A stretch of 64,000 bases of DNA from Nitrogeniibacter sp. Its GTDB lineage: Bacteria > Pseudomonadota > Gammaproteobacteria > Burkholderiales > Rhodocyclaceae. Made by a program: the position numbers and the translations under genes. A model generated the notes under the pieces. The model worked only from the letters and a program-made list of their open reading frames with translations. It searched no databases and was not told where the DNA came from. Positions 1-64,000 of this stretch are shown here, one piece after another; within the stretch, counting starts at the first letter, position 1, and every line of letters starts with the position of its first letter. Location: contig JBFIJC010000001.1 in the NCBI GenBank assembly GCA_041600915.1, positions 23,895 through 87,894 of the forward strand. The letters are read 5' to 3'.

Positions 1-11
1 CGGGGCTCGGC

Positions 12-1382
12 ATGAACGCACCGCTGATGCTGCCGCCGCACGCGATCGAGTCAGAGCAATCTGTGATCGGCGCGCTGCTGATCGAGAACGCAGCACTTGA
101 CCGGATTTCCGGGCTCGTGAGTGAAGACGATTTCTATCGCGATGACCACCGGAAGATCTTTCGTGTGCTGATCGCGATGATCTCATCTGGAGAACACGCA
201 GACGTTGTGACGGTGCTCGGGCGGCTTGAAGAGCTCGGCATCGCTGAGTCCGTTGGTGGCCTTGGCTACCTGGGCAATATCGCGAACAACACGCCATCGA
301 CGGCCAACATTGCCGGGTACGCGAAGCAGGTCAGGGAGCGGGCCGTTTCGCGCCGGCTGATCGCCGTCGGCGACTCGATCGCGGCCATGGCCACCGCGCC
401 CGGCATGACGATGGCTCAGCGCATTGACGCGGCGCAGTCGGCGGTGATGTCCGTCGCCGGCACCGACGAGACGCAGGACCTGGTCGGGATGCCCGAGCTG
501 ACGCAGATCCTGATTGCAGACCTTCATGCCCGTGCGGAGCGCGACAGCAACATCACGGGCCTGGCTACCGGCTTCACCGACTTCGACGAAATGCTCGGAG
601 GCTTGCAGTCGTCTGACCTGATCGTCGTCGCTGGTCGCCCTGGCATGGGGAAGAGCACGTTCGCGATGAACCTCGCGCGGCACGCGGCCAGCAACGGCCA
701 ACCCGGGCTTGTGGTGTCGCTCGAGATGCCGCTCGTGCAGCTCGGCCACCGCCTGTGCGCCGACATCGGGGCAATCCCGCTCAAGAAAATCCGCTCTGGC
801 CACATGACGCCAGACGAGTGGTCAGACGTCGGCAGCGCGATGTCGAAGATCAAGCGCCTTCCGATGCGGCTCAAGGATGCCCAGGCCCCTGATGTGCTGT
901 CGGTGCGCGCGATGGCCAGGAAGGCAAAGCGCGAACTCGGCGGGCTGGCCTACGTCGTGATCGACTACCTGCAGCTGATGTCCGGCCACGGGAACAGCCG
1001 GGCAGAAGAAATTGCGGGCATCTCGCGCGGCCTCAAGTCACTGGCGAAGGAACTGGACTGCCCGATCGTCGCGCTGTCGCAGTTGAATCGCGATCTCGAG
1101 AAGCGACCGAACAAGCGGCCCGTTGTCTCCGACCTTCGAGAGTCTGGCGCCATCGAACAGGACGCCGACGTGATCGTCTTCGTCTATCGGGACGAGATCT
1201 ACAACCCGACCAGCCCGGAGGCCGGAACTGCCGAGATCATCGTCGGCAAACACCGGAACGGCGAGCTCGGGACCGTTCGTCTCGCATACCAAGGGCAATT
1301 CACCCGGTTTGGGAACCTGGCAAAGGACTGGAAGCCGTCCTTGCGTGAGTACTGCAGCTATGGCGAAGGCTACGACGAGTAG
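12..1382 (+). CDS. dnaB: Replicative DNA helicase, DnaB family (phage-encoded)
   Basis: 456 aa. N-terminal PPHAIESEQSVIGALL DnaB signature, Walker A GRPGMGKST, SLEMP, VIDYLQL, SQLNR, ESGAIEQDADV motifs. Confidence 0.95.
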   Translation: MNAPLMLPPHAIESEQSVIGALLIENAALDRISGLVSEDDFYRDDHRKIFRVLIAMISSGEHADVVTVLGRLEELGIAESVGGLGYLGNIANNTPSTANIAGYAKQVRERAVSRRLIAVGDSIAAMATAPGMTMAQRIDAAQSAVMSVAGTDETQDLVGMPELTQILIADLHARAERDSNITGLATGFTDFDEMLGGLQSSDLIVVAGRPGMGKSTFAMNLARHAASNGQPGLVVSLEMPLVQLGHRLCADIGAIPLKKIRSGHMTPDEWSDVGSAMSKIKRLPMRLKDAQAPDVLSVRAMARKAKRELGGLAYVVIDYLQLMSGHGNSRAEEIAGISRGLKSLAKELDCPIVALSQLNRDLEKRPNKRPVVSDLRESGAIEQDADVIVFVYRDEIYNPTSPEAGTAEIIVGKHRNGELGTVRLAYQGQFTRFGNLAKDWKPSLREYCSYGEGYDE

Positions 1383-1572
1383 GGGAAAGACATGGACCGA
1401 ATCATGGAAATGGGAATGCTTGGCCCGGTGGGTGGCGAGGCTGAGCAACGAGGATCGCAAGGACTTCTTTGCTCGGTGGCAGGCGAGGCACGGCAAGGCG
1501 GCGGCGAAGCGCCTGGACGGGCTTGCGAGGGAGGAATTCCGGAAGGCGCGGCGTTCGACGTCCGGTTCGTGA
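1360..1572 (+). CDS. Possible small alternative-frame ORF (70 aa) overlapping the annotated N-terminus of RusA
   Basis: This frame reads WVARLSNEDRKDFFARWQARHGKAAAKRLDGLAREEFRKARR. It looks protein-like and is G/C-rich at third positions on a hand tally. Its TGA overlaps a GTG (1569) in the RusA frame. Start is uncertain. Confidence 0.3.
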   Translation: MAKATTSRGKTWTESWKWECLARWVARLSNEDRKDFFARWQARHGKAAAKRLDGLAREEFRKARRSTSGS

Positions 1573-2003
1573 TCCCCGGGGAGCCGAAGGGCAAGGGCCG
1601 GCACCGCTCGCGCATCGCCAAGATGGGCGACGGACGGCAGTTCGTCGCCAACTACACGCCGAAGGACACTGTCGAGTACGAAAACCTGGTGCGAATGGCA
1701 GCCGGCCAGGCCATGGCCGGGCGGCCTCCGACAATGAACCCGGTCATCGTCTGGCTGGTGGCGACATGCACTGTGCCGGCCAGCTGGTCGCAGAAGAAGC
1801 GCCGCGCCGCCCTGGTCGGTGACGTGATGCCTACTGGCAAGCCGGATTTGGATAACGTGGAAAAAGCGGTCATGGACGGCATGAACAAGATCGTGTTCCG
1901 CGATGACGCTCAAGCCTGCCGCGTGGTGAAGGGAAAGCAGTACGGCGAGACCCCGGGCGTGTCTGTGCGCGTGGTCGAGATGCAGGCGAGGCCGGCGCGA
2001 TGA
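1392..2003 (+). CDS. rusA: Holliday-junction resolvase RusA (maximal ORF; true start probably downstream)
   Basis: From about nt 1555: FDVRFVIPGEPKGKGRHR ... GKPDLDNVEKAVMDGMN ... FRDDAQ, the RusA catalytic-Asp pattern. The first ~55 codons are G/A/E/R-rich and look like out-of-frame sequence. Confidence 0.8.
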   Translation: MDRIMEMGMLGPVGGEAEQRGSQGLLCSVAGEARQGGGEAPGRACEGGIPEGAAFDVRFVIPGEPKGKGRHRSRIAKMGDGRQFVANYTPKDTVEYENLVRMAAGQAMAGRPPTMNPVIVWLVATCTVPASWSQKKRRAALVGDVMPTGKPDLDNVEKAVMDGMNKIVFRDDAQACRVVKGKQYGETPGVSVRVVEMQARPAR

Positions 2004-2257
2004 GTGACTTCAACAAGAGCGGATCGAAGTATTTGCGCGACATGACGTGCTCGATCGAAGGGAAGGTCGACGTCTATGCCGTACTCGACGCATTCAATGT
2101 CACGTGTCCGGCACGCCAGCATGCGGTCAAGAAACTTCTTTGTGCAGGACTTCGCGGGAAAGGCGACACGAAGCAAGATCTTCGCGAGGCTGCCGATGCC
2201 ATCCAACGCGCGATCCAGATGCACGACGCGAGAGAAGAGCGAGGGGCACCGGAATGA
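2000..2257 (+). CDS. Small phage protein, DUF3310-like
   Basis: 85 aa. DVYAVLDAFNV...QHAVKKLLCAGLRGKG...DLREAADAIQRAI resembles the DUF3310 pattern. ATGA overlap with the rusA stop. Confidence 0.5.
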   Translation: MSDFNKSGSKYLRDMTCSIEGKVDVYAVLDAFNVTCPARQHAVKKLLCAGLRGKGDTKQDLREAADAIQRAIQMHDAREERGAPE

Positions 2258-2490
2258 GCGACCTTGTTGCTCGACTTCGCCAGCTCGCGACCATGGGTCT
2301 GACCATCGCCGCCGAAGCCGCTGACGCCATCGAGAAGCAGGGCGCCGAGCAGGTTCGCGACGCGCTGTCCTGGTACGCAGAGGCCGGAAACTGGCGCCGG
2401 CCGACACGCGGGCGCCACTGGTCGAACTCTCCGGCGGCAGACGATCGAGGATCTCTTGCCCGGCAAGTCCTGATGGAGCACCAGCGATGA
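2254..2490 (+). CDS. Hypothetical phage protein
   Basis: 78 aa from MSDLVARLRQ. ATGA overlap with the upstream stop, translationally coupled chain. Confidence 0.5.
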   Translation: MSDLVARLRQLATMGLTIAAEAADAIEKQGAEQVRDALSWYAEAGNWRRPTRGRHWSNSPAADDRGSLARQVLMEHQR

Positions 2491-2897
2491 GCGGCCTTTA
2501 CCGGGAGTTCCTGCTGCACTCGCCGCCGGCCGCGCGACTGCTGAACGCCTTCCTGAAGCAGAACGCTGGCGCCGCCGTCGAGCGCGGCAAGCCGCTGCGG
2601 GTGATCGTGGTCGAGGAAGAGCGCAAACGAACTGGTGAGCAGAACCGGATGTTCCACGGCCCCATCCTGGACGCTGTCAGCGAACAGGCATGGTGGGGCG
2701 GGAAGCGCTACCCGAAGGAGTTCTGGAAGGAGTACTTCCGGCGACGGTTCCTGCTGAAAGATGAATACACGACGCCGGCCGGCGAAGTCGTACAGACCTA
2801 CTGGAGCACCGCAGACCTGAGCGTGGCGAAGTTTTCCGAGTTCATCAACAAGGTGCAGGCCGAGGCTGCATCCGAATGGGGGGTTCAGTTCGAATGA
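2487..2897 (+). CDS. ninB: NinB/Orf-family recombination mediator
   Basis: RTGEQNRMFHGPILDAVSEQAWWGGKRYPKEFWKEYF ... STADLSVAKFSEFINKVQAEAASEWGVQF parallels lambda NinB RSLDQNRKLW...WHGRWLDAESWKCVF...STSRMRVGEFAELLELIQAFGTERGVKW. Confidence 0.8.
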   Translation: MSGLYREFLLHSPPAARLLNAFLKQNAGAAVERGKPLRVIVVEEERKRTGEQNRMFHGPILDAVSEQAWWGGKRYPKEFWKEYFRRRFLLKDEYTTPAGEVVQTYWSTADLSVAKFSEFINKVQAEAASEWGVQFE

Positions 2898-3184
2898 GCA
2901 CAGCGGCGAAAAGGCACATGGGCAGGGTGGCGAACGACGGATGTTCGATTTGCCGGAGGCTCGGGTACGGCTTCACGCCAGCCGAGGTTCATCACGCCCG
3001 TGAAGGCGTCGGGGCTGGACAGCGAAACAGTGACTGGATGACTACGGGGCTTTGCTCAGAACACCACCGCGGCGGCACCGGTGTTCATGGGCTCGGTGTC
3101 CGCGCGTTTGAGCGCACATACGGAGTGACGGAGCTGGAGCTGGTTTCCGAGACGCTAGAGCGGATCTACGGAGGTGTGCGCTGA
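2894..3184 (+). CDS. Ref-family (P1 Ref-like) HNH recombination-enhancement nuclease
   Basis: AKRHMGRVANDGCSIC...PAEVHHAREGVGAGQRNSDW...LCSEHHRGGTGVHGLG...YGVTELELVSETL. Starts at ATG 2894 with an ATGA overlap. Confidence 0.7.
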   Translation: MSTAAKRHMGRVANDGCSICRRLGYGFTPAEVHHAREGVGAGQRNSDWMTTGLCSEHHRGGTGVHGLGVRAFERTYGVTELELVSETLERIYGGVR

Positions 3185-3393
3185 TGGCCGGATACAGGTC
3201 TCCGTTGGGCCGCCTGATGCCCGAATCCGTCGATGTCGAGCGCATCAAACGGGAGGGGTACTACGAAGACGGAATTCTCGTGATCGACATGCGGCGCGAC
3301 AACATGGACTGGACCGAAAGGGAAATTTTCAAGCAGTGGGCAGAGAAGCGATACCGAAAACCGAAGGCATTCACCAGCCGCAAGGAGCCGTGA
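3184..3393 (+). CDS. Hypothetical phage protein
   Basis: 69 aa, coupled (TGATG) to the upstream gene, charged composition. Confidence 0.5.
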   Translation: MAGYRSPLGRLMPESVDVERIKREGYYEDGILVIDMRRDNMDWTEREIFKQWAEKRYRKPKAFTSRKEP

Positions 3394-3959
3394 TGACGAC
3401 AGGAGCAATGACCATGACCGACGCGTCGGCCGAGCCGATGTTTAAAAGCACCCACGCGGCCCTGGTGTTCGCGTTCAACTTCTCGATGCAGCAGTACGAC
3501 CAGCCGGCCATGGTCAAGCTGATGGGCCCGCCGCTGGGATCTGGGAAAGGCCTTGTCGGGACGTCCGGCGCCGCACAGGCGGGAATGGTGCTGGCGGCTG
3601 TTGAGCGGCTTGACCCCATCCACCGTGCAGCGATCTATGCCAGATTCGCGCCGAAGTTCGAGGAGTGTCCGTGCTGCCACGGGGACAAACCGACACAAGA
3701 GTGGCAGGAGGCCGTCGAGCGCTTGGCGTCCTGGGCGGTGCCGGCCGGTATCAGCCACATGCGGGCTCGCCGGGCGCTGATCGCGAAGTTCTTCGGCGTG
3801 CGAGGGGTGGAGTTCAAGTCACTGGCGTCCGACTTCGGGCTGAATCGCAAGGCGCTGTCTGAACAGTACCAGACGATCGGTGCAAGCCTGAAGAAAGCCG
3901 AGGAGAAGGGGCAGACAGCGCTGGATGACGAGTTCAGGCAGCGCGGGTTGGTTGGATGA
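3393..3959 (+). CDS. Putative late-gene regulator (Q-antiterminator-like by position; function unproven)
   Basis: 188 aa from MTTGAMTMTD. Cys/His cluster ECPCCHG. Last gene of the nin-like block, followed by a ~500-nt low-coding region with a strong promoter-like site. Confidence 0.4.
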   Translation: MTTGAMTMTDASAEPMFKSTHAALVFAFNFSMQQYDQPAMVKLMGPPLGSGKGLVGTSGAAQAGMVLAAVERLDPIHRAAIYARFAPKFEECPCCHGDKPTQEWQEAVERLASWAVPAGISHMRARRALIAKFFGVRGVEFKSLASDFGLNRKALSEQYQTIGASLKKAEEKGQTALDDEFRQRGLVG

Positions 3960-4092
3960 ACGCCGAGCGAAGCCGCGCCGTCAGGCATCGGATTGCACGC
4001 TGGGTTAGGTGCTAACGATTGAACAACAAAGGGATTTGACATGAACAGCTCGCAAAACTTGAAAGACAACGCCGCAATGGCCAGGTTGCTGT

Positions 4093-4281
4093 ATGTCTAG
4101 CATGAAAGTTGGCGGCATTGACGCCGCCGCGCTTGAGATATGCGCGGCAAACATTGATGCGCGATGCGTTCGGTGCCCGATCAGTGACGAGTGTCACGCG
4201 CCGGTTTCGCCGCTGACTGCGGAGGCGCTAACTGCTTGGCGGGCGGCAATCAACGAGGCGGCGAAACGGGCTAACAGGTGA
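4093..4281 (+). CDS. Small Cys-rich hypothetical protein
   Basis: 59-62 aa (ATG 4093 or 4102), CVRCPISDECH, moderate third-position GC. Weak support. Confidence 0.35.
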   Translation: MSSMKVGGIDAAALEICAANIDARCVRCPISDECHAPVSPLTAEALTAWRAAINEAAKRANR

Positions 4282-4372
4282 TGACGCGCCCGCGGGCAAA
4301 TATCCATTGAGCTTGTAATGCACGCTTCAGGGTGACTTATGGCCGAAATCCGACAAACGGTCGGCATCTCTA

Positions 4373-4401
4373 TTGACCGCGCAGCGCGGTCGTTATAGTA
4401 T
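4373..4401 (+). promoter_or_regulatory. Sigma70-like promoter (candidate late promoter) with a perfect palindrome in the spacer
   Basis: TTGACC (4373-4378). -10 region TTATAGTATT (TATAGT at N15 or TAGTAT at N17). Spacer contains GACCGCGC-A-GCGCGGTC (4375-4391). AGGAGA RBS and ATG 4463 lie downstream. Confidence 0.45.
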
Positions 4402-4462
4402 TAACCCATGGACAGCCCGTTGCTGACCACCGCGCCTCGGGGATCAGGGGCAGGAGACTAAA

Positions 4463-4681
4463 ATGGAACAAGCCAACCAAATGCCTGAAATCGGCGAAGT
4501 GTTTGCAGCTCAAGGGGCAGAAGACCTGATCTACATGGGCGACCATCTCATCGTGCGCAACGCCGACAAGAAAACGGAACGCCGCATCGATCTCACCGAG
4601 CAAATGATCGCCGCCATCCCGACCCAGTATGCGCGCTACCGCGCCTGGATTAGCCGCCCCGGCACCCACATGGGCGTGTAA
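4463..4681 (+). CDS. Hypothetical phage protein
   Basis: 72 aa, AGGAGA RBS 7 nt upstream. Confidence 0.6.
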   Translation: MEQANQMPEIGEVFAAQGAEDLIYMGDHLIVRNADKKTERRIDLTEQMIAAIPTQYARYRAWISRPGTHMGV

Positions 4682-4741
4682 CAAGCCACCTCAACACGAC
4701 CAACCGCGACCGGGACACCGCCCGGTCGCACGGAGAACAAA

Positions 4742-5056
4742 ATGAAAGTCACCCAGATCGCAACGGCCGGCGACATGCCATACACCCACCACTACATGCA
4801 GACGATGACGGGAGAGGAGACCACGACGCACACCATGTCCGCGCCAGTGCACTTGGTCTCGATCGCAGCAGATCATGCAGACGCAGAGGTGGTTGTGTTT
4901 GGAGATGACACCCTCGGAATTGAAATCGGCGGCAGGTTGTGGGCCGCCGAGGAACCGCACAGCGTAATGCGCCCGGCCGCAAAGCTGCCCAGAGAGGTGT
5001 GGCAATACTGCAATTTGGCAATGGGCCGCAACGGCGACACTTATGCGCGAGGATAA
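4742..5056 (+). CDS. Hypothetical phage protein
   Basis: 104 aa ORF, GGAGAACAAA upstream of the ATG. Confidence 0.55.
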   Translation: MKVTQIATAGDMPYTHHYMQTMTGEETTTHTMSAPVHLVSIAADHADAEVVVFGDDTLGIEIGGRLWAAEEPHSVMRPAAKLPREVWQYCNLAMGRNGDTYARG

Positions 5057-5249
5057 CAACCACCCCAACCGCAACTGGCGCCGCACCATGCGCGCGGCGT
5101 CAGACGCCTACATCTCCCGCTACCGCTGGCCGGATGGCGGGGTACAGATGATGACGCCCGAGCAGTTGCACGGGCTCATCGCTGACGCGTATCAGGCTGG
5201 GTACACGGAGGGGCGGGCGAGTGCGCAGCGCCGGAGGTCGGGGCCATGA
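5043..5249 (+). CDS. Hypothetical phage protein
   Basis: 68 aa, overlaps neighbours by 14 and 4 nt. Confidence 0.5.
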   Translation: MREDNNHPNRNWRRTMRAASDAYISRYRWPDGGVQMMTPEQLHGLIADAYQAGYTEGRASAQRRRSGP

Positions 5250-5455
5250 CCCATGACGATCTACAGGCCTGGCAGGCCCGCATGGGCCTGTCGCAACGCG
5301 GCGCTGCTGAGGCGCTGGGCGTATCCCTCAGCACATATCAGGCATGGGCACGCGGGCATGACGTGCGCACCGGTCGGGCGGTCACCATCGATCGGCGCAC
5401 GGCTTTGGCATGTGCCGCGATCGAGTCTGGACTTCTCCCGACAGGAGATTCGTGA
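5246..5455 (+). CDS. Small helix-turn-helix (XRE-like) DNA-binding protein
   Basis: LSQRGAAEALGVSLSTYQAWARG is a typical HTH segment. 69 aa. Confidence 0.6.
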   Translation: MTHDDLQAWQARMGLSQRGAAEALGVSLSTYQAWARGHDVRTGRAVTIDRRTALACAAIESGLLPTGDS

Positions 5456-5530
5456 CGTGTCGTGGCCAGTTGCAATCCACGTCGTGTCCTGATATAACCG
5501 TTTCCGCATACAGTGAAGAACTGTCACCCA

Positions 5531-5564
5531 AGCCCGCAGGCGAAAGCCGAGCGGGCTTTTTGTT
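5531..5564 (+). terminator. Rho-independent terminator
   Basis: AGCCCGC-(13 nt)-GCGGGCT followed by TTTTTGTTT. Confidence 0.7.
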
Positions 5565-5891
5565 TGCCTTCCTCCGGACGATCAGGTGCCACTTGTGAGG
5601 ACGATGGAGGCGGGCACAGCACTGCTCCAACGCGCGAGGCTTCACCCAGCGGCGCCAGGGCCACAATCGACGGCATCCGCGCGCCCGGCGGAACATATCG
5701 CCGAAATCAGCCAGCCGCATCGGCGGCGCTTATGGCCGCGGGACGCTGTAACCCGCAAGGAACCGCGTCACCCGCAAAGGAGGTGATCCGTCCGAGCGGG
5801 TGAGAGGCCCGCAGCGCCGAGGAGCGTAGAGGCGCGCAGATCCCGCAGCTGGAGACATTCACGCCGGACCACACGCCACGGAGCGCGACGC

Positions 5892-6257
5892 ATGAGCATG
5901 AAGAACCGCGCGCCGCGCCGGCACCTGTTGAACTGCCTGATCGTTGCCGCCCTGTTGTGGGTGGCGACGCTCAAGTACAAGACCTACCTTTTCACGCGCC
6001 GCTCGCTGCACTTCCGCGGGCTGATACCGCATGCCGGCGTAGCGTCATCACAGAGATACCGCCGACTTGTGGTGGTCGAGTACGTGCCGCCGAAGTCCCG
6101 GCTCTGGAGTCGAGACAACTTCCTGTTGTTGTTCCGCGGCCGGTACCGGGTCTGGGAGTTCCGCGCGGTGAGGAGTCGCACCGTCGGGACGCTCAATGAG
6201 GCGAAACAGCTTCTCTCCGGTGTCCAGGAAGCGCGAAACACCCCATGCAAACCCTGA
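5892..6257 (+). CDS. Hypothetical basic protein with N-terminal hydrophobic anchor
   Basis: 121 aa. HLLNCLIVAALLWVATL segment. Third codon positions are mostly G/C on a hand tally. No recognisable family. Confidence 0.4.
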   Translation: MSMKNRAPRRHLLNCLIVAALLWVATLKYKTYLFTRRSLHFRGLIPHAGVASSQRYRRLVVVEYVPPKSRLWSRDNFLLLFRGRYRVWEFRAVRSRTVGTLNEAKQLLSGVQEARNTPCKP

Positions 6258-6269
6258 GAGGCAAAACGA

Positions 6270-6824
6270 ATGGCGTACTGCGGAGCAAAGACCCGCAGCG
6301 GCCAGCCATGCCGTAACAGGGCAATGAGCAATGGCCGCTGCCGGATGCACGGAGGGAAAGCGGCCGAGACGCATGCCGGCAATCAACACGCTCGGAAACA
6401 CGGGATTTACAGCAGCATTCTGACGGACGAAGAGCGCGATCTGTGGGACGCCGTCGAGCTGGGGAAGGTCGATGACGAGCTTAGGCTTTGCCGGCTTCGG
6501 CTCATGCGGACAATCCGAGCGGAGACGGAGTCGGGAAACCTCCCAGAGCTTGAGGAGCAGATCGAGCGCAGCAGCGGATCGGAGCAGAAGGACGCGGAAG
6601 ACGGTGAACCTGCCTCCATCCCGCCGTCAGAGCAGCGGTTCAAGCGCAGAGACTACGCCGGCACGGTCGATAGGCTGATGGCCAGGATCGAGAGCCTGGA
6701 AAAGACCCGGGCCGACCTGATGAAGAAGCTGATCGGCGAAGGCGAAGCTCCTCCTCCGGTGAAGATCGAGATCAGCGTGAAGGACGCCAGAATCCGTGAC
6801 GACGATCAACCCGTCACTGAATAG
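6270..6824 (+). CDS. Putative terminase small subunit
   Basis: N-terminal CGAKTRSGQPCRNRAMSNGRCRMHGG then GNQHARKHGIYS pattern, coiled acidic C-terminus. Directly precedes and overlaps TerL. Confidence 0.6.
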   Translation: MAYCGAKTRSGQPCRNRAMSNGRCRMHGGKAAETHAGNQHARKHGIYSSILTDEERDLWDAVELGKVDDELRLCRLRLMRTIRAETESGNLPELEEQIERSSGSEQKDAEDGEPASIPPSEQRFKRRDYAGTVDRLMARIESLEKTRADLMKKLIGEGEAPPPVKIEISVKDARIRDDDQPVTE

Positions 6825-8082
6825 GCCGCAGGCCAGGTTCCTCACGCTGCCGCACAAGTTCCGGGCGTTCGTTGCCGGGTTCGGAAGCGGCAAGACGTGG
6901 GTAGGATCTTCGGCGCTGTGCAGACACGCCTGGGAGTGGCCTCGCGTCAATGCCGGCTACTTCGCGCCGACGTACCCGCAGATCCGCGACATCTTCTATC
7001 CAACGATTGAGGAAGTCGCGCACGAGTGGGGGATGAAGGCAGACATCCACGAGACGAACAAGGAAGTCCGCCTGTTCGCCGGCAGCCAGTACAGATGCAC
7101 GATTCTGTGTCGATCGATGGAGAAGCCTGGCGACATCGTCGGATTCAAGATCGGGAAGGCCCTGGTCGATGAGCTCGACGTGATGAAGGCCGAGAAGGCC
7201 GCGACCGCCTGGCGAAAGATCATCGCGCGACTGCGACACACCGCCGACGGTCTGCTGAACGGGGTTGATGTGACGACGACCCCTGAGGGGTTCAAATTCG
7301 TCTATCAGCAGTTCGTGAAAGCGATCCGCGAGAACCCATCGCTCGCGTCGATGTACGGCCTGGTTCAGGCAAGCACGTACGACAACGAGGCGAATCTGCC
7401 GGACGGCTACATCAACAGCCTGCGCGCCAGCTATCCGCCGCAGCTCATCGGCGCGTATCTTCGAGGCGAATTCACGAACCTGGCCAGCGGTTCTGTCTAT
7501 CCGAACTTCGACAGAAGGTTGAGTCACACCGACGCAGTAGAGCAGCCGGCCGAGCCGCTGCACATCGGCATGGACTTCAACGTGCTGAACATGACGGCGA
7601 TCGTGAGCGTCATCCGGGATGGGCTTCCGATCTCTGTCGGCGAGCTGACTGGCGTTCGCGACACTCCGGCGATGGTGAAGCTGCTCACGGAGCGGTTCAA
7701 GGACCGCGGTCACCCGCTGGCGATCTACCCCGATGCCAGCGGCCAGAACACCAGCAGCAAGAACGCGAGCGAGTCGGACCTTTCGATTCTGCGTCAGGCT
7801 GGATTCACGATCAGGGTAGATACGCACAACCCGGCAGTTCGTGACAGGGTTCTGGCGGTAAATTCAATGCTGCTCAACGACAACGGAGAGCGTCGCTGGA
7901 AGATCAACACCGACAGGTGCCAGAAGCTCACTGAAGCGCTCGAGCAACAGGCGTACGGATCGAACAGCGAGCCGGACAAAACGACCGGACACGACCACCC
8001 GAACGACGCGGTCGGCTACTTCATCGCCAACCGGTACCCGATCGTGAAGCGCCTCGCTGTTGTGCAGCAGCTGCGCATGTGA
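6796..8082 (+). CDS. Terminase large subunit
   Basis: 428 aa. Walker A-like FVAGFGSGKTW, DELD Walker B-like, C-terminal nuclease-like region. Position is upstream of the portal gene. Confidence 0.9.
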   Translation: MTTINPSLNRPQARFLTLPHKFRAFVAGFGSGKTWVGSSALCRHAWEWPRVNAGYFAPTYPQIRDIFYPTIEEVAHEWGMKADIHETNKEVRLFAGSQYRCTILCRSMEKPGDIVGFKIGKALVDELDVMKAEKAATAWRKIIARLRHTADGLLNGVDVTTTPEGFKFVYQQFVKAIRENPSLASMYGLVQASTYDNEANLPDGYINSLRASYPPQLIGAYLRGEFTNLASGSVYPNFDRRLSHTDAVEQPAEPLHIGMDFNVLNMTAIVSVIRDGLPISVGELTGVRDTPAMVKLLTERFKDRGHPLAIYPDASGQNTSSKNASESDLSILRQAGFTIRVDTHNPAVRDRVLAVNSMLLNDNGERRWKINTDRCQKLTEALEQQAYGSNSEPDKTTGHDHPNDAVGYFIANRYPIVKRLAVVQQLRM

Positions 8083-8107
8083 CAGACAACATCAAGAGGC
8101 CTCCCGC

Positions 8108-9499
8108 ATGACCGCATCCGTCCTCACCGAATCTGCCGCTGTCGCGAGCATGTCGCGCCACTGGCCGATGCTGCGCGCGTTGCTCGGCGGGACGGCTTCC
8201 ATGCGGGATGCTGGCAAAGCGTTTCTTCCGCAGTGGCCGAACGAGGACGACGATAGCTACAAGGCACGACTGGCCGTCGCCACGCTCTACCCGGCATATG
8301 GCCGCACCGTCGAAGTGCTCGCCGGCAAGCCGTTCTCGAAGCCGCTCACGCTGGGCGAGAACGTACCGGCGCGAATCGCTGCATGGATGACCGACGCCGA
8401 CATGCTCGGTCGGAACCTGCACACCTTCGCGGCCGACGTGATGACCGATTGCATCGGGTACGGGCCGTCCGGCGTGCTGGTCGATTTCCCGCGCGCCGAT
8501 GGTGTTCGCACCGTGGCCGACGAGCGCGCCGCCGGTGCCCGCCCGTACCTCGTCCGCTACTCACCTGGCACTGTGCTCGGGTGGCGGACGGTTCGCGAGG
8601 GCGGGGCGACGAAGCTCACACAGCTCCGACTGCTCGAGATCGTCCATGAGGATGACGGCGATTTCGGTGAGAAGGAGATCGAGCAGGTTCGTGTGCTGAC
8701 GCCCGGGGCCTGGGAGGTCTGGCGCAAGTCCGAGTCTGGCGACAGCAGCGGAAGCTGGGTCAAGGTCGATGAGGGCACGACGACACTCTCGGCAATCCCG
8801 TTCGTGTTCTTCTACGGGAAGCAATCTGGGTTCGGAGTGTCCGATGCGCCGATCCTCGACCTGGCCTTCCAGAACGTCGAGCACTGGCAGAGCAACAGCG
8901 ATCAACAGACGATCCTGCATGTGGCGAGGGTGCCTATCCTTGCCGTGATCGGGGCAGAAGGAGAAACCTCGATCACCGTCGGCGCGAAGTCTGCAGTCAA
9001 GCTTCCGAGTGGCGCGGACATGCGATTCGTCGAGCACTCCGGCGCCGCGATCGAGGCCGGACGGCAGTCACTGAAGGATCTCGAGGACCGCATGCGCCAG
9101 GCCGGCGCAGAGATGCTGGTGATGAAGTCCGGCAGCATGACGGCCACACAGAACCAGAACGAGGCCGAGGCGAACAGGTCCGCGCTTCAGCGGATCGTTG
9201 AGAGTGTCGAAGACGGTCTGGATCAGTGCTTGCAGTTCGCGGCCGACTGGGTCGGCGAGGCCAACGGCGGGAACGTGTCGCTGTTCAAGGACTTCGGGGC
9301 TCTGTCTCTGGCCGAAGCGATGCAAGACCTGATGACCATGAAACTTAGCGACGAGACGCGATTCGAAGAAGCGCAGCGCCGGGGTCTGATCGCACCGGAC
9401 CGCAAGTGGGAAGACGAGCGCGATCGACTGAACGAGCAGGGCCCGGCGCTTGGTTCGATTGGCGCTTCCGGCGGCGAAGACGATGGCAACGGTCAATGA
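8108..9499 (+). CDS. Portal protein (DUF4055-like)
   Basis: FLPQWPNEDDDSYKARLAVATLYPAYGRTVEVLAGKPFSKP is a signature of DUF4055 portals. Size and position fit. Confidence 0.8.
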   Translation: MTASVLTESAAVASMSRHWPMLRALLGGTASMRDAGKAFLPQWPNEDDDSYKARLAVATLYPAYGRTVEVLAGKPFSKPLTLGENVPARIAAWMTDADMLGRNLHTFAADVMTDCIGYGPSGVLVDFPRADGVRTVADERAAGARPYLVRYSPGTVLGWRTVREGGATKLTQLRLLEIVHEDDGDFGEKEIEQVRVLTPGAWEVWRKSESGDSSGSWVKVDEGTTTLSAIPFVFFYGKQSGFGVSDAPILDLAFQNVEHWQSNSDQQTILHVARVPILAVIGAEGETSITVGAKSAVKLPSGADMRFVEHSGAAIEAGRQSLKDLEDRMRQAGAEMLVMKSGSMTATQNQNEAEANRSALQRIVESVEDGLDQCLQFAADWVGEANGGNVSLFKDFGALSLAEAMQDLMTMKLSDETRFEEAQRRGLIAPDRKWEDERDRLNEQGPALGSIGASGGEDDGNGQ

Positions 9500-10586
9500 G
9501 GAGCTGCTCGACGCGGCTGTCTCGCACCAGATAGACCAGACCAGGTACAGCACCGGCGCAGTCCGACGGATCATCGCGATCCTGAACCGGACCGATGCCG
9601 ACCTGTTCGCGCAGCTCGTGGCAGCGCTGGAACGGATGCCGGCCGGCGGATTCTCGGTGGATCGTCTGGACGCGCTGCTGCAGTCTGTGCGGGCGCTGAA
9701 CGAGCGGGCATACGCGGCTGTGCGCCAGGGCATCGAGGGCGAGCTGCGAGCGTATGCCGACTACGAGGCCGGCTACCAGCTGCAGCTGTTCCAGGCGACG
9801 CTGCCGGTGCAGGTGAGCGTCGCTGCGGTGTCCGTCGAGCAGGCCTACGCCGCTGCGCTGGCCAGGCCGTTTCAGGGCCGGCTGTTGCGCGAATGGGCCG
9901 CCGGCATCGAGGCTGATCGGATGGTCCGCATTCGGGACGCGCTGCGTGTCGGGTACGTGGAAGGGCAGACAATTGACCAGATGGTCCGACGCATCCGCGG
10001 TACCCTGGCACGCGGCTACGAAGACGGGATCATCGAGATCGACCGGCGGAATGCTGCTGCGGTTGTGAGAACGGCCACCCAGCACGTCGCTGGCACAGTG
10101 CGGGATCGGTTCATCGAATCCAACTCAGACCTGATCGCCGCAGAGACCTGGGTCAGCACGCTGGACGGACGGACGTCGCACCCGTGCCGGATCCGAGACG
10201 GGCTGCGCTACACAGCGGGCGATCATAAGCCGATCGGGCACAAGGTGCCGTGGGGCGCCGGTCCCGGCCGGCTGCACTGGAACTGCCGGTCTGGCAGCGT
10301 CCCGGTGCTCAAGAGCTGGCGAGAGCTCGGAATCGATGAGGATGAACTTCCGGCCAACACCCGTGCCAGCATGGACGGACAGGTGCCAGAGGACATGACC
10401 TACGCGCAGTGGCTGAAGAAGCAGAGCGCAGCGCGACAGAACGACGTCCTTGGGCCCACTCGCGGAAAGCTGTTCAGAGCCGGGAAGCTTGAGATGGACC
10501 GGTTCTACGACGACAAGGGCCGGTGGCTTTCGCTCGACGAGATGCGCGAGCGCGACGCGGCGGCATTCAAGCGCGCTGGCGTCTAG
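9483..10586 (+). CDS. Head morphogenesis protein (Mu F / SPP1 gp7 family)
   Basis: WVSTLDGRTSHPCRIRDG motif, follows the portal gene. Start taken at MATVNEELL. Confidence 0.8.
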   Translation: MATVNEELLDAAVSHQIDQTRYSTGAVRRIIAILNRTDADLFAQLVAALERMPAGGFSVDRLDALLQSVRALNERAYAAVRQGIEGELRAYADYEAGYQLQLFQATLPVQVSVAAVSVEQAYAAALARPFQGRLLREWAAGIEADRMVRIRDALRVGYVEGQTIDQMVRRIRGTLARGYEDGIIEIDRRNAAAVVRTATQHVAGTVRDRFIESNSDLIAAETWVSTLDGRTSHPCRIRDGLRYTAGDHKPIGHKVPWGAGPGRLHWNCRSGSVPVLKSWRELGIDEDELPANTRASMDGQVPEDMTYAQWLKKQSAARQNDVLGPTRGKLFRAGKLEMDRFYDDKGRWLSLDEMRERDAAAFKRAGV

Positions 10587-10595
10587 AATGACGGG

Positions 10596-10805
10596 ATGGC
10601 ACTCAAGCTCATCTCCGACAATGACAAGCCGAAGAAGCCGCGCGTGAGGCGCGCGCCGAAGGTGTCACCCTACTGCCCGGCCTGCGGCGGATCGACATGG
10701 ATCAGCGGAAATCAGGGTCCGGCCGACATTCTCGAAGGCCCGAAGCCTCGGAAGGTACGGATCTGCGCACACTGCCTTGCAAAAGGGAAGGTCACAAGTT
10801 GGTGA
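10596..10805 (+). CDS. Small zinc-ribbon protein
   Basis: 69 aa with CPAC...CAHC. Confidence 0.5.
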   Translation: MALKLISDNDKPKKPRVRRAPKVSPYCPACGGSTWISGNQGPADILEGPKPRKVRICAHCLAKGKVTSW

Positions 10806-10832
10806 CTTGACCGCAACAAAATCGAATCGACA

Positions 10833-10856
10833 GCCCGCCGCGAGCGGGTTTTTTTT
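10833..10856 (+). terminator. Rho-independent terminator
   Basis: GCCCGC-CGCGA-GCGGGT followed by T8. Confidence 0.65.
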
Positions 10857-10880
10857 CGACCGAAAGACAGGAGTTCCCGA

Positions 10881-11129
10881 ATGGAGCAACCCGCATCCGA
10901 AACAGCCCTCGCAGTTGGTGCGAAAGTCACCACCGCGATGACTCAGGGTGGGGCCGGCGTTGCGATCATTGGCGGGCTGACGTTCAACGAGATGGCCATT
11001 GTCGTCGGCATCGTTGTCTCCGTGCTGAGCATGGCCGGCAACTGGGCTATCAACTGGTACTGGCAATCTCGGGAACACCGGCTGAAGGTTGAGCGGTTTG
11101 AATGGGAACGGAGGGCGCGAGATGATTAA
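10881..11129 (+). CDS. Holin (two predicted TM segments)
   Basis: 82 aa. GAGVAIIGGLTF and IVVGIVVSVLSMAGNWAINWYW hydrophobic segments, charged C-terminus. Overlaps the endolysin start. Confidence 0.7.
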   Translation: MEQPASETALAVGAKVTTAMTQGGAGVAIIGGLTFNEMAIVVGIVVSVLSMAGNWAINWYWQSREHRLKVERFEWERRARDD

Positions 11130-11607
11130 GCGTCGCATCATCGCCGCTGCGCTGTCCCTTTCGGCCGCAGGTTTGGTGTCTCTGGTCGGATACGAGGGTT
11201 ACACGGACCGGGCCGTCATTCCTATCCCTGGAGACGTTCCTACCATCGGGTTTGGCACGACGGAAGGTGTTCGGCTGGGCGACACGACGAACCCGCCGAA
11301 AGCCTTGGCGCGCGCACTGCGCGACGTGAGCAAATTCGAAGGTGCCATCCAGTCTTGCGTTACGACGCCGCTCTATCAGAGCGAGTACGACGCATACACC
11401 AGCCTGGCCTACAACATCGGCGGATCAGCGTTCTGTGGATCGACCCTTGTTCGAAAACTGAACGCTGGCGACTACGCCGGTGCGTGCGACCAGATCCTGC
11501 GTTGGCGCTACGCCGCCGGGCGTGACTGTTCAGACCCCGCAAGTAAGTGCATCGGCCTGTGGCGCCGTAGGCAGTCAGAGCACGCCATGTGCAGGGGCGA
11601 ACAATGA
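11122..11607 (+). CDS. Endolysin, GH24 lysozyme with N-terminal signal-anchor (SAR-like)
   Basis: IIAAALSLSAAGLVSLVGYEGY...DVPTIGFGTT (E-D-T catalytic spacing), YDAYTSLAYNIG. Confidence 0.9.
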   Translation: MIKRRIIAAALSLSAAGLVSLVGYEGYTDRAVIPIPGDVPTIGFGTTEGVRLGDTTNPPKALARALRDVSKFEGAIQSCVTTPLYQSEYDAYTSLAYNIGGSAFCGSTLVRKLNAGDYAGACDQILRWRYAAGRDCSDPASKCIGLWRRRQSEHAMCRGEQ

Positions 11608-11786
11608 GCAGCAACAGCAAGACAACGACCGCGATCACGGCGCTGGTGTTGATCCCGCTTGTCGCTCTGAGCGCATGGGCATACATCGACGGCCAGATCA
11701 CGTACGAGCAGTACGTCGATCAGTGGGTAGGACCTGCCGGTGTCGTGCTCGGGTTCTGGTTCCGCGGACAAATGGTGGAGGAGTGA
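11604..11786 (+). CDS. Small membrane protein in the lysis cassette (second holin/antiholin-like?)
   Basis: 60 aa with two hydrophobic segments (AITALVLIPLVALSAWAY; GPAGVVLGFWF). ATGA overlap with the endolysin stop. Confidence 0.5.
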   Translation: MSSNSKTTTAITALVLIPLVALSAWAYIDGQITYEQYVDQWVGPAGVVLGFWFRGQMVEE

Positions 11787-11787
11787 T

Positions 11788-12186
11788 GTGCCAACGAGAC
11801 TCTATGGTGTTCTGGCCGGTGTTCTGGCCGTCCTTGTGGCTCTCGCTGTGGCTGGCTGGGGCGGCTACAGCTACCGCGACGCGCAGTGCCGCGCTGACGA
11901 AGAGCACGCCCGCGCCGAAGTGGCGGACGCCCTTGCTCTCCTTGCACATCGGTACGCTGAAGCCGATGCGGCGGCCACAGACGCTCGCTCCAAGGCGCGA
12001 GCGCTGGCTGACCAGCGTTTGAGGGTGGCGAAGGATGACTCGGATCACCTTCCTGATCGCGCTTGCGGCTGGAGCGCTGATGAGCACCGGCTGCTCTCGA
12101 ACCACTACTGCGCTCGCTTCCCTTCCGCCGCCGGCTGCGTGCCTGACCCGGTGCGAGACCCCGCCGGCGCCGCCCGGGCCGAATGA
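11788..12186 (+). CDS. i-spanin (Rz-like)
   Basis: GTG start after GGTGGAGGAG. N-terminal TM LYGVLAGVLAVLVALAVAGWGG followed by an Ala/charged helical region. Confidence 0.7.
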   Translation: MPTRLYGVLAGVLAVLVALAVAGWGGYSYRDAQCRADEEHARAEVADALALLAHRYAEADAAATDARSKARALADQRLRVAKDDSDHLPDRACGWSADEHRLLSNHYCARFPSAAGCVPDPVRDPAGAARAE

Positions 12187-12301
12187 CGACAAGGCGCGCA
12201 GGCGTTGGGAGATCGAGGTCATCGATAGCCACGCGAACTGCGGCACCCTGCACGACGACTGCGCCGCCGAGGCGCTGCGCCGGATGAAGGCGCCGAAGTA
12301 G
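12035..12301 (+). CDS. o-spanin (Rz1-like lipoprotein), overlapping the i-spanin in another frame
   Basis: Signal plus lipobox-like ALMSTGC, Pro-rich mature part (LPPPAA, TPPAPPGP). Starts inside the i-spanin gene and extends beyond it. Confidence 0.7.
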   Translation: MTRITFLIALAAGALMSTGCSRTTTALASLPPPAACLTRCETPPAPPGPNDDKARRRWEIEVIDSHANCGTLHDDCAAEALRRMKAPK

Positions 12302-12321
12302 CACGACTGAACCGAATCAGC

Positions 12322-12358
12322 GAGGCCCGACGGGGAAACCCGGCCGGGCCTTTTGCTT
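12322..12358 (+). terminator. Probable rho-independent terminator
   Basis: Imperfect GGCCCG...CGGGCC hairpin followed by TTTTGCTTTT. Confidence 0.5.
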
Positions 12359-12431
12359 TTCTGCTGCCAGCGCGGATGCGAGGCGGTGATACCTGGCCGG
12401 ATGGCCTCAATTACCTGGAGTTGGATGACTC

Positions 12432-13181
12432 ATGAAACTCAAGCTCGATGAAAACGGCCACGTCGTATTGCAAGACGGGAAGCCGGTCTATGTCCACGAA
12501 GACGGAAAGGAAGTTGCATTTGATGCAGCCGGAACCGTGGCCACGATCAGCCGACTGAACGGCGAGGCCAAGGGACACCGGGAACGCGCGGAAGCGGCCG
12601 AGAAGTCGCTGAAGGCGTTCGATGGCATCACGGATCCGGCCGCAGCAGTCAAGGCGCTGGAGACCGTCGCCAATCTCGATGCAAAGAAGCTGGTGGATGC
12701 CGGCGAGATCGACAAGGTGAAGTCGGAAATCAGCAAGGCCTTCCAGGCCCAGCTGGACCAGGCGAACGGTTCTGCGAAGGCCCTTGAGCAGCAGCTATAT
12801 GCCGAGAAGATCGGTGGCAGTTTTGCCCGCTCCAAGGTCATCGCCGACAAGCTCGCCATCCCCGCCGACATGGTGCAGGCCCGCTTCGGCCAGGCCTTCA
12901 AGATCGAAGAGGGCAAGGTCGTCGCCTACGACGCCAACGGAAACAAGCTTTTCAGCCGTTCGCGCCCGGGCGAGCTCGCCGACTTCGACGAGGCTCTGGA
13001 ATCGCTCATCGAGCAGTACCCCCACAAAGACCACATCCTGAAGAGCTCCGGCGCCAGCGGCGGCGGGGCGGCAGGCGGTGGTAAGGGCGGGGGCGGAAAC
13101 AACAGCAAGGGGAACATTGGCGGAACGAAGGAAGAGCGCCTTGCGGCGATCAACGCCAGGTTCCCGGACCTCGCATCCTGA
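12432..13181 (+). CDS. Capsid scaffolding protein
   Basis: 249 aa, helical/charged, Gly-rich tail (GASGGGAAGGGKGGGGNN). Directly precedes the major capsid gene. Confidence 0.7.
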   Translation: MKLKLDENGHVVLQDGKPVYVHEDGKEVAFDAAGTVATISRLNGEAKGHRERAEAAEKSLKAFDGITDPAAAVKALETVANLDAKKLVDAGEIDKVKSEISKAFQAQLDQANGSAKALEQQLYAEKIGGSFARSKVIADKLAIPADMVQARFGQAFKIEEGKVVAYDANGNKLFSRSRPGELADFDEALESLIEQYPHKDHILKSSGASGGGAAGGGKGGGGNNSKGNIGGTKEERLAAINARFPDLAS

Positions 13182-13198
13182 TCTGAAAGGAGAAAGAC

Positions 13199-14161
13199 AT
13201 GGCCCTGGCCAACATGAAGGTGTTCAACGACAACCTGCGCGCCGTTACCATCGAAACGCTCGCGCAGATGGTCGAAAAGTTCAACGCCGCTTCTCGCGGC
13301 TCGATCCGTCTGAGCACGGACGGCTTCGGCGGCGACTTCCTGATGGAATCGTCCTTTGCCTCCCTGCACAGCGCCCAGCGTCGCGTTGATCGCTACGCCA
13401 CCAACGCCTCGGCCGGTTCGACTCCGCTGGCCCAGCTGCAGCACAACAGCGTCAAGGTGGCCGGCGGCTTCGGGCCGATCCTGTGGGAACCCGGTCAGCT
13501 TACCTGGGTGCAGCAGAACCCCGCTCTCGCCATCGAGGTGATCAGCCGCAACATGTCCGAGGCGATCATGCGCGACATGCTCAACACTGCGATTGCTGCC
13601 CTCGTGGCCGCGATCGAGGCGCAGGGCAGCGCTACGGTGGCTGACGGCGGTACCGGGCCGGTGACCTACGCCGACATCAACAACGCCCACGCGAAGTTCG
13701 GCGACCACTCCGGACTGATCGTTGCCAACGTGATGGACGGCGCGACCTATCACGGCATCATCGGCCAGAACCTGGCCAACGCAGCCCAGTTGTTCCAGGC
13801 GCAGGGCGTGACCGTGGTCGATATCCTCGGCCGCGCGATCGTCGTTACTGACGCTCCGTCGCTGCGCGAGACCGGCACCGGTGCGGACGCCAAGGTTCTT
13901 GGACTGGTGCCCGACGCAGCGGTTGTGCATGACGCGAGCGACCTGCTGACCAACATCGAGACCTCCAACGGCAAGGAGCGTATCGAGACCACCATGCAGG
14001 GCGATTACACCTTCGGCCTTGGCCTGAAGGGTTACGCCTGGGACACCGCGAACGGCGGCAAGTCGCCGACCGACGTGGAACTGGCGACCGGTTCCAACTG
14101 GGACAAGATCGCCACCAGCATCAAACACACCGCCGGCGTGCTGGCACTCGCCAACGTGTGA
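13199..14161 (+). CDS. Major capsid protein
   Basis: 320 aa. Position after the scaffold gene, composition typical of HK97-fold capsid proteins. GGAGAAAGAC RBS. Confidence 0.8.
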   Translation: MALANMKVFNDNLRAVTIETLAQMVEKFNAASRGSIRLSTDGFGGDFLMESSFASLHSAQRRVDRYATNASAGSTPLAQLQHNSVKVAGGFGPILWEPGQLTWVQQNPALAIEVISRNMSEAIMRDMLNTAIAALVAAIEAQGSATVADGGTGPVTYADINNAHAKFGDHSGLIVANVMDGATYHGIIGQNLANAAQLFQAQGVTVVDILGRAIVVTDAPSLRETGTGADAKVLGLVPDAAVVHDASDLLTNIETSNGKERIETTMQGDYTFGLGLKGYAWDTANGGKSPTDVELATGSNWDKIATSIKHTAGVLALANV

Positions 14162-14197
14162 TGAGCGCGGGGAGGCTTCGGCCTCCCCGTCTCTTTC

Positions 14198-15484
14198 ATG
14201 ACCGACAAACTGACAATCGCCGAGCGCGAGAAGTACCGTCGCACTTGGCAGGACGAAGGCTATCGCGTCAGATCACCGGGGCTTCGGCATCTCGACGCGG
14301 CACTCAAGTGGATGGCGCCGCCGCCTGGCGCCACGATCACGGATTGGGGCAGCGGCAGCGGACAAGCCACCGACGCAATGGTGGATCGAGGTTTCGACGT
14401 CCGCATGGTGGATATCGCGGCCAACGCCTACCGCGGCAAGAACGGCCCGGTCATCGAGTCGTGCCTATGGGAACTGCCATACGACATGGGCGCGACGGAA
14501 TACGGGTTCTGTGCTGACGTGCTGGAGCACATCCCGCCGGAGCGCGTTGATCTCGTTCTCAACGGCATCGCCAAGCGAACGCGGACGGCCTGCTACTTCC
14601 AGATCGCGCTGTTCAGACACGACACCTTTGCCGGCCCGCTCCACCTGAGCGTCTTCCCGGCCGAGTGGTGGCGCAGACGGATCCTGCAGCACTTCGGATC
14701 AGCCGAGTTTCGGGTGATCGGAAGCAAGCATGTCTTGGCGGTCGCGCGGACATCCGACGTCGCCACACTCACTGAAAGGAAGAAAGCAACCATGGAAAAA
14801 GACTTCCGTGCTCTGGCCCTTGCGCACAAGGGCAAGACCATCTGCGTCATGGGCGGCGCGCCGTCGCTCGCCGACGACCTGGCCAAGATCAAGGCCGACA
14901 TCTACATCAGCGCCAATGGCCACGGCGCCGATCTCGTGACGCCGCACTACCTGTTGGCGATGGACGAGACCAACAAGCGCACGAACGGCCCGATGGGCGA
15001 TGACTTGCGATCAGCGGTTCCTGGCGTGCCGATCATCAGCCCGCATGCCTACGCAGATCACCAGCTGACCGACTGGCCGCAGGCGCCGCGGTTCGTGCTC
15101 TCCGGCATGGTGGCTGTCTGGGCGGCTTTCATGATGGGCGCGAAATGCGTGGTTGTGGCCGGCATGGATGCCTACGGCGGCGAATCTGGCTACATCGACG
15201 AGGCGCGCAAGATGGCCCGCGACGTGCCGGTACCTGTGCGCACGCTGAGCGGCCCGCTCTCTGAGGTGTGGCCGGCATACGAACCCGCCGAGAAGTTCGG
15301 TCGCTACTCGACCCCGGCGCAGATCGAGGGATGGATCAACGCGTCCGCCGACGGAGAGATCACCGTCGAAGTACTCAAGCCGACTACGGTCCGCGGATTG
15401 CCGCGAAACAAGGGTGACGAACTGAAGGTCTCCCGACACGAAGTCCGCCGCCTCCTGAAGCACCGGATGCTGCGCGAGATCTGA
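14198..15484 (+). CDS. Fusion protein: class I SAM-dependent methyltransferase + MptE/Maf(DUF115)-like domain
   Basis: N-terminal ITDWGSGSGQA (motif I), VRMVDIA, FCADVLEHI. C-terminal KTICVMGGAPSLADDL...YISANG...LLAMDE...VVVAGMDAYG. Internal ATG 14792 is preceded by AGGAAG. Confidence 0.55.
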   Translation: MTDKLTIAEREKYRRTWQDEGYRVRSPGLRHLDAALKWMAPPPGATITDWGSGSGQATDAMVDRGFDVRMVDIAANAYRGKNGPVIESCLWELPYDMGATEYGFCADVLEHIPPERVDLVLNGIAKRTRTACYFQIALFRHDTFAGPLHLSVFPAEWWRRRILQHFGSAEFRVIGSKHVLAVARTSDVATLTERKKATMEKDFRALALAHKGKTICVMGGAPSLADDLAKIKADIYISANGHGADLVTPHYLLAMDETNKRTNGPMGDDLRSAVPGVPIISPHAYADHQLTDWPQAPRFVLSGMVAVWAAFMMGAKCVVVAGMDAYGGESGYIDEARKMARDVPVPVRTLSGPLSEVWPAYEPAEKFGRYSTPAQIEGWINASADGEITVEVLKPTTVRGLPRNKGDELKVSRHEVRRLLKHRMLREI

Positions 15485-15501
15485 CCCACAGGAGACTCAC
15501 G

Positions 15502-15723
15502 GTGAGCGAGAAGAAACTGTACGACGTCCTGATCACCTTCAAGGACGGCCGGATCGAGTACGTGAAGGGCGAGCGCTGCCACTTCGGTGACGAAGACGCG
15601 ACCCGCTTTCTTTCCTACGGATGGATTTCCGAAAGCGGCGGCGCGGCTCAGGTAGCCGGCGGCAAGAACATCGACTTGTCGATCAAGAACAGCAAGATCG
15701 GCATCACTTCTGAGAGGGTTTGA
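15502..15723 (+). CDS. Hypothetical protein (GTG start)
   Basis: 73 aa, GGAGAC RBS-like sequence upstream. Confidence 0.45.
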   Translation: MSEKKLYDVLITFKDGRIEYVKGERCHFGDEDATRFLSYGWISESGGAAQVAGGKNIDLSIKNSKIGITSERV

Positions 15724-15725
15724 GC

Positions 15726-16106
15726 ATGGCCAAGTCAGTACATAACGACGTCCTCGACGGGGCGCTGAACATCATCAAGAACAACTGCACGCGGCAGGTT
15801 GCGTGCAGCGCCGAGCCGACCACCTTCGCCGAGGCGAACGCGACCTACGCGCTGGCTGACGTGACGATGGCCGGGACCGACTTCACGATCGCCGACGGCG
15901 ACACCAGCGGCCGGAAGGTGACTGTTGCCGCGAAATCGACCGTCACCATCGACGCCAGCGGCACCGCAAATCACGTCGCGCTGCTGGACGTGGCGAACTC
16001 GAAGCTGCTTGAAGTCACTACCTGCACGCCTCTGGTCCTGACCGCTGGCGGTGGCAACACCGTGAATTTCCCAGCGTGGGATATCGAGATCGCGGACCCG
16101 ACCTGA
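15726..16106 (+). CDS. Hypothetical, probably virion-associated protein
   Basis: 126 aa from MAKSVHNDVLDGAL, ending PAWDIEIADPT. The sequence looks familiar to me from phage structural modules, with no assigned function. Confidence 0.55.
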   Translation: MAKSVHNDVLDGALNIIKNNCTRQVACSAEPTTFAEANATYALADVTMAGTDFTIADGDTSGRKVTVAAKSTVTIDASGTANHVALLDVANSKLLEVTTCTPLVLTAGGGNTVNFPAWDIEIADPT

Positions 16107-16108
16107 TC

Positions 16109-16546
16109 ATGAGCGTCGTTCTGGTTGCCCGCCGCAACACGCCGGGGCTTTTCGCCTGGCTGGTGCGCCGCTGGACAAAGTCGCGCTACGACCATTGCGA
16201 GCTGCTGGTGGGCGGGCGCTATCTGTCATCGGCGTTTCGGGACGGGGGCGTGCGGTCGGTGGATGAGGTCGACGGAGAGTGGGACGTTCTGCCGCTTCCA
16301 TGGGCCGACGAAGCGGCGGTAGCTGGCTACTTTGCAGCTACCGATGGCCAGCCCTACGACTGGCCGGCGCTGATCGGCTCCCAGATTTTCAATCGGCGCG
16401 ACGACGTTCCAAGTGCGGCGTTCTGCTCCGAGTGGTGCGCCGCCGCGCTGGGACTGCCAGTACCGCAGACATATTCCCCCGAGTCGCTATGGCGGCTGTG
16501 CCAATGGATCAACGAGGTGACGCATGACACCGCAGCAAATTATTGA
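16109..16546 (+). CDS. Putative permuted papain-like (NlpC/P60 superfamily) cysteine peptidase/amidase
   Basis: 145 aa. His-containing YDHCELLV precedes AAFCSEWCAAALG (His-before-Cys order). Weak motif-level call. Confidence 0.4.
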   Translation: MSVVLVARRNTPGLFAWLVRRWTKSRYDHCELLVGGRYLSSAFRDGGVRSVDEVDGEWDVLPLPWADEAAVAGYFAATDGQPYDWPALIGSQIFNRRDDVPSAAFCSEWCAAALGLPVPQTYSPESLWRLCQWINEVTHDTAANY

Positions 16547-17009
16547 TGCCATCGCCGCCGAGCCGCCGCTACAGGCGATGCGTGACGTGGGCGACTTGGC
16601 CGGCATTGCCGCCGCCCTTAGCGGCCGGCAGAGCGTGCTTGTGCCGCGCATGCTTTCAGAACGCGGCGTGCGCGATCTGCCGGTGCTTCCGCGGAGCCGA
16701 TACGCGCTGCTGACCGTGCTGCGCGATGCTGAAACGACGACGCCGGCATGGTTGGTTCCAACGCTGACCGCCGCTGGCGTGCCAGAGGAAGACCATGCCG
16801 CACTGGCCGACGACCTGGCCAGCGCATACCGGTGGATCACGCAAGAGGCGGGAATTGACGTGGCAAGCGCCGGTGCGCGGGCCATGCTCGACATCATCGG
16901 CGCCGCAGTGCCGGATGCCTCAGCCGCATGTGCGGCGGCAAAGGCGCTAGCCGAGCGGCCGGAAATTGTGACATGGCAGGAAGTTAAAACCGCAATGGAG
17001 GCAATCTAA
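16524..17009 (+). CDS. Hypothetical protein
   Basis: 161 aa, Ala-rich, overlaps upstream gene by 23 nt. Confidence 0.5.
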   Translation: MTPQQIIDAIAAEPPLQAMRDVGDLAGIAAALSGRQSVLVPRMLSERGVRDLPVLPRSRYALLTVLRDAETTTPAWLVPTLTAAGVPEEDHAALADDLASAYRWITQEAGIDVASAGARAMLDIIGAAVPDASAACAAAKALAERPEIVTWQEVKTAMEAI

Positions 17010-17389
17010 TGCTTGGCGCATATTATCGACTTGTCGCCGTAAACGAGCAGGGCGCTTCGGTCACGGTCACAGCTAAAATCAAGCGGCGCAAGTTTGGTAC
17101 TGATGGTTCGCTGACGTTGGAGGCGGCTCCGGTCACACTGCTTAATGCGGTGTCGATCCCGCTGTCGAGCACCACATCGTCAACGGGTGTGGACAACGGT
17201 ACGGATAAGTACCTATTCGCGGAAATTGAATTTACCGTCGTCGCTACATCGACCGGCTTGGTGTCACTCTACCTTTCCCGAAGTGTGGATGGCGGAACTA
17301 CCTATCCCGACGCAGGCAAGGGGCAGCTTATCGGCGCAATTAACTTCACGGCAAGCGGAACGCAGCGGCGCGTCTTCAACTTGGAGTGA
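17009..17389 (+). CDS. Hypothetical beta-rich protein
   Basis: 126 aa. The TAATG start overlaps the upstream stop. Confidence 0.5.
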   Translation: MLGAYYRLVAVNEQGASVTVTAKIKRRKFGTDGSLTLEAAPVTLLNAVSIPLSSTTSSTGVDNGTDKYLFAEIEFTVVATSTGLVSLYLSRSVDGGTTYPDAGKGQLIGAINFTASGTQRRVFNLE

Positions 17390-17394
17390 CCTGA

Positions 17395-19167
17395 ATGGGC
17401 TCCATTATTCTGCCGCGAGTTTGGGACCGGCAGCCTGGGGAAGCTGCGGAAATCGACTGGTCGCACCCGTTTCTCTCAGAAGCGCTGGCAGTTGTTGATC
17501 CGCTTACCGGGACAGAGCGTGTCACCGGGGTTCCGCTGACGCCGTTGTTCGGCTCGGAGAAGATCGCAGCCGGCGAGCATGGTCTTGGGTTCTACACAGG
17601 CAACAACGCCAAGTGGCAGTTCCAGGGGCGCATCCCGTCAGACCCCATATATGACCGAGAGACATCAATCTTTGTCTTATCGACGATCCTTGAAGCGCCA
17701 GTCAAAACTTATGGTGCGATCATGGGGCAGCAGGCCCCGTCGCAGTACGGCATTATTACAAAATCGCCGGCGGCCAATCTATACGCATCTTGGGCACCTG
17801 ATAGCCAGTTACTCACCACGCTTGCGGCAAATAAGACCTATGTTGCCTATGGGCGTGGCAATAAGTTCGCTGCGAATCAATCGCAATACGCTGCGGGGGA
17901 GTTCAGGAAGGGCGAATATGCGCTCGGCGCCCCATTCAGCAACGCGGGGGTTTTCGGCTATCCGTCCGACTGGTATCTAGGCGGTGACCATCGCTATGCG
18001 ACTGATCGATATCTGACTCAACTTGTTCACCTTGTCATCATCACGAACGGGTATCGCAGCGAAGCTGAATTCCAAGATATTGCTGAAAATCCTTGGCAGA
18101 TATTCAAAAGACGCCCCCTGCTTGTCCATTTTTCTTCAGGCGGGGGGGCCGCCAATCTGATGATTGGCAATTCGATGTTCGCAATGTCATCGGACGGGGT
18201 GACGCTTCAATCCGGCGTGTTTCTCAGTGCGGCTGACGTTTCCCATGGACTGAGTTCTGGTGTTCTGGCGATCAACGCCGGTGTCGAGTTGGCGGCCGGC
18301 TCTGCTCGGCACGGCATTTCTTCTGAATCTGCAGTTCTGTCCAGCATCTCGATCATCCAGGCGAGTGATGCCGCACACGGACACGCAGCAGACGCCGCGG
18401 ATCTGTCATCGCAGCACACGCTGCAATCTGCCGGCGCGCTGCATTCGGTGTCTTCGGACAACGCCGATCTGTTTAGTGGCACGTCCTTGGACTCAGCCGA
18501 TGCGACGCATTCTGTTTCCGCCGATGGCGTGGTGATCTCGTCGTCAAGCTTCCTGCAAGCAAGCGATGCGATTCACGCCCATTTAGCTGACGGCCTGGCG
18601 CTGTCGGCCGCTCTCGCTCTCGTGGTGTCAGGCGCCGCACACGGCGTCACATCGGACAATGCCACGATGGATTCCGGCACGGCGCTTTCGGTCAATGACG
18701 CGACCCACGCGCTGGCGTCCGAAGCCCCTGCGATATACGCGCAGCTCACCCTGCAGGCAGATGACGCTCAGCATGGCCTGTCGTCGGAGGCGTTCGCCTT
18801 GTCGGCCGCGCTGTCGCTGGTGCTCGACGATATCGCGCACTCGGTCGCCTCTGACGAGGTAGCGCTGAACTCCGGGGCTCTTCTGTCGCCGGATGGCGCA
18901 AATCACGCGTATGCGTCCGATGTTGCATCGCTGAGCACCGCGCTTGCGCTGGCGATCGATGGCGCGTTGCACGCCCATCTGGCCGACGGAGTGGGCCTCT
19001 ACGCGAGCCTGAATCTGGCGATCTCTGATGCTCTGCACGCGCATTCGGCCGCTGCGGCGAATCTTAACAATGGGGCCGCCGCACTATCGGCTGATCGCAC
19101 TCTGGCGGTTGCGGCAGAGATCCGGCGCCTGGTGGTGGCTATTGAATCTAGGAGATGGCTGCAATGA
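17395..19167 (+). CDS. LamG/concanavalin-like N-terminal domain protein with 22-aa tandem-repeat C-terminal region (possible decoration fibre)
   Basis: 590 aa. N-terminal ~240 aa ends in the EAEFQDIAENPWQIFK pattern seen at the ends of LamG-like jelly rolls. Residues 272-557 form 13 units of 22 aa. Confidence 0.65.
   Translation: MGSIILPRVWDRQPGEAAEIDWSHPFLSEALAVVDPLTGTERVTGVPLTPLFGSEKIAAGEHGLGFYTGNNAKWQFQGRIPSDPIYDRETSIFVLSTILEAPVKTYGAIMGQQAPSQYGIITKSPAANLYASWAPDSQLLTTLAANKTYVAYGRGNKFAANQSQYAAGEFRKGEYALGAPFSNAGVFGYPSDWYLGGDHRYATDRYLTQLVHLVIITNGYRSEAEFQDIAENPWQIFKRRPLLVHFSSGGGAANLMIGNSMFAMSSDGVTLQSGVFLSAADVSHGLSSGVLAINAGVELAAGSARHGISSESAVLSSISIIQASDAAHGHAADAADLSSQHTLQSAGALHSVSSDNADLFSGTSLDSADATHSVSADGVVISSSSFLQASDAIHAHLADGLALSAALALVVSGAAHGVTSDNATMDSGTALSVNDATHALASEAPAIYAQLTLQADDAQHGLSSEAFALSAALSLVLDDIAHSVASDEVALNSGALLSPDGANHAYASDVASLSTALALAIDGALHAHLADGVGLYASLNLAISDALHAHSAAAANLNNGAAALSADRTLAVAAEIRRLVVAIESRRWLQ
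18208..19065 (+). repeat. 13 tandem in-frame 66-nt (22-aa) repeats, consensus x5-L-x3-D-A-x-H-x3-[SA]-D-x3-L
   Basis: Hand-parsed units from QSGVFLSAADVSHGLSSGVLAI to YASLNLAISDALHAHSAAAANL. His falls at position 13 of every unit. Degenerate units flank the array. Confidence 0.8.
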
Positions 19168-19463
19168 GTTCGTTCGACCTGAGCAACCCCGACAAGCCGA
19201 AGATCATCAAGGATCCGGACGCGACGCTCGACTACATCATCGACTTGACTGGCTGGCTTGCCGATATCACAGACTCGCTGTCATCGCTCGTCGTGACCGG
19301 CGTCGGCGTGACGATCGATTCGAGCAACATCGATGGGGATATCTGCGTCGCATGGGTGTCAGGCGGAACAGTAGGGGAGACGGCGACTGTCACGTACAGA
19401 TTCACTACCCTCGGAGGACGCGGGGACGACCGGACGATCTACCTAAAAATCAAGGAGCGCTGA
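19155..19463 (+). CDS. Hypothetical phage protein
   Basis: 102 aa. KDPDATLDYIIDLTGWL ... GGTVGETATVTYRFTTLGGRGDDRTIYLKIKE, a pattern I recall next to phage neck genes. Confidence 0.5.
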   Translation: MAAMSSFDLSNPDKPKIIKDPDATLDYIIDLTGWLADITDSLSSLVVTGVGVTIDSSNIDGDICVAWVSGGTVGETATVTYRFTTLGGRGDDRTIYLKIKER

Positions 19464-19464
19464 C

Positions 19465-19956
19465 GTGGCACTGACAACAACCCCCGGCGACGCATCTTCG
19501 GACAGCTACGCCTCGTTGGATGAAGCGGACGCCTATCACCTGGCGCGCGGCCGTGAATCCGCATGGGTCGATCTCGACGCCGAGGTGAAGGAACCGGCGC
19601 TGCGCAAAGCCACCGCCTACCTCGACGCGAAGTACGCATGGCGCGGCGACCGGGTGAGCAGTACTCAGGCGCTCGGATGGCCGCGCTTCGGGGTCGTGTT
19701 CGACGGCTACACGCTGGCATACGACGCGATCCCGGCACGACTGCGTGACGCGTGCTGCGAGCTGGCGCTGCGGGCGCTGACCGAAGATCTGTTCTCGGAC
19801 GTCTCAGCCCAGCATGTCGAGTCGGTGAAGGTTGGGCCGATCGAACGAAAGCTGTCGGCGCCGTCGAACGGCAGCCAGAAGCGCTACCCGCTGGTTGATG
19901 CGATGTTGCGCGACCTGACTGTTTCCGGCAACTCGATCCGGCTGGTGCGCGCATGA
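19465..19956 (+). CDS. Head-tail adaptor (DnaT-like-domain connector protein)
   Basis: GTG start. SYASLDEADAYHLARG...ALRKATAYLDAKYAWRG...QALGWPR pattern. Confidence 0.6.
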   Translation: MALTTTPGDASSDSYASLDEADAYHLARGRESAWVDLDAEVKEPALRKATAYLDAKYAWRGDRVSSTQALGWPRFGVVFDGYTLAYDAIPARLRDACCELALRALTEDLFSDVSAQHVESVKVGPIERKLSAPSNGSQKRYPLVDAMLRDLTVSGNSIRLVRA

Positions 19957-20324
19957 GCTTCTACGGAGAGATGGCCGGCGTCGCCGACGAACTGCTCGCA
20001 GAGTTCGGCGTCCCGCTGACGGTCACCTATGTGACGACCGGATCGTATGACCCATCCACCGGAGGCGCCAGCACAACCACCACCGCTGCCACGGTGAGCG
20101 GATACGTCGAGGACTACGCAGATCGAGACATCGACGGTTCGCGCATCATGTCCGGCGACCGCCGGGTGTATCTGTCGGTTCGAGACACCGCCGGTGCGGC
20201 TGTTTCGAAGCCCGGGCCGAGCGACAAGATAACCGCAGACGGGGTGCAGTACAGCGTCGTCAATTCGAAGGCAATCCCTGGCGCAGGGGAAGCCTCGCTC
20301 TACGACGTCCAGATTCGCCGCTGA
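19953..20324 (+). CDS. Head-tail joining / head closure protein
   Basis: 123 aa. Position is between the adaptor and the gp10-like gene. ATGA overlap. Confidence 0.5.
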   Translation: MSFYGEMAGVADELLAEFGVPLTVTYVTTGSYDPSTGGASTTTTAATVSGYVEDYADRDIDGSRIMSGDRRVYLSVRDTAGAAVSKPGPSDKITADGVQYSVVNSKAIPGAGEASLYDVQIRR

Positions 20325-20326
20325 CC

Positions 20327-20713
20327 GTGGCCGGACAATTCGCGCTCGACCTGTCTCGCCTCGTGAAGAAGGCGAAGGGTCAGACGGATACGGTCGTCCG
20401 AAAGGTGATGCTCGAGGCCTTCCGGAGCGTGGTGCTCAAGAGCCCGGTGGATACCGGACGGTTCCGTGGTAACTGGATCGTCGGGGTTGGGAACTACAGT
20501 ACCTCGACCACGGATGCGACAGACCTGGGCGGCGCGGCAACGATTCGCCGGATCACGTCGGATGTGATGGGCGCACGGATCGACGGCCGACCGATCTACC
20601 TCACGAACAGCCTGCCGTACGCCAAGCGCCTCGAGTACGGCTATTCCGCCCAAGCGCCGAGCGGCATGGTCCGCCTCACGCTGACCGAAATCTCCTCGAA
20701 GTATGGGGTTTGA
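20327..20713 (+). CDS. HK97 gp10-family neck/tail-completion protein
   Basis: SPVDTGRFRGNW motif, 128 aa, GTG start. Confidence 0.75.
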   Translation: MAGQFALDLSRLVKKAKGQTDTVVRKVMLEAFRSVVLKSPVDTGRFRGNWIVGVGNYSTSTTDATDLGGAATIRRITSDVMGARIDGRPIYLTNSLPYAKRLEYGYSAQAPSGMVRLTLTEISSKYGV

Positions 20714-20716
20714 CCA

Positions 20717-21139
20717 ATGAGCATCCAGACGATCCGCGCCGCACTCGAGGCGCGGCTGAAGGCGTTCGCCGATGCGCAGAGCCCGGCACTGTCCGTCGCG
20801 TGGCAGAACGTCGCATTCAAGCCGGCGACAGGTGCTGCCTACCTTCGCGCGACGCTGTTGCCGGCCGGAACGCTGAACCCGTCCGTCGGCATGCAGCACC
20901 TGCGCTATATCGGCCTGCTGCAGGTGTCGGTGGTCGGCGTGCCCGGCACCGGTCCGGCGGCGGCAGAGAGCATCGCCAATGGCCTCGAAGACCATTTCCC
21001 GAGAGGCCTGCGCCTGACGCAATCCGGCCTCGTGATCAGCATCACCAACACCCCGTCCATCGCCCCTGCACAGCAGGATCCGGACAGATTCGTCATTCCC
21101 GTCTCCGTGCCGTACCGGTGCGAGCGGATCACCCCGTAA
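20717..21139 (+). CDS. Tail terminator (DUF4128 / gpU-like)
   Basis: 140 aa. AWQNVAFKPATGAAYLRATLLPA ... GLLQVSV ... IPVSVPY pattern, precedes the tube gene. Confidence 0.6.
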   Translation: MSIQTIRAALEARLKAFADAQSPALSVAWQNVAFKPATGAAYLRATLLPAGTLNPSVGMQHLRYIGLLQVSVVGVPGTGPAAAESIANGLEDHFPRGLRLTQSGLVISITNTPSIAPAQQDPDRFVIPVSVPYRCERITP

Positions 21140-21160
21140 CTCAGCACAAGGAGCAGCATC

Positions 21161-22339
21161 ATGGCAGACGGCAGCCGTCACAGCCTGCGGATGGTCGCGG
21201 AGAGCACCTACGGCACGACCCCGACCACCCCGGTTTTCGACATCATCCGCCACACCGGAACGACTCTCGGTCTCTCGAAAGAGGGCGTGCAGTCCGAAGA
21301 GATCCGCGACGACCGGCAGATCACCGACTTCCGCCACGGCGCGCGCCAGGTCGGCGGTGACATCAACATCGAGCTGTCCTACGGCAGCTTCGACGTGATC
21401 CTCGAGGCACTGCTCGGCGGCACATGGACGCCGAAGGCCACCATCACCGCGACCACGCTCTCGGCGCTGGCCTCTGACAACTCCTACAACGACAGCGGCA
21501 GCGGTTTCGTCGCGGCCGGGTTCGAGGTGGGTGACGATGTTGTGGTGACCGGCTTCACCGGTGACATCGACAACAACATCACGTCCGGCATCATCACTGC
21601 GGTGACCGCCGGCAAGATCACGATCGGCGGCACCGACGGCGATGTGATCGTCGATGACGCGGCCGGCGAGTCGGTCACCATCGCCACCCGCGAGCAGATC
21701 CTGAAGGCCGGCACCACCCGGCGCAGCTTCACGCTTGAGCGCTTCTTCGGTGACATTCAGGTCGCCGACAAGCCGTTCCACCGCTTCACCGGCGTCGAGT
21801 TCAACTCGATGTCACTGGCGATCAACGCAAACGCGATGGTGACCGGCACTGTCGGCGTCGTCGGCCAGGACATGGCCACCGACACCGTGATCGTCTCCGG
21901 CGCAACCTACAACGCAGCCAGCACCACGTCGCCTCTCGATAGCTTCACCGGTTCGCTGAAAGAGGGCGGGTCGCTGATCGCGGTCATCACCGAGATCTCG
22001 CTCGAGCTGAACAACGGCCTTGACCCGCGCTTCGTGGTCGGCTCGAAGGCCTCGATCCGTCCGGCAATCGGCCGCTCGAATGTCTCCGGCCAGGTGACCG
22101 CCTTCTTCGAGAACTCGACGCTGCTGGACAAGTTCAACAACGAGACCGAGACGAGCATTGAGTTCAGCCTGCCCGATGGCGCCGGCAACGTGCAGACCTA
22201 CCTGATGAGCCGGGTGAAATATACCGGCGGCCAGCCGGACGTGGAAGGCGAAGGCCCGGTCACCCTGGCCATGCCGTTCCAGGCGCTGCTGCACTCTGCC
22301 ACCGGTACCAACATCCAGATCAGCCGGACGCCAGCGTAA
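21161..22339 (+). CDS. Major tail tube protein
   Basis: 392 aa, position directly upstream of the G/GT chaperone pair. Confidence 0.7.
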   Translation: MADGSRHSLRMVAESTYGTTPTTPVFDIIRHTGTTLGLSKEGVQSEEIRDDRQITDFRHGARQVGGDINIELSYGSFDVILEALLGGTWTPKATITATTLSALASDNSYNDSGSGFVAAGFEVGDDVVVTGFTGDIDNNITSGIITAVTAGKITIGGTDGDVIVDDAAGESVTIATREQILKAGTTRRSFTLERFFGDIQVADKPFHRFTGVEFNSMSLAINANAMVTGTVGVVGQDMATDTVIVSGATYNAASTTSPLDSFTGSLKEGGSLIAVITEISLELNNGLDPRFVVGSKASIRPAIGRSNVSGQVTAFFENSTLLDKFNNETETSIEFSLPDGAGNVQTYLMSRVKYTGGQPDVEGEGPVTLAMPFQALLHSATGTNIQISRTPA

Positions 22340-22776
22340 TGCCGGGGAAGAAGACGGCCGTCGGCATGGAAGCCTTCTTCACCCGTGATCGGGCGAACGA
22401 TGGCATCGAGCTCCCCCTGTACCTGCCGAACGGGGAGAAGAGTGAGCATTGGCTGCGCATCCGAGGCATCGATTCGGATGTGTTCCGCGAGGCCGAAGCC
22501 GAGCACCGGCGCGAGGCGATGCGTACCGCCATGCTCGACGACCCCAAGGAGCGGGCCAAGGCCATCGCAGACGCGAAGCTGTCTCTGTTGGTGGCGCTTG
22601 TCGTCGGATGGTCGTTTGATCAGCCATGCACACCAGAGGAAATCAAGATCCTCTTCCGGCAGGCGCCGCAGCTGGCCGACGCGGTCGATCAAGCGGCGAG
22701 CAGGCGCGCGCTTTTTTTCGCGCAAAGGTCGAGCAGCTCGGAAAAGCCGCCGAAGCAGAGTTCCGGCTCGACCTGA
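22339..22776 (+). CDS. Tail assembly chaperone (gpG-like)
   Basis: 145 aa. Lies between the tube and tape-measure genes and contains a slippery T-run. Confidence 0.75.
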   Translation: MPGKKTAVGMEAFFTRDRANDGIELPLYLPNGEKSEHWLRIRGIDSDVFREAEAEHRREAMRTAMLDDPKERAKAIADAKLSLLVALVVGWSFDQPCTPEEIKILFRQAPQLADAVDQAASRRALFFAQRSSSSEKPPKQSSGST

Positions 22777-23051
22777 AGCCAAAAGGCTCGAAGCAGAGCC
22801 TGCGCGCCAGCCTGATGCAGGTCTGGAAGAGCACCGGTCGCCAGCCTGCGCAGCTGGCCAGCGCACAGAAAATCCCGGACGAGCTCGCCTACGTCTGGGA
22901 ATGGTACCGGGAGGTGTGCGGCCATGAACCGCTCTCCTGGGGAGAGCTCGAGAGCTGGTCGAAGATGACCGGCAAACGCCTCCTCGGCTGGGAGGCTGAA
23001 CTTATCCGATCCATCGATCGCATCTTCTGGAAGGTCCAACATGGCGGCTGA
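22339..23051 (+). CDS. Tail assembly chaperone G-T fusion, made by programmed -1 frameshift at 22713-22719
   Basis: The 0 frame reads CTT TTT TTC. After a -1 slip, TTT TTT CGC continues the open frame (AFFRAKVEQLG...) to 23051, overlapping the tape-measure start. Confidence 0.7.
22713..22719 (+). promoter_or_regulatory. Slippery heptamer T_TTT_TTC (recoding signal)
   Basis: X_XXY_YYZ pattern in the G frame. The -1 frame is open for 110 further codons. Confidence 0.7.
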
Positions 23052-25503
23052 CATCGCAACACTCGGCATTCGCGTCGATTCTCAGGGAGTCGCGAAGGCA
23101 GAGAAGGGCCTCGACGCGCTGGAGAAGAGCGGGCGCCGGGCCGAACGGGCGACGGATGGTCTGGTGTCGGCGTTTCGGGCGGCAATCGGGCCGGTCGCTA
23201 CTTTTGCCGGTGCTGCTCTGTCACTCCAGAAGGTCATCGACACGCAGCGTCAGTTCGATGTCCTTAATGCCGGACTCATCACGGCAACTGGTAGCGCGGA
23301 AAATGCCGCGGTTGCGTTCGAGGCGCTGCAAGACTTCGCATCAAAGACCCCGTATAGCCTGGAGCAAGCAGTCGATGGATTCACGAAACTCGTGAATCTT
23401 GGCCTCACGCCGTCGGAAGCGGCCCTGATGTCGTACGGCAACACTGCAGCGGCGATGGGCAAAGACCTGAGCCAAATGGTCGAGGCTGTCGCAGACGCAG
23501 CAACCGGAGAGTTCGAACGCCTGAAAGAGTTCGGAATCAAGGCCAAGCAGCAGGGCGATCAAGTCTCCCTGACGTTCCGTGGGGTGACTACCACTATCGG
23601 CAACAACGCCGCAGAGATCGAACGCTATTTGACCGATCTTGGCGAGAATGAATTTGCGGGCGCGATGGAGCGCCGCATGGATTCTCTTGACGGCGCCCTG
23701 TCGAATCTCAGCGACGAGTGGAGCAAGTTCTACCTGAATGTCTCTCAGTCTGGCGTCGGTGAGCTCATTGAAGATTCAGTTCGGTCGGCCATCGCAGTGC
23801 TGGAAGAGTTGAACGCAATGCTGGCGTCAGGTGAGATGGAGGCATACCTCGACGCCATCGGTGGGCAGTGGGAAGCCTGGAGCGTTGATATTCGTCGCAG
23901 CGTGGATTTGCTGACGGGGTTCTTGGACGATTCATTCAGGGAGTGGGGGGCCGACGGGGAGAGCGCAGTTGATTTCCTCGTTCAGGCCTTCGAGCAATGG
24001 CCGGCAAACGTCAGGGCCTTCATCCAGATCATCACCGTCGAAATCGCATCGTTGGTGGATCGCGCAAAGATCTGGGGCGCTGCGATAGCCGACAACCTGA
24101 ACCCGTTCAACGGGACGACATCTCTTGACGACGTCGGCCGCAGGATCGACGCCATCGGTCGCGCTCGGATGGACTCTGTCGCGGCGATTTTGCAAGAGCG
24201 CGACACGGCGGTATCCGGGTACGAAGCGCAGATTGCTGCGGCCCGAAAGCTGCGCGAGGAGTACGACAAAAACCAGGCTGCACGACGGGAGTCCGGAGCG
24301 GATCGGCTCGCAGGATTTCGCGTCGCAAAGCCCGGCGGAGGTCGCGCGTCAGACGGAATCGACAAGGCAGCGGCCGCCGCCGATAAACGCAGAAAGGACG
24401 AGTTCCATCGCGTCGTCGAATCCCTGCGAACCGAAGAAGAGGCCATTGCGGCTTCCTACGCGAAGCGCCGCGCCATCATCGAGGCGAACACCGGTGCAGG
24501 CTCTGCGGATCGGTCGAACCTCATCGGGCGACTGGATGCTGACCAGGCCGAACAGCTCAAGCGGCTCGAAGAGCAGCGCGGCGCCGAGCTCGAATCGCTG
24601 CGCAAGTCGCTCCTGACCGAGGAAGAGTCGATCCAGGAGAGCTACGATCGCCGCCTGGCCATCGTGCGGGCAAACCTCGGAGAGGAATCAACGCTGCGGG
24701 CCGACATGGAATCGCGCCTGGCGTCCGAGCGAGACACCGCGCTGAAGGCCATCGAGGAGAAGCGCGCATCCGAGCGCGAATCGCTCTACAACGGCTTGCT
24801 GACCGAAGAGGAAGCGCTGCGGCAGAGCTACGAGCGGAAGAAGACCCTGATTCTCGAGAGCGAAGCGGTCACCGAGATGGAGCGCCAGGATCTGCTGCGA
24901 CGGCTGCAGGAGCAGTTCGCGACAGAGCAGCAACAGATCGAGACGCGGAGGATCCAGACGCAACTGGGCGCCTATCAAACGCTGTTCGACGGACTGTCCG
25001 GGCTGGCGAAGTCCTATGCCGGCGAGCAGTCCAAGGCGTACCGGGTGCTGTTCGCCGTGAGCAAGGCGTTCAGCGTGGCCCAGGCGGCGATGTCGATCGC
25101 CACCGGCCTTGCCAAGGCCCAGGAACTCGGCTTCCCGGCAAACCTCGCAGAGATGGCGCGCGTTGCCGCGACTGGCGCGTCGATTCTGGCGCAGATCAAC
25201 AGCGCGAACTTCTCCGGCGCATACGACGAAGGCGGGCGCATCCCGGCCGGCAAAATCGGACTTGTCGGCGAGTACGGCCCGGAGTTCGTGCGCGGCCCGG
25301 CGAACGTCACCAGCCGGAAGGACACGGCGAAGATGCTCGAGGGTGGTGCCGGGTCATCGCAGATCGCCCCGGCCCCGCAAGTCAATGTCCGAAACATCAA
25401 CGTGCTGGACCCCAGTCTGGTCGGCGACTACCTCGCCACCGACGCCGGGGAGCAGCTGATCATGAACGTGGTACAGCGCAATCAGCAGGCGCTTGGGTAT
25501 TAA
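23041..25503 (+). CDS. Tail tape measure protein
   Basis: 820 aa. N-terminal TMP core (QFDVLNAGLITATGS...ALQDFASKTPY...LKEFGIKA), long coiled-coil middle. Confidence 0.9.
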   Translation: MAADIATLGIRVDSQGVAKAEKGLDALEKSGRRAERATDGLVSAFRAAIGPVATFAGAALSLQKVIDTQRQFDVLNAGLITATGSAENAAVAFEALQDFASKTPYSLEQAVDGFTKLVNLGLTPSEAALMSYGNTAAAMGKDLSQMVEAVADAATGEFERLKEFGIKAKQQGDQVSLTFRGVTTTIGNNAAEIERYLTDLGENEFAGAMERRMDSLDGALSNLSDEWSKFYLNVSQSGVGELIEDSVRSAIAVLEELNAMLASGEMEAYLDAIGGQWEAWSVDIRRSVDLLTGFLDDSFREWGADGESAVDFLVQAFEQWPANVRAFIQIITVEIASLVDRAKIWGAAIADNLNPFNGTTSLDDVGRRIDAIGRARMDSVAAILQERDTAVSGYEAQIAAARKLREEYDKNQAARRESGADRLAGFRVAKPGGGRASDGIDKAAAAADKRRKDEFHRVVESLRTEEEAIAASYAKRRAIIEANTGAGSADRSNLIGRLDADQAEQLKRLEEQRGAELESLRKSLLTEEESIQESYDRRLAIVRANLGEESTLRADMESRLASERDTALKAIEEKRASERESLYNGLLTEEEALRQSYERKKTLILESEAVTEMERQDLLRRLQEQFATEQQQIETRRIQTQLGAYQTLFDGLSGLAKSYAGEQSKAYRVLFAVSKAFSVAQAAMSIATGLAKAQELGFPANLAEMARVAATGASILAQINSANFSGAYDEGGRIPAGKIGLVGEYGPEFVRGPANVTSRKDTAKMLEGGAGSSQIAPAPQVNVRNINVLDPSLVGDYLATDAGEQLIMNVVQRNQQALGY

Positions 25504-25512
25504 GGAAAGACC

Positions 25513-27024
25513 ATGGCAAACGAAGTCGGCACTGCGTCTGGGCTGGAAGATCTGTTCGGGAAGATCGTCGCCTTCCTGACCACCGATGCAGACCTGGTCG
25601 CGAACAGCCAGCAGTGGCAAGTCCTGCGCCAGCGTCGGGACAACATTCTGTCGGCGACGACGAACCTGACGGAGCCGACGCAAGCGCAGTACCGAAAGAC
25701 CTTCCATACCTATCGCTACGATGCCCGGTCGCTCAACATAAACAACGAAGCCGGCGGATTCACAAACAACTTTCAGTCGTCTAGCTTCACTGTCGGCGTA
25801 AGCCATGTGACATGGCGGCTTCGAACTTCTCGCGAGGTCACCAAGGTACGTCTACGCGCGCCGACGTATTCGCCCAGCGTGACCTACATGCTGCGCAATT
25901 TCCGATTGCAGCACTCAGACGACGGGAGCGCATGGACAACCGCGCTGACGGTGAATTCGAACCCGACATATGCATTGGGAGAGACAAAGACGTTTGCCAT
26001 CGGGTCTCCGGGGTCTCACGTCTATTGGCGAATCCTGATGGACTCGGTGCAGCAGGGGTCTGGAACGACGATCAGCTGGACCAGCATGCTACTGCTCGAA
26101 GCAGATGACACCGTCGCGAACCACTTCGGTTCAGAGGTGATCCTCAAGGCCACGGGAACGGCTGGGACAGAGGAAATCTTCACCGGCATCAGGTCCGAAT
26201 ACGATGCCGCGTCCGGTTGGTACAACCTCTTCATGAACGGCTACACCGGCTACGACGCGAACGAAGAGTCTTGGCTCAAACAACCGGGGGCACTACCTGG
26301 GTTTGGCCAGACGTATCCGATGGCGGTGCCAATGGTGCCGTGCTGGGACACGACGATGCCGTACTGGTTTGCCGCGTCCGGGCGGTCGTTCCGCTTCGCG
26401 CTGAAGGTTTCGACCAGCTACGAGGGCGGGTATCTCGGATTCATCTTGCCCTATGCGACACCAGGACAGTATCCGTATCCGCTTGCCGTCGGCGGTTCTC
26501 TGGTCCCAACGGACGGCAGCCGGTCGTCTGAGTGGCGGTATTCGTACGCAAACGCTCGCCACGGAGCCTACCCGGGGCCCGGCGCCGACAGGTATGCCTC
26601 AACGGAGGGCAGCTGGGCGACGCTGTATCTGAGAGACCCGAACGGATCGTGGTCACCGTTTACCAATCGCGGTTCGGCTTCAATGACGCCGGATGGCGTC
26701 TATGGACCGTTGTACTCAACGGGAGGCGGTGCGTCTGGCGCGTGGCGCAGCGTGTGGCCGCACTGCATGAACGATCAATGGACGCTGGGTAAGCGCGCGT
26801 ACCGAGAATGCCTTGGGGGCGGCTATGTCTTGCAGCCGTGCGTTCTGATGCAGAGAGCGCCTACCCCAGCCGTGTTTGGTGAGCTCGAAGGCACATACGT
26901 TATCAGCGGCTATAGCAACGCCCCAGAAAACACGACGACGTTGGGTGGAGACACTGTTGTTGTTTTCCAGCAGGCCTATCGCAACACCATTCATGAGTTT
27001 TGGGCCCTAGCCCTCAACAGCTGA
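25513..27024 (+). CDS. Tail-tip-associated protein with discoidin(F5/8 type C)-like domain
   Basis: 503 aa. VTKVRLRAP...LRNFRLQHSDDGSAWTT...HVYWRIL (approx nt 25795-26053). N and C termini resemble the next ORF. Confidence 0.5.
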   Translation: MANEVGTASGLEDLFGKIVAFLTTDADLVANSQQWQVLRQRRDNILSATTNLTEPTQAQYRKTFHTYRYDARSLNINNEAGGFTNNFQSSSFTVGVSHVTWRLRTSREVTKVRLRAPTYSPSVTYMLRNFRLQHSDDGSAWTTALTVNSNPTYALGETKTFAIGSPGSHVYWRILMDSVQQGSGTTISWTSMLLLEADDTVANHFGSEVILKATGTAGTEEIFTGIRSEYDAASGWYNLFMNGYTGYDANEESWLKQPGALPGFGQTYPMAVPMVPCWDTTMPYWFAASGRSFRFALKVSTSYEGGYLGFILPYATPGQYPYPLAVGGSLVPTDGSRSSEWRYSYANARHGAYPGPGADRYASTEGSWATLYLRDPNGSWSPFTNRGSASMTPDGVYGPLYSTGGGASGAWRSVWPHCMNDQWTLGKRAYRECLGGGYVLQPCVLMQRAPTPAVFGELEGTYVISGYSNAPENTTTLGGDTVVVFQQAYRNTIHEFWALALNS

Positions 27025-27032
27025 GAGACACC

Positions 27033-28031
27033 ATGGCATATCAGACTGGAACATCGACTGAAGTCAATGACCTGCTGGACAAGTTCCGGCTATTTGCCAT
27101 CGCTCAGGGTTGGACGGCGAACCGTTGGGCTACCGTTGGGTCTGGGCGCGAGCTGTGTATTCAGAAAGGCCAGGCGTACTTCAATTTCCGCTCGTGGTCG
27201 AACGAGACGATGCTCGTCAATGGATCGACGGCGGCCGGAAAGTACGGCATCACGATGAACGGCTCTGACGGGTACAGCGCCGGGGCCGGGTGGGACACAC
27301 AACCGGGTTATCCGGCCCGCGGAACCTCCACCGGCGGAGATCAGGCTCACGTGATGTTCCCTCTGGTGACAACGACCGGTCCGTTCCCCGCGTACCACTT
27401 CTTCGCACCGGACAGCAATACGCTCTATGCCGAGGTCGAAATCACCACCGGGGCATTCCTGCGGTTCGGCTGTGGGTCTCTCGACCTGTTCAATCCGTCG
27501 GCCCCTGGCGGGGGGAGGTTCTGTTATGCGGTAACAGGAGGGCACGTCACCAACAGCACCGCCACTAACGCATGGCTCGGTACAACCGTCGATGATCCAA
27601 GCTACCACGTCGAATACGTCCCTTTCAGAGCGGCAGACTACAACACCAACAACGCAGGTTTTCCGTTCGGGTCGATGATTCGTGCCGCTTTCGCGTCTTT
27701 CGATAACTGGGCAGGGTCCGGGCGGTCGATTACGGCAGCCGGACTTCAGATGGCCTGCCAGGGTGGAGGATGTCACGACAAAGTGCTGCGCGAATACAGC
27801 CCTAACATGCTCAATGGAGTCGGCCTATTGCTGCCGAATATCGTCAGCCTGAACATCGGCGACGAATATCTGAGTCCGATCGGGGTGGTGCCAGGCATGC
27901 GGTACATGGACATGACCAACTATCTGCCCGGGGATGAATTCACGCTCGGGTCGGACACGTGGAAGGTCTTCCCGTGGTACCAGAAGGGCGGCCTGAGCCT
28001 GCAGCGCGGCATTGCCTACCTGAAGGTGTGA
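27033..28031 (+). CDS. Tail-tip-associated protein, shorter paralogue of the preceding ORF
   Basis: 332 aa. MAYQTGTSTEVNDLLDKFRLFAI compares with MANEVGTASGLEDLFGKIVAFLT. It lacks the discoidin-like insert. Confidence 0.5.
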   Translation: MAYQTGTSTEVNDLLDKFRLFAIAQGWTANRWATVGSGRELCIQKGQAYFNFRSWSNETMLVNGSTAAGKYGITMNGSDGYSAGAGWDTQPGYPARGTSTGGDQAHVMFPLVTTTGPFPAYHFFAPDSNTLYAEVEITTGAFLRFGCGSLDLFNPSAPGGGRFCYAVTGGHVTNSTATNAWLGTTVDDPSYHVEYVPFRAADYNTNNAGFPFGSMIRAAFASFDNWAGSGRSITAAGLQMACQGGGCHDKVLREYSPNMLNGVGLLLPNIVSLNIGDEYLSPIGVVPGMRYMDMTNYLPGDEFTLGSDTWKVFPWYQKGGLSLQRGIAYLKV

Positions 28032-28035
28032 CACC

Positions 28036-29703
28036 GTGGCCGTGATCACCACATACGGGCTGGTCAGCTTCGACTACCTGCGCCCGGCGATCGACTGGTC
28101 GCCGGAGATCGACGAGATGTCGTTTTCCGCGTTTCCGCCGCGTCAGATGTACGAGATGGCCACGACCGGTTACGCCGCCGTCACCAGCAACCTGCCGGTC
28201 AGCGAGCTCGATAACACGATCACGTCGTACCTGGCCAGGTCATTCCTCGATGACTACTACTACCGAGTGCATGTTCAGCCGGGGGTGATCGAGCTTGGCA
28301 ACCTGTTGTCCGCTCAGACCAGGAATGTCGAGGCCTGGAATGCGCACTTCGACGGCAAACTGCTGTCGTCGATCAGCGATACCGGTCTTGACGGGATCGA
28401 TCTCGCAGAACCGGTGGCCGCGCCAACGACGTTCGCGCCGCTCGAATCCCGCATCTACACGCTCAGTATCTCGATCAGCGGTTCTCCAACCATCGACGGC
28501 CAGTACGCATTCCTGTTCGCCGGAGAGACGCCGACGCTGCGCATCACCGGTCGGCGGGTTGTGGTGTGGCCATTCGTCCCTCAGACGCGGTTCAGAGAGC
28601 AGCTGCAGTGGCTGACAGACGTCATGCAGGCATATTCGGCGGAACAGCGGCTGGCTCTGCGCACCGCCCCTCGGCAGTCGTTCCAGTACGACTTCCAGCT
28701 CACGCCACGGCAGTACTCTCGCGCGAAAGCCATATCGACGCAGTGGGCGCATCGCGTCTATGGTGCCCCGGTGTGGGCAGAAGCGGTGCGCCTTGGCAAC
28801 CTGCCTGCCGGCGCCACGTCGCTTTCGTTCGACACCACGTCGGCCGACTTCCGGGCCGACGATGTTGTGCTTTTGTGGGAGAGCGACGAGAAGTTTTTTG
28901 CTGTTGAGACCACCACGAAAACTGATTCTTCCATGGGCTTGAAGCTGCCGCTCGACCAGGCATTCAACAACGCCTATGTGATGCCGCTTCGCTTCGCACG
29001 GACGCTGCGCGGCACGGAGTTCCGCCGCAGCGCGAACGACATCATCGACGCGAAGATGGTCTTCCTTGTCGGCAACAACATCGACCTCGGCGCATCGATC
29101 GGCCTGACTCAATACCGCGGTCTGGACGTCATGACCGATCGGTCAGTCGTCGTGTCAGGCATGGCGGAACGAATCGTTCGCGCGGTCGATGTCTTCGACA
29201 ACGGATCCGGGCCGATCGAGGTCGATCAGGAGCGCGCATATCCGGATCGGTCCGAGGTGCTGACCATGGATGCGCTGACGCGCGCCGAGGCTTGGCGCAT
29301 GCGGCAATGGCTGCACGCGCGCCGCGGACGGCAGAAATCGTTCTGGTTGCCTGGCTGGAACAACGATATCGAGATCATCGAGGACGTCGGCGCGGCGGCC
29401 TCTGCCATCACCGTAAAGCACATCGGGTATCCGTTCTATTACGGCGTATCGGACATCATGATCGACCTGTCCGATGGATCTCGGCTGTTCGGCCGCATCC
29501 TGTCCGGCGCAACCGACGGATCGGGGAACGAGATCCTGTCGCTCGAGGCGCCTTTAGGCGTCGCATTCACCGTCGCCGATGTCGTGCTGTGCTGCTTCAT
29601 GAAGCACGTGCGCCTGGACACCGACCAGATCGACGTCACGCATTCCTACGCCGGCAGGGCGACCGCATCCATGGCGGTGATCGAGATCCCGGAGGGAGCA
29701 TGA
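28036..29703 (+). CDS. Distal tail / tip component (lambda gpM- or RcGTA g12-position)
   Basis: 555 aa, GTG start. Called by position upstream of the gpL-like gene. No motif recognised. Confidence 0.5.
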   Translation: MAVITTYGLVSFDYLRPAIDWSPEIDEMSFSAFPPRQMYEMATTGYAAVTSNLPVSELDNTITSYLARSFLDDYYYRVHVQPGVIELGNLLSAQTRNVEAWNAHFDGKLLSSISDTGLDGIDLAEPVAAPTTFAPLESRIYTLSISISGSPTIDGQYAFLFAGETPTLRITGRRVVVWPFVPQTRFREQLQWLTDVMQAYSAEQRLALRTAPRQSFQYDFQLTPRQYSRAKAISTQWAHRVYGAPVWAEAVRLGNLPAGATSLSFDTTSADFRADDVVLLWESDEKFFAVETTTKTDSSMGLKLPLDQAFNNAYVMPLRFARTLRGTEFRRSANDIIDAKMVFLVGNNIDLGASIGLTQYRGLDVMTDRSVVVSGMAERIVRAVDVFDNGSGPIEVDQERAYPDRSEVLTMDALTRAEAWRMRQWLHARRGRQKSFWLPGWNNDIEIIEDVGAAASAITVKHIGYPFYYGVSDIMIDLSDGSRLFGRILSGATDGSGNEILSLEAPLGVAFTVADVVLCCFMKHVRLDTDQIDVTHSYAGRATASMAVIEIPEGA

Positions 29704-30512
29704 CCTACTCAGCACACGAGGCATCCGTCCAGCTCGGCGCCCCGGTCGAACTGTACGAGTTCGTCCAGGGCATCCAGCGCTGGCACTACATCAGCGGCAC
29801 AGAGGAGCTGGTACGCCTGGGCCAGACCTACAAACCATCGACGATCAAGCGCGACCGGATCAAGCAATCGACCGACGTGTTCAAGAACGGGATCAAGCTG
29901 ACGTTTCCGCGTGATCACGCGTTCGCGTCGCAGTTTCTGGGGTTCGCCCCTGAACTGGTGACGACGGTCACCGTGCTGCGCGGTCATTGGGGCGACACCG
30001 ACAGCGAGTTCATCGTCTATTGGAAGGGCCGCATCATCTCGGCCAAGGCTGCCGACTCCAAGATCGACCTGGAGTGCGAGCCGGTCTATACGTCGATTCG
30101 CCGGCCTGGTTTGCGGGCGAAGTTCGAATACGGGTGCCGTCACGTGCTCTACGGGCGCGGCTGTGGCGTCAATCGCGAGGCATACAAGCACACCGGCGCG
30201 GTGCTATCGCTCGCCGGAGGGCTTGATGCAGAGGTCGCCGGCGTTGATGGCGTCTTCGCTGATGGGTGGTTCACCGGCGGGATCATCTACGCACCCGACG
30301 ACTCGGCACGATTCATCGTCAATCACGTCGGTGGGGTGGTCACGCTGTCCAGACCGATGGCCAGCCTTTCAACCGGGCAGACCGTGAAGCTGTATCCCGG
30401 GTGCGACCATCTGCGCACTACGTGCGACATCAAGTTCAGCAACCTCGACAACTTCGGCGGGTTCCCGTGGATACCGTCGAGAAACCCGTTCGACGGCAGT
30501 TCGATCATCTAA
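29700..30512 (+). CDS. Tail tip hub protein, gpL-like (DUF2163 + BR0599 family, Cys cluster)
   Basis: YGCRHVLYGRGCGVN ... GWFTGG ... LYPGCDHLRTTCDIKFSNLDNFGGFPWIP. ATGA overlap with the upstream gene. Confidence 0.8.
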   Translation: MTYSAHEASVQLGAPVELYEFVQGIQRWHYISGTEELVRLGQTYKPSTIKRDRIKQSTDVFKNGIKLTFPRDHAFASQFLGFAPELVTTVTVLRGHWGDTDSEFIVYWKGRIISAKAADSKIDLECEPVYTSIRRPGLRAKFEYGCRHVLYGRGCGVNREAYKHTGAVLSLAGGLDAEVAGVDGVFADGWFTGGIIYAPDDSARFIVNHVGGVVTLSRPMASLSTGQTVKLYPGCDHLRTTCDIKFSNLDNFGGFPWIPSRNPFDGSSII

Positions 30513-30522
30513 GGGGTTCCCC

Positions 30523-30753
30523 ATGTGGTGGTATGTAGTGGTGTTCGTGGTTGCGCTCGTCGCATCCTATTCGATGATGCCGAAGCCTCAGAACGCGAAG
30601 CCGGCGGGCCTTGGCGACGTGACGGCACCGACGGCAGAGATCGGCAGGGAGATTCCGGTTCTTTTCGGGGAGCGCGACATCGAGGGGCCGAACGTAGTGT
30701 GGTACGGCGACTTCCGGGCGGTTCCGATCAAGAAAAAAGGCGGAAAAAAATAA
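30523..30753 (+). CDS. Lambda gpI C-terminal-domain-like small membrane protein (tail tip assembly)
   Basis: 76 aa. TM WWYVVVFVVALVASY, then MPKPQNAKP...PTAEIGREIPVLFGERDIEGPNVVWYG. Compare the lambda gpI C-terminus LLSPQPK...GNPVPLLYGELIVGS. Confidence 0.6.
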   Translation: MWWYVVVFVVALVASYSMMPKPQNAKPAGLGDVTAPTAEIGREIPVLFGERDIEGPNVVWYGDFRAVPIKKKGGKK

Positions 30754-30954
30754 ATGGGCGACCGAGTGATCGTGCGCATGGCGCACATGCGCAAGCTCGG
30801 CTATTGCGCAGCCGGAGTCAGGCGGTTTGCCGAGCGCCACGACCTGGACTTCAAGGCCTTCGTGCGCGACGGAATAGACGCCGACCGCTTGGCCGCCACC
30901 GGCGACGGCATGGCCCTGGCGGCAATCGAGGAGGCCGAGCATGGGGAGCAGTAA
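30754..30954 (+). CDS. Small hypothetical ORF wedged between the I-like and J-like genes
   Basis: 66 aa. Its ATG directly abuts the upstream TAA in the same frame, and its 3' end overlaps the J-like start by 14 nt. Confidence 0.5.
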   Translation: MGDRVIVRMAHMRKLGYCAAGVRRFAERHDLDFKAFVRDGIDADRLAATGDGMALAAIEEAEHGEQ

Positions 30955-33508
30955 AAAGCAGACCGTCGGGTATAAATACCACATCGGCCTGCACGCGATC
31001 CTGTGCCACGGGCCTGTCGACAAAGTCACCCGACTGACCTTCGACAGCAAAGTCGGATGGAGCGGCACATCGACCGGCGGACAGATCTCCGTGATCGCGC
31101 CGGACTTGTTCGGCGGCGAGGAGCGCGAGGGCGGGGTGTCCGGGGCGATCGACATCGAAATGGGGGCGTCGACGCAGGGGAAGAACTCCTATCTGCAGGG
31201 CCATCTCGGCGCTGCAATCCCCGCATTCCGCCGAGTCCTGGGCCTCGTGTTCCGCCAGTTCTACTTCGGCAACAATCCCTATTTCAAGGCATGGAGCGCC
31301 CGCGCCACGCGCATCCACGTCCGACAGGACGGAATCGCCCAGTGGTATGACGCGAAGGCCGAGATCAGCGGCGACATGAACCCGGCGCACATCATCCGGG
31401 AAACGCTGACGGATCCGGACTGGGGAATGGGGTATCCGGAAGCCGACATGGACGATGCCGCGTTCATGGCTGCGGCCGATACGCTGCACGCGGAAGGGAT
31501 GGGCATGTCCATCCTGTGGGACAAGCAGCAGGAGCTCAGTGATTTTCTGGCGGTGATCCTCCGGCACATCGACGGATCGCTCTACACAGATCGCAGCACC
31601 GGGAGGTTTGTTCTCAAGCTGGCGCGCGACGACTACACGGTCGGGTCGCTGATTCTTCTCGATGAGTCAAACGTTGAGCGGGTATCCGACTTCAAGCGCG
31701 CGACGGTCGATGAACTGACGAATCAGGTTTCTGTGGTGTTCTGGAACAAGAGCACAGGAAAGAACGACTCCGTCACGGTTCAGGACATTGCGCTGGCTGC
31801 CAGCCAGCAGGCCACCGTCGGCACCACTGTCCAGTACCCTGGATTCACGAACGGCACCATCGCCAGCAAAGTTGCTGCACGCGATCTACGCGCGCTCTCG
31901 ACGCCGTTGGCCACGGCGACGCTCTACACCACTCGGGCAGCCGCCCAACTGAACGTCGGCGATGTCTTCCGGTTCTCGTGGGATGAATACGGCGTCGAGC
32001 AGATCGTGTTTCGCGTGACGAACATCGAGCTCGGAGAGCTGACCAGCAACCTCGTCAAGCTGTCGGTCGTGGAAGACGTATTTGCGTTGTCGAGCGCGAT
32101 CTACGCGCCGCCCCCGCCGAGCGAATGGCAGAACCCGGTCGGCAACCCCGTTGCGGCCTCCTACCGGTCGGTGTTCAACGTTCCGTACTACCTTCTGGCG
32201 CGCGATATGGGGGATTCTGCTGCTGCGGGTCTGGACGCGACGGCATCCTATATCGCCGTGGCCGCGGCCCACCCTGGCAACGCCTCAATCAGCGCTCAGG
32301 TCCATGTCGATGAGGGCGCCGGCTACACCCAGCAGAGCGTGCTCAACTTCTGCCCAACAGCGATCGTGTCGGGAACCTACGGGCCGGCCGATACGGGTAT
32401 CACCATATCGAGCGGTGCGGACCTCGACCTGGTGAGCTCTGGCGACATCGTTGCCATGGGCTATGGCGTGTCCGACGCCTTCGAGTTGTGCGAGGTCGTC
32501 AGCGTCACCAGTTCGACGCTCACGGTGAAGCGCGGGATGCTGGACACAGTTCCTGCGCCGATCTCTTCCGGGATCAGAATCATGTTCCTGGGTCGCGGAG
32601 AGTACGCCGGAGACGTCCCGGTCGAGTACGCCGATGGCGAGTCGATCAGCGTCAAGCTGTTGCCGACCACCGGGAATGGGACGCTGGCTATCGGATCGGC
32701 GCCGGCCGACACGATCACCGTCGATGCGCGCCAGGACAGGCCGTACCCGCCCGGGAAACTGCGACTCAACAGCGCCGCCTACCCGACGTCCATCTCCGGC
32801 AAGTTGCTCGTCGAGTGGGCGCACCGCGATCGGCTGCAGCAGACCGCGCAGACGCTCGTCGATCAGAATGCGGCCAGCGTCGGGCCAGAGGTCGGAACGA
32901 CATACACGTTGCGCCTCTACGACCAGTCGAACACGCTACGGCGTACGGTCACGGGGCTGACAGGTACGTCATTCCTGTGGGCGGCCGAGCCGATCGATTC
33001 GGTCATGATGGGCACGGAGCGCACCGGGATAACCTGGACTCAGTCGGCGACACTGGCCGGCGAATCGTCGGCCAACGCGACGAACATGCGCGACGCCGTC
33101 CAGACGACCGGGACATGGACCAGCACCGGCGCCAGCTGGGTACAGGCGGATCTCGGGTCGGCTCAGTCGATCGGGGCTGTAGGTCTCGCGGCCGGACTCG
33201 TCGGCGTGCCTGGATCGACTTCGGCCTACCTGAACGGCTGCGTCATCCAGCACAGCCCGGATGCATCGGCATGGACAACCGTCGATACGGTCGCAGGGGT
33301 GACAGACGGTAACGGCACCAACGTCTTCACGTTCTCGCCGGTGTCTGCTCGATACTGGCGGATCAGCAATGCCAGCCAGATCGGGCTATCGGAATTTAGG
33401 CTGTACGCCTCGGCGACCTACAACACGTCGGTGCGCCTGGAGCTTGAATCGGTGCGTGATGGTGTGACAAGCCTGCAGAAGCACGACTACACAGTGAGTC
33501 GTGTTTGA
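30941..33508 (+). CDS. Central tail fibre / host-specificity protein (gpJ-like) with C-terminal discoidin-like domain
   Basis: 855 aa. MGSSKKQTVGYKYHIGLHAILCHGPVD compares with lambda J MGKGSSKG. C-terminus has IQHSPDASAWTT...ARYWRISNASQIGLSEFRLY. GAGGAGG RBS. Confidence 0.8.
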   Translation: MGSSKKQTVGYKYHIGLHAILCHGPVDKVTRLTFDSKVGWSGTSTGGQISVIAPDLFGGEEREGGVSGAIDIEMGASTQGKNSYLQGHLGAAIPAFRRVLGLVFRQFYFGNNPYFKAWSARATRIHVRQDGIAQWYDAKAEISGDMNPAHIIRETLTDPDWGMGYPEADMDDAAFMAAADTLHAEGMGMSILWDKQQELSDFLAVILRHIDGSLYTDRSTGRFVLKLARDDYTVGSLILLDESNVERVSDFKRATVDELTNQVSVVFWNKSTGKNDSVTVQDIALAASQQATVGTTVQYPGFTNGTIASKVAARDLRALSTPLATATLYTTRAAAQLNVGDVFRFSWDEYGVEQIVFRVTNIELGELTSNLVKLSVVEDVFALSSAIYAPPPPSEWQNPVGNPVAASYRSVFNVPYYLLARDMGDSAAAGLDATASYIAVAAAHPGNASISAQVHVDEGAGYTQQSVLNFCPTAIVSGTYGPADTGITISSGADLDLVSSGDIVAMGYGVSDAFELCEVVSVTSSTLTVKRGMLDTVPAPISSGIRIMFLGRGEYAGDVPVEYADGESISVKLLPTTGNGTLAIGSAPADTITVDARQDRPYPPGKLRLNSAAYPTSISGKLLVEWAHRDRLQQTAQTLVDQNAASVGPEVGTTYTLRLYDQSNTLRRTVTGLTGTSFLWAAEPIDSVMMGTERTGITWTQSATLAGESSANATNMRDAVQTTGTWTSTGASWVQADLGSAQSIGAVGLAAGLVGVPGSTSAYLNGCVIQHSPDASAWTTVDTVAGVTDGNGTNVFTFSPVSARYWRISNASQIGLSEFRLYASATYNTSVRLELESVRDGVTSLQKHDYTVSRV

Positions 33509-33766
33509 CGTACTTTGGTGGGCCGGCTGTCAGGCCGGCACGGCGAGCACATTGATCCACATGTAAAGGAATCGCAAGAATCTTTACTAAAGCGACACCA
33601 CACGCAAAGATTCGGCCTGTTTTTATGCAGGTCACAGCCCGCCAGATCGGCCGGCGAATCAAAAACTTTTTTCAGCGGCTCCCCAGAAATCCCCCGCGTG
33701 GCTTTCAATGCCGCGCCACTGCTGGTGGTTCGGCGCATGCAACCGGCACCAGTTCTACAAATTAGC

Positions 33767-33795
33767 CTTGACGACGCTAATTATTTAGTCTAAAG
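33767..33795 (+). promoter_or_regulatory. Sigma70-like promoter of tRNA-fMet
   Basis: TTGACG-N17-TAAAGT, about 14 nt upstream of the tRNA 5' end. Confidence 0.55.
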
Positions 33796-33809
33796 TCTCG
33801 TTTCTCTGA

Positions 33810-33885
<76 letters not shown>

Positions 33886-33890
33886 AACAG

Positions 33891-33933
33891 AAAGCACAAG
33901 GCCCGTATCGAAAGATCGGGCCTTGTGCTTTTC
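33891..33933 (+). terminator. Rho-independent terminator of tRNA-fMet
   Basis: AAAGCACAAGGCCCG-(11 nt)-CGGGCCTTGTGCTTT then TTC. Confidence 0.7.
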
Positions 33934-34074
33934 TGCGTCTGTTTGTGGTGCGTAGGTGCAAATCTACGCTTTGGCGCGCGCGCAACTGTCGGCAACGATC
34001 GCGCACGGGAGTCGTCTGTAAGCTTGCTTGCGCGGTGTTTTGAGTCTGGATCTGGCGCACGGGTAGTGGCGCTC

Positions 34075-34113
34075 AATAAAAAAGGCCAGAACTCCCGACT
34101 GAGCGTTCTGGCC
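34075..34113 (-). terminator. Terminator (probably the original ssrA terminator, now separated from ssrA by the island)
   Basis: GGCCAGAAC-(12 nt)-GTTCTGGCC. On the - strand it is followed by TTTTTT. It lies just beyond the displaced ssrA 3' fragment. Confidence 0.55.
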
Positions 34114-34143
34114 TTCTTCAGGATCTTTTCAGACCCTCTTGTT

Positions 34144-34168
34144 GGTGGAGCCGGGGGGAGGCTCCACC
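34144..34168. repeat. Island-distal att site: perfect 9-bp inverted repeat around a 7-bp spacer
   Basis: GGTGGAGCC-GGGGGGA-GGCTCCACC. The left half plus spacer equals the ssrA 3' end. Confidence 0.8.
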
Positions 34169-34220
34169 CGTTTATGTGTTCTCCGACCAATCAACGACTT
34201 GGCAGCGTTCGGTTCATAAA

Positions 34221-34242
34221 ATGGCACACCGAAGTGGCACAC
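34221..34242 (+). repeat. Two direct copies of TGGCACAC (candidate integrase arm-type sites)
   Basis: ATGGCACACCGAAGTGGCACAC. The 11-mer AAGTGGCACAC recurs at 40457-40467 near the other island end. Confidence 0.5.
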
Positions 34243-34271
34243 TGTGATGGTAGCTTAGTTTGATTCCTGCC

Positions 34272-34295
34272 TGCGGACGGGGGTTCGATTCCCCC
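34272..34295 (+). repeat. Inverted 24-nt copy of the ssrA T-arm
   Basis: TGCGGACGGGGGTTCGATTCCCCC is the exact reverse complement of 40543-40566. It forms a ~10-bp hairpin with a TTCGATT loop. Confidence 0.8.
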
Positions 34296-34718
34296 GTCTG
34301 GTGCTAGGTATAAGCATCGGCTCGGCACGTCGGAAAAAATTTTCAGCGCTGGGCATCGCGGAGCTGAGATCATTTCTAAGACACCCACCCTCATTGGCCA
34401 TAAGGTTTGAAAATTTTGATGCCGCAGTGAAAGCGGTATGAACCGCATCAATCCTTACATATCACCAATGTTTCAAGCGGCGCTATTCGGTTGCATCGTG
34501 GTTGCTGCTCGTGGGTTGTTCATAGAAATCCGGGGGCGCGCTGGATTCGGCTTCTTGTGAAGCTGAGAGTGCTGATGGGGCGCTGTCGGCCTGCGTTTCG
34601 GGCTTGGGGGTGATGATCCTGCTCGGATGTGGGGCGTGACAGTTCAGGGGGCTGGTGAGAAGAGGGCAGAGGTGCTTCTCTATAGATGCAGGCTGTGATG
34701 CGCGAAGTCCGTCAGTGA

Positions 34719-35654
34719 TTACGGGGTTTTCAAGGTGTCGTAGTCGGGATATTCCGCCCTTTTTTGTGGCGCTACCAATCGAGAAAGCTCGTCTCTGAGA
34801 GTCTTCAGCGCCCCTCCGATCATGCGGTTGGCCTCCACGTCTGAGATCACTTGGTAGTCGTGTTTTGCGGCCCATGAAGCACCGTAGCTGTTCCATGCAC
34901 GCTTGACCTTCTCGCTCTCCTTGTTGGCTGCGTGTGCGGCTTTGGTGATGCTCTCGGGCAACGTTGCGCGTGATCGCTTGATCTTCGGCTTAATCCCGGC
35001 TGCGACGTACAGGAAGCGCGAAAGGTAGCTTCGCATGCGATCCCCAAAGTCGGGGAGCATCGAAACACGTGACACGAGCGCATTCTGGCAGCCGCCAGCC
35101 GCAAGCGTCGCTTCGAGGCGAACGCAGTGACGTTGTAGCGGCTGCTTGTTGTCATGGGTTTTGACGTACAGCCGCACCTGCTCGTAACCGCTGGGGTTTT
35201 GCCAGTAAATCGTCTGTGCGCCGCTGCTGGTGGCTAGCGTGTCCAGCGTGATCCTGCCGTCGCGCAGGTCGAAATACTTGCGCCGCCCGACCTCCCGCAT
35301 GCTGTCGTGTCGCTGGGGGAATAGTCGGCTCTTTAGCCAGTTGTGTAGCTCAATCAACTGTGCAGCATCATTGGAGCCGTTCTTAGGAAAGAAGTCGACA
35401 GCGACTTCGATGGCAAGCACCTTCGTGTCGGGGTGATGATCGACCAGATATTGCAGGTCGGAAACGGTCGGATCATGAATTGTCAGACGGTCATCTTGAA
35501 TGCCCCGCCAGCGATTCGGTGCATTGATCCGACCGTCGACCGCACGCTTGAGGGCAAATGCGGCCCGTTGGTCCTTGAGTGACACTGGAAGGCCGATAGT
35601 GATGAAGTCAATCTTCGCCCGTGGCTTGAACTGCCGCGTTATGCTATTATTCAT
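34719..35654 (-). CDS. Putative replication initiation factor (Rep_trans-like); function tentative
   Basis: 311 aa. KIDFITIGL, LAIEVAVDF, VRLYVKTHD, CVRLEATL recall the iDwlt / RlDlAvDf / RiYdK / RfE strand pattern of Rep_trans proteins. Confidence 0.4.
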   Translation of the reverse strand: MNNSITRQFKPRAKIDFITIGLPVSLKDQRAAFALKRAVDGRINAPNRWRGIQDDRLTIHDPTVSDLQYLVDHHPDTKVLAIEVAVDFFPKNGSNDAAQLIELHNWLKSRLFPQRHDSMREVGRRKYFDLRDGRITLDTLATSSGAQTIYWQNPSGYEQVRLYVKTHDNKQPLQRHCVRLEATLAAGGCQNALVSRVSMLPDFGDRMRSYLSRFLYVAAGIKPKIKRSRATLPESITKAAHAANKESEKVKRAWNSYGASWAAKHDYQVISDVEANRMIGGALKTLRDELSRLVAPQKRAEYPDYDTLKTP

Positions 35655-35783
35655 TTTGGATATTTTATTTGCCGCCGCGTGGCCTTGTGCCCGCTGGCGG
35701 CTTTGTTTTTGTACGGCCCGGTCAGTCAGTCATAACTGAGTAGCAAGAGCACCGGGAAAGGCCAGTCTTTCCCAGTGCCCCTG

Positions 35784-35954
35784 TTATGCGGCCTCGCTCA
35801 GTGTTGTGCGCCCGTGGCAGTCATTTATGAGTACGAACCGTACGCGTGCAGCGTTGGTGCCGGTGTGAATGATTGTGTGCCCGGCATCGGTCGTGTGTTC
35901 GATGATCGCGGCTTCAAGGTAATCTGCGGTCTGCTGCATGGTCAGGTGTTGCAT
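35784..35954 (-). CDS. Small hypothetical ORF
   Basis: 56 aa from MQHLTMQQTADYLE. Overlaps the upstream stop by 13 nt. Weak support. Confidence 0.3.
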   Translation of the reverse strand: MQHLTMQQTADYLEAAIIEHTTDAGHTIIHTGTNAARVRFVLINDCHGRTTLSEAA

Positions 35955-36361
35955 GGGTACTCCCTTGTGGATGATGAGCGGGAACCGCCGCCCCGGCTTT
36001 GGTAGTGTGCCTGGCACATAATCAGGTGATGTTTGATGCGGGTTCCGTGTTTGTCGAACCTGTTCAGACGCCACGGCAGGCAGGGGTCAATATCAAGCCT
36101 TGTTGGCGTAATTGGTGCCTTTCCAGCTGTCGGAACTGTCGCCAGCACCGCGTCAATGAAGCTCTTGACGCTCCGGGCGTCATAGACCGGACGGAACGCA
36201 CGCCCGTCGTGCAACTTGCCGCACGGCAGCAAGGTTAGTCCGTGGATGTTTGCCCGGTCGCGAAGGGCGTCGCTAAGAAAATCCCGCCACTGTCGAAGAG
36301 GGCCAAGCTCCCTGCGCAGCAGGTAGGCGGCTTCAGCCGCAGAAATCGTCAGCGCGTGCAT
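35942..36361 (-). CDS. Hypothetical protein
   Basis: 139 aa. Starts 1 nt after the upstream stop (operon packing). Confidence 0.5.
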   Translation of the reverse strand: MHALTISAAEAAYLLRRELGPLRQWRDFLSDALRDRANIHGLTLLPCGKLHDGRAFRPVYDARSVKSFIDAVLATVPTAGKAPITPTRLDIDPCLPWRLNRFDKHGTRIKHHLIMCQAHYQSRGGGSRSSSTREYPCNT

Positions 36362-36362
36362 A

Positions 36363-36884
36363 TCATTCCTTCCTTTTTACTACAACATCGGCATTTTCTG
36401 TCACGGTCTGGTATTTGGCCTGTTGCGCTTGTCCGCCTGCTTCCGTGACGAGTTGGGCGGCTATTTCACGCGCCTGCTCAACCGGCAGGCGATATACCAG
36501 TAAATGCGGGTTAGTTACGATCAGTTGAACGAACGGCGTCCCGGTGGCTTCGTCGTATTGACGACTGATGCCGGTAACGTCGAAGCGCCGCCCGGTGCTG
36601 CTTCCGCCGCGCTCATTAAATCCAACTGCGCAGAGGGCTTCCATCGCGCGGGGGGATAGTTGCCCCGTCTGCCGAGACCGCTCCCACACGGCAAAGCGTT
36701 CCAATTCGTTCTGACGGTAAAACGAACCGCGTCCGACTCGTTCAATGGCGATGCGATAAATGGCGGGGCGTGCCGTGTTGGCGTTGTTTCGAAGCCATAA
36801 CGCCCACTGGTCTGGGCTCTTGTCGGGGAGCTGTTGCGCTAGCCATTTCGCTGCTGCCTGCCTGCTCAATAGGTCGGATGTCAT
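36363..36884 (-). CDS. Hypothetical protein, possible N-terminal HTH (excisionase/AlpA-like position)
   Basis: 173 aa. First gene of a - strand operon, divergent from the serine recombinase gene. Confidence 0.5.
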   Translation of the reverse strand: MTSDLLSRQAAAKWLAQQLPDKSPDQWALWLRNNANTARPAIYRIAIERVGRGSFYRQNELERFAVWERSRQTGQLSPRAMEALCAVGFNERGGSSTGRRFDVTGISRQYDEATGTPFVQLIVTNPHLLVYRLPVEQAREIAAQLVTEAGGQAQQAKYQTVTENADVVVKRKE

Positions 36885-37038
36885 GTGGATGCACTCATTT
36901 TTGTTAGCATGAACATGACTATATCATGAATCATAAACGAATGCAATCGAAAGATTCGTTATTGATCTTTTTGATTGCTTCGCATATGCTGACTACACAT
37001 TAAACGAACATCTTGTGATGTAGTCAGGAGCGGATGTC
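36885..37038. promoter_or_regulatory. AT-rich divergent control region with inverted and direct repeats
   Basis: CTGACTACA-N21-TGTAGTCAG (36998-37036), AACGAAT-N11-ATTCGTT (36946-36970), TAAACGAA twice, GCATATGC palindrome. Confidence 0.5.
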
Positions 37039-37731
37039 ATGGCAAACGGCAAATTCATCGCCTACTATCGGGTCAGTACGCAAAAGCAGGGAATGTCAGG
37101 GCTTGGACTTGAAGCGCAGCGGGCCGCTGTCAGTCGCTATCTAAATGGCGGCACATGGGAGCTGGCTGGCGAGTTTCAGGAGGTAGAGACCGGAAAGGGA
37201 GCCGATGCGCTCGCGAAACGCCCACAACTACGCGCTGCACTCGATGCGTGCCGAAGGTTAGGTGCGACGCTCTTGATTGCAAAGTTGGACCGCCTCGCCC
37301 GAAACGTCCATTTCGTTTCTGGTCTGCTCGAAACCGGCGTGGAGTTCGTGGCGGCTGACATGCCCCAAGCCAATAAGGTCATGATTCAGATGCACGCGGT
37401 GATGAGCGAATGGGAGCGCGATCAGGTCAGTGCCCGTACGAAGGCGGCGCTGGCCGCAGCTAAAGCGAGGGGGGTCGTGCTCGGCGCCGCCGGCGCCGCT
37501 AACTTGAAGCCGAATATCGAAGAGCGCCAGCGGGCTGCAGATGCGTTTGCGTTAAAACTAGAGGGGATAATTCAGGGGTTTATAGCTGTTGGATTGACGC
37601 AAAGGGAAATGGTGACGCAGCTAAATCAGCTGGGCATACGATCCTCGCGGGGAGGGGAGTGGTCTCTGATTCAGCTGCAGAGGGTTCGCCAGAGAATAGA
37701 TCGGAAACTTGCAGCGGAATCGTCGCCCTAA
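37039..37731 (+). CDS. Serine recombinase (resolvase/invertase family)
   Basis: FIAYYRVSTQKQ catalytic Ser motif, LLIAKLDRLAR, C-terminal HTH-like GLTQREMVTQLNQLGI. Confidence 0.9.
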   Translation: MANGKFIAYYRVSTQKQGMSGLGLEAQRAAVSRYLNGGTWELAGEFQEVETGKGADALAKRPQLRAALDACRRLGATLLIAKLDRLARNVHFVSGLLETGVEFVAADMPQANKVMIQMHAVMSEWERDQVSARTKAALAAAKARGVVLGAAGAANLKPNIEERQRAADAFALKLEGIIQGFIAVGLTQREMVTQLNQLGIRSSRGGEWSLIQLQRVRQRIDRKLAAESSP

Positions 37732-38042
37732 CGCATGCAGGCAGAAAAAACGATGTCGTATGCGTCAGAAGGACTCTGGATGCCAGCGTCGCCGTATATG
37801 GCCGTAACGACGCCCTGCGCCGCATCCTTTTTCTGCGGGTCGTGAGCAAGCATGTCTCCTACTACGCGTAGCACTGAAACCATGCTGTGCCCGTCATTTT
37901 TTGTACGATAAGCGTTTGCACCTATGTCTGCGAGTTGCCGGCAGTCATTGGCCCCACCAATGTTTCTGGCGATGCTCGGTAGAGCTACAAGAGCTGCAGA
38001 CACCAAGAAACCGCATAAAACTGCATTTTTTATCACGGTCAC
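37728..38042 (-). CDS. Small secreted hypothetical protein
   Basis: 104 aa. Signal-peptide-like NAVLCGFLVSAALVALPSIA. Abuts the upstream gene stop with no gap. Confidence 0.5.
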   Translation of the reverse strand: MTVIKNAVLCGFLVSAALVALPSIARNIGGANDCRQLADIGANAYRTKNDGHSMVSVLRVVGDMLAHDPQKKDAAQGVVTAIYGDAGIQSPSDAYDIVFSACMR

Positions 38043-38585
38043 CTAGTTCATATCCACATCGATCTTGAGTAGATTCGCCACCTTGTCGAACTCGGCAAGC
38101 GATGCGCTGAAATTGTCTTGGCCTATCGTCCCAATCGTGACTTTCCATTGGGCGAGTAGTTGTTTCGCCGTAGGCTGATTCTTCTTCTTGAAAGAGAGTA
38201 CGAAGCTTCTAGTGTTCGTCGACACAGCTGCGGTCGCTTGCTCGACACACTTTTCGCCTTTTAGTCCTTCGGTTACGTGTTTTTCACGTGCCTGCTTTTT
38301 CAGGGTCAATTTTTCTGTGTATGACAGATCGGTCCCATAGCCGCGGTTCATGTTGGCCACCATTTTGTCGGCCTGCATTTCCATGTAGGTCGCTTGAATG
38401 CCGATCATGTCCGCCATATGCAATTTCGCGCAGGTCATGATTCCGTCTCGTATGGCATCAATTTGCTGGACTTGTTCTTCTTTACTTACCAACTTCGTTG
38501 GATTTTTTGCCGCAGCAGGAGCGGAGCAGGCTATGAAGATGCCTGCAAGGAAAGTGGCTGCAAGTGTTGGTGATTTTATTGGCAT
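38043..38585 (-). CDS. Secreted protein / possible lipoprotein, unknown function
   Basis: 180 aa. LAATFLAGIFIACSAPAAA signal. About 49% GC in a hand-counted 100-nt sample (38041-38140). Confidence 0.55.
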   Translation of the reverse strand: MPIKSPTLAATFLAGIFIACSAPAAAKNPTKLVSKEEQVQQIDAIRDGIMTCAKLHMADMIGIQATYMEMQADKMVANMNRGYGTDLSYTEKLTLKKQAREKHVTEGLKGEKCVEQATAAVSTNTRSFVLSFKKKNQPTAKQLLAQWKVTIGTIGQDNFSASLAEFDKVANLLKIDVDMN

Positions 38586-38849
38586 TTTCGTCTAGTCGGT
38601 GAGTAGCCTTTAAGGATCTCACGATTGCAGTGCCCGCGTCGAAGACTTTTTCAACGGGGCACATTGGTTGATTTTTCAGCTGTGCTCGTGCCGTCATATG
38701 GCCGCGTTAGCAGTGCGACCTGCGGAGGGGTGCTATAGGTACTCGGCAGTCCAGCTTACGTTGAGATGCACGCTCGACTTCCCTGAGCACACCAGAGTTA
38801 TACGGCCCATGTAGATTTTTTGGGTAGGCTTATTTAGCTCGACTACCAG

Positions 38850-40430
38850 CTATGCCAAATGTCTTTTCTTTTCGGGCCATGTCACGTCCTCGACGGACGG
38901 TATCATCGAAACTATCTCGTCAGGCAACGAGAACGCTTCGACGGTGGGTCGCCGTTTGGATGCGTCGCGCGTGTTCCAGTACACCTTGCCGGTTACCAGT
39001 TCTGCTTCGTGTCCCACGATGGGGGCAACAAGGTGCGGTGCGATGCCTTCATCAAGTAGCCGCGTGATGAACAGGTGTCGAAAGCTGTGAAAGACGGCCT
39101 CCTGCTTGCCTTCGATGCCGGCCTTGTGGCGAAAACGTTGGAACCAGTTTGATGCTGCATGAGCGGGGCCATCGCGACGCGTCCTGCTCAATTCAGGGAA
39201 GAGGTGTGCTCTACCTTGTTTCCGCATCGCTTCGACATAGCGCAAGAGGCCGATGCGGATCAGTTCAGGATGTAACGGGACAAGACGCTTCGCGTTCGCA
39301 TTCTTCACGCTTTTCTTCCGCCCTTGCTCATCTGTGACGGTTTCAATGGCTTCTCGGTCATTGATGTCGATGCAGGGGATGCCGTCTACCGTAGTGAAGT
39401 CTGCCAAGTCCAACTGTGCGAGTTCGCCGAGCCGTGCGCCAGTAAAGATTGCGAGTGGTAGCAGCCAGAAAGCGTAGCTCTTGCGGAACCGTTTGGATTG
39501 AAAGTCCTTGTGGTTCAAGAGCGCACGCAACTCATCGGTTGTGAACGGTCGCCGGGAGCTTGCTAACGTTTCCGCCTGGCCGAAACCCGAGAATGGGTTG
39601 GCGTCGATGCCCCATTTGCGCTTTTCCTCAAGCGCCCATCGAAACATTGCGGAGATGCGTTCGGCCTTCTTGCTGGCGTTCTGCTCAGATTGAGGCGGTG
39701 GGTCCATAGCCAGCAGTTCGTCAGCCGTCTTGTCTCGATATGCTTTAACGCGGCTCGCGTTGGCCGGGAGGCGTCTAAGTAGGCCAAAGAAGCAGCCTGC
39801 CATATCCCGATCTATAGTGCCGATACGGATATCATTCATAATGAAAGTGAACTGCTCGATATCCTTCCTGTACGACTCAAGGGTTTTTTTTCCGGGTGGC
39901 TTCTTACGTCCTCCGATTGCTCGCTGGCTCAGGGATCGAAGATATGCCGCCAAAAGTTCGGAAAACAGCGGTGTCTTCTCTGCGGGCCAAGGGAATACGA
40001 GAGCTGTCTCAAGCTCCGTCTTGCCGCGAAGCTGCCCCTTTATAAAAGCCTTCTCCACAACATTTTGGGCGATGAGGCGAGGAACCGACGTGTTCAGCTG
40101 GAGCTGGAGAGCGGCAACTTCCCCTTCCAGTTCGTTGATACGCTCAGTTAGCTGAGCGTTCTTCCGGGTCTCAGAAATCCACGCTAGCCAGAAGTGAGCC
40201 GGTGCTTTTTGGTCTTCGTCAGCCATATGCTGCAAGTCTCGGAAAAGTGCTTGTTTCGCTATGGCCAGTTGGAGGGCCGCGGTTAGGGCTGCCTTACGTT
40301 GCTCTGTCTGCAGACTGAATCGCACTTCAGTCCTTCCTGCCGTGGCTCGGAGGGGCGAGGGGATCAGAATCCGGGCGTAGAAGGTGCCGTGGCGGTTGCG
40401 ATAGATGCAGGCCGGTACTTTAATGGGCAT
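38850..40430 (-). CDS. int: Tyrosine integrase
   Basis: C-terminal ARLGEL...HSFRHLF...VGHEA...GKVYW (R-HxxR-H-Y). N-terminal PACIYRNRHGTFYARILIP. Start taken at MPIKVPA. Confidence 0.9.
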   Translation of the reverse strand: MPIKVPACIYRNRHGTFYARILIPSPLRATAGRTEVRFSLQTEQRKAALTAALQLAIAKQALFRDLQHMADEDQKAPAHFWLAWISETRKNAQLTERINELEGEVAALQLQLNTSVPRLIAQNVVEKAFIKGQLRGKTELETALVFPWPAEKTPLFSELLAAYLRSLSQRAIGGRKKPPGKKTLESYRKDIEQFTFIMNDIRIGTIDRDMAGCFFGLLRRLPANASRVKAYRDKTADELLAMDPPPQSEQNASKKAERISAMFRWALEEKRKWGIDANPFSGFGQAETLASSRRPFTTDELRALLNHKDFQSKRFRKSYAFWLLPLAIFTGARLGELAQLDLADFTTVDGIPCIDINDREAIETVTDEQGRKKSVKNANAKRLVPLHPELIRIGLLRYVEAMRKQGRAHLFPELSRTRRDGPAHAASNWFQRFRHKAGIEGKQEAVFHSFRHLFITRLLDEGIAPHLVAPIVGHEAELVTGKVYWNTRDASKRRPTVEAFSLPDEIVSMIPSVEDVTWPEKKRHLA

Positions 40431-40456
40431 TGTGACTTCCTGCCAGCGACACACTT

Positions 40457-40467
40457 AAGTGGCACAC
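40457..40467 (+). repeat. AAGTGGCACAC motif (third copy)
   Basis: Identical 11-mer to 34232-34242. Lies between the int start and the ssrA 3' end. Confidence 0.5.
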
Positions 40468-40490
40468 CAGCGTGGAACGCAGCCCTTCCA

Positions 40491-40525
40491 TAAAAGGAAA
40501 CGCCAAGACCTGTAAGGTCTTGGCG
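40491..40525 (-). terminator. Current ssrA terminator (island-borne)
   Basis: CGCCAAGACC-TGTAA-GGTCTTGGCG. On the - strand it is followed by TTTCCTTTTA. Confidence 0.6.
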
Positions 40526-40531
40526 TTGAAG

Positions 40532-40907
40532 TGGTGGAGCCGGGGGGAATCGAACCCCCGTCCGCAAGCCCTCCACAATGAGCTCTACATACTTGTCCTG
40601 TCTATTTGGATTTAATCATGGGGGTTGGCCGACAGGCGGGCCGTCCCACAACGAGTTACCTTGGTTTTAGGAGTTGCGCCAAGTAACCCGACGCAACCAC
40701 GAGTTCCTGTAAATGACACTGCAAGAAAGAGCTTTCACCCCATCATCCGACCCAGGAACCTGTCGGGGCAGCGCCCACCGGGATTAAGCGGCGAGTGCGA
40801 AACGCTTGTCGTTGGCGTTTAGTTTGTTTCCAGCTGATTTACGAGGTAACTGGACCTCGGTATGCACTCAATTGCTTTGCGACCCACGTCGAAGCCAAGT
40901 CGGCCCC
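40532..40907 (-). ncRNA. ssrA: tmRNA (SsrA), tag ANDKRFALAA
   Basis: 5' GGGGCCGACTTGGCTTCGACG, 3' GGACGGGGGTTCGATTCCCCCCGGCTCCACCA. Tag ORF GCC AAC GAC AAG CGT TTC GCA CTC GCC GCT TAA. Confidence 0.93.
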
Positions 40908-40955
40908 TTGAAGTGGTACTTGGGGGTGAAAGCCCCAACTTCAAGCGATCTTATT

Positions 40956-41618
40956 TTAGCATGACTCCGAAAGCCCGATGTGAAGTAGCGCTTCCGGGGT
41001 GGCGACGATCCAGTCCGCCCCCCAGCTTTCGATTGGATGGTCGATGCCAAGATAGCCCCAGGCGGCTGCGGCCGTCATCATGCCGGCCGATCTGCCAGCT
41101 TCGATGTCTCGCAGATCGTCGCCTACGTACAGGGTTCGTGCGGGGTCGATGGCGAGTTGGCGGCAGGCAAAGATCAGGCTGTCGGGTGCTGGTTTGGGGT
41201 TTGGCGTGGTGTCACCACTGACGATGCAGGCAGCGCGTGACCCAAGGGGCAGGGCCTGGACCAGCGGCTCGGTGAAGCGTCGTGGTTTGTTGGTGACAAT
41301 GCCCCATGGTTTGCCCGCGGCTTCAAGTGCGCAGACGAGCGTTTCGATGCCGGGGAAAAGCCGCGATTCGACGCATAGTGCGTTGCCGTAGTGCGTCAGG
41401 AAGCGTTTTGCGAGCTCGGGGTAGGGGGTGGCATCGGGCGTTATTCCGTAGCCGACGCGGAGCATGCCTCGGGTGCCTGACGAGGTGTGGGGGCGCAGTG
41501 CTTCGAGCGGCAGGGGCGGTTTGCCGTCTTCGTGCAGGAGGGCATTGAGTGCACCGCCGAGATCGGGGGCGGTGTCCGCAAAGGTGCCGTCCAGGTCGAA
41601 CAATACCGCGTCAAACAT
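40956..41618 (-). CDS. gph: HAD phosphatase, phosphoglycolate phosphatase Gph / MupP-like
   Basis: [33 protein letters not shown] motifs. Adjacent to and overlapping ubiG. Confidence 0.8.
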
Positions 41619-42306
41619 GGCGACGGGTGTGCATCAGATAATTGACGTCGGTGTCTTTGCTGAGGGAGTAGACGCGTGTCAGCGGGTTGTAGGTCAGCCC
41701 GGTAAGTTCGGCGAGATCAAGACCGCTCGATCGGCAGTGACGCGCCAGTTCGGAAGGCTTGATGAACTTTGCGTAGTCGTGGGTGCCCCGAGGGAGCATG
41801 CGGAGCAGGTATTCGGCGCCGATGACCGATAGCAGATAGGCTTTGGCGTTGCGATTGAGCGTGGAAAAAAAGACGTGGCCGCCCGGTTTGACCAGTGTGG
41901 CGCAGGCCTGGATGACGCTTGCCGGGTCGGGGACATGTTCCAGCATCTCCAGGCAGGTGACCGCGTCGAATTGTCCGGGCATTTCGAGCGCGAGGGCTTC
42001 GGCGCTGATGAGCCGGTAATCGACTTTGAGTCCTGATTCGTGAAGGTGCAATTTCGCAACACTGAGCGCTTTTTCGCCGAGATCGATTCCGGTGACTTCG
42101 GCGCCGCGTGCGGCCATGCCTTCGGAGAGCAGGCCGCCGCCGCAGCCGACATCCAGTACCTTCTTGCCTTGCAGGGGGAAGAGGCTGTCGATCCAGTCCA
42201 GGCGCAGCGGATTGATCTCGTGGAGCGGGCGGAACTCTGATTCGGGGTCCCACCAATGGTGGGCCATATCGCCGAATTTCTGAAGTTCGGAGGGGTCTGC
42301 ATTCAT
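41611..42306 (-). CDS. ubiG: Ubiquinone biosynthesis O-methyltransferase UbiG
   Basis: [46 protein letters not shown]. Start taken at MNADPSE. Confidence 0.9.
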
Positions 42307-42354
42307 GGTGAAAGGCTTGCTGGATTCAGGGTGTCGAAACGATAGCATGAAAAG

Positions 42355-42382
42355 AAAAAGCCCCGCATTTGCGGGGCTTTTT
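42355..42382. terminator. Bidirectional-looking terminator hairpin
   Basis: AAAAAGCCCCGC-ATTT-GCGGGGCTTTTT. Confidence 0.7.
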
Positions 42383-42400
42383 CAGTCGAAGCGAGCTCGA

Positions 42401-43117
42401 TTACTTGGAGCCGATGACTTCGATTTCAACGCGACGATCCGGCTGCAGGCAGTCGATCAGGGCCTTGCGGCTCTTCTGGTTGCAGTTGGTGGTCACGGGC
42501 TGGGCTTCGCCCTTGCCTTCGGTGTAAACACGGTTGGCTTCAACGCCTTTGCTGACCAGGTACTGCTTGACAGCGGCAGCACGCTTCTCGGACAGCTTCT
42601 GGTTGTAAGAAGCGGAACCCAGACGGTCGGTGTGACCAACAGCCAGGATCACTTCCAGCTTCAGCGAACCAGCTTCAGCAGCCAGCTTGTCCAGCTTGCC
42701 CTTGCCTTCCGGCTTCAGGACAGCCTTGTCGAAGTCGAACAGTGCGTCAGCAGCCAGCTTGACCTTGTTGGCCGTGGGCTTCGGTGCCGGTGCCGGTGCG
42801 GGCATCGGCTTGGCAGCGGCAGCCATCGGGGCTACGCACTTGTCTTTCGGGACGATGTCGCCATCACACCCGCAGCCAACCGGAAACTCGCCAGCCAGCA
42901 CACTGGAAGCCGCGGCCGGGCTCCAGTAGCCGGTGCGCCAGCACAGACCTGCGCCGCTCTTGGCGACGACGTTGCGCCCGTCGATGACGTAAGGAATGTC
43001 GCCCGTGCCGGTTACTTTGATGTCGCCATGGCCGTCAGCAATCGCTGCGGTAGCGGAGACACCAAGAGCAGCGACAGCAGCCGCCATGAAGAAATGCTTT
43101 TTCAGTTGTTTGATCAT
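42401..43117 (-). CDS. OmpA-family outer membrane/peptidoglycan-associated protein
   Basis: C-terminal OmpA domain: FDFDKAVLKPEG...GHTDRLGSASYNQKLSEKRAAAV...DRRVEIEV. Signal peptide from MIKQLKKHFF. Confidence 0.85.
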   Translation of the reverse strand: MIKQLKKHFFMAAAVAALGVSATAAIADGHGDIKVTGTGDIPYVIDGRNVVAKSGAGLCWRTGYWSPAAASSVLAGEFPVGCGCDGDIVPKDKCVAPMAAAAKPMPAPAPAPKPTANKVKLAADALFDFDKAVLKPEGKGKLDKLAAEAGSLKLEVILAVGHTDRLGSASYNQKLSEKRAAAVKQYLVSKGVEANRVYTEGKGEAQPVTTNCNQKSRKALIDCLQPDRRVEIEVIGSK

Positions 43118-43176
43118 ATGTTCCTCGTCACAGGGCAAGGTTGAACGGTGAAAGTTCCGCGGTCTTTGTCGCGGTA

Positions 43177-44502
43177 CTAGTCGAATCGACTACCGACCTT
43201 ATTCTGCCATACGCGTGTAACGCCAAGCAATTCATTGTCTGCTTTTTGCAACACTTGTTTATTTGAAACGCGCGTCTGTCCAGCAACCCAGACGTCCGAC
43301 ACGTACTCACGGCCCGCGCAATATACAAGGTGCGAGACGGGATCGAAACATGGTTGTGTTTCAAAAGGTGACAGGTCAACAGCGCAAAGATCGGCCCATT
43401 TGCCAATTTCGATGCTGCCGATCTCGTTTTCCAGCCCCAGCGCTTTGGCGCCATGCTGGGTGGCCATGCGCAGTGCTGTTTTTGCCGGGATGGCGGCGGC
43501 GTCCTTGGTGCTGACTTTTGCCAGCAGGGCGGCCATGCGCATTTCCTGGAAGATATCCAGGCGGTTGTTGCTGGCGGCGCCATCGGTGCCGAGGCCAATG
43601 GGAATGCCTTGGGCGAGCGCCTCAGTAATGGGCGCGATGCCGGAGGCGAGCTTCATATTGGAGGTGGGGCAGTGCGCCAGCGAGCAGCCGTGCCGCGCGA
43701 GGGTCTGGATTTCGGCGGGTGTGAGATGGACGGCGTGGACGCCGATAAGCTGGCTTTCGACGACGCCGAGTTGGGCCAGGCGTTCCAAGGGGCGCTTGCC
43801 GTGCTGCTTCAGGCTGTCTTCGATTTCCTGCTCGGTTTCATGGATATGGATATGGATCGGCAGGTCGAGCTCGTTGGACAGACTGACAATGCGCGAAAAA
43901 GTGGCGTCAGAGACGGTATAGGGCGCGTGCGGCGCCAGCGCGAAGCGTACGAGCGGGTTGCCGCGCCAGGCGTCGCGCGCGGCGAGTCCTTTGCTGAGGT
44001 ATTCATCAGCGCTGGCTGCATATGAGGTGGGAAAGTCGATGGTGGTGATGCCGATGACGCAGCGCATGCCCAGGGCGTCGAACGAGGCGGCCGCGGCGTC
44101 GGGGTAGAAGTACATCTCGTTGCAGGTGGTGATGCCGCCGCGAAGCATCTCTGCGGCCGCGAGCAGGGTGCCGTCGCGCACGAAAGCGGGGCTGACGTGT
44201 TTGGCCTCGGTGGGCCAGATCGCCGTTTGCAGCCATGTCATCAGCGGCAGGTCGTCGGCAATGCCGCGCATCAGCGTCATGGCGGCGTGGGTGTGCAGGT
44301 TAATCAGGCCGGGAATGAGTGCATGGTCGGGCAGGCGGGTTTCGGTGGTGGCGTGGTATCGCTCCCGTGCCAGGTTGCTTGGCAAGACGGCCACGATTCG
44401 TCCATTGCGCACGGCGACGCTGTGGTGCTCAAGTGTCGCGTCGGCAGCGTCTGCCGGGATCACCCAGCGGGCGCTGATCAGCAGGTCGACCTGTTCGCTC
44501 AT
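43177..44502 (-). CDS. mtaD: 5-methylthioadenosine/S-adenosylhomocysteine deaminase (amidohydrolase)
   Basis: PGLINLHTHAAMTLMRGIADDLPLMTWL, HIHIHET, GTDGAASNN motifs. Confidence 0.85.
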   Translation of the reverse strand: MSEQVDLLISARWVIPADAADATLEHHSVAVRNGRIVAVLPSNLARERYHATTETRLPDHALIPGLINLHTHAAMTLMRGIADDLPLMTWLQTAIWPTEAKHVSPAFVRDGTLLAAAEMLRGGITTCNEMYFYPDAAAASFDALGMRCVIGITTIDFPTSYAASADEYLSKGLAARDAWRGNPLVRFALAPHAPYTVSDATFSRIVSLSNELDLPIHIHIHETEQEIEDSLKQHGKRPLERLAQLGVVESQLIGVHAVHLTPAEIQTLARHGCSLAHCPTSNMKLASGIAPITEALAQGIPIGLGTDGAASNNRLDIFQEMRMAALLAKVSTKDAAAIPAKTALRMATQHGAKALGLENEIGSIEIGKWADLCAVDLSPFETQPCFDPVSHLVYCAGREYVSDVWVAGQTRVSNKQVLQKADNELLGVTRVWQNKVGSRFD

Positions 44503-44716
44503 GGCGTCTGTTCGCCTCGGAAGTGAAGGATGGAGGTGGCATTCAAGCCCGGGGCACGAGAAAGATCAAGTCGGCGGCGGCGCGTCGTGGCCTTGCGGCG
44601 ACGCCGGTTGGTGTTTTGGCATGCAGCGACATCGGTGCCAGAGGGGGAGAAGGCAGGGCTCGACGTGGTAATATTTCCCTCTTTTGAACGCCGCCTTTTC
44701 GGGCCTGCCGACAGCC

Positions 44717-47398
44717 ATGGATCAATTCGCAAAAGAGACCCTTCCGATCAGCCTTGAGGAAGAGATGCGTCATGCCTACCTCGACTACGCGATGAGCGTG
44801 ATCGTGGGGCGCGCGCTACCGGACGCGAGGGATGGTCTAAAGCCAGTTCACCGACGTGTGCTGTTTGCCATGCACGAGGCCAACAATGCGTGGAACCGGC
44901 CGTATGTGAAGTGCGCGCGGGTTGTCGGTGAGGTGATGGGTAAGTATCACCCGCACGGCGACTCGGCCATTTATGACACCTTGGTCCGCATGGCGCAGAA
45001 TTTTTCACTGCGCTACATGCTGGTCGATGGTCAGGGTAACTTCGGCTCTATCGACGGCGATAACGCGGCGGCAATGCGTTATACCGAGTGCCGCCAGGCG
45101 CGCGTGGCCAGTGAGTTGCTGTCGGACATCGACAAGGAAACGGTCAATTTCGTCCCCAACTATGACGGCAAGGAACGTGAGCCGGCCGTGTTGCCGGCGC
45201 GGATTCCGAACCTGCTGATCAATGGTTCATCGGGTATTGCGGTGGGTATGGCCACCAATATTCCGCCGCACAACCTGCGCGAAGTGATCGACGCGTGCCT
45301 GTTGCTGCTGAATGAGCCGGATACCGATATTGAAGCGCTGATCAAGATCGTCAAGGCGCCGGACTTCCCGACGGCGGCCCTGATCTACGGTCTGTCAGGT
45401 GTGCATGACGGTTATCGCACCGGCCGTGGCCGGGTGGTGATGCGTGCGCGCACGCACTTCGAAGACCTTGAGCGCGGCAATCGCCAGGCGATCATCGTTG
45501 ATGAGATTCCTTACCAGGTGAACAAGCGCTCGGTGCTCGAGCGTATCGCCGAGCTGGTCAACGAGAAGAAGATCGAAGGTATTTCCGAAATCCGCGACGA
45601 GTCGGACAAATCCGGCATGCGCGTGGTGATCGAGCTCAAGCGCGGCGAAGTGCCCGAGGTCGTGCTGAATAATCTGTTCAAGCAGACGCAGCTGCAGGAC
45701 ACCTTTGGCATGAACATGGTGGCGCTGGTCGATGGTCGCCCCAAGGTGCTCAATCTGCACGAGTTGCTCGATTGCTTCTTGCAGCACCGCCGCGAAGTTG
45801 TTACGCGTCGCACCATTTACGAGCTGCGCAAGGCGCGCGAACGCGGCCATGTGCTCGAAGGCCTGGCCGTTGCGCTGTCGAACGTGGATGAGGTGATCGC
45901 GCTGATCAAGGCGGCACCGACGCCGGCCGAAGCCAAGCTGGCCCTCATGGACCGCATGTGGCGTTCGCCGCTGGTCGAGGAGATGCTGGCGCGCGCCGTG
46001 GCTGATCGTGACAGCTTCCGCCCGGCCGGCCTGCCGCCCGAGTTTGGCCTGCAGGACAACGGCTATCGGATGTCCGATGCCCAGGCGCAAGCCATCCTAG
46101 AGCTGCGCCTGCAGCGCCTGACCGGTCTGGAGCAGGACAAGATTCTGTCCGAGTACCGCGAGGTGATGGAAACCATCTCCGACCTGCTCGACATTCTGGC
46201 CCGTCCTGAGCGCGTGACCAGCATCATTGCCGAAGAATTGGCGGCGGTTCGCGAGCAGTATGGCGACGAGCGCCGCTCGGAGGTGGTCATGGACACCTCC
46301 GACATCAATATTGAAGACCTGATCACGCCGGAAGACATGGTGGTGACCTTGTCGCACACCGGCTACTTCAAGCGTCAGCGCCTGGCCGACTATCGTGCCC
46401 AACGCCGCGGTGGGCGGGGCAAGCAAGCCACAGCAATGAAGGAAGATGATTTCATCGACCGTTTGTTCGTGGCCAACACGCACGACACCATCATGTGCTT
46501 CTCGAACCGTGGCCGCGCTTATTGGCTCAAGGTTTACGAGGTGCCCGAGGGTACGCGCAATTCGCGCGGCAAGCCGATCGTGAACCTGTTCCCCTTGTTC
46601 GAGGGCGAGAAGATCACGGCCGTGCTGCCGGTCAAGGCCTTTGATGAGGACCATTTCGTCTTCATGGCCACCTCGCGCGGCACAGTCAAGAAAACCCCGT
46701 TGTCCGATTTCTCCAACCCGCGCAAGGCCGGCATCATCGCCGTTGGGCTGGACGAGGATGATTACCTCATCGGCGTGGCGATTACCGACGGTCAGTGCGA
46801 TGTGATGCTGTTCTCCGACGCGGGCAAAGCGGTGCGTTTTGCCGAAACCGATGTGCGCCCGATGGGCCGCACGGCGCGTGGCGTGCGCGGCATGATGCTT
46901 GAGCCCGGTCAGCAGGTGATCAGCATGCTGGTGGCCGACGACGAAAGCTGGTCGGTGCTGACGGCAACGGTCAATGGCTACGGCAAGCGCACGCCGATTG
47001 GCGAGTACACCCGCCACGGTCGTGGCACCAAGGGCATGATCGCCATCCAGTCGTCCGAACGAAATGGCAAGCTCATCGGTGCGGTGCTGGTCAAGCCCGA
47101 AAACGAGATCATGCTGATCTCCACCGGCGGCGTGCTGATTCGCACCAAGGTTGAGCACATTCGCGAAATGGGTCGTTCAACCCAAGGGGTGACGCTGATT
47201 TCGCTGGATGATGGCACGTATCTGGCCGGGATCGAGCCGGTGGCTGAAACCGAAGACGATGAAGCGTTTTTTGACGAGGCGCTGGATGTGGCCGAGGGCG
47301 CTGCCGCTGCCGAAGCGCCGGCCGCGACCGACGCGCCGGCTGAGACGGACGGAGCGCCAGAGACTCCGTCGGATGATGGTGCTGACGGAGCCGAGTGA
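44717..47398 (+). CDS. gyrA: DNA gyrase subunit A
   Basis: [48 protein letters not shown], acidic C-terminal tail. Start taken at MDQFAKE. Confidence 0.97.
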
Positions 47399-48495
47399 TG
47401 TCGCGCGTGTTCAATTTCAGCGCCGGCCCTGCGGCGCTGCCCGAGTCCGTGCTGCGTCGTGCCGCCGAAGAGATGCTCGACTGGCACGGTACGGGTGTGA
47501 GCGTGATGGAAATGAGCCATCGCAGCCCGGCCTTCCAGTCGATCTACGATCAGGCCGAAGCCGACCTGCGCGAGCTGCTGGCCGTGCCATCGAACTACCG
47601 CATCCTGTTCATGCAGGGCGGGGCGATTGCCGAAAACGCGCTGGTGCCGATGAACCTGCTTGGCGACAAGCGCGGCGCCGACTATGTGGTGACCGGGTCC
47701 TGGTCTGCCAAGTCGCAAAAAGAGGCGCGTCGTTACTGTGAAGTAAACATCGCTGCTTCGACCGAAGCCTGCGGCTTCAACACCGTGCCGTCGATGCACG
47801 ACTGGCGCCTGTCGGACGATCCGGCCTATCTGTTTGTGTGCACCAACGAGACCATCGATGGCGTCGAATTCGGCTTTGATCCGGATCTGCGCGAGATCGG
47901 TCGTGGCGAGGTGCCGGTGGTGGCCGATGTGTCATCGCACATCCTGTCGCGCAAGGTCGACGTGTCGCGCTATGGCGTGTTGTTTGGCGGCGCACAGAAA
48001 AACATCGGTCCGGCCGGCCTGACCATCGTCATCGTGCGCGAGGATCTGCTCGGGCGCGCTCACAAGGATTGCCCGTCGGCCTTCGACTACAAACTGGTGG
48101 CCGACAACAACTCCATGTACAACACGCCGCCGACCTACGCGATCTACATTGCCGGGCTGGTTTTTCAGTGGCTGCGCGCCCAGGGGGGGGTCGCCGCCAT
48201 TGAGGCGATCAATAAAGACAAGGCCGAGCGCCTCTATCGCTTCGTGGATCAGAGCGCGTTCTACGAGAACCGTATCGACCCGCGGTATCGCTCGCGCATG
48301 AATGTGCCGTTTTTCCTGGCCGATGAATCGCGCAATGCCGCGTTTCTTGAGCAAAGCTCGGCGGCGGGTCTGGTGCAGCTGAAGGGACACAAATCAGTCG
48401 GAGGCATGCGTGCTTCCATTTATAACGCGATGCCGCTCGAAGGCGTCGAAGCGTTGATCGAGTTCATGCGGGACTTTGAAAGGCGGAACGGGTAA
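47398..48495 (+). CDS. serC: Phosphoserine aminotransferase
   Basis: [26 protein letters not shown], typical length. Confidence 0.95.
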
Positions 48496-49577
48496 TGGCA
48501 GAAGGGATGAGCGAAGAGCAGGAACTGCTCAAACTGCGTAACGAAATCGACGCGATCGACGACCAGCTGCTGGCCAGCGTCTCTCGCCGGGGGCGGCTCG
48601 CCCAGCGCGTAGGTGAGATCAAGCAGGGCAATATCTATCGCCCCGAGCGCGAAGCCCAGGTGTTGCGACGCCTTGCAGACGCAAACCCCGGCCCCTTGCC
48701 GTCGACCGCGGTTCAGCGGATTTTCCGTGAGCTGATGTCAGCCTGTCTGGCGCTCGAGCAGCCGCTCAAGGTGGCCTATCTCGGCCCCGCAGGTACCTTC
48801 TCGGAAAGCGCCTCGCGTAAGCACTTTGGCAGCGCGCCGACCTTCATGCCCATGCTGGCCATCGACGATGTGTTCCGCTCGGTCGAAGCCGGCAGTGTCG
48901 ACTACGGCGTGGTGCCAGTCGAAAACTCCACTGAAGGCGCCATCGGGCGCACGCTCGATCTGCTGCTGCTCAACCCGCTCAAGATCTGCGGCGAGGTCAA
49001 GCTACGTATTCATCAGCACCTCATGTCCAAGGCCGACGGCCTGGGCGCAGCGCGGCGGGTCTATTCCCACGCGCAGAGCCTGGCGCAGTGTCAGGAGTGG
49101 CTGAATCGTAATTTGCCCTCGTTGCCGCGCGTGCCCGTGGCCAGCAATGCCGAAGCGGCGCGGCTGGCGGCGGAAGATCCCGAGTCGGTGGCCATTGCCG
49201 GCGAAGCTGCGGCCGAACTGTATGGTCTGAACATTCTGGCTGGCAATATTGAAGACGACCCCAATAACACCACGCGCTTTCTGGTGATCTGCCAGCATGA
49301 TGCCGGCCCGTCAGGCAAGGATAAAACCTCGCTGGTGTGCTCGACGCCCAACCGCGCCGGCGCCATGCACCGCCTGCTTCAGCCCCTGGCCGAGCACGGT
49401 GTGAGCATGAGCAAGCTGCAATCCCGTCCGGCGCGTTCCGGGCTCTGGGAATATGTCTATTACATCGATTTCGAAGGCCATCAGAGCGAAGCGAAGGTTA
49501 TTGCGGCCTTGGCGGACCTGGAGCGCAATGCGAGCTTCGTGAAAGTGCTGGGGTCTTACCCGGTGGCCGCGCTCTGA
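48495..49577 (+). CDS. pheA: Bifunctional chorismate mutase / prephenate dehydratase (P-protein)
   Basis: LLKLRNEIDAIDDQLL CM domain, VAYLGPAGTFSE, TRFLV, ACT-like C-terminus. Confidence 0.95.
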   Translation: MAEGMSEEQELLKLRNEIDAIDDQLLASVSRRGRLAQRVGEIKQGNIYRPEREAQVLRRLADANPGPLPSTAVQRIFRELMSACLALEQPLKVAYLGPAGTFSESASRKHFGSAPTFMPMLAIDDVFRSVEAGSVDYGVVPVENSTEGAIGRTLDLLLLNPLKICGEVKLRIHQHLMSKADGLGAARRVYSHAQSLAQCQEWLNRNLPSLPRVPVASNAEAARLAAEDPESVAIAGEAAAELYGLNILAGNIEDDPNNTTRFLVICQHDAGPSGKDKTSLVCSTPNRAGAMHRLLQPLAEHGVSMSKLQSRPARSGLWEYVYYIDFEGHQSEAKVIAALADLERNASFVKVLGSYPVAAL

Positions 49578-49635
49578 GCGCAGTTGCGTTGCAGGACAAG
49601 CGCAGACAAAAAAGTACGAACCAGGAGACCTAGCC

Positions 49636-50733
49636 ATGTCAATCGCCGATCAGGCGCCGGACTATATTCGGGCCATTTCCCCCTATCAGCCGGGCAAGCC
49701 GATCGCCGAGCTGGCACGCGAAATGGGGCTGGTCGAGGCCAGCATCGTCAAGCTCGCCTCCAATGAGAACCCGCTGGGTATCAGTCCGATGGCCAAAGAG
49801 GCCATTGCCCGGGCGGTGGCCGAGCTGGCGCGCTATCCCGACGGTAATGGCTTTGCGTTGAAGGCGGCGCTGTCCGAGCGTACCGGCGTACCGATGAACG
49901 GCATCGTGCTCGGCAATGGTTCGAATGATGTGCTTGAGCTCGTCGCGCGTACGTTTCTTACGCCCGGTTCTGAGGCCGTGTTCTCCGAGCATGCGTTTGC
50001 GGTCTACCCCCTGGCGACAATGGCCGTTGGCGGCAAGCCGGTCGCCGTGCCGGCGAAGAATTTTGGCCATGATCTGGACGCCATGGCGGCGGCCGTGACC
50101 GATAAAACCGGCGTGATCTTCATCGCCAACCCCAACAACCCGACCGGCACCTTCTTGCCGGGACCGCAGATCGCGGCCTTCCTCGAGAAGATTCCCGAGC
50201 GTGTGCTGGTGGTGCTTGACGAGGCCTACACTGAATACCTGTCGGACGAGGACCGCTACGATGCGATCGCTTGGCTGGCGCGTTTTCCGAACTTGCTGGT
50301 GTCGCGCACGTTTTCCAAGGCATACGGATTGGCGGGTTTGCGTGTGGGCTATGGCTTGGCGAACCTCGGCGTGATCGATCTGCTCAATCGGGTTCGCCAG
50401 CCATTCAATGTCAACAGCCTTGCATTGGCGGCGGCTACCGCTGCGCTGGGCGACGAAGAGTTTCTGGCCAAGAGTGCTGATCTCAACCGTCGCGGCATGA
50501 GGCAATTGACCGCGGCGTTTCAGGCCATGGCGCTGGAATGGATTCCGTCGTGGGGTAACTTCGTGACCGTAAAAGTCGGTGATGGCGATGCGGTCAATCG
50601 CAAGCTTTTGACGCAGGGCGTCATCGTTCGCCCGATTGCGGGCTACGGCATGCCGCAATGGTTGCGGGTGTCGATTGGCCTGCCTGAAGAAAACGCCCGC
50701 TTCATCTCGGCACTGCAGCAGGCATTGCACTGA
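49636..50733 (+). CDS. hisC: Histidinol-phosphate/aromatic aminotransferase
   Basis: KLASNENPLG, RTFSKAYGLAGLRVGY. Confidence 0.9.
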   Translation: MSIADQAPDYIRAISPYQPGKPIAELAREMGLVEASIVKLASNENPLGISPMAKEAIARAVAELARYPDGNGFALKAALSERTGVPMNGIVLGNGSNDVLELVARTFLTPGSEAVFSEHAFAVYPLATMAVGGKPVAVPAKNFGHDLDAMAAAVTDKTGVIFIANPNNPTGTFLPGPQIAAFLEKIPERVLVVLDEAYTEYLSDEDRYDAIAWLARFPNLLVSRTFSKAYGLAGLRVGYGLANLGVIDLLNRVRQPFNVNSLALAAATAALGDEEFLAKSADLNRRGMRQLTAAFQAMALEWIPSWGNFVTVKVGDGDAVNRKLLTQGVIVRPIAGYGMPQWLRVSIGLPEENARFISALQQALH

Positions 50734-51626
50734 TGGATGTACAGCCGGTTGCACCGATTCGACGCTTGGTGGTCTGTGGCGCGGGCCTGATCGGCGGCTC
50801 CTTTGCGCTGGCCTTGAAGTCGGCCGGGATGGTCGAGCATGTGGTTGGCGTCGGCCGCACTCAAGCCTCGCTGGAGCGCGCCAAGACGCTGGGTGTCATC
50901 GATGAAGTGGCGCTGGATTGGGCGAGCGCCCTGAACGGCGCCGATTTCGTGCTCCTTGCCATGCCAGTCGGTCAGGCGAACGCCGTGATGGCGGCCATGG
51001 CGCCGCATCTGGCGCCCGGCACCATCATCACCGATGCCGGCAGCACCAAACGCGATGTGATTGAGGCCGTCTACGCGCATCTCGACAGGCATCTGTCGCA
51101 TGTGGTGCCCGCGCACCCTATTGCCGGGGCCGAGAAGAGCGGTGCCGACGCGGCGTTTTCGACGCTCTATCGTGGCCGCAATGTGGTCGTCACGCCCTTG
51201 CCTGAGAACGATCCGGCGGCGGTCGCGCGGGTACGCGCCATTTGGGAGGCCTGTGGTGCGTTGGTCCGCGAAATGAGTCCGCAAGACCATGACCGCGTGT
51301 TTGCTGCAGTCAGTCATTTGCCCCATTTGCTCGCCTTCGGCCTGGTGCACGACCTCGCCGGTCGCGCCAACGCCGAGCAACTGTTCAGCTTTGCCGCCAG
51401 CGGATTTCGCGACTTCACGCGTATTGCCGGCAGCCATCCCGAAATGTGGCGGGACATCTGCATGGCCAATCGCCACGCGCTGACGGCCGAGCTGGACCAG
51501 TATCTGGGCGAGCTCGCCTATTTGCGCGCGCTGCTGATGTCCGGTGACGGCAACCGGCTTGAGGCCTTGTTTGGCGAGGCTCGCGAAGCGCGCAACCGTT
51601 GGGCAGAGAAAACCTTTCCTTCTTGA
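50733..51626 (+). CDS. tyrA: Prephenate dehydrogenase
   Basis: [17 protein letters not shown] Rossmann motif, GGHPIAG-like [18 protein letters not shown]. Confidence 0.9.
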
Positions 51627-51645
51627 TAGATACGGATGTCGAAAC

Positions 51646-53571
51646 GTGGAAACCCTTGATCTTCCCCCGATGATTCGGGCCGCGGGTACGGTTCGTTTGC
51701 CCGGCTCGAAAAGCATTTCCAACCGGGTGTTGCTGCTCGCTGCACTGGCCGATGGGCAGACGCGGGTGCACGACCTGCTGCGCTCCGACGACACCGAGCG
51801 CATGCTCGACGCGCTGCGCACGCTCGGCGTGCCTTGGCAGCATGATGCGGCGACAGACTGCTTTGTGGTCGATGGCGTCGCAGGGCGTTTTCCGGTGGCC
51901 GACGCGGATCTGTTTCTCGGTAATGCCGGCACGGCTTTTCGTCCGCTGACCGCAGCCTTGGCCTTGTCGGGGGGCGACTACCGGCTATCCGGCGTGGCAC
52001 GCATGCACGAGCGGCCAATTGGCGATCTGGTTGATGCCTTGTCGCAACTGGGGGCCGCGGTGACCTACACCGGCAATCCGGGTTATCCGCCGCTGACGAT
52101 TGGCAAGGGCGCGATTCGCGCCGGCGGATCGGTGTCGGTGCGTGGCGATGTATCAAGCCAGTTTTTGACGGCCTTGCTGATGGCCGCGCCGCTGACCGGC
52201 GTTGAAATCAACATCGAAGTCAGCGGCGAACTGATCTCCAAGCCGTATATCGAGATCACCCTGAACCTGATGGCACGCTTTGGCGTGCAAGTCGCACGTG
52301 AGGGCTGGCAGCGATTCACCGTGCCGGGCGGCGTGCGCTATCGCAGCCCCGGCGACATCCATGTCGAAGGTGATGCCTCGTCGGCCTCGTATTTCCTCGC
52401 CGCTGGCGCAATCGGCGGCGGCCCGGTGCGTGTCGAAGGGGTGGGGCGCAACAGCATTCAGGGCGATGTTCGATTTGCACAGGCGCTCGAACAACTCGGC
52501 GTCCGGATCAGCATGGGGGATCACTGGATCGAGGCGAGCGCGCCCGCCGGCGGCCAGCTCAAAGCCTTTGACATGGACCTCAACCACATTCCCGATGCGG
52601 CGATGACGCTGGCGGTGATGGCCGTGTTCTGCGACGGCCCCTGCCATTTGCGCAATATCGCCAGCTGGCGGGTCAAGGAAACCGACCGTATCGCCGCGAT
52701 GGCGATCGAACTACGCAAGATTGGTGTCGAGGTCGAGGAGTTTGACGATGCGCTGCGCGTCAATCCGCCGAAGACGCTGCGCCATGCAGCCATCGACACC
52801 TATGATGACCACCGCATGGCGATGTGCTTCTCGCTGGTCAGTCTCGGCGGCGTGGGCGTGACCATCAATGACCCCGCCTGCGTAAACAAAACCTTCCCCG
52901 GCTATTTTGATGTCTATCGCGGCATTGCCACTCCGGTGCCGGTTGTCGCCATCGACGGCCCCTCGGCGTCGGGCAAGGGCACGGTCGCCGCGCGGGTTGC
53001 TGAATCGCTGGGTTACCACTATCTCGATAGCGGTTCGCTCTACCGTTTGGTGGCGCTGGCAGCGATTCGGGGTGGCATCACCGACGACGGGGCGCTTGCT
53101 GCATTGGCGGAAGCCTTGCCGGCGGAGTTCGTCGGCGGCAGGATTTTGCTTTCCGGCGCCGATGTAACCGACGCCATTCGCAGCGAAGCGTGTGCGGCCA
53201 TGGCCTCTAAAGTGGCCGCGATACCTGCGGTGCGAGATGCCTTGCTGGAGCGCCAGCGCGCGTATCGTCAGGCGCCGGGTCTGGTGGCGGAAGGGCGCGA
53301 CATGGGCTCGGTGATTTTCCCGGACGCAGCAAGTAAATTCTTTCTCACGGCCTCGGTCGAGGCGCGGGCGCAACGACGCTATAAGCAGTTGATGGAAAAG
53401 GGTTTGCCTGCTAACATTGATAGTCTTTCACAGGAGCTTTCCGAGCGTGACGCGCGAGACGCGGCCCGCAGCGTGGCGCCTTTGAAAAAATTGCCGGACG
53501 CAGTGCTCGTTGAAACGTCAGACATGACGGTTGATGAAGCAGTCCGGTTTGTGGCTGAGCGCATCGCCTGA
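51646..53571 (+). CDS. aroA: Fused 3-phosphoshikimate 1-carboxyvinyltransferase (AroA) and cytidylate kinase (Cmk)
   Basis: GTG start gives [27 protein letters not shown] (E. coli [27 protein letters not shown]). After ~430 aa, [16 protein letters not shown]...EGRDMGSV Cmk motifs continue in the same ORF. Confidence 0.9.
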
Positions 53572-53595
53572 CGCGGTGAGCCGGTCCAAGCGTAT

Positions 53596-53618
53596 TCCGG
53601 CCATTTGGCCGGTGTTTT
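53596..53618 (+). terminator. Rho-independent terminator
   Basis: CCGGCC-ATTT-GGCCGG then TGTTTTT. Confidence 0.6.
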
Positions 53619-53663
53619 TATTAACTAACCCGCTGTCCTTGTGGCAGCACCAGGTCTTTTTTT

Positions 53664-55370
53664 ATGTCCATTCCCACTCCTGAAATGTCCATGGAAAGCT
53701 TTGCCGAACTGTTCGAGGAAAGCCTAGCGCTGCAGGAAATGCGCACGGGCGAAGTGATCACCGCCGAGGTGGTCCGTATCGATCAGAACTTCGTTGTCGT
53801 GAATGCTGGCTTGAAGTCCGAAAGCTATGTCGCGATCGAAGAGTTCCGCAACGATCACGGCGAACTTGAAGTTAAAGAAGGCGACTACGTCCAGGTTGCC
53901 ATCGACGCACTCGAAGACGGCTACGGCGAAACCCGGCTGTCCCGTGACAAAGCCAAGCGCATCGCCGCCTGGAACGACCTGGAGCTCGCGCTCAACGAAG
54001 GCACGCTGGTTAACGGTGTTGTCAGTGGTCGCGTCAAGGGTGGTCTGACGGTCATGACCCACGGTATCCGCGCCTTCCTGCCGGGTTCGCTGGTCGACAT
54101 GCGTCCTGTCAAGGACACCGCCCCGTACGAGGGTAAAGAATTCGAATTCAAGGTCATCAAGCTCGACCGCAAGCGCAACAACGTCGTTGTGTCGCGCCGT
54201 GCCGTGCTCGAAGAGACCATGGGTGAAGAGCGCGATAAGCTGCTCGAGAACCTGGCCGAAGGTATGGTCGTCAAGGGCATCGTCAAGAACATCACCGACT
54301 ACGGCGCGTTCGTGGATCTGGGTGGTATCGACGGTCTGCTGCACATCACCGATCTGGCCTGGCGTCGTGTGCGTCACCCGTCGGAAGTGGTTGCTGTCGG
54401 CGACGAACTCGAAGCCAAAGTGCTCAAGTTCGACCGCGAGCGTTGCCGCGTGTCGCTGGGTCTGAAGCAGCTGGGCGAAGATCCGTGGGTCGGCATTGCA
54501 CGTCGTTACCCCACCGGCACCCGTCTGTTCGGCAAAGTCACCAACATCACCGACTACGGCTCGTTCGTGGAAGTGGAGCAGGGCATCGAAGGTCTGGTGC
54601 ACGTCTCCGAGATGGACTGGACCAACAAGAACATCCACCCGAACAAAGTCGTCCAGCTGGGCGATGAGGTGGAAGTGATGATCCTCGACATCGACGAAGA
54701 GCGTCGCCGTATCTCCCTGGGTATGAAGCAGTGCATGGCCAACCCGTGGGACGAGTTCGCCATGAACTTCAAGAAGGGCGACAAGGTTGCCGGTCAGATC
54801 AAGTCGATCACCGATTTCGGTGTGTTCATCGGCCTGGATGGCGGCATCGACGGCCTGGTTCACCTGTCCGACCTGTCATGGTCCGAGCAGGGCGAAGAAG
54901 CCGTGCGTCGCTTCAAGAAAGGTGACGAAGTTGAAGCCGTGGTGCTGGCCATCGACGTCGAGCGTGAGCGTATCTCGCTTGGCATCAAGCAGATGGATGG
55001 GGACCCCTTCACCAACTTCATCGCGACCCACGACAAGAACAGCCTCGTGCGCGGCACCGTCAAGACGGTCGACGCCCGCGGTGCAGTGATTTCGCTGGGT
55101 GATGACATCGAAGGCTACCTGCGCGTGTCTGAAGCCGCTCCGCACCGTATCGACGACCTGACCACCGTGATGAAGGAAGGTGAAGAAGTCGAGACGATGA
55201 TCATCAACGTGGATCGCAAGTCCCGTTCGATCAACCTGTCGATCAAAGCCAAGGATCAGGCTGAGACCTCCGACGCCATGCAGAAGCTGGCCGCAGAGAG
55301 CTCCGCCGCGACGGGCACCACCAGTCTGGGTGCGTTGCTCAAGGCGAAGATGGACGAGCAGAAGCAATAA
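53664..55370 (+). CDS. rpsA: 30S ribosomal protein S1 (start may be 53685, MSMESF)
   Basis: [11 protein letters not shown]...[25 protein letters not shown] and six S1 repeats. Confidence 0.95.
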
Positions 55371-55381
55371 TTGGTGCACTC

Positions 55382-55666
55382 ATGACCAAATCGGAGCTCA
55401 TTGCGCGACTGGCGGCACGTTTTCCGCAGTTGGTTGCCAAGGATGCCGATTATGCTGTCAAGATGATTCTCGATGCGATGACCGACTCATTGTCACGTGG
55501 TGATCGCATCGAGATTCGCGGCTTCGGCAGCTTTGCGCTGAATTACCGCCCGCCCCGCATGGGACGCAATCCGAAATCCGGTGAACGGGTTGAGGTTGCT
55601 GAAAAACATGTGCCGCATTTCAAGGCGGGCAAGGAATTGCGGGAACGCGTCGATCTGGCCGAATAA
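55382..55666 (+). CDS. ihfB: Integration host factor beta subunit
   Basis: [11 protein letters not shown]...IEIRGFGSF...[13 protein letters not shown]. Confidence 0.95.
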
Positions 55667-55690
55667 TCGGTTCAGATCGTGTCATTAGAG

Positions 55691-55718
55691 AAGGCGGTTT
55701 CGACCGCCTTCTTTTTTG
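55691..55718 (+). terminator. Rho-independent terminator
   Basis: GAAGGCGGT-TTCG-ACCGCCTTC then TTTTTT. Confidence 0.75.
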
Positions 55719-55745
55719 TCCACGAGTCGGCCATAATCACCCCCT

Positions 55746-56063
55746 ATGCGAATTATTGTCTGGATCATCCGTCTAGCGGTCTTTCTCGTTCTGTTCGGCT
55801 TTGCCGTCAAGAATGACCAACTCACGACGCTGAACTTCTACATGGGCAAGCAATGGCAGTTGCCATTGGTCTTGGTCATCCTTGGCGCTTTTGCCGCCGG
55901 GGCCCTTGTGGGCGTGACCGCGACACTGTCCTCGCTGGTGCGTCAGCGGCGCGAGATCGGCCGTCTGCGCAAGTCCTTGCGCAAGGCAGAAGCCGAGATC
56001 AAGGCGTCGGCGAGCACTGGCGTTGTGCCGCGAGCCGACGGGGACGCGCCTGAAGCGTTCTGA
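55746..56063 (+). CDS. lapA: LPS assembly protein LapA (DUF1049)
   Basis: Two TM segments, small size, precedes lapB. Confidence 0.8.
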   Translation: MRIIVWIIRLAVFLVLFGFAVKNDQLTTLNFYMGKQWQLPLVLVILGAFAAGALVGVTATLSSLVRQRREIGRLRKSLRKAEAEIKASASTGVVPRADGDAPEAF

Positions 56064-56068
56064 CCCCC

Positions 56069-57244
56069 ATGGAAATTGAATTCTGGTGGTTACTGGCGCT
56101 GCCGCTGTTCTTTGCTTTGGGCTGGATGGCGGCGCGGGTCGATATCCGGCATGTCATGAAGGAGTCGCGCAGTCTGCCGCGCTCCTATCTCAATGGTTTG
56201 AATTTTTTGCTCAACGAGCAGCCCGATAAGGCGATTGATGCCTTCATCGAGGCGGTGCGCATCGACCCCGATACGGTCGAGCTGCATTTCGCGCTCGGCA
56301 GTCTGTTTCGCCGTCGTGGCGAAACCGAACGCGCGATCCGCATGCACCAACACCTGGTCGACCGCGAAGACCTGAACGAATCGCAGCGCCTTCAGGCCTT
56401 GGCCGAACTCGGCCAGGATTACCTGAAAGCGGGTTTGCTTGATCGCGCCGAATCCGTGTTTCTGCGCTTGCGCGGCACGGCCTTGAACGACATCGCGCTG
56501 CGCGACTTGCTCGAAATCTATCAGCAAGAGAAGGATTGGCCGAAAGCCATCGATATCGCCAAAGCCCTGCCGGACCATGAGAGTGTCTGGTGGCGCAAGG
56601 AAATGGCCAACTTCCATTGCGAGATGGCCTCCGATGCGCTGGCCGATTCGCGACTGGATGATGCGCAGACCGCCATTGAGTCGGCTTTGCAGATCAATCC
56701 GCGTTCGGTGCGCGGCAGTCTCATCAAGGGCGATCTGGCGGCACGGCGTGGCGATCTCGATGAAGCGGTCGCGGCCTGGAAGCGGATCGAAGGGCAAGAC
56801 CCGCACTACCTCTCGCTGGCTGCCGAGCGCCTGATGAAGGCGTATGACTCGCAGGGCCGGCTTGAAGACGGTTTGCAGTTGCTGCGCGCTTACCTTGAGC
56901 GGCATTCTTCGCTCGATTTGCTCGATGTGCTGTTTGATCGCACCTTGAAGCTGGCCGGTTCGCTCAGCGCCTATGACCTGGTTCGCGACGAGTTGCGCCG
57001 CAATCCGAGCGTGCTTGGCCTCGACAAGATGCTTGAAGCCGCCTTGGTGGCCGCGCCGACCGAGTTGCGGCCCGATATTGAACTGGTTCGCCAGCTGGTG
57101 CATAGCCACACCCGGCGTGTCGCGCGCTACCGCTGCGACGCCTGCGGTTTCAAGGCGCGTCAGTTTTACTGGCGATGCCCGGCCTGTGGCGGCTGGGAGA
57201 CCACGCCACCGCGGCGGACCGAAGAATACGATCTGGTGCCCTGA
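56069..57244 (+). CDS. lapB: LPS assembly protein LapB (YciM): TPR plus rubredoxin-like zinc finger
   Basis: N-terminal TM, TPR repeats, C-terminal YRCDACGF...WRCPACGGW. Confidence 0.9.
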
Positions 57245-57282
57245 GCAATTGCTTAGCCAGCGCACGAAATGAGGATGCAAAA

Positions 57283-58605
57283 ATGAAAGTTACGGTGATT
57301 GGTTCCGGCTATGTCGGCTTGGTGTCCGGCGCTTGCCTGGCGGACGTGGGCAATGATGTGCTGTGCCTCGATGTTGATCCGGCAAAGATCAAGATTCTCG
57401 AGGATGGCGGCATTCCCATTCATGAGCCGGGGCTGCTCGAGATCGTGCGCCGCAACGTCGAAGCGGGGCGTCTGTCCTTCACCACCGATGTCGAAAAAGC
57501 CGCTAAATGGGGTGTGACGCAATTCATCGCGGTCGGTACGCCACCGGACGAAGACGGTTCGGCTGACCTCAAATATGTGATTGCCGCGGCCCGCAATATT
57601 GGTAAGCACATGGATGGCTACCGGGTGATCGTGGACAAGTCTACGGTGCCCGTGGGGACCGCCGACAAGGTACGTGCTGCGGTCGCCGAAGAGCTGGCCA
57701 AGCGTGGCAGCACGGTGGAATTCAGCGTGGTGTCGAACCCCGAGTTCCTGAAAGAGGGTGCGGCAATTGAGGACTTCATGCGTCCGGACCGCATCGTGGT
57801 GGGCGCCGAAGAGCCGCAGGCCATCGAGCTGATGCGTCAGTTGTATGCGCCCTTCCAGCGCAATCACGATCGTCTGGTGTTCATGGATGTGCGCAGCGCG
57901 GAGCTCACCAAATACGCCGCCAACGCCATGCTGGCCACACGAATCAGTTTCATGAACGAACTGGCCAATCTGGCCGAGACGCTGGGCGCCGACATTGAAC
58001 TGGTCCGTCAGGGCATCGGTTCTGACCCGCGCATCGGCTGGCACTTTTTGTATGCCGGTTGTGGTTACGGCGGCTCGTGCTTCCCGAAAGATGTGAAAGC
58101 GCTGATCCGTACCGGCACCGAATACGGCCACGACCTCAAATTGCTGAGCGCCGTCGAGGCGGCCAATGAAATCCAAAAGCATGTGCTGGTGGAAAAGATC
58201 GTACGTCGCTTCGGCGAGGATTTGACCGGCCGGCATTTCGCGCTGTGGGGACTGGCTTTCAAACCGAACACCGACGACATGCGCGATGCGCCGAGTCGCG
58301 TGATCATCCATGAGCTGTTCAAGCGTGGCGCGACCGTCGCGGCCTATGACCCGGTCGCGATGCAGGAAGCCGAGCGCATTTTCGGTGACGAACCCCGCCT
58401 GAGCTACGCCGGTCGCCCCAAGAGCACGCTCGACAATGCCGACGCGCTGGTGATCGTCACCGAATGGAAGGAATTCCGCAGTCCCGATTTTGATGCCATC
58501 AAATCGCGCCTCAAGCAGCCGGTCATGTTCGACGGGCGCAACATGTACGATCCCGCGTTGATTCGCGCCGAAGGCATCGAATATTTCGGTATCGGACGCG
58601 GCTGA
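57283..58605 (+). CDS. ugd: UDP-glucose 6-dehydrogenase
   Basis: [28 protein letters not shown] catalytic Cys motif. Confidence 0.9.
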
Positions 58606-58606
58606 T

Positions 58607-59551
58607 ATGGGCGGTCGCGACCGTCTGCCCAAGACGTCTGCTGCGCGCATTCTGGTGGTCGGCGATGTGATGCTGGACCGCTACTGGTTTGGCGACGTCA
58701 GCCGGATTTCGCCAGAGGCGCCGGTCCCGGTGGTGCGTATGACGCGCGCCGAGGACCGCCCCGGCGGCGCCGCCAACGTGGCGCGCAACGCCTCGGCACT
58801 GGGCACGCAAGTGTCCTTGCTGTCGGTCGTCGGGAAAGATGAAGCGGCCGACAGTCTGGATCGTTTGCTTGCCGAATCGGCAGTGAATGCGCACCTGTTT
58901 CGCGACGACAGCGTTCAGACCACGCTCAAACTGCGAGTGATTGGCAGAAGTCAGCAGCTCTTGCGCATCGACTTCGAGCAGCGCCCCCAGGCCGAGGTGC
59001 TGGCGGCCAAGCTCGATACCTACAAGCAATTGCTGTCAGGCCATGATCTGGTGCTGATTTCCGATTACGACAAGGGCGCGCTGGATCACGTCGAAGTGAT
59101 GATTCAGCTTGCCAAAGACGCCGGCAAGCCGGTGCTGGTCGACCCCAAGGGCGACGACTTTGCTCGCTATGCCGGCGCAACGGTGCTGACGCCGAATCGG
59201 GGTGAGCTTCAAACGATTGTCGGCCGCTGGCGCTCCGAGGCCGACCTGGCCGCGCGTGTCGAGGCGCTACGTAAAGACTTGTCGCTCGGCGCCGTGCTGC
59301 TGACCCGCTCGGAAGAGGGCATGACGCTGTTCGACGAAAACGGCGTGAGTCATGAACCGACGCGCGCGCGAGAGGTCTTTGATGTGTCGGGTGCCGGCGA
59401 TACCGTGATCGCGACCTTTGCGGTCATGCTCGCCTGCGGTCTCACCGCCCCGGATGCCATGCACTGGGCCAACCTCGCCGCCGGTGTTGTTGTTGGCAAG
59501 CTCGGTACCGCGGTGGTCTCGCTCGACGAACTGCGCGCAAGCGCTTCCTGA
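58607..59551 (+). CDS. hldA: D-glycero-beta-D-manno-heptose-7-phosphate kinase (RfaE domain I type)
   Basis: ILVVGDVMLDRYWFGDVSRISPEAPVPVV, DVSGAGDTV ribokinase-fold motifs. 314 aa, kinase domain only. Confidence 0.85.
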   Translation: MGGRDRLPKTSAARILVVGDVMLDRYWFGDVSRISPEAPVPVVRMTRAEDRPGGAANVARNASALGTQVSLLSVVGKDEAADSLDRLLAESAVNAHLFRDDSVQTTLKLRVIGRSQQLLRIDFEQRPQAEVLAAKLDTYKQLLSGHDLVLISDYDKGALDHVEVMIQLAKDAGKPVLVDPKGDDFARYAGATVLTPNRGELQTIVGRWRSEADLAARVEALRKDLSLGAVLLTRSEEGMTLFDENGVSHEPTRAREVFDVSGAGDTVIATFAVMLACGLTAPDAMHWANLAAGVVVGKLGTAVVSLDELRASAS

Positions 59552-59576
59552 TTCCGCCCACTGACTGGACGCACGG

Positions 59577-60467
59577 ATGCAATTCAAAACCCTTGAAGAC
59601 TATGTTGGCGAGACACCCCTGGTGCGCCTCAAGCGAATCAATGCCGGTGACGGCAATGTGATTCTCGCCAAGCTCGAGGGCAACAACCCCGCAGGGTCGG
59701 TCAAAGACCGGCCGGCAATGTCGATGATTCTGCGCGCCGAGGCGGCAGGTCGTATTCGCCCGGGCGATACGCTGATCGAAGCCACCAGTGGCAATACCGG
59801 CATTGCGCTGGCCATGGCGGCGGCGATTCGTGGCTACAAGATGATTCTGGTCATGCCCGAGAATCAGAGCATCGAGCGCCGGCAGACCATGCGTGCCTTT
59901 GGCGCTGAACTGATCCTGACGCCGAAAGCCGGCGGTATGGAAGTGGCGCGCGATATGGCGACCCGGATGCGCGACGACGGCGAAGGTGTAATCCTCGACC
60001 AGTTCGGCAATCCGGATAACCCGGAAGCGCACTTCGAGGGCACAGGCCCCGAGCTGTGGCGTCAGACCGGCGGGCAGATTACGCACTTCGTCAGCTCCAT
60101 GGGGACGACCGGCACCATCATGGGGACGTCGCGTTACCTCAAAGGGCAGAACGCGAAGATTCAGATCATCGGCTGCGAGCCCGCCGAGGGCGCGCAAATC
60201 CCCGGCATCCGGAAGTGGCCGGAAGCCTATCTGCCAACCATTTACGATGCCTCACGCGTTGACCGTATCGAGCCCGTCACCCAGGCCGATGCCGAGGAGA
60301 TGACCCGTCGGCTGGCGCGTGAAGAAGGCATTTTTGCCGGCATCTCTTCTGGCGGCGCCATGCATGTGGCCTTGCGAGTTGCCGCGCAAGTGAGCAATGC
60401 GGTGATCGTGAGCATTGTCTGTGACCGCGGCGATCGCTACTTGTCGACGGGTGTGTTCCCGGCCTGA
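59577..60467 (+). CDS. cysM: Cysteine synthase B
   Basis: KLEGNNPAGSVKDRPA, ATSGNTGIALA, length 296 aa. Confidence 0.9.
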   Translation: MQFKTLEDYVGETPLVRLKRINAGDGNVILAKLEGNNPAGSVKDRPAMSMILRAEAAGRIRPGDTLIEATSGNTGIALAMAAAIRGYKMILVMPENQSIERRQTMRAFGAELILTPKAGGMEVARDMATRMRDDGEGVILDQFGNPDNPEAHFEGTGPELWRQTGGQITHFVSSMGTTGTIMGTSRYLKGQNAKIQIIGCEPAEGAQIPGIRKWPEAYLPTIYDASRVDRIEPVTQADAEEMTRRLAREEGIFAGISSGGAMHVALRVAAQVSNAVIVSIVCDRGDRYLSTGVFPA

Positions 60468-60471
60468 GCGC

Positions 60472-62439
60472 ATGCGCTGGCGGCGCGCGTCGGCGTGGGG
60501 CGCGGCGCTGCTCTTTTGGGGCGCGTCGGCCTGGGCCGGTTTACAGCTCGACATCCATCAGCTTGACCATCCCAGCTTTTCTGCGCGCGGCGTGCGTCTG
60601 CAACTGGACGGCACCGCCGGGCAGATTCGACTCGACCACCTCTCCGCCGCCGGCCGGCAATGGCAGGGCGTGCAGCTCGACTGCCGACGCCTGCAACTGG
60701 ACGATGGGCGCATCCGGTGTGCCGATGCGCGTGTCCGTGGTGTGCCCGAGCTGGTCGATGCGCGGCTGTATCTCGATTTTTCGACGAAGTCCCGTTCTGG
60801 CCGCCTCGTCGCCGATCTCCCGGGCAACGCACGTGTGACCGCTTCGCTGGCGGCTAATGCGGCGATCAATCTGGTCTTTGAACACCTGCCGGTGGCGATG
60901 CTCGATCGTGTCTGGCCGGCCTCGGTTCAGTGGCAGCCGGTGGGTGCCTTGAGCGGGCGGGCGGACTTTGACGGGCGCCATCTCAGCGTCTCAGCGACGC
61001 TGGAAAACGCCGGGTTTTCGGACGCCTCGGGTAGCCATGCCGCCGAAGCCTTGGCTGGCAACGTCGAGCTGAAGGCGGCACGCCATGCCGATGCATGGCG
61101 CTGGGATCTGCGTGCGACCTGGAAGGCCGGCGGCGTGTTCTGGGATCCGGTGTTCGTGTCGCCGGGCATTTCAGTGAGCGCCGAAGGCGAGCTTTCGGAC
61201 CGGCACATCGACGTTTTCTCTTCACGCATTGAAGCACCTGGCTTGGCGCACATCACGGGGCGGGGGCGCGCTGACATCGCCAGCCGTCAGATCATTGATG
61301 CGGAGCTGTCGGTCAGCCGCGCTGATCTCGCGGTGGTGGTGCCGCAGTTTGTGTTGCCGGTGGTGGCGCCGGCGCAAACCGAGCGCTGGCAGGTGGCGGG
61401 CTGGGCCGATGTGAGCGCGCGGTGGCGGGGCGGCCAGCTTCAGGGCGTCGACATCGGTCTTGATCAAGTCGGCTTTGCGTATCTGGGCCAGCGCTTCCGC
61501 GTCGGGCCCTTGTCGGGCACGCTGCCATGGCACCGTGATGGGCCTGCAAACGGATATCTCCTGGTGGATGGGCTGCATTGGCAAAAACTTGATTTCGACC
61601 CGTTCACGCTTGAGATGGCGGTCGATCAGGGGCGGATCGAGGTCGCGCCGGCGCGACTGCCGGTGCTCGACGGGGCGGTCATTGTCGATCGCCTGACCGT
61701 GTCGCAAACCGAGGAGGGATGGCAAGGCCAGGGCGGGTTCTTCATGGAGCCGATCTCAATGCGGGCCTTGACTGCCGCGCTCGATCTGCCGGAGATGGTC
61801 GGCACTTTGTCGGCATCGATTCCCGGGCTGATCGTGACCCCCCGCCGTGCCGCGCTCGATGGTGCGCTGGTCATCGCCTTGTTTGATGGCTATGTGCAGG
61901 CCACCGGTCTGGAGGTGGTAGAGCCTTTCGGGCTGCTGCCGCGTCTGCGCGCCAATGTGGTGGCGGAGCATCTGGACATGGCGCAACTGACCGAGACTTT
62001 CTCGTTTGGCGCGGTCAGCGGTTTTATCGATCTGAGCTTGAACGATCTGCAGATGGCTGCCTGGAAGCCGGTGCGATTCGATGCTTTGGCGCGGAGCACG
62101 CCGGGGGATTACCGGCGGCGGATCAGTCAGCGTGCGGTCGAGCACATTACGGCGCTCGGCGGGCCGAGTGCAAGCGCCGCCATACAGCGCAGCTTTTTGC
62201 AGTTTTTCAACGATTTTGGCTACCGGGAAATCGGGGTCGGCTGCCGGCTCGCCAAGGGCGTATGCCAGATGCAAGGGGTTGAGGGTCCAGGTGCCGACGC
62301 GGCGCCGTTCACCATCGTGCGCGGCGGCGGCATCCCGGCGCTTAACGTCATCGGCTACAATCGGCGCGTGAATTGGGACGAGCTGATCGCGCGCGTCAAG
62401 GCGGCAATCGCCAGTGACGCGGCGCCGGTCATCAAGTGA
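60472..62439 (+). CDS. YdbH-like AsmA-family envelope protein
   Basis: Signal/anchor, 655 aa. C-terminal ISQRAVEHITALGG...FLQFFNDFGYREIGVGCRLAKGVCQMQGV pattern. Followed by ynbE- and ydbL-like genes. Confidence 0.6.
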   Translation: MRWRRASAWGAALLFWGASAWAGLQLDIHQLDHPSFSARGVRLQLDGTAGQIRLDHLSAAGRQWQGVQLDCRRLQLDDGRIRCADARVRGVPELVDARLYLDFSTKSRSGRLVADLPGNARVTASLAANAAINLVFEHLPVAMLDRVWPASVQWQPVGALSGRADFDGRHLSVSATLENAGFSDASGSHAAEALAGNVELKAARHADAWRWDLRATWKAGGVFWDPVFVSPGISVSAEGELSDRHIDVFSSRIEAPGLAHITGRGRADIASRQIIDAELSVSRADLAVVVPQFVLPVVAPAQTERWQVAGWADVSARWRGGQLQGVDIGLDQVGFAYLGQRFRVGPLSGTLPWHRDGPANGYLLVDGLHWQKLDFDPFTLEMAVDQGRIEVAPARLPVLDGAVIVDRLTVSQTEEGWQGQGGFFMEPISMRALTAALDLPEMVGTLSASIPGLIVTPRRAALDGALVIALFDGYVQATGLEVVEPFGLLPRLRANVVAEHLDMAQLTETFSFGAVSGFIDLSLNDLQMAAWKPVRFDALARSTPGDYRRRISQRAVEHITALGGPSASAAIQRSFLQFFNDFGYREIGVGCRLAKGVCQMQGVEGPGADAAPFTIVRGGGIPALNVIGYNRRVNWDELIARVKAAIASDAAPVIK

Positions 62440-62447
62440 GGACAGAC

Positions 62448-62627
62448 ATGAAACCGGTATCGAGATGGGCCGCGATGATTGCATTCAGCCTGAGCATGGC
62501 TGGCTGTGTGACGATCAATATCTATTTCCCGGCGGCAGCGGCAGAGAAGGCCGCTGACCGGATCATCGATGAAGTCTGGCAGCTCAAGCCGGATGCCGTC
62601 ACCAAAGAAGGAGCGCCCAGCCGATGA
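62448..62627 (+). CDS. YnbE-like small lipoprotein
   Basis: 59 aa. Lipobox LSMAGC, then VTINIYFP. GAGGA RBS. Confidence 0.55.
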   Translation: MKPVSRWAAMIAFSLSMAGCVTINIYFPAAAAEKAADRIIDEVWQLKPDAVTKEGAPSR

Positions 62628-63037
62628 AAGCCGCATGGAAGACACTTTTTGTTGCGAGTCTGCTCACCGCGACGCTGGCCACGGCGCAGGGGAATCTCGA
62701 AGTCAATACGCCTGCCATTGCTGCGATCAAGTCGTCGATGTCGCAGCGGCACGCGCAGCTGGCACCGCTCTATGCCTCCGGCGCGGTGGGTCTGAAATCT
62801 GACGGCTCGCTTGCCGTACATGATGCGAATGCTGTGCCATTGGCGCAGCGTGGCAAGCTCAATGCGCTGGTGGCCGCCGAGAACAACGACCGTACCGCGC
62901 TCTACCGCGAAATCGCCACGGCCAACGGGCACCCCGAGTGGGCGGCCGACATTCGCAACACCTTCGCGCAGCGCTGGATCGACAAGGCGCCCGGTGGCTG
63001 GTGGGTAGAGGGTGCGCAAGGCTGGGCGCGCAAGTGA
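62624..63037 (+). CDS. YdbL-like periplasmic protein (DUF1318)
   Basis: Signal peptide, AENNDRTALYREIATANG...GGWWVEGAQGW. Confidence 0.75.
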   Translation: MKAAWKTLFVASLLTATLATAQGNLEVNTPAIAAIKSSMSQRHAQLAPLYASGAVGLKSDGSLAVHDANAVPLAQRGKLNALVAAENNDRTALYREIATANGHPEWAADIRNTFAQRWIDKAPGGWWVEGAQGWARK

Positions 63038-63825
63038 GCGCTGTCCTCATCTTCGATATCGAGACGATTCCCGATGTGGCCGGGCTGCGTCGTTTGCACG
63101 ATCTGCCCGAGGATCTCGCCGACGATGAAGTCGCAGAGCTCGCCATGCAGCGGCGTCGCGCCGCGACCGGCAACGATTTTCTGCCGCACTATCTGCAGCG
63201 CATCGTCACCATTTCCTGCGTTTTTCGCGATGCGGCGCATTTCAAGGTGTTTTCGCTCTCCGAGCCTGATTCGGATGAAGCGGGCATCATCCAGCGCTTC
63301 TTCGATGGCATCGAGCGCTTCACGCCACAAATTGTTTCATGGAATGGTGGCGGATTTGATCTGCCAGTGCTTCACTACCGAGGCCTGTTGCATGGCGTTA
63401 GCGCGCCGCGCTACTGGGAAATGGGTGAAGGCGATGCGCGGGACGCGCGCGATTTCAAGTGGAATAACTACATCAGCCGCTATCACAGCCGGCATCTCGA
63501 TTTGATGGACTTGCTGGCCTTGTATCAGCCGCGGGCCAACGCGCCGCTGGATGTGCTGGCCAAGCTGATGGGCTTTCCTGGCAAGCTCGGCATGGATGGC
63601 TCCGCCGTCTGGGGGGCTTACCGGGACGGGCGGATTGCCGAAATCCGGGACTACTGCGAGACCGACGTCGTTAACACCTATCTGGTCTACTTGCGCTTTC
63701 AGCGCATGCGCGGGGTCATGCTGGCGGAAGAGTACGAGGCGGAACTCGCGGTGGTGCGCAATGCGCTGAAATCAATCGGCGCGCCGCACTGGGAAGCCTT
63801 TCTTGCGCAGTGGCCCGAGTCATAA
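63034..63825 (+). CDS. Predicted 3'-5' exonuclease related to the PolB exonuclease domain
   Basis: LIFDIETIPD (ExoI), SWNGGGFDLPVL (ExoII), YCETDVVNTYLVY (ExoIII). GTG start overlaps the ydbL stop (GTGA). Confidence 0.75.
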   Translation: MSAVLIFDIETIPDVAGLRRLHDLPEDLADDEVAELAMQRRRAATGNDFLPHYLQRIVTISCVFRDAAHFKVFSLSEPDSDEAGIIQRFFDGIERFTPQIVSWNGGGFDLPVLHYRGLLHGVSAPRYWEMGEGDARDARDFKWNNYISRYHSRHLDLMDLLALYQPRANAPLDVLAKLMGFPGKLGMDGSAVWGAYRDGRIAEIRDYCETDVVNTYLVYLRFQRMRGVMLAEEYEAELAVVRNALKSIGAPHWEAFLAQWPES

Positions 63826-63850
63826 GGTTTTTAAGGGAGCACGGAACACG

Positions 63851-64000
63851 ATGGGAATACTCTGGGCGATTCTGATTGGTCTGATCGTTGGGGTGGTGGC
63901 GAAGTTTCTGCACCCGGGCAAAGAGAATCTTGGGTTGGTGATGACCGCGCTGCTGGGCATCGCCGGTTCGATGGTCGCCAGCTTCGGTGGCCAGGTGCTT
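63851..64000 (+). CDS. GlsB/YeaQ/YmgE-family small membrane protein (partial, runs off the window)
   Basis: MGILWAILIGLIVGVVAKFLHPGKENLGLVMTALLGIAGSMVASFGG. Confidence 0.7.
   Translation, partial: MGILWAILIGLIVGVVAKFLHPGKENLGLVMTALLGIAGSMVASFGGQVL

Follow-up and report, generated by a model that had tools for sequence, protein, structure and literature searches.

Maf enzymes (PF01973) transfer CMP-Neu5Ac and CMP-Kdo to the Ser/Thr residues of flagellin, with CbMaf accepting both donors (PMC11339370). Ahead of their core lies a Rossmann domain whose methyltransferase-like motifs are weak, and recognition of the acceptor is delegated to an extra module, either a TPR domain or GlfM (PMC11339370; bioRxiv 10.1101/2023.12.03.569772). 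The A064R protein of PBCV-1 combines two glycosyltransferase domains with a sugar O-methyltransferase of the class I SAM type, which acts on the terminal sugar of the glycan carried by the major capsid protein, and CroV has predicted Kdo-pathway enzymes fused to methyltransferases (PMC9614988). Phage clusters that glycosylate DNA are characterised by GT-A/GT-B enzymes, a C5-cytosine methyltransferase, and either 5mYOX or ThyS (bioRxiv 10.1101/2023.12.21.572611). Mycobacteriophages use Che8/Corndog-type glycosyltransferases to glycosylate their own capsid and tail proteins (PMC11256854). These were the only tailed-phage precedents for virion glycosylation that we found cited. No report was found of a GT42/DUF115-type enzyme in the mycobacteriophage systems or in a phage head module, and no paper was found describing a two-gene phage module of a methyltransferase and a sialyltransferase-like protein. 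The primary paper on mycobacteriophage virion glycosylation is reportedly that of Freeman et al. in 2023; virion glycosylation is also known in archaeal viruses.

Within the window, meaning the whole 64,000-nucleotide stretch of DNA analysed, a single ORF at 14198..15484 (on the + strand, as are the capsid gene, the hairpin and the domains located below) begins with ATG and encodes a 428-aa protein, in which a methyltransferase is joined to a sialyltransferase/MptE-like domain. The original prediction was correct that it starts 37 nt past the capsid stop codon, because the preceding ORF, at 13199..14161, encodes the Gp13-like major capsid protein (Pfam PF20036, E=2e-117; phrog_247). The methyltransferase strings it quoted are present (ITDWGSGSGQA at aa 47-57, VRMVDIA at aa 68-74 and FCADVLEHI at aa 104-112), as are all those from the C-terminal half (KTICVMGGAPSL, IYISANG, LLAMDE and VVVAGMDAYG). 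A chance reading frame or an assembly artefact is excluded by the four 428-aa members of its 90%-identity cluster, from NCBI, Logan and ENA assemblies; by a 93% identical homologue (P0001) on an independent contig (L005), with the same gene order; by dozens of homologues of each half; and by the fold of the C-terminal half. On reading the sequence, no signal peptide or membrane segment was seen, and a direct phmmer search of the protein against the PDB gave nothing but weak methyltransferase matches.

The surrounding genes do not form the lambdoid or HK97-like head module that had been assumed, but instead include a DUF4055 portal, a Mu-F-like protein, a DUF6651 scaffold and the Gp13-like capsid. 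The fusion gene lies inside this late head operon, in the same orientation as its neighbours, and a search of 12300-16200 revealed no sigma-70-like promoter. The gap separating the capsid stop from the start of the ORF contains a GC-rich hairpin (14167..14190), with a 10 bp stem and a UUCG loop followed by CTCTTTC, which was scored as a terminator-like site. Its folding is stable (dG -29.4 kcal/mol, z = -4.7), with none of 200 shuffles being equally so, and hairpins of different sequence occupy the equivalent place in L008 and L006. The window hairpin resembles a terminator or attenuator, with attenuation itself being inferred. Downstream, a 73-aa ORF (15502-15723) has no Pfam match and no significant similarity to the tail of the fusion protein (E=0.55), and no tandem repeats were found at the DNA level in the 590-aa ORF.

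The N-terminal domain (aa 1-185; 14198..14752, with motif I at nt 14336-14368) is a class I SAM-dependent methyltransferase, as its motifs had suggested and as the family profile confirmed: it has motif I, an acidic residue after beta-2, motif IV, and profile similarity to PDB structures of this class. Its 83 homologues are mostly standalone proteins of ~184 aa and 55-72% identity, some of which carry the name class I SAM-dependent methyltransferase, and TDWGSGSG, VDIA and CADVLEHIPP are conserved over 31 of them. In the PDB, the family profile matched 45 SAM methyltransferases (best 3e23, E=2e-7), resembling generic small-molecule-type enzymes, and in PHROGs phrog_24759 'methyltransferase' was matched at E=9e-7. 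The window protein is below threshold for Pfam Methyltransf_11 (17.7 vs 21.2 bits) and Methyltransf_25; the related P0045 and P0046 exceed the Pfam methyltransferase threshold. Full-length AF2 with a mixed alignment modelled this half poorly (pLDDT <50), because most homologues in that alignment have a GT8-like domain rather than a methyltransferase.

The proposed fusion of this domain to an MptE-like one is real, but is the exception, with two separate genes being the normal state. In split loci the stop and start codons overlap as ATGA, an arrangement seen in about 23 split relatives, whereas fused loci have an insertion instead (DNA alignment of the window and L005 vs L006-L009). The linker at 14754..14791 comes from this ~36-nt insertion, and holds the SD-like AGGAAG (14777-14782) that had been noted upstream of the internal Met199 (MEKDF), both of which are present, with a 9 nt spacer before the ATG at 14792. 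Judged from the aligned DNA, the fusion is a rare derived form, in which the insertion removed the stop codon. The split module is also present in prophages of three cultured strains (Variovorax fucosicus J22R193, Pseudoxanthomonas sacheonensis DSM 19373 and Lysobacter dokdonensis DS-58), and a scan of genome contigs found only 4 loci, with the window's own genome not among them.

Instead, it is the C-terminal domain that is conserved. Its partners vary between loci: a methyltransferase, a GT8-like domain, a GT2, a radical SAM protein, or a PseF/KdsB-like CMP-sugar synthetase. The GT8-like domain, fused to it in relatives, has DxD, GDQG and HGxPRPW motifs, although only motif alignment supports its assignment (glycogenin E~0.25, Pfam GT8 E=0.006). 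In L004, a PseF/KdsB-like cytidylyltransferase gene (PseF E=5e-24, PF02348 E=2e-18) overlaps the C-domain gene, and in L001 and L003 the C-domain is accompanied by genes for a GT2, above the Pfam threshold, and a radical SAM protein. The C-domain gene is alone behind the capsid gene in five loci, and hence the domain can act without a partner. The methyltransferase and a DUF115-type domain also recur together, as the same methyltransferase family is joined in P0045 and P0046 to a genuine PF01973 domain (63 and 59 bits; gathering score 34.6), and in P0044 to another DUF115-like subclade. The conserved core is the C-domain rather than the fusion, and while the rest of the cassette varies, this domain stays constant. 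The suggested check of whether homologues keep the capsid-adjacent position gave a positive answer: in every one of the ~50 loci that include upstream DNA, a Gp13-like capsid gene precedes the C-domain gene by 0-4 genes. Other capsid families are involved too, with the C-domain gene located behind a capsid gene of HK97 type in L065 and behind a protease-capsid fusion in L126, and the P0044 methyltransferase/DUF115 pairing follows a lambda-E-type capsid gene (L012). A distant short clade of the C-domain family lies between terminase and portal, and not behind a capsid gene.

The C-domain catalytic core (aa 199-365; 14792..15292) was assigned to a GT42/MptE-like Rossmann fold by AF2, Foldseek and profile alignment. 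A model of aa 194-428 had a mean pLDDT of 91 and a pTM of 0.85, and is predicted to adopt the Rossmann-like alpha/beta fold common to MptE and the Maf/Cst-II core. Foldseek found only Cst-II (1ro8, 2x62), MptE (8sd5) and SteA (9hmy, 9hmz_D) in the PDB at a probability of 1.0, with modest TM-scores of 0.38-0.46. The top Pfam match was PF01973, below the gathering score (18.5 bits for the whole protein, 19.7-20.4 for the C-terminal half), and this was also the commonest Pfam match across the C-domain family (32/106 members at E<=1e-3, best 1e-8). When the profile of these 106 sequences was compared with the PDB, the nine best matches were all GT42 sialyltransferases, as were all the significant ones, with E 7e-5 to 2.5e-4 against Cst-II, Cst-I and 9c08 over ~45 residues only. 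The absence of any MptE- or glycosyltransferase-like profile or fold match in this half, which would have refuted the original prediction, was therefore not observed. A narrow 9-sequence profile retrieved no sialyltransferase and nothing relevant from the PDB; Pfam CST-I matched one of the 106 family members, and not the window protein, which had no match to Pfam PF06002; NCBIfam had no model matching the C-domain; and PHROGs had no family for the C-terminal half. Pfam membership by way of the C-domains of P0045 and P0046 was considered and dropped, as hhalign of the 9-sequence profile against P0045 gave only 5% probability. Homology of the window C-domain to above-threshold PF01973 domains is therefore not demonstrated, and hence its link to PF01973 rests on the fold and the sub-threshold matches.

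The profile alignment covers Cst-II residues 121-170, with S132/G133, D154, Y156 and Y162 aligning with S302/G303, D324, Y326 and Y332. The GT42 CMP-sugar binding motifs (GxGPSL loop, S-G and D-x-Y-x5-Y) are present as GGxPSL (GGAPSL, aa 219-224; nt 14852-14869), SG, and D324-x-Y326-x5-Y332 (nt 15167-15193), the last with identical spacing, and both tyrosines are near-invariant even in the distant clade. Tyrosines 156 and 162 are said to be the phosphate-binding tyrosines of Cst-II, in work attributed to Chiu et al. in 2004. Other core motifs are S238-x-N240-x-H242, D256 and S302-G303, and G220, S238, N240, H242, D256, G303 and G322 are near-invariant in the 106-sequence family, despite a mean column identity of 16%. 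The carboxylate-binding R129 of Cst-II aligns with F299, with a conserved R298 one residue earlier, although in the broad 106-sequence profile an Arg column does align with R129. In the profile alignment, no His was found in the C-domain region corresponding to the Cst-II catalytic base, His188; the conserved H242 and H422 can be regarded as no more than candidates for this role.

The lack of an identified His188 equivalent is one reason to consider that the C-domain is not a glycosyltransferase, but an MptE/SteA-type nucleotide-dependent enzyme, such as a (pyro)phosphokinase or other small-molecule transferase, which would work with the methyltransferase either to produce or alter a small molecule or to phosphorylate a head protein. 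The M. jannaschii HPPK (MptE), a pyrophosphokinase, fits the domain about as well as Cst-II (TM 0.40-0.43), and with a lower rmsd; both SteA structures also matched at a probability of 1.0; and the matched Pfam family bears the MptE name. However, MptE was not among the significant PDB matches of the 106-sequence profile, which were exclusively GT42, and one family member matches Pfam CST-I. Furthermore, both phosphate-binding tyrosines are kept with the same spacing, and the partner genes are glycosylation enzymes (GT8-like, GT2 and PseF/KdsB-like cytidylyltransferase). We regard this explanation as unlikely.

The protein ends in a beta-hairpin/helix mini-domain (aa 375-428; 15320..15481), which finishes with a conserved LLKHRMxxE(I/V) and is DUF7210-like. 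The Pfam DUF7210 match is below threshold (E=0.004-0.09), but Foldseek against BFVD matched small DUF7210 phage proteins over 40-49 alignment columns, with an rmsd of 0.8-2.4 A. In Thermus phage P23-45, the gene for gp90, a bona fide DUF7210 protein, stands immediately behind that phage's own capsid gene. We propose, by inference, that this tail is a head-targeting module.

Combining these observations, we interpret the ORF as a two-enzyme phage module in fused form, one that would modify the virion head. The C-domain would act in the cytoplasm as a CMP-ulosonic-acid transferase, glycosylating a head protein, and the methyltransferase would tailor the sugar; no virion modification has been demonstrated, glycosylation or methylation of the capsid remains an inference from gene position and association only, and we hold this interpretation with only even confidence. 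The gene would be transcribed late, downstream of the hairpin, and is inferred to be expressed probably below the level of the capsid protein, as a soluble cytoplasmic enzyme. Its minimal GT42/DUF115-type fold (aa 199-428) would bind a CMP-activated ulosonic acid, the inferred candidates being host CMP-Kdo, or a nonulosonic acid of the pseudaminic/legionaminic type. There is no sugar-activation gene in the window, or in minimal loci with a methyltransferase and C-domain, and therefore the donor is assumed to be host-derived; the only, indirect, support for CMP-ulosonic-acid transfer is the adjacent cytidylyltransferase in L004. The sugar would be transferred to exposed Ser/Thr residues of a head protein, the likeliest acceptor being inferred to be the capsid protein encoded upstream, with the DUF7210-like tail targeting the enzyme much as the TPR domain or GlfM partner binds the acceptor of Maf enzymes. 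In this inferred order of steps, the methyltransferase would act next, methylating the sugar just transferred or, as a less likely target, a nearby lysine, while in relatives the GT8-like domain in its slot would add a second sugar instead. Because the SD and the ATG at 14792 have been retained, the C-domain could also be made as a product of its own.

The same enzymatic activity could alternatively be directed at the host, were the gene a moron, or lysogenic-conversion cargo, that modifies LPS/LOS, capsule or flagellin from a merely permissive post-capsid site. The element is a prophage in a Denitromonas-like host, and the closest characterised enzymes target LOS (Cst-I/II) or flagellin (Maf). 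The slot between capsid and adaptor genes is variable in cultured relatives, and the module is accessory, occurring in only 1/457 phage records with a Gp13-like capsid. Yet multiple features oppose this explanation. Firstly, no sigma-70-like promoter was detected in 12300-16200, and the gene is co-oriented within the late head operon, 37 nt past the capsid gene. Secondly, methyltransferase/DUF115 pairings stand beside four different capsid gene types. Thirdly, the protein has a phage-specific DUF7210-like tail. Fourthly, a signal peptide or membrane segment was not seen on reading the sequence. We therefore judge a host target to be distinctly unlikely.

The position between capsid and head-tail adaptor genes, and the resemblance of the tail to small proteins encoded behind capsid genes, would also suit a decoration, cement or completion protein that retained an enzyme-like fold without catalysis. 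This is improbable, given that residues of the nucleotide-binding and active-site type are near-invariant across such a divergent family, that the post-capsid hairpin points to sub-stoichiometric expression, and that the domain is absent from most phages with this capsid type. Nor are homologues the ordinary head proteins that would have refuted the original prediction, as clearly enzymatic partners are fused to or encoded beside the domain, including methyltransferase, GT8-like, GT2, radical-SAM and CMP-sugar-synthetase genes. Least credible, and very improbable, is that the module hypermodifies phage DNA by base glycosylation or methylation during or before packaging: DNA-glycosylating phages do have methyltransferase and glycosyltransferase clusters, and a short family clade does lie between terminase and portal, but the enzymes that define such systems were in none of the cassettes examined, the methyltransferase profile matches generic small-molecule-type enzymes, and to our knowledge a nonulosonate/Kdo-type cytidylyltransferase has no known role in DNA modification.

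Extending the interpretation of the module as a head-glycosylation system, numerous prophages and uncultured phages from Gram-negative hosts may O-glycosylate their capsids, adding an acidic sugar that is sialic-acid-like or of the Kdo type and is frequently methylated or extended, through a minimal GT42/Maf-like transferase recruited to the head by a DUF7210-like tail; this generalisation is tentative, and we place its likelihood somewhat short of even. If true, tailed phages would have a first 'sialylation-like' system of virion modification, and its transferases would constitute a class of protein O-ulosonic-acid transferases that is both new and compact and draws on the host pool of CMP-Kdo or CMP-nonulosonate, in which an enzyme of ~230 aa puts acidic sugars on the capsid lattice. 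Such a portable cassette, joined to at least four capsid lineages, would bear on virion surface charge, stability and recognition, and thereby on phage ecology and phage therapy. It would also provide a minimal model for acceptor choice by Maf-type enzymes, a glyco-engineering tool in the form of a small protein O-sialyl/Kdo transferase with its own targeting tag, and a function with which to annotate hundreds of 'hypothetical' genes behind capsid genes.

Each of the known systems resembles this module only in part. MptE (6-hydroxymethylpterin diphosphokinase of M. jannaschii; 8SD5) shares its Pfam superfamily and its fold, yet is an archaeal folate-pathway kinase without a significant profile match, and the window context has no hints of pterin metabolism. 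The GT42 enzymes Cst-I and Cst-II of Campylobacter jejuni are the best fold match, the sole significant PDB profile matches, and share the GxGPSL loop, the S-G and G-x-D-x-Y-x5-Y. However, their acceptor is LOS, whereas it would be a protein for the window enzyme, which has no lid or membrane-association region, no His188 equivalent that could be found, and an R129 equivalent offset by one residue. Maf (5MU5) likewise has a PF01973-superfamily Rossmann core with a GxGPSL-type loop, and is a cytoplasmic enzyme for a self-assembling structural protein, as the window protein would be. Nevertheless the window protein is not a Maf, as the three-domain architecture and flagellar context are both lacking: Maf proteins have ~600-670 aa rather than 428, a degenerate N-domain where the window protein has an intact SAM methyltransferase, and a helical C-domain where it has a ~55-aa DUF7210-like tail. 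The window protein is in a phage head module without flagellar or nonulosonic-acid biosynthesis genes, its PF01973 match is sub-threshold, and its match to 5MU5 is not significant (E=0.76). The mycobacteriophages also encode enzymes that glycosylate their own virions, but infect Actinobacteria, and use GT-A/GT-B enzymes with NDP-hexose donors. Although it belongs to a eukaryotic giant virus, acts on N-linked glycans with GT-A-type and novel glycosyltransferase folds and a UDP-rhamnose donor, and has no sequence relationship to the window protein, it is A064R of PBCV-1 (with A061L) that represents the functionally closest analogue of a methyltransferase and glycosyltransferase fusion acting on a capsid.

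A variable, glycosylation-type cassette is organised around a small family of GT42/MptE-like proteins, and is recurrently placed behind phage capsid genes. In the window it comprises a single fused ORF of 428 aa (14198..15484, + strand), beginning 37 nt past the stop of the major capsid protein gene (13199..14161, + strand; Pfam Gp13-like PF20036, E=2e-117; phrog_247), upstream of which are genes for a DUF6651/phrog_206 scaffold, a Mu-F-like protein, a DUF4055 portal and the large terminase. The original description of a 428-aa ORF immediately after the capsid gene was exact: every motif string it listed is present, as is the internal ribosome binding site and start codon, in the form AGGAAG-N9-ATG at Met199 (nt 14792). 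The ORF is not an artefact, as its 90% cluster contains four 428-aa members from different assemblies, and locus L005, on a separate contig, carries a 93%-identical copy with its neighbouring genes in matching order. The ribosomal protein S1 cluster points to a Denitromonas-like host.

The methyltransferase matches of the N-terminal half were all sub-threshold in Pfam (Methyltransf_11, 17.7 bits against a threshold of 21.2), with a PHROGs match to phrog_24759 (‘methyltransferase’, E=9e-7). Searching with residues 1-198 recovered 83 homologues, nearly all standalone proteins of ~184 aa with 55-72% identity, some of which, from Variovorax and Pseudoxanthomonas, are named class I SAM-dependent methyltransferases by their source. 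Their alignment retains motif I (D49, G51, G53, G55), D72 and D107/E110/H111, alongside the family-specific K12-Y13, Q135 and H149, and the family profile matched 45 solved SAM methyltransferases in the PDB (best E=2e-7), bearing out the class I motifs originally proposed. Together, these homologues, motifs and matches identify this half, at the level of sequence, as a class I SAM methyltransferase; all 45 structures are generic small-molecule-type enzymes, and sequence alone does not reveal the substrate.

The C-terminal domain (residues 199-428) had been proposed to be MptE/DUF115-like, and this was supported by both profile and structural comparisons. Its top Pfam match was PF01973 (MptE-like), below threshold (18.5-20.4 bits against 34.6) and mainly covering the GGAPSL region. 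An AlphaFold2 model of residues 194-428, built with 46 homologues, reached mean pLDDT 91 and pTM 0.85, and a Foldseek search of the PDB matched it with probability 1.0 to the GT42 sialyltransferase Cst-II (1ro8, 2x62; TM 0.42-0.46), the M. jannaschii HPPK MptE (8sd5; TM 0.39-0.43) and SteA proteins (9hmy, 9hmz_D), and to nothing else at that probability. The family is small: when 1.84 billion representatives were searched exhaustively with HMMER, 366 clusters matched at E<=1e-3 and 186 at E<=1e-10, most members being standalone proteins of 220-260 aa. Within a 106-sequence family alignment, 32 members matched PF01973 and one matched Pfam CST-I, and the nine best matches of the resulting profile to PDB sequences were all GT42 sialyltransferases (Cst-II, E=7e-5; Cst-I; 9c08), with nothing significant outside this group. 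Residues S302-G303, D324, Y326 and Y332 align to Cst-II S132-G133, D154, Y156 and Y162, with equal D-x-Y-x5-Y spacing, and the equivalents of both tyrosines are near-invariant even in a distant clade of the family. A narrower profile found no sialyltransferase in the PDB, hhalign comparison with a bona fide PF01973 protein (P0045) was poor, Cst-II R129 has its counterpart displaced by one residue, and no equivalent of Cst-II His188 was found. The domain has the GT42/MptE fold with CMP-sugar-type motifs kept, and its assignment at superfamily level is held with high confidence; it is a distinct subfamily within GT42/DUF115, with its own architectures and capsid-linked context, the chemistry of which is predicted rather than demonstrated. 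The structural match to MptE leaves room for an MptE-like kinase, or another nucleotide-dependent enzyme, yet with sialyltransferases the only significant PDB matches of the family profile this is unlikely, and glycosyl transfer remains the inference moderately favoured.

The last ~55 residues (window 15320-15481) form a beta-hairpin/helix mini-domain, which resembles small DUF7210 phage proteins in BFVD (rmsd 0.8-2.4 Å over 40-49 columns) and weakly matches Pfam DUF7210. In Thermus phage P23-45 the gene immediately behind that of the capsid protein (9743-9967 of locus L063) encodes a bona fide DUF7210 protein, the standalone 74-aa gp90. DUF7210 may generally be a head-associated phage module; no publication on it was found. 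In some GT8-like/C-domain fusions (P0038, P0027), the conserved LLKHRMVEEV end is followed by a further domain of the HeH/LEM (SAP-like) type (PF12949, E~7e-9; alignment A1 columns ~745-811).

Synteny was assessed using gene calls and an HMM-based script across 63 sequences (62 fetched loci and the window). All ~50 loci for which upstream DNA was available have a Gp13-like capsid gene 0-4 genes ahead of the C-domain gene, which answers the question originally raised of whether homologues keep this position. The adaptor gene, where detected, is just downstream, with at most 1-2 small ORFs between except in the window and L005. The partners vary: the methyltransferase precedes the C-domain as a separate gene at ~23 loci, including prophages of Variovorax fucosicus J22R193, Pseudoxanthomonas sacheonensis DSM 19373 and Lysobacter dokdonensis DS-58, and is fused to it at two (the window and L005); a GT8-like domain is fused at 13 and encoded separately upstream at six; the C-domain stands alone after the capsid gene at five; and at one (L004) its gene overlaps that of a PseF/KdsB-like cytidylyltransferase (NCBIfam PseF, E=5e-24; PF02348, E=2e-18). 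Two larger cassettes (L001, L003) add radical SAM and GT2 genes, the latter above the Pfam threshold. At L016, the gene for a 295-aa protein weakly similar to ATP-grasp proteins of the RimK/LysX type (3145-4032) lies between the capsid gene and a GT8-like/C-domain fusion, hinting at amino-acid ligation onto glycan or protein.

Common descent with a single capsid lineage does not by itself account for the association, as the C-domain and methyltransferase also follow an HK97-type capsid gene (PF05065; L065) and a protease-capsid fusion (L126/L129). Furthermore, P0044 (L012 5059-6222) has the methyltransferase family in the opposite fusion order, after a different DUF115-like subclade, with a lambda-E-type capsid gene upstream and gpD-like decoration and ClpP-type protease genes nearby, while in P0046 (L014 1538-2965) it is fused to an above-threshold PF01973 domain, adjoining an SU10-type portal. 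Hence the methyltransferase/DUF115-type pairing recurs, and predates any one phage lineage. The Gp13-like capsid type is present in 457 of 50,697 deposited phage genomes, of which a single one, from an uncultured siphovirus, carries the module; in cultured relatives this slot is occupied by small ORFs of unknown function. A distant short clade (~185 aa, the catalytic core without the DUF7210-like tail) is found between large terminase and HK97-type portal genes, or just after the portal, in dozens of IMG/VR viral contigs (L067-L144; e.g. L067 5001-5393, L089, L079), sometimes tandemly duplicated (L128, L132), and may have a different target.

The fusion itself is derived. Most full-length homologues match it only in the C-terminal half, their alternative N-terminal domain carrying DLD, GDQG and HGxPRPW motifs; its best PDB profile matches were all glycogenin (GT8), none significant, and it matched Pfam GT8 at E=0.006. 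The commonest arrangement is of separate genes with an ATGA stop/start overlap, at which point the window and L005 have a ~36-nt insertion that removed the stop codon, supplying a linker and AGGAAG ahead of the retained ATG. Hence a separately initiated C-domain product is plausible from the sequence alone.

The 36-nt gap past the capsid stop contains a GC hairpin whose 10-bp stem is closed by a UUCG loop (14167-14190; dG -29.4 kcal/mol, z = -4.7), then CTCTTTC and the ATG. Hairpins of other sequence occupy the equivalent place at two split loci (L008 ~6970-6995, L006 ~8955-8976), and this constancy of position across lineages suggests that an attenuator or terminator separating capsid and enzyme genes has been conserved. 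No sigma-70-like promoter was found in 12300-16200. The arrangement is compatible with a gene of the late operon that is expressed less strongly than the capsid gene, as would suit an enzyme.

A lysis cassette (10881-12301) sits inside the head module, which is an unusual location, between the Mu-F-like gene (9450-10586) and the scaffold gene (12432-13181). It consists of a holin-like ORF (10881-11129), a phage lysozyme whose N-terminus is hydrophobic (11089-11607; PF00959, E=4e-32), and two ORFs that by inspection of their sequences are probably spanin-like (11589-11786, and 12035-12301 with a lipoprotein-like start). Downstream of the enzyme gene, five small ORFs (15502-17389; 73, 128, 156, 161 and 126 aa) precede a fibre-like ORF. 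No family could be convincingly assigned to any of the five; that of 156 aa (16076-16546) lacks a Pfam match, and matches phrog_1128 (E=3e-36), oddly annotated ‘enoyl-CoA hydratase-like’. As the adaptor directly follows the C-domain gene in most relatives, the five ORFs as a block are an insertion that only the lineage of the window and L005 has. The C-terminal two-thirds of the 590-aa fibre-like ORF (17395-19167) consists of ~15 degenerate repeats of ~19-20 aa, with recurring A-x-H...S-D...L motifs, and has neither a Pfam match nor a DNA-level tandem repeat. With the following Gp77-like ‘fiber-tail adaptor’ (19155-19463; PF23148, E=6e-20), it may make up a fibre of the neck or head; L005 is the only examined relative that has this block (17395-19463) in common with the window.

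The reaction proposed for the C-domain is the attachment of a CMP-activated ulosonic acid to Ser/Thr in one of the head proteins, of which the capsid protein is the likeliest acceptor; the donor would be host CMP-Kdo, or a Pse/Leg-type sugar where host or phage supplies one. The DUF7210-like tail would target the enzyme to the head, and the methyltransferase would methylate the transferred sugar, with the GT8-like domain a putative alternative elaboration in relatives. A head protein is marginally the preferred target, and the inferred chain as a whole is evenly balanced between right and wrong. The module could instead be a moron modifying host surface structures, consistent with its rarity among deposited phages, yet its place within the late head operon and the recurrence of such pairings beside different capsid gene types count against this, and it is rather improbable. 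A catalytically dead structural protein would suit the position between capsid and adaptor genes and the DUF7210-like tail, and is more doubtful still given the near-invariant active-site-type residues of the family. DNA hypermodification, for which the terminase-adjacent short clade and known phage clusters that glycosylate DNA offer an opening, is the least likely reading, as the enzymes that define those clusters were absent from the cassettes examined.

The enzyme superfamilies involved (GT42/DUF115, SAM methyltransferase) are already known, as is virion glycosylation, in mycobacteriophages (cited in PMC11256854) and giant viruses (PMC9614988). Literature searches turned up no account of a phage head module that encodes DUF115, MptE-like, nonulosonic-acid or DUF7210 enzymes, and PHROGs v4 has no family for the C-terminal half. 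Nonulosonic-acid-bearing flagellins are also lysine-methylated, hence protein methylation stays open as the role of the methyltransferase. For ulosonic-acid transfer to a head protein, the PF01973-core precedent is Maf, which O-glycosylates the structural protein flagellin using CMP-Neu5Ac or CMP-Kdo (PMC11339370), and needs separate acceptor-binding modules (PMC11339370; bioRxiv 10.1101/2023.12.03.569772). For the fusion of glycosyltransferase and methyltransferase, CroV has predicted Kdo-pathway enzymes fused to methyltransferases, and the precedent is PBCV-1 A064R, in which glycosyltransferase domains are coupled with a sugar O-methyltransferase whose substrate is the capsid glycan (PMC9614988).
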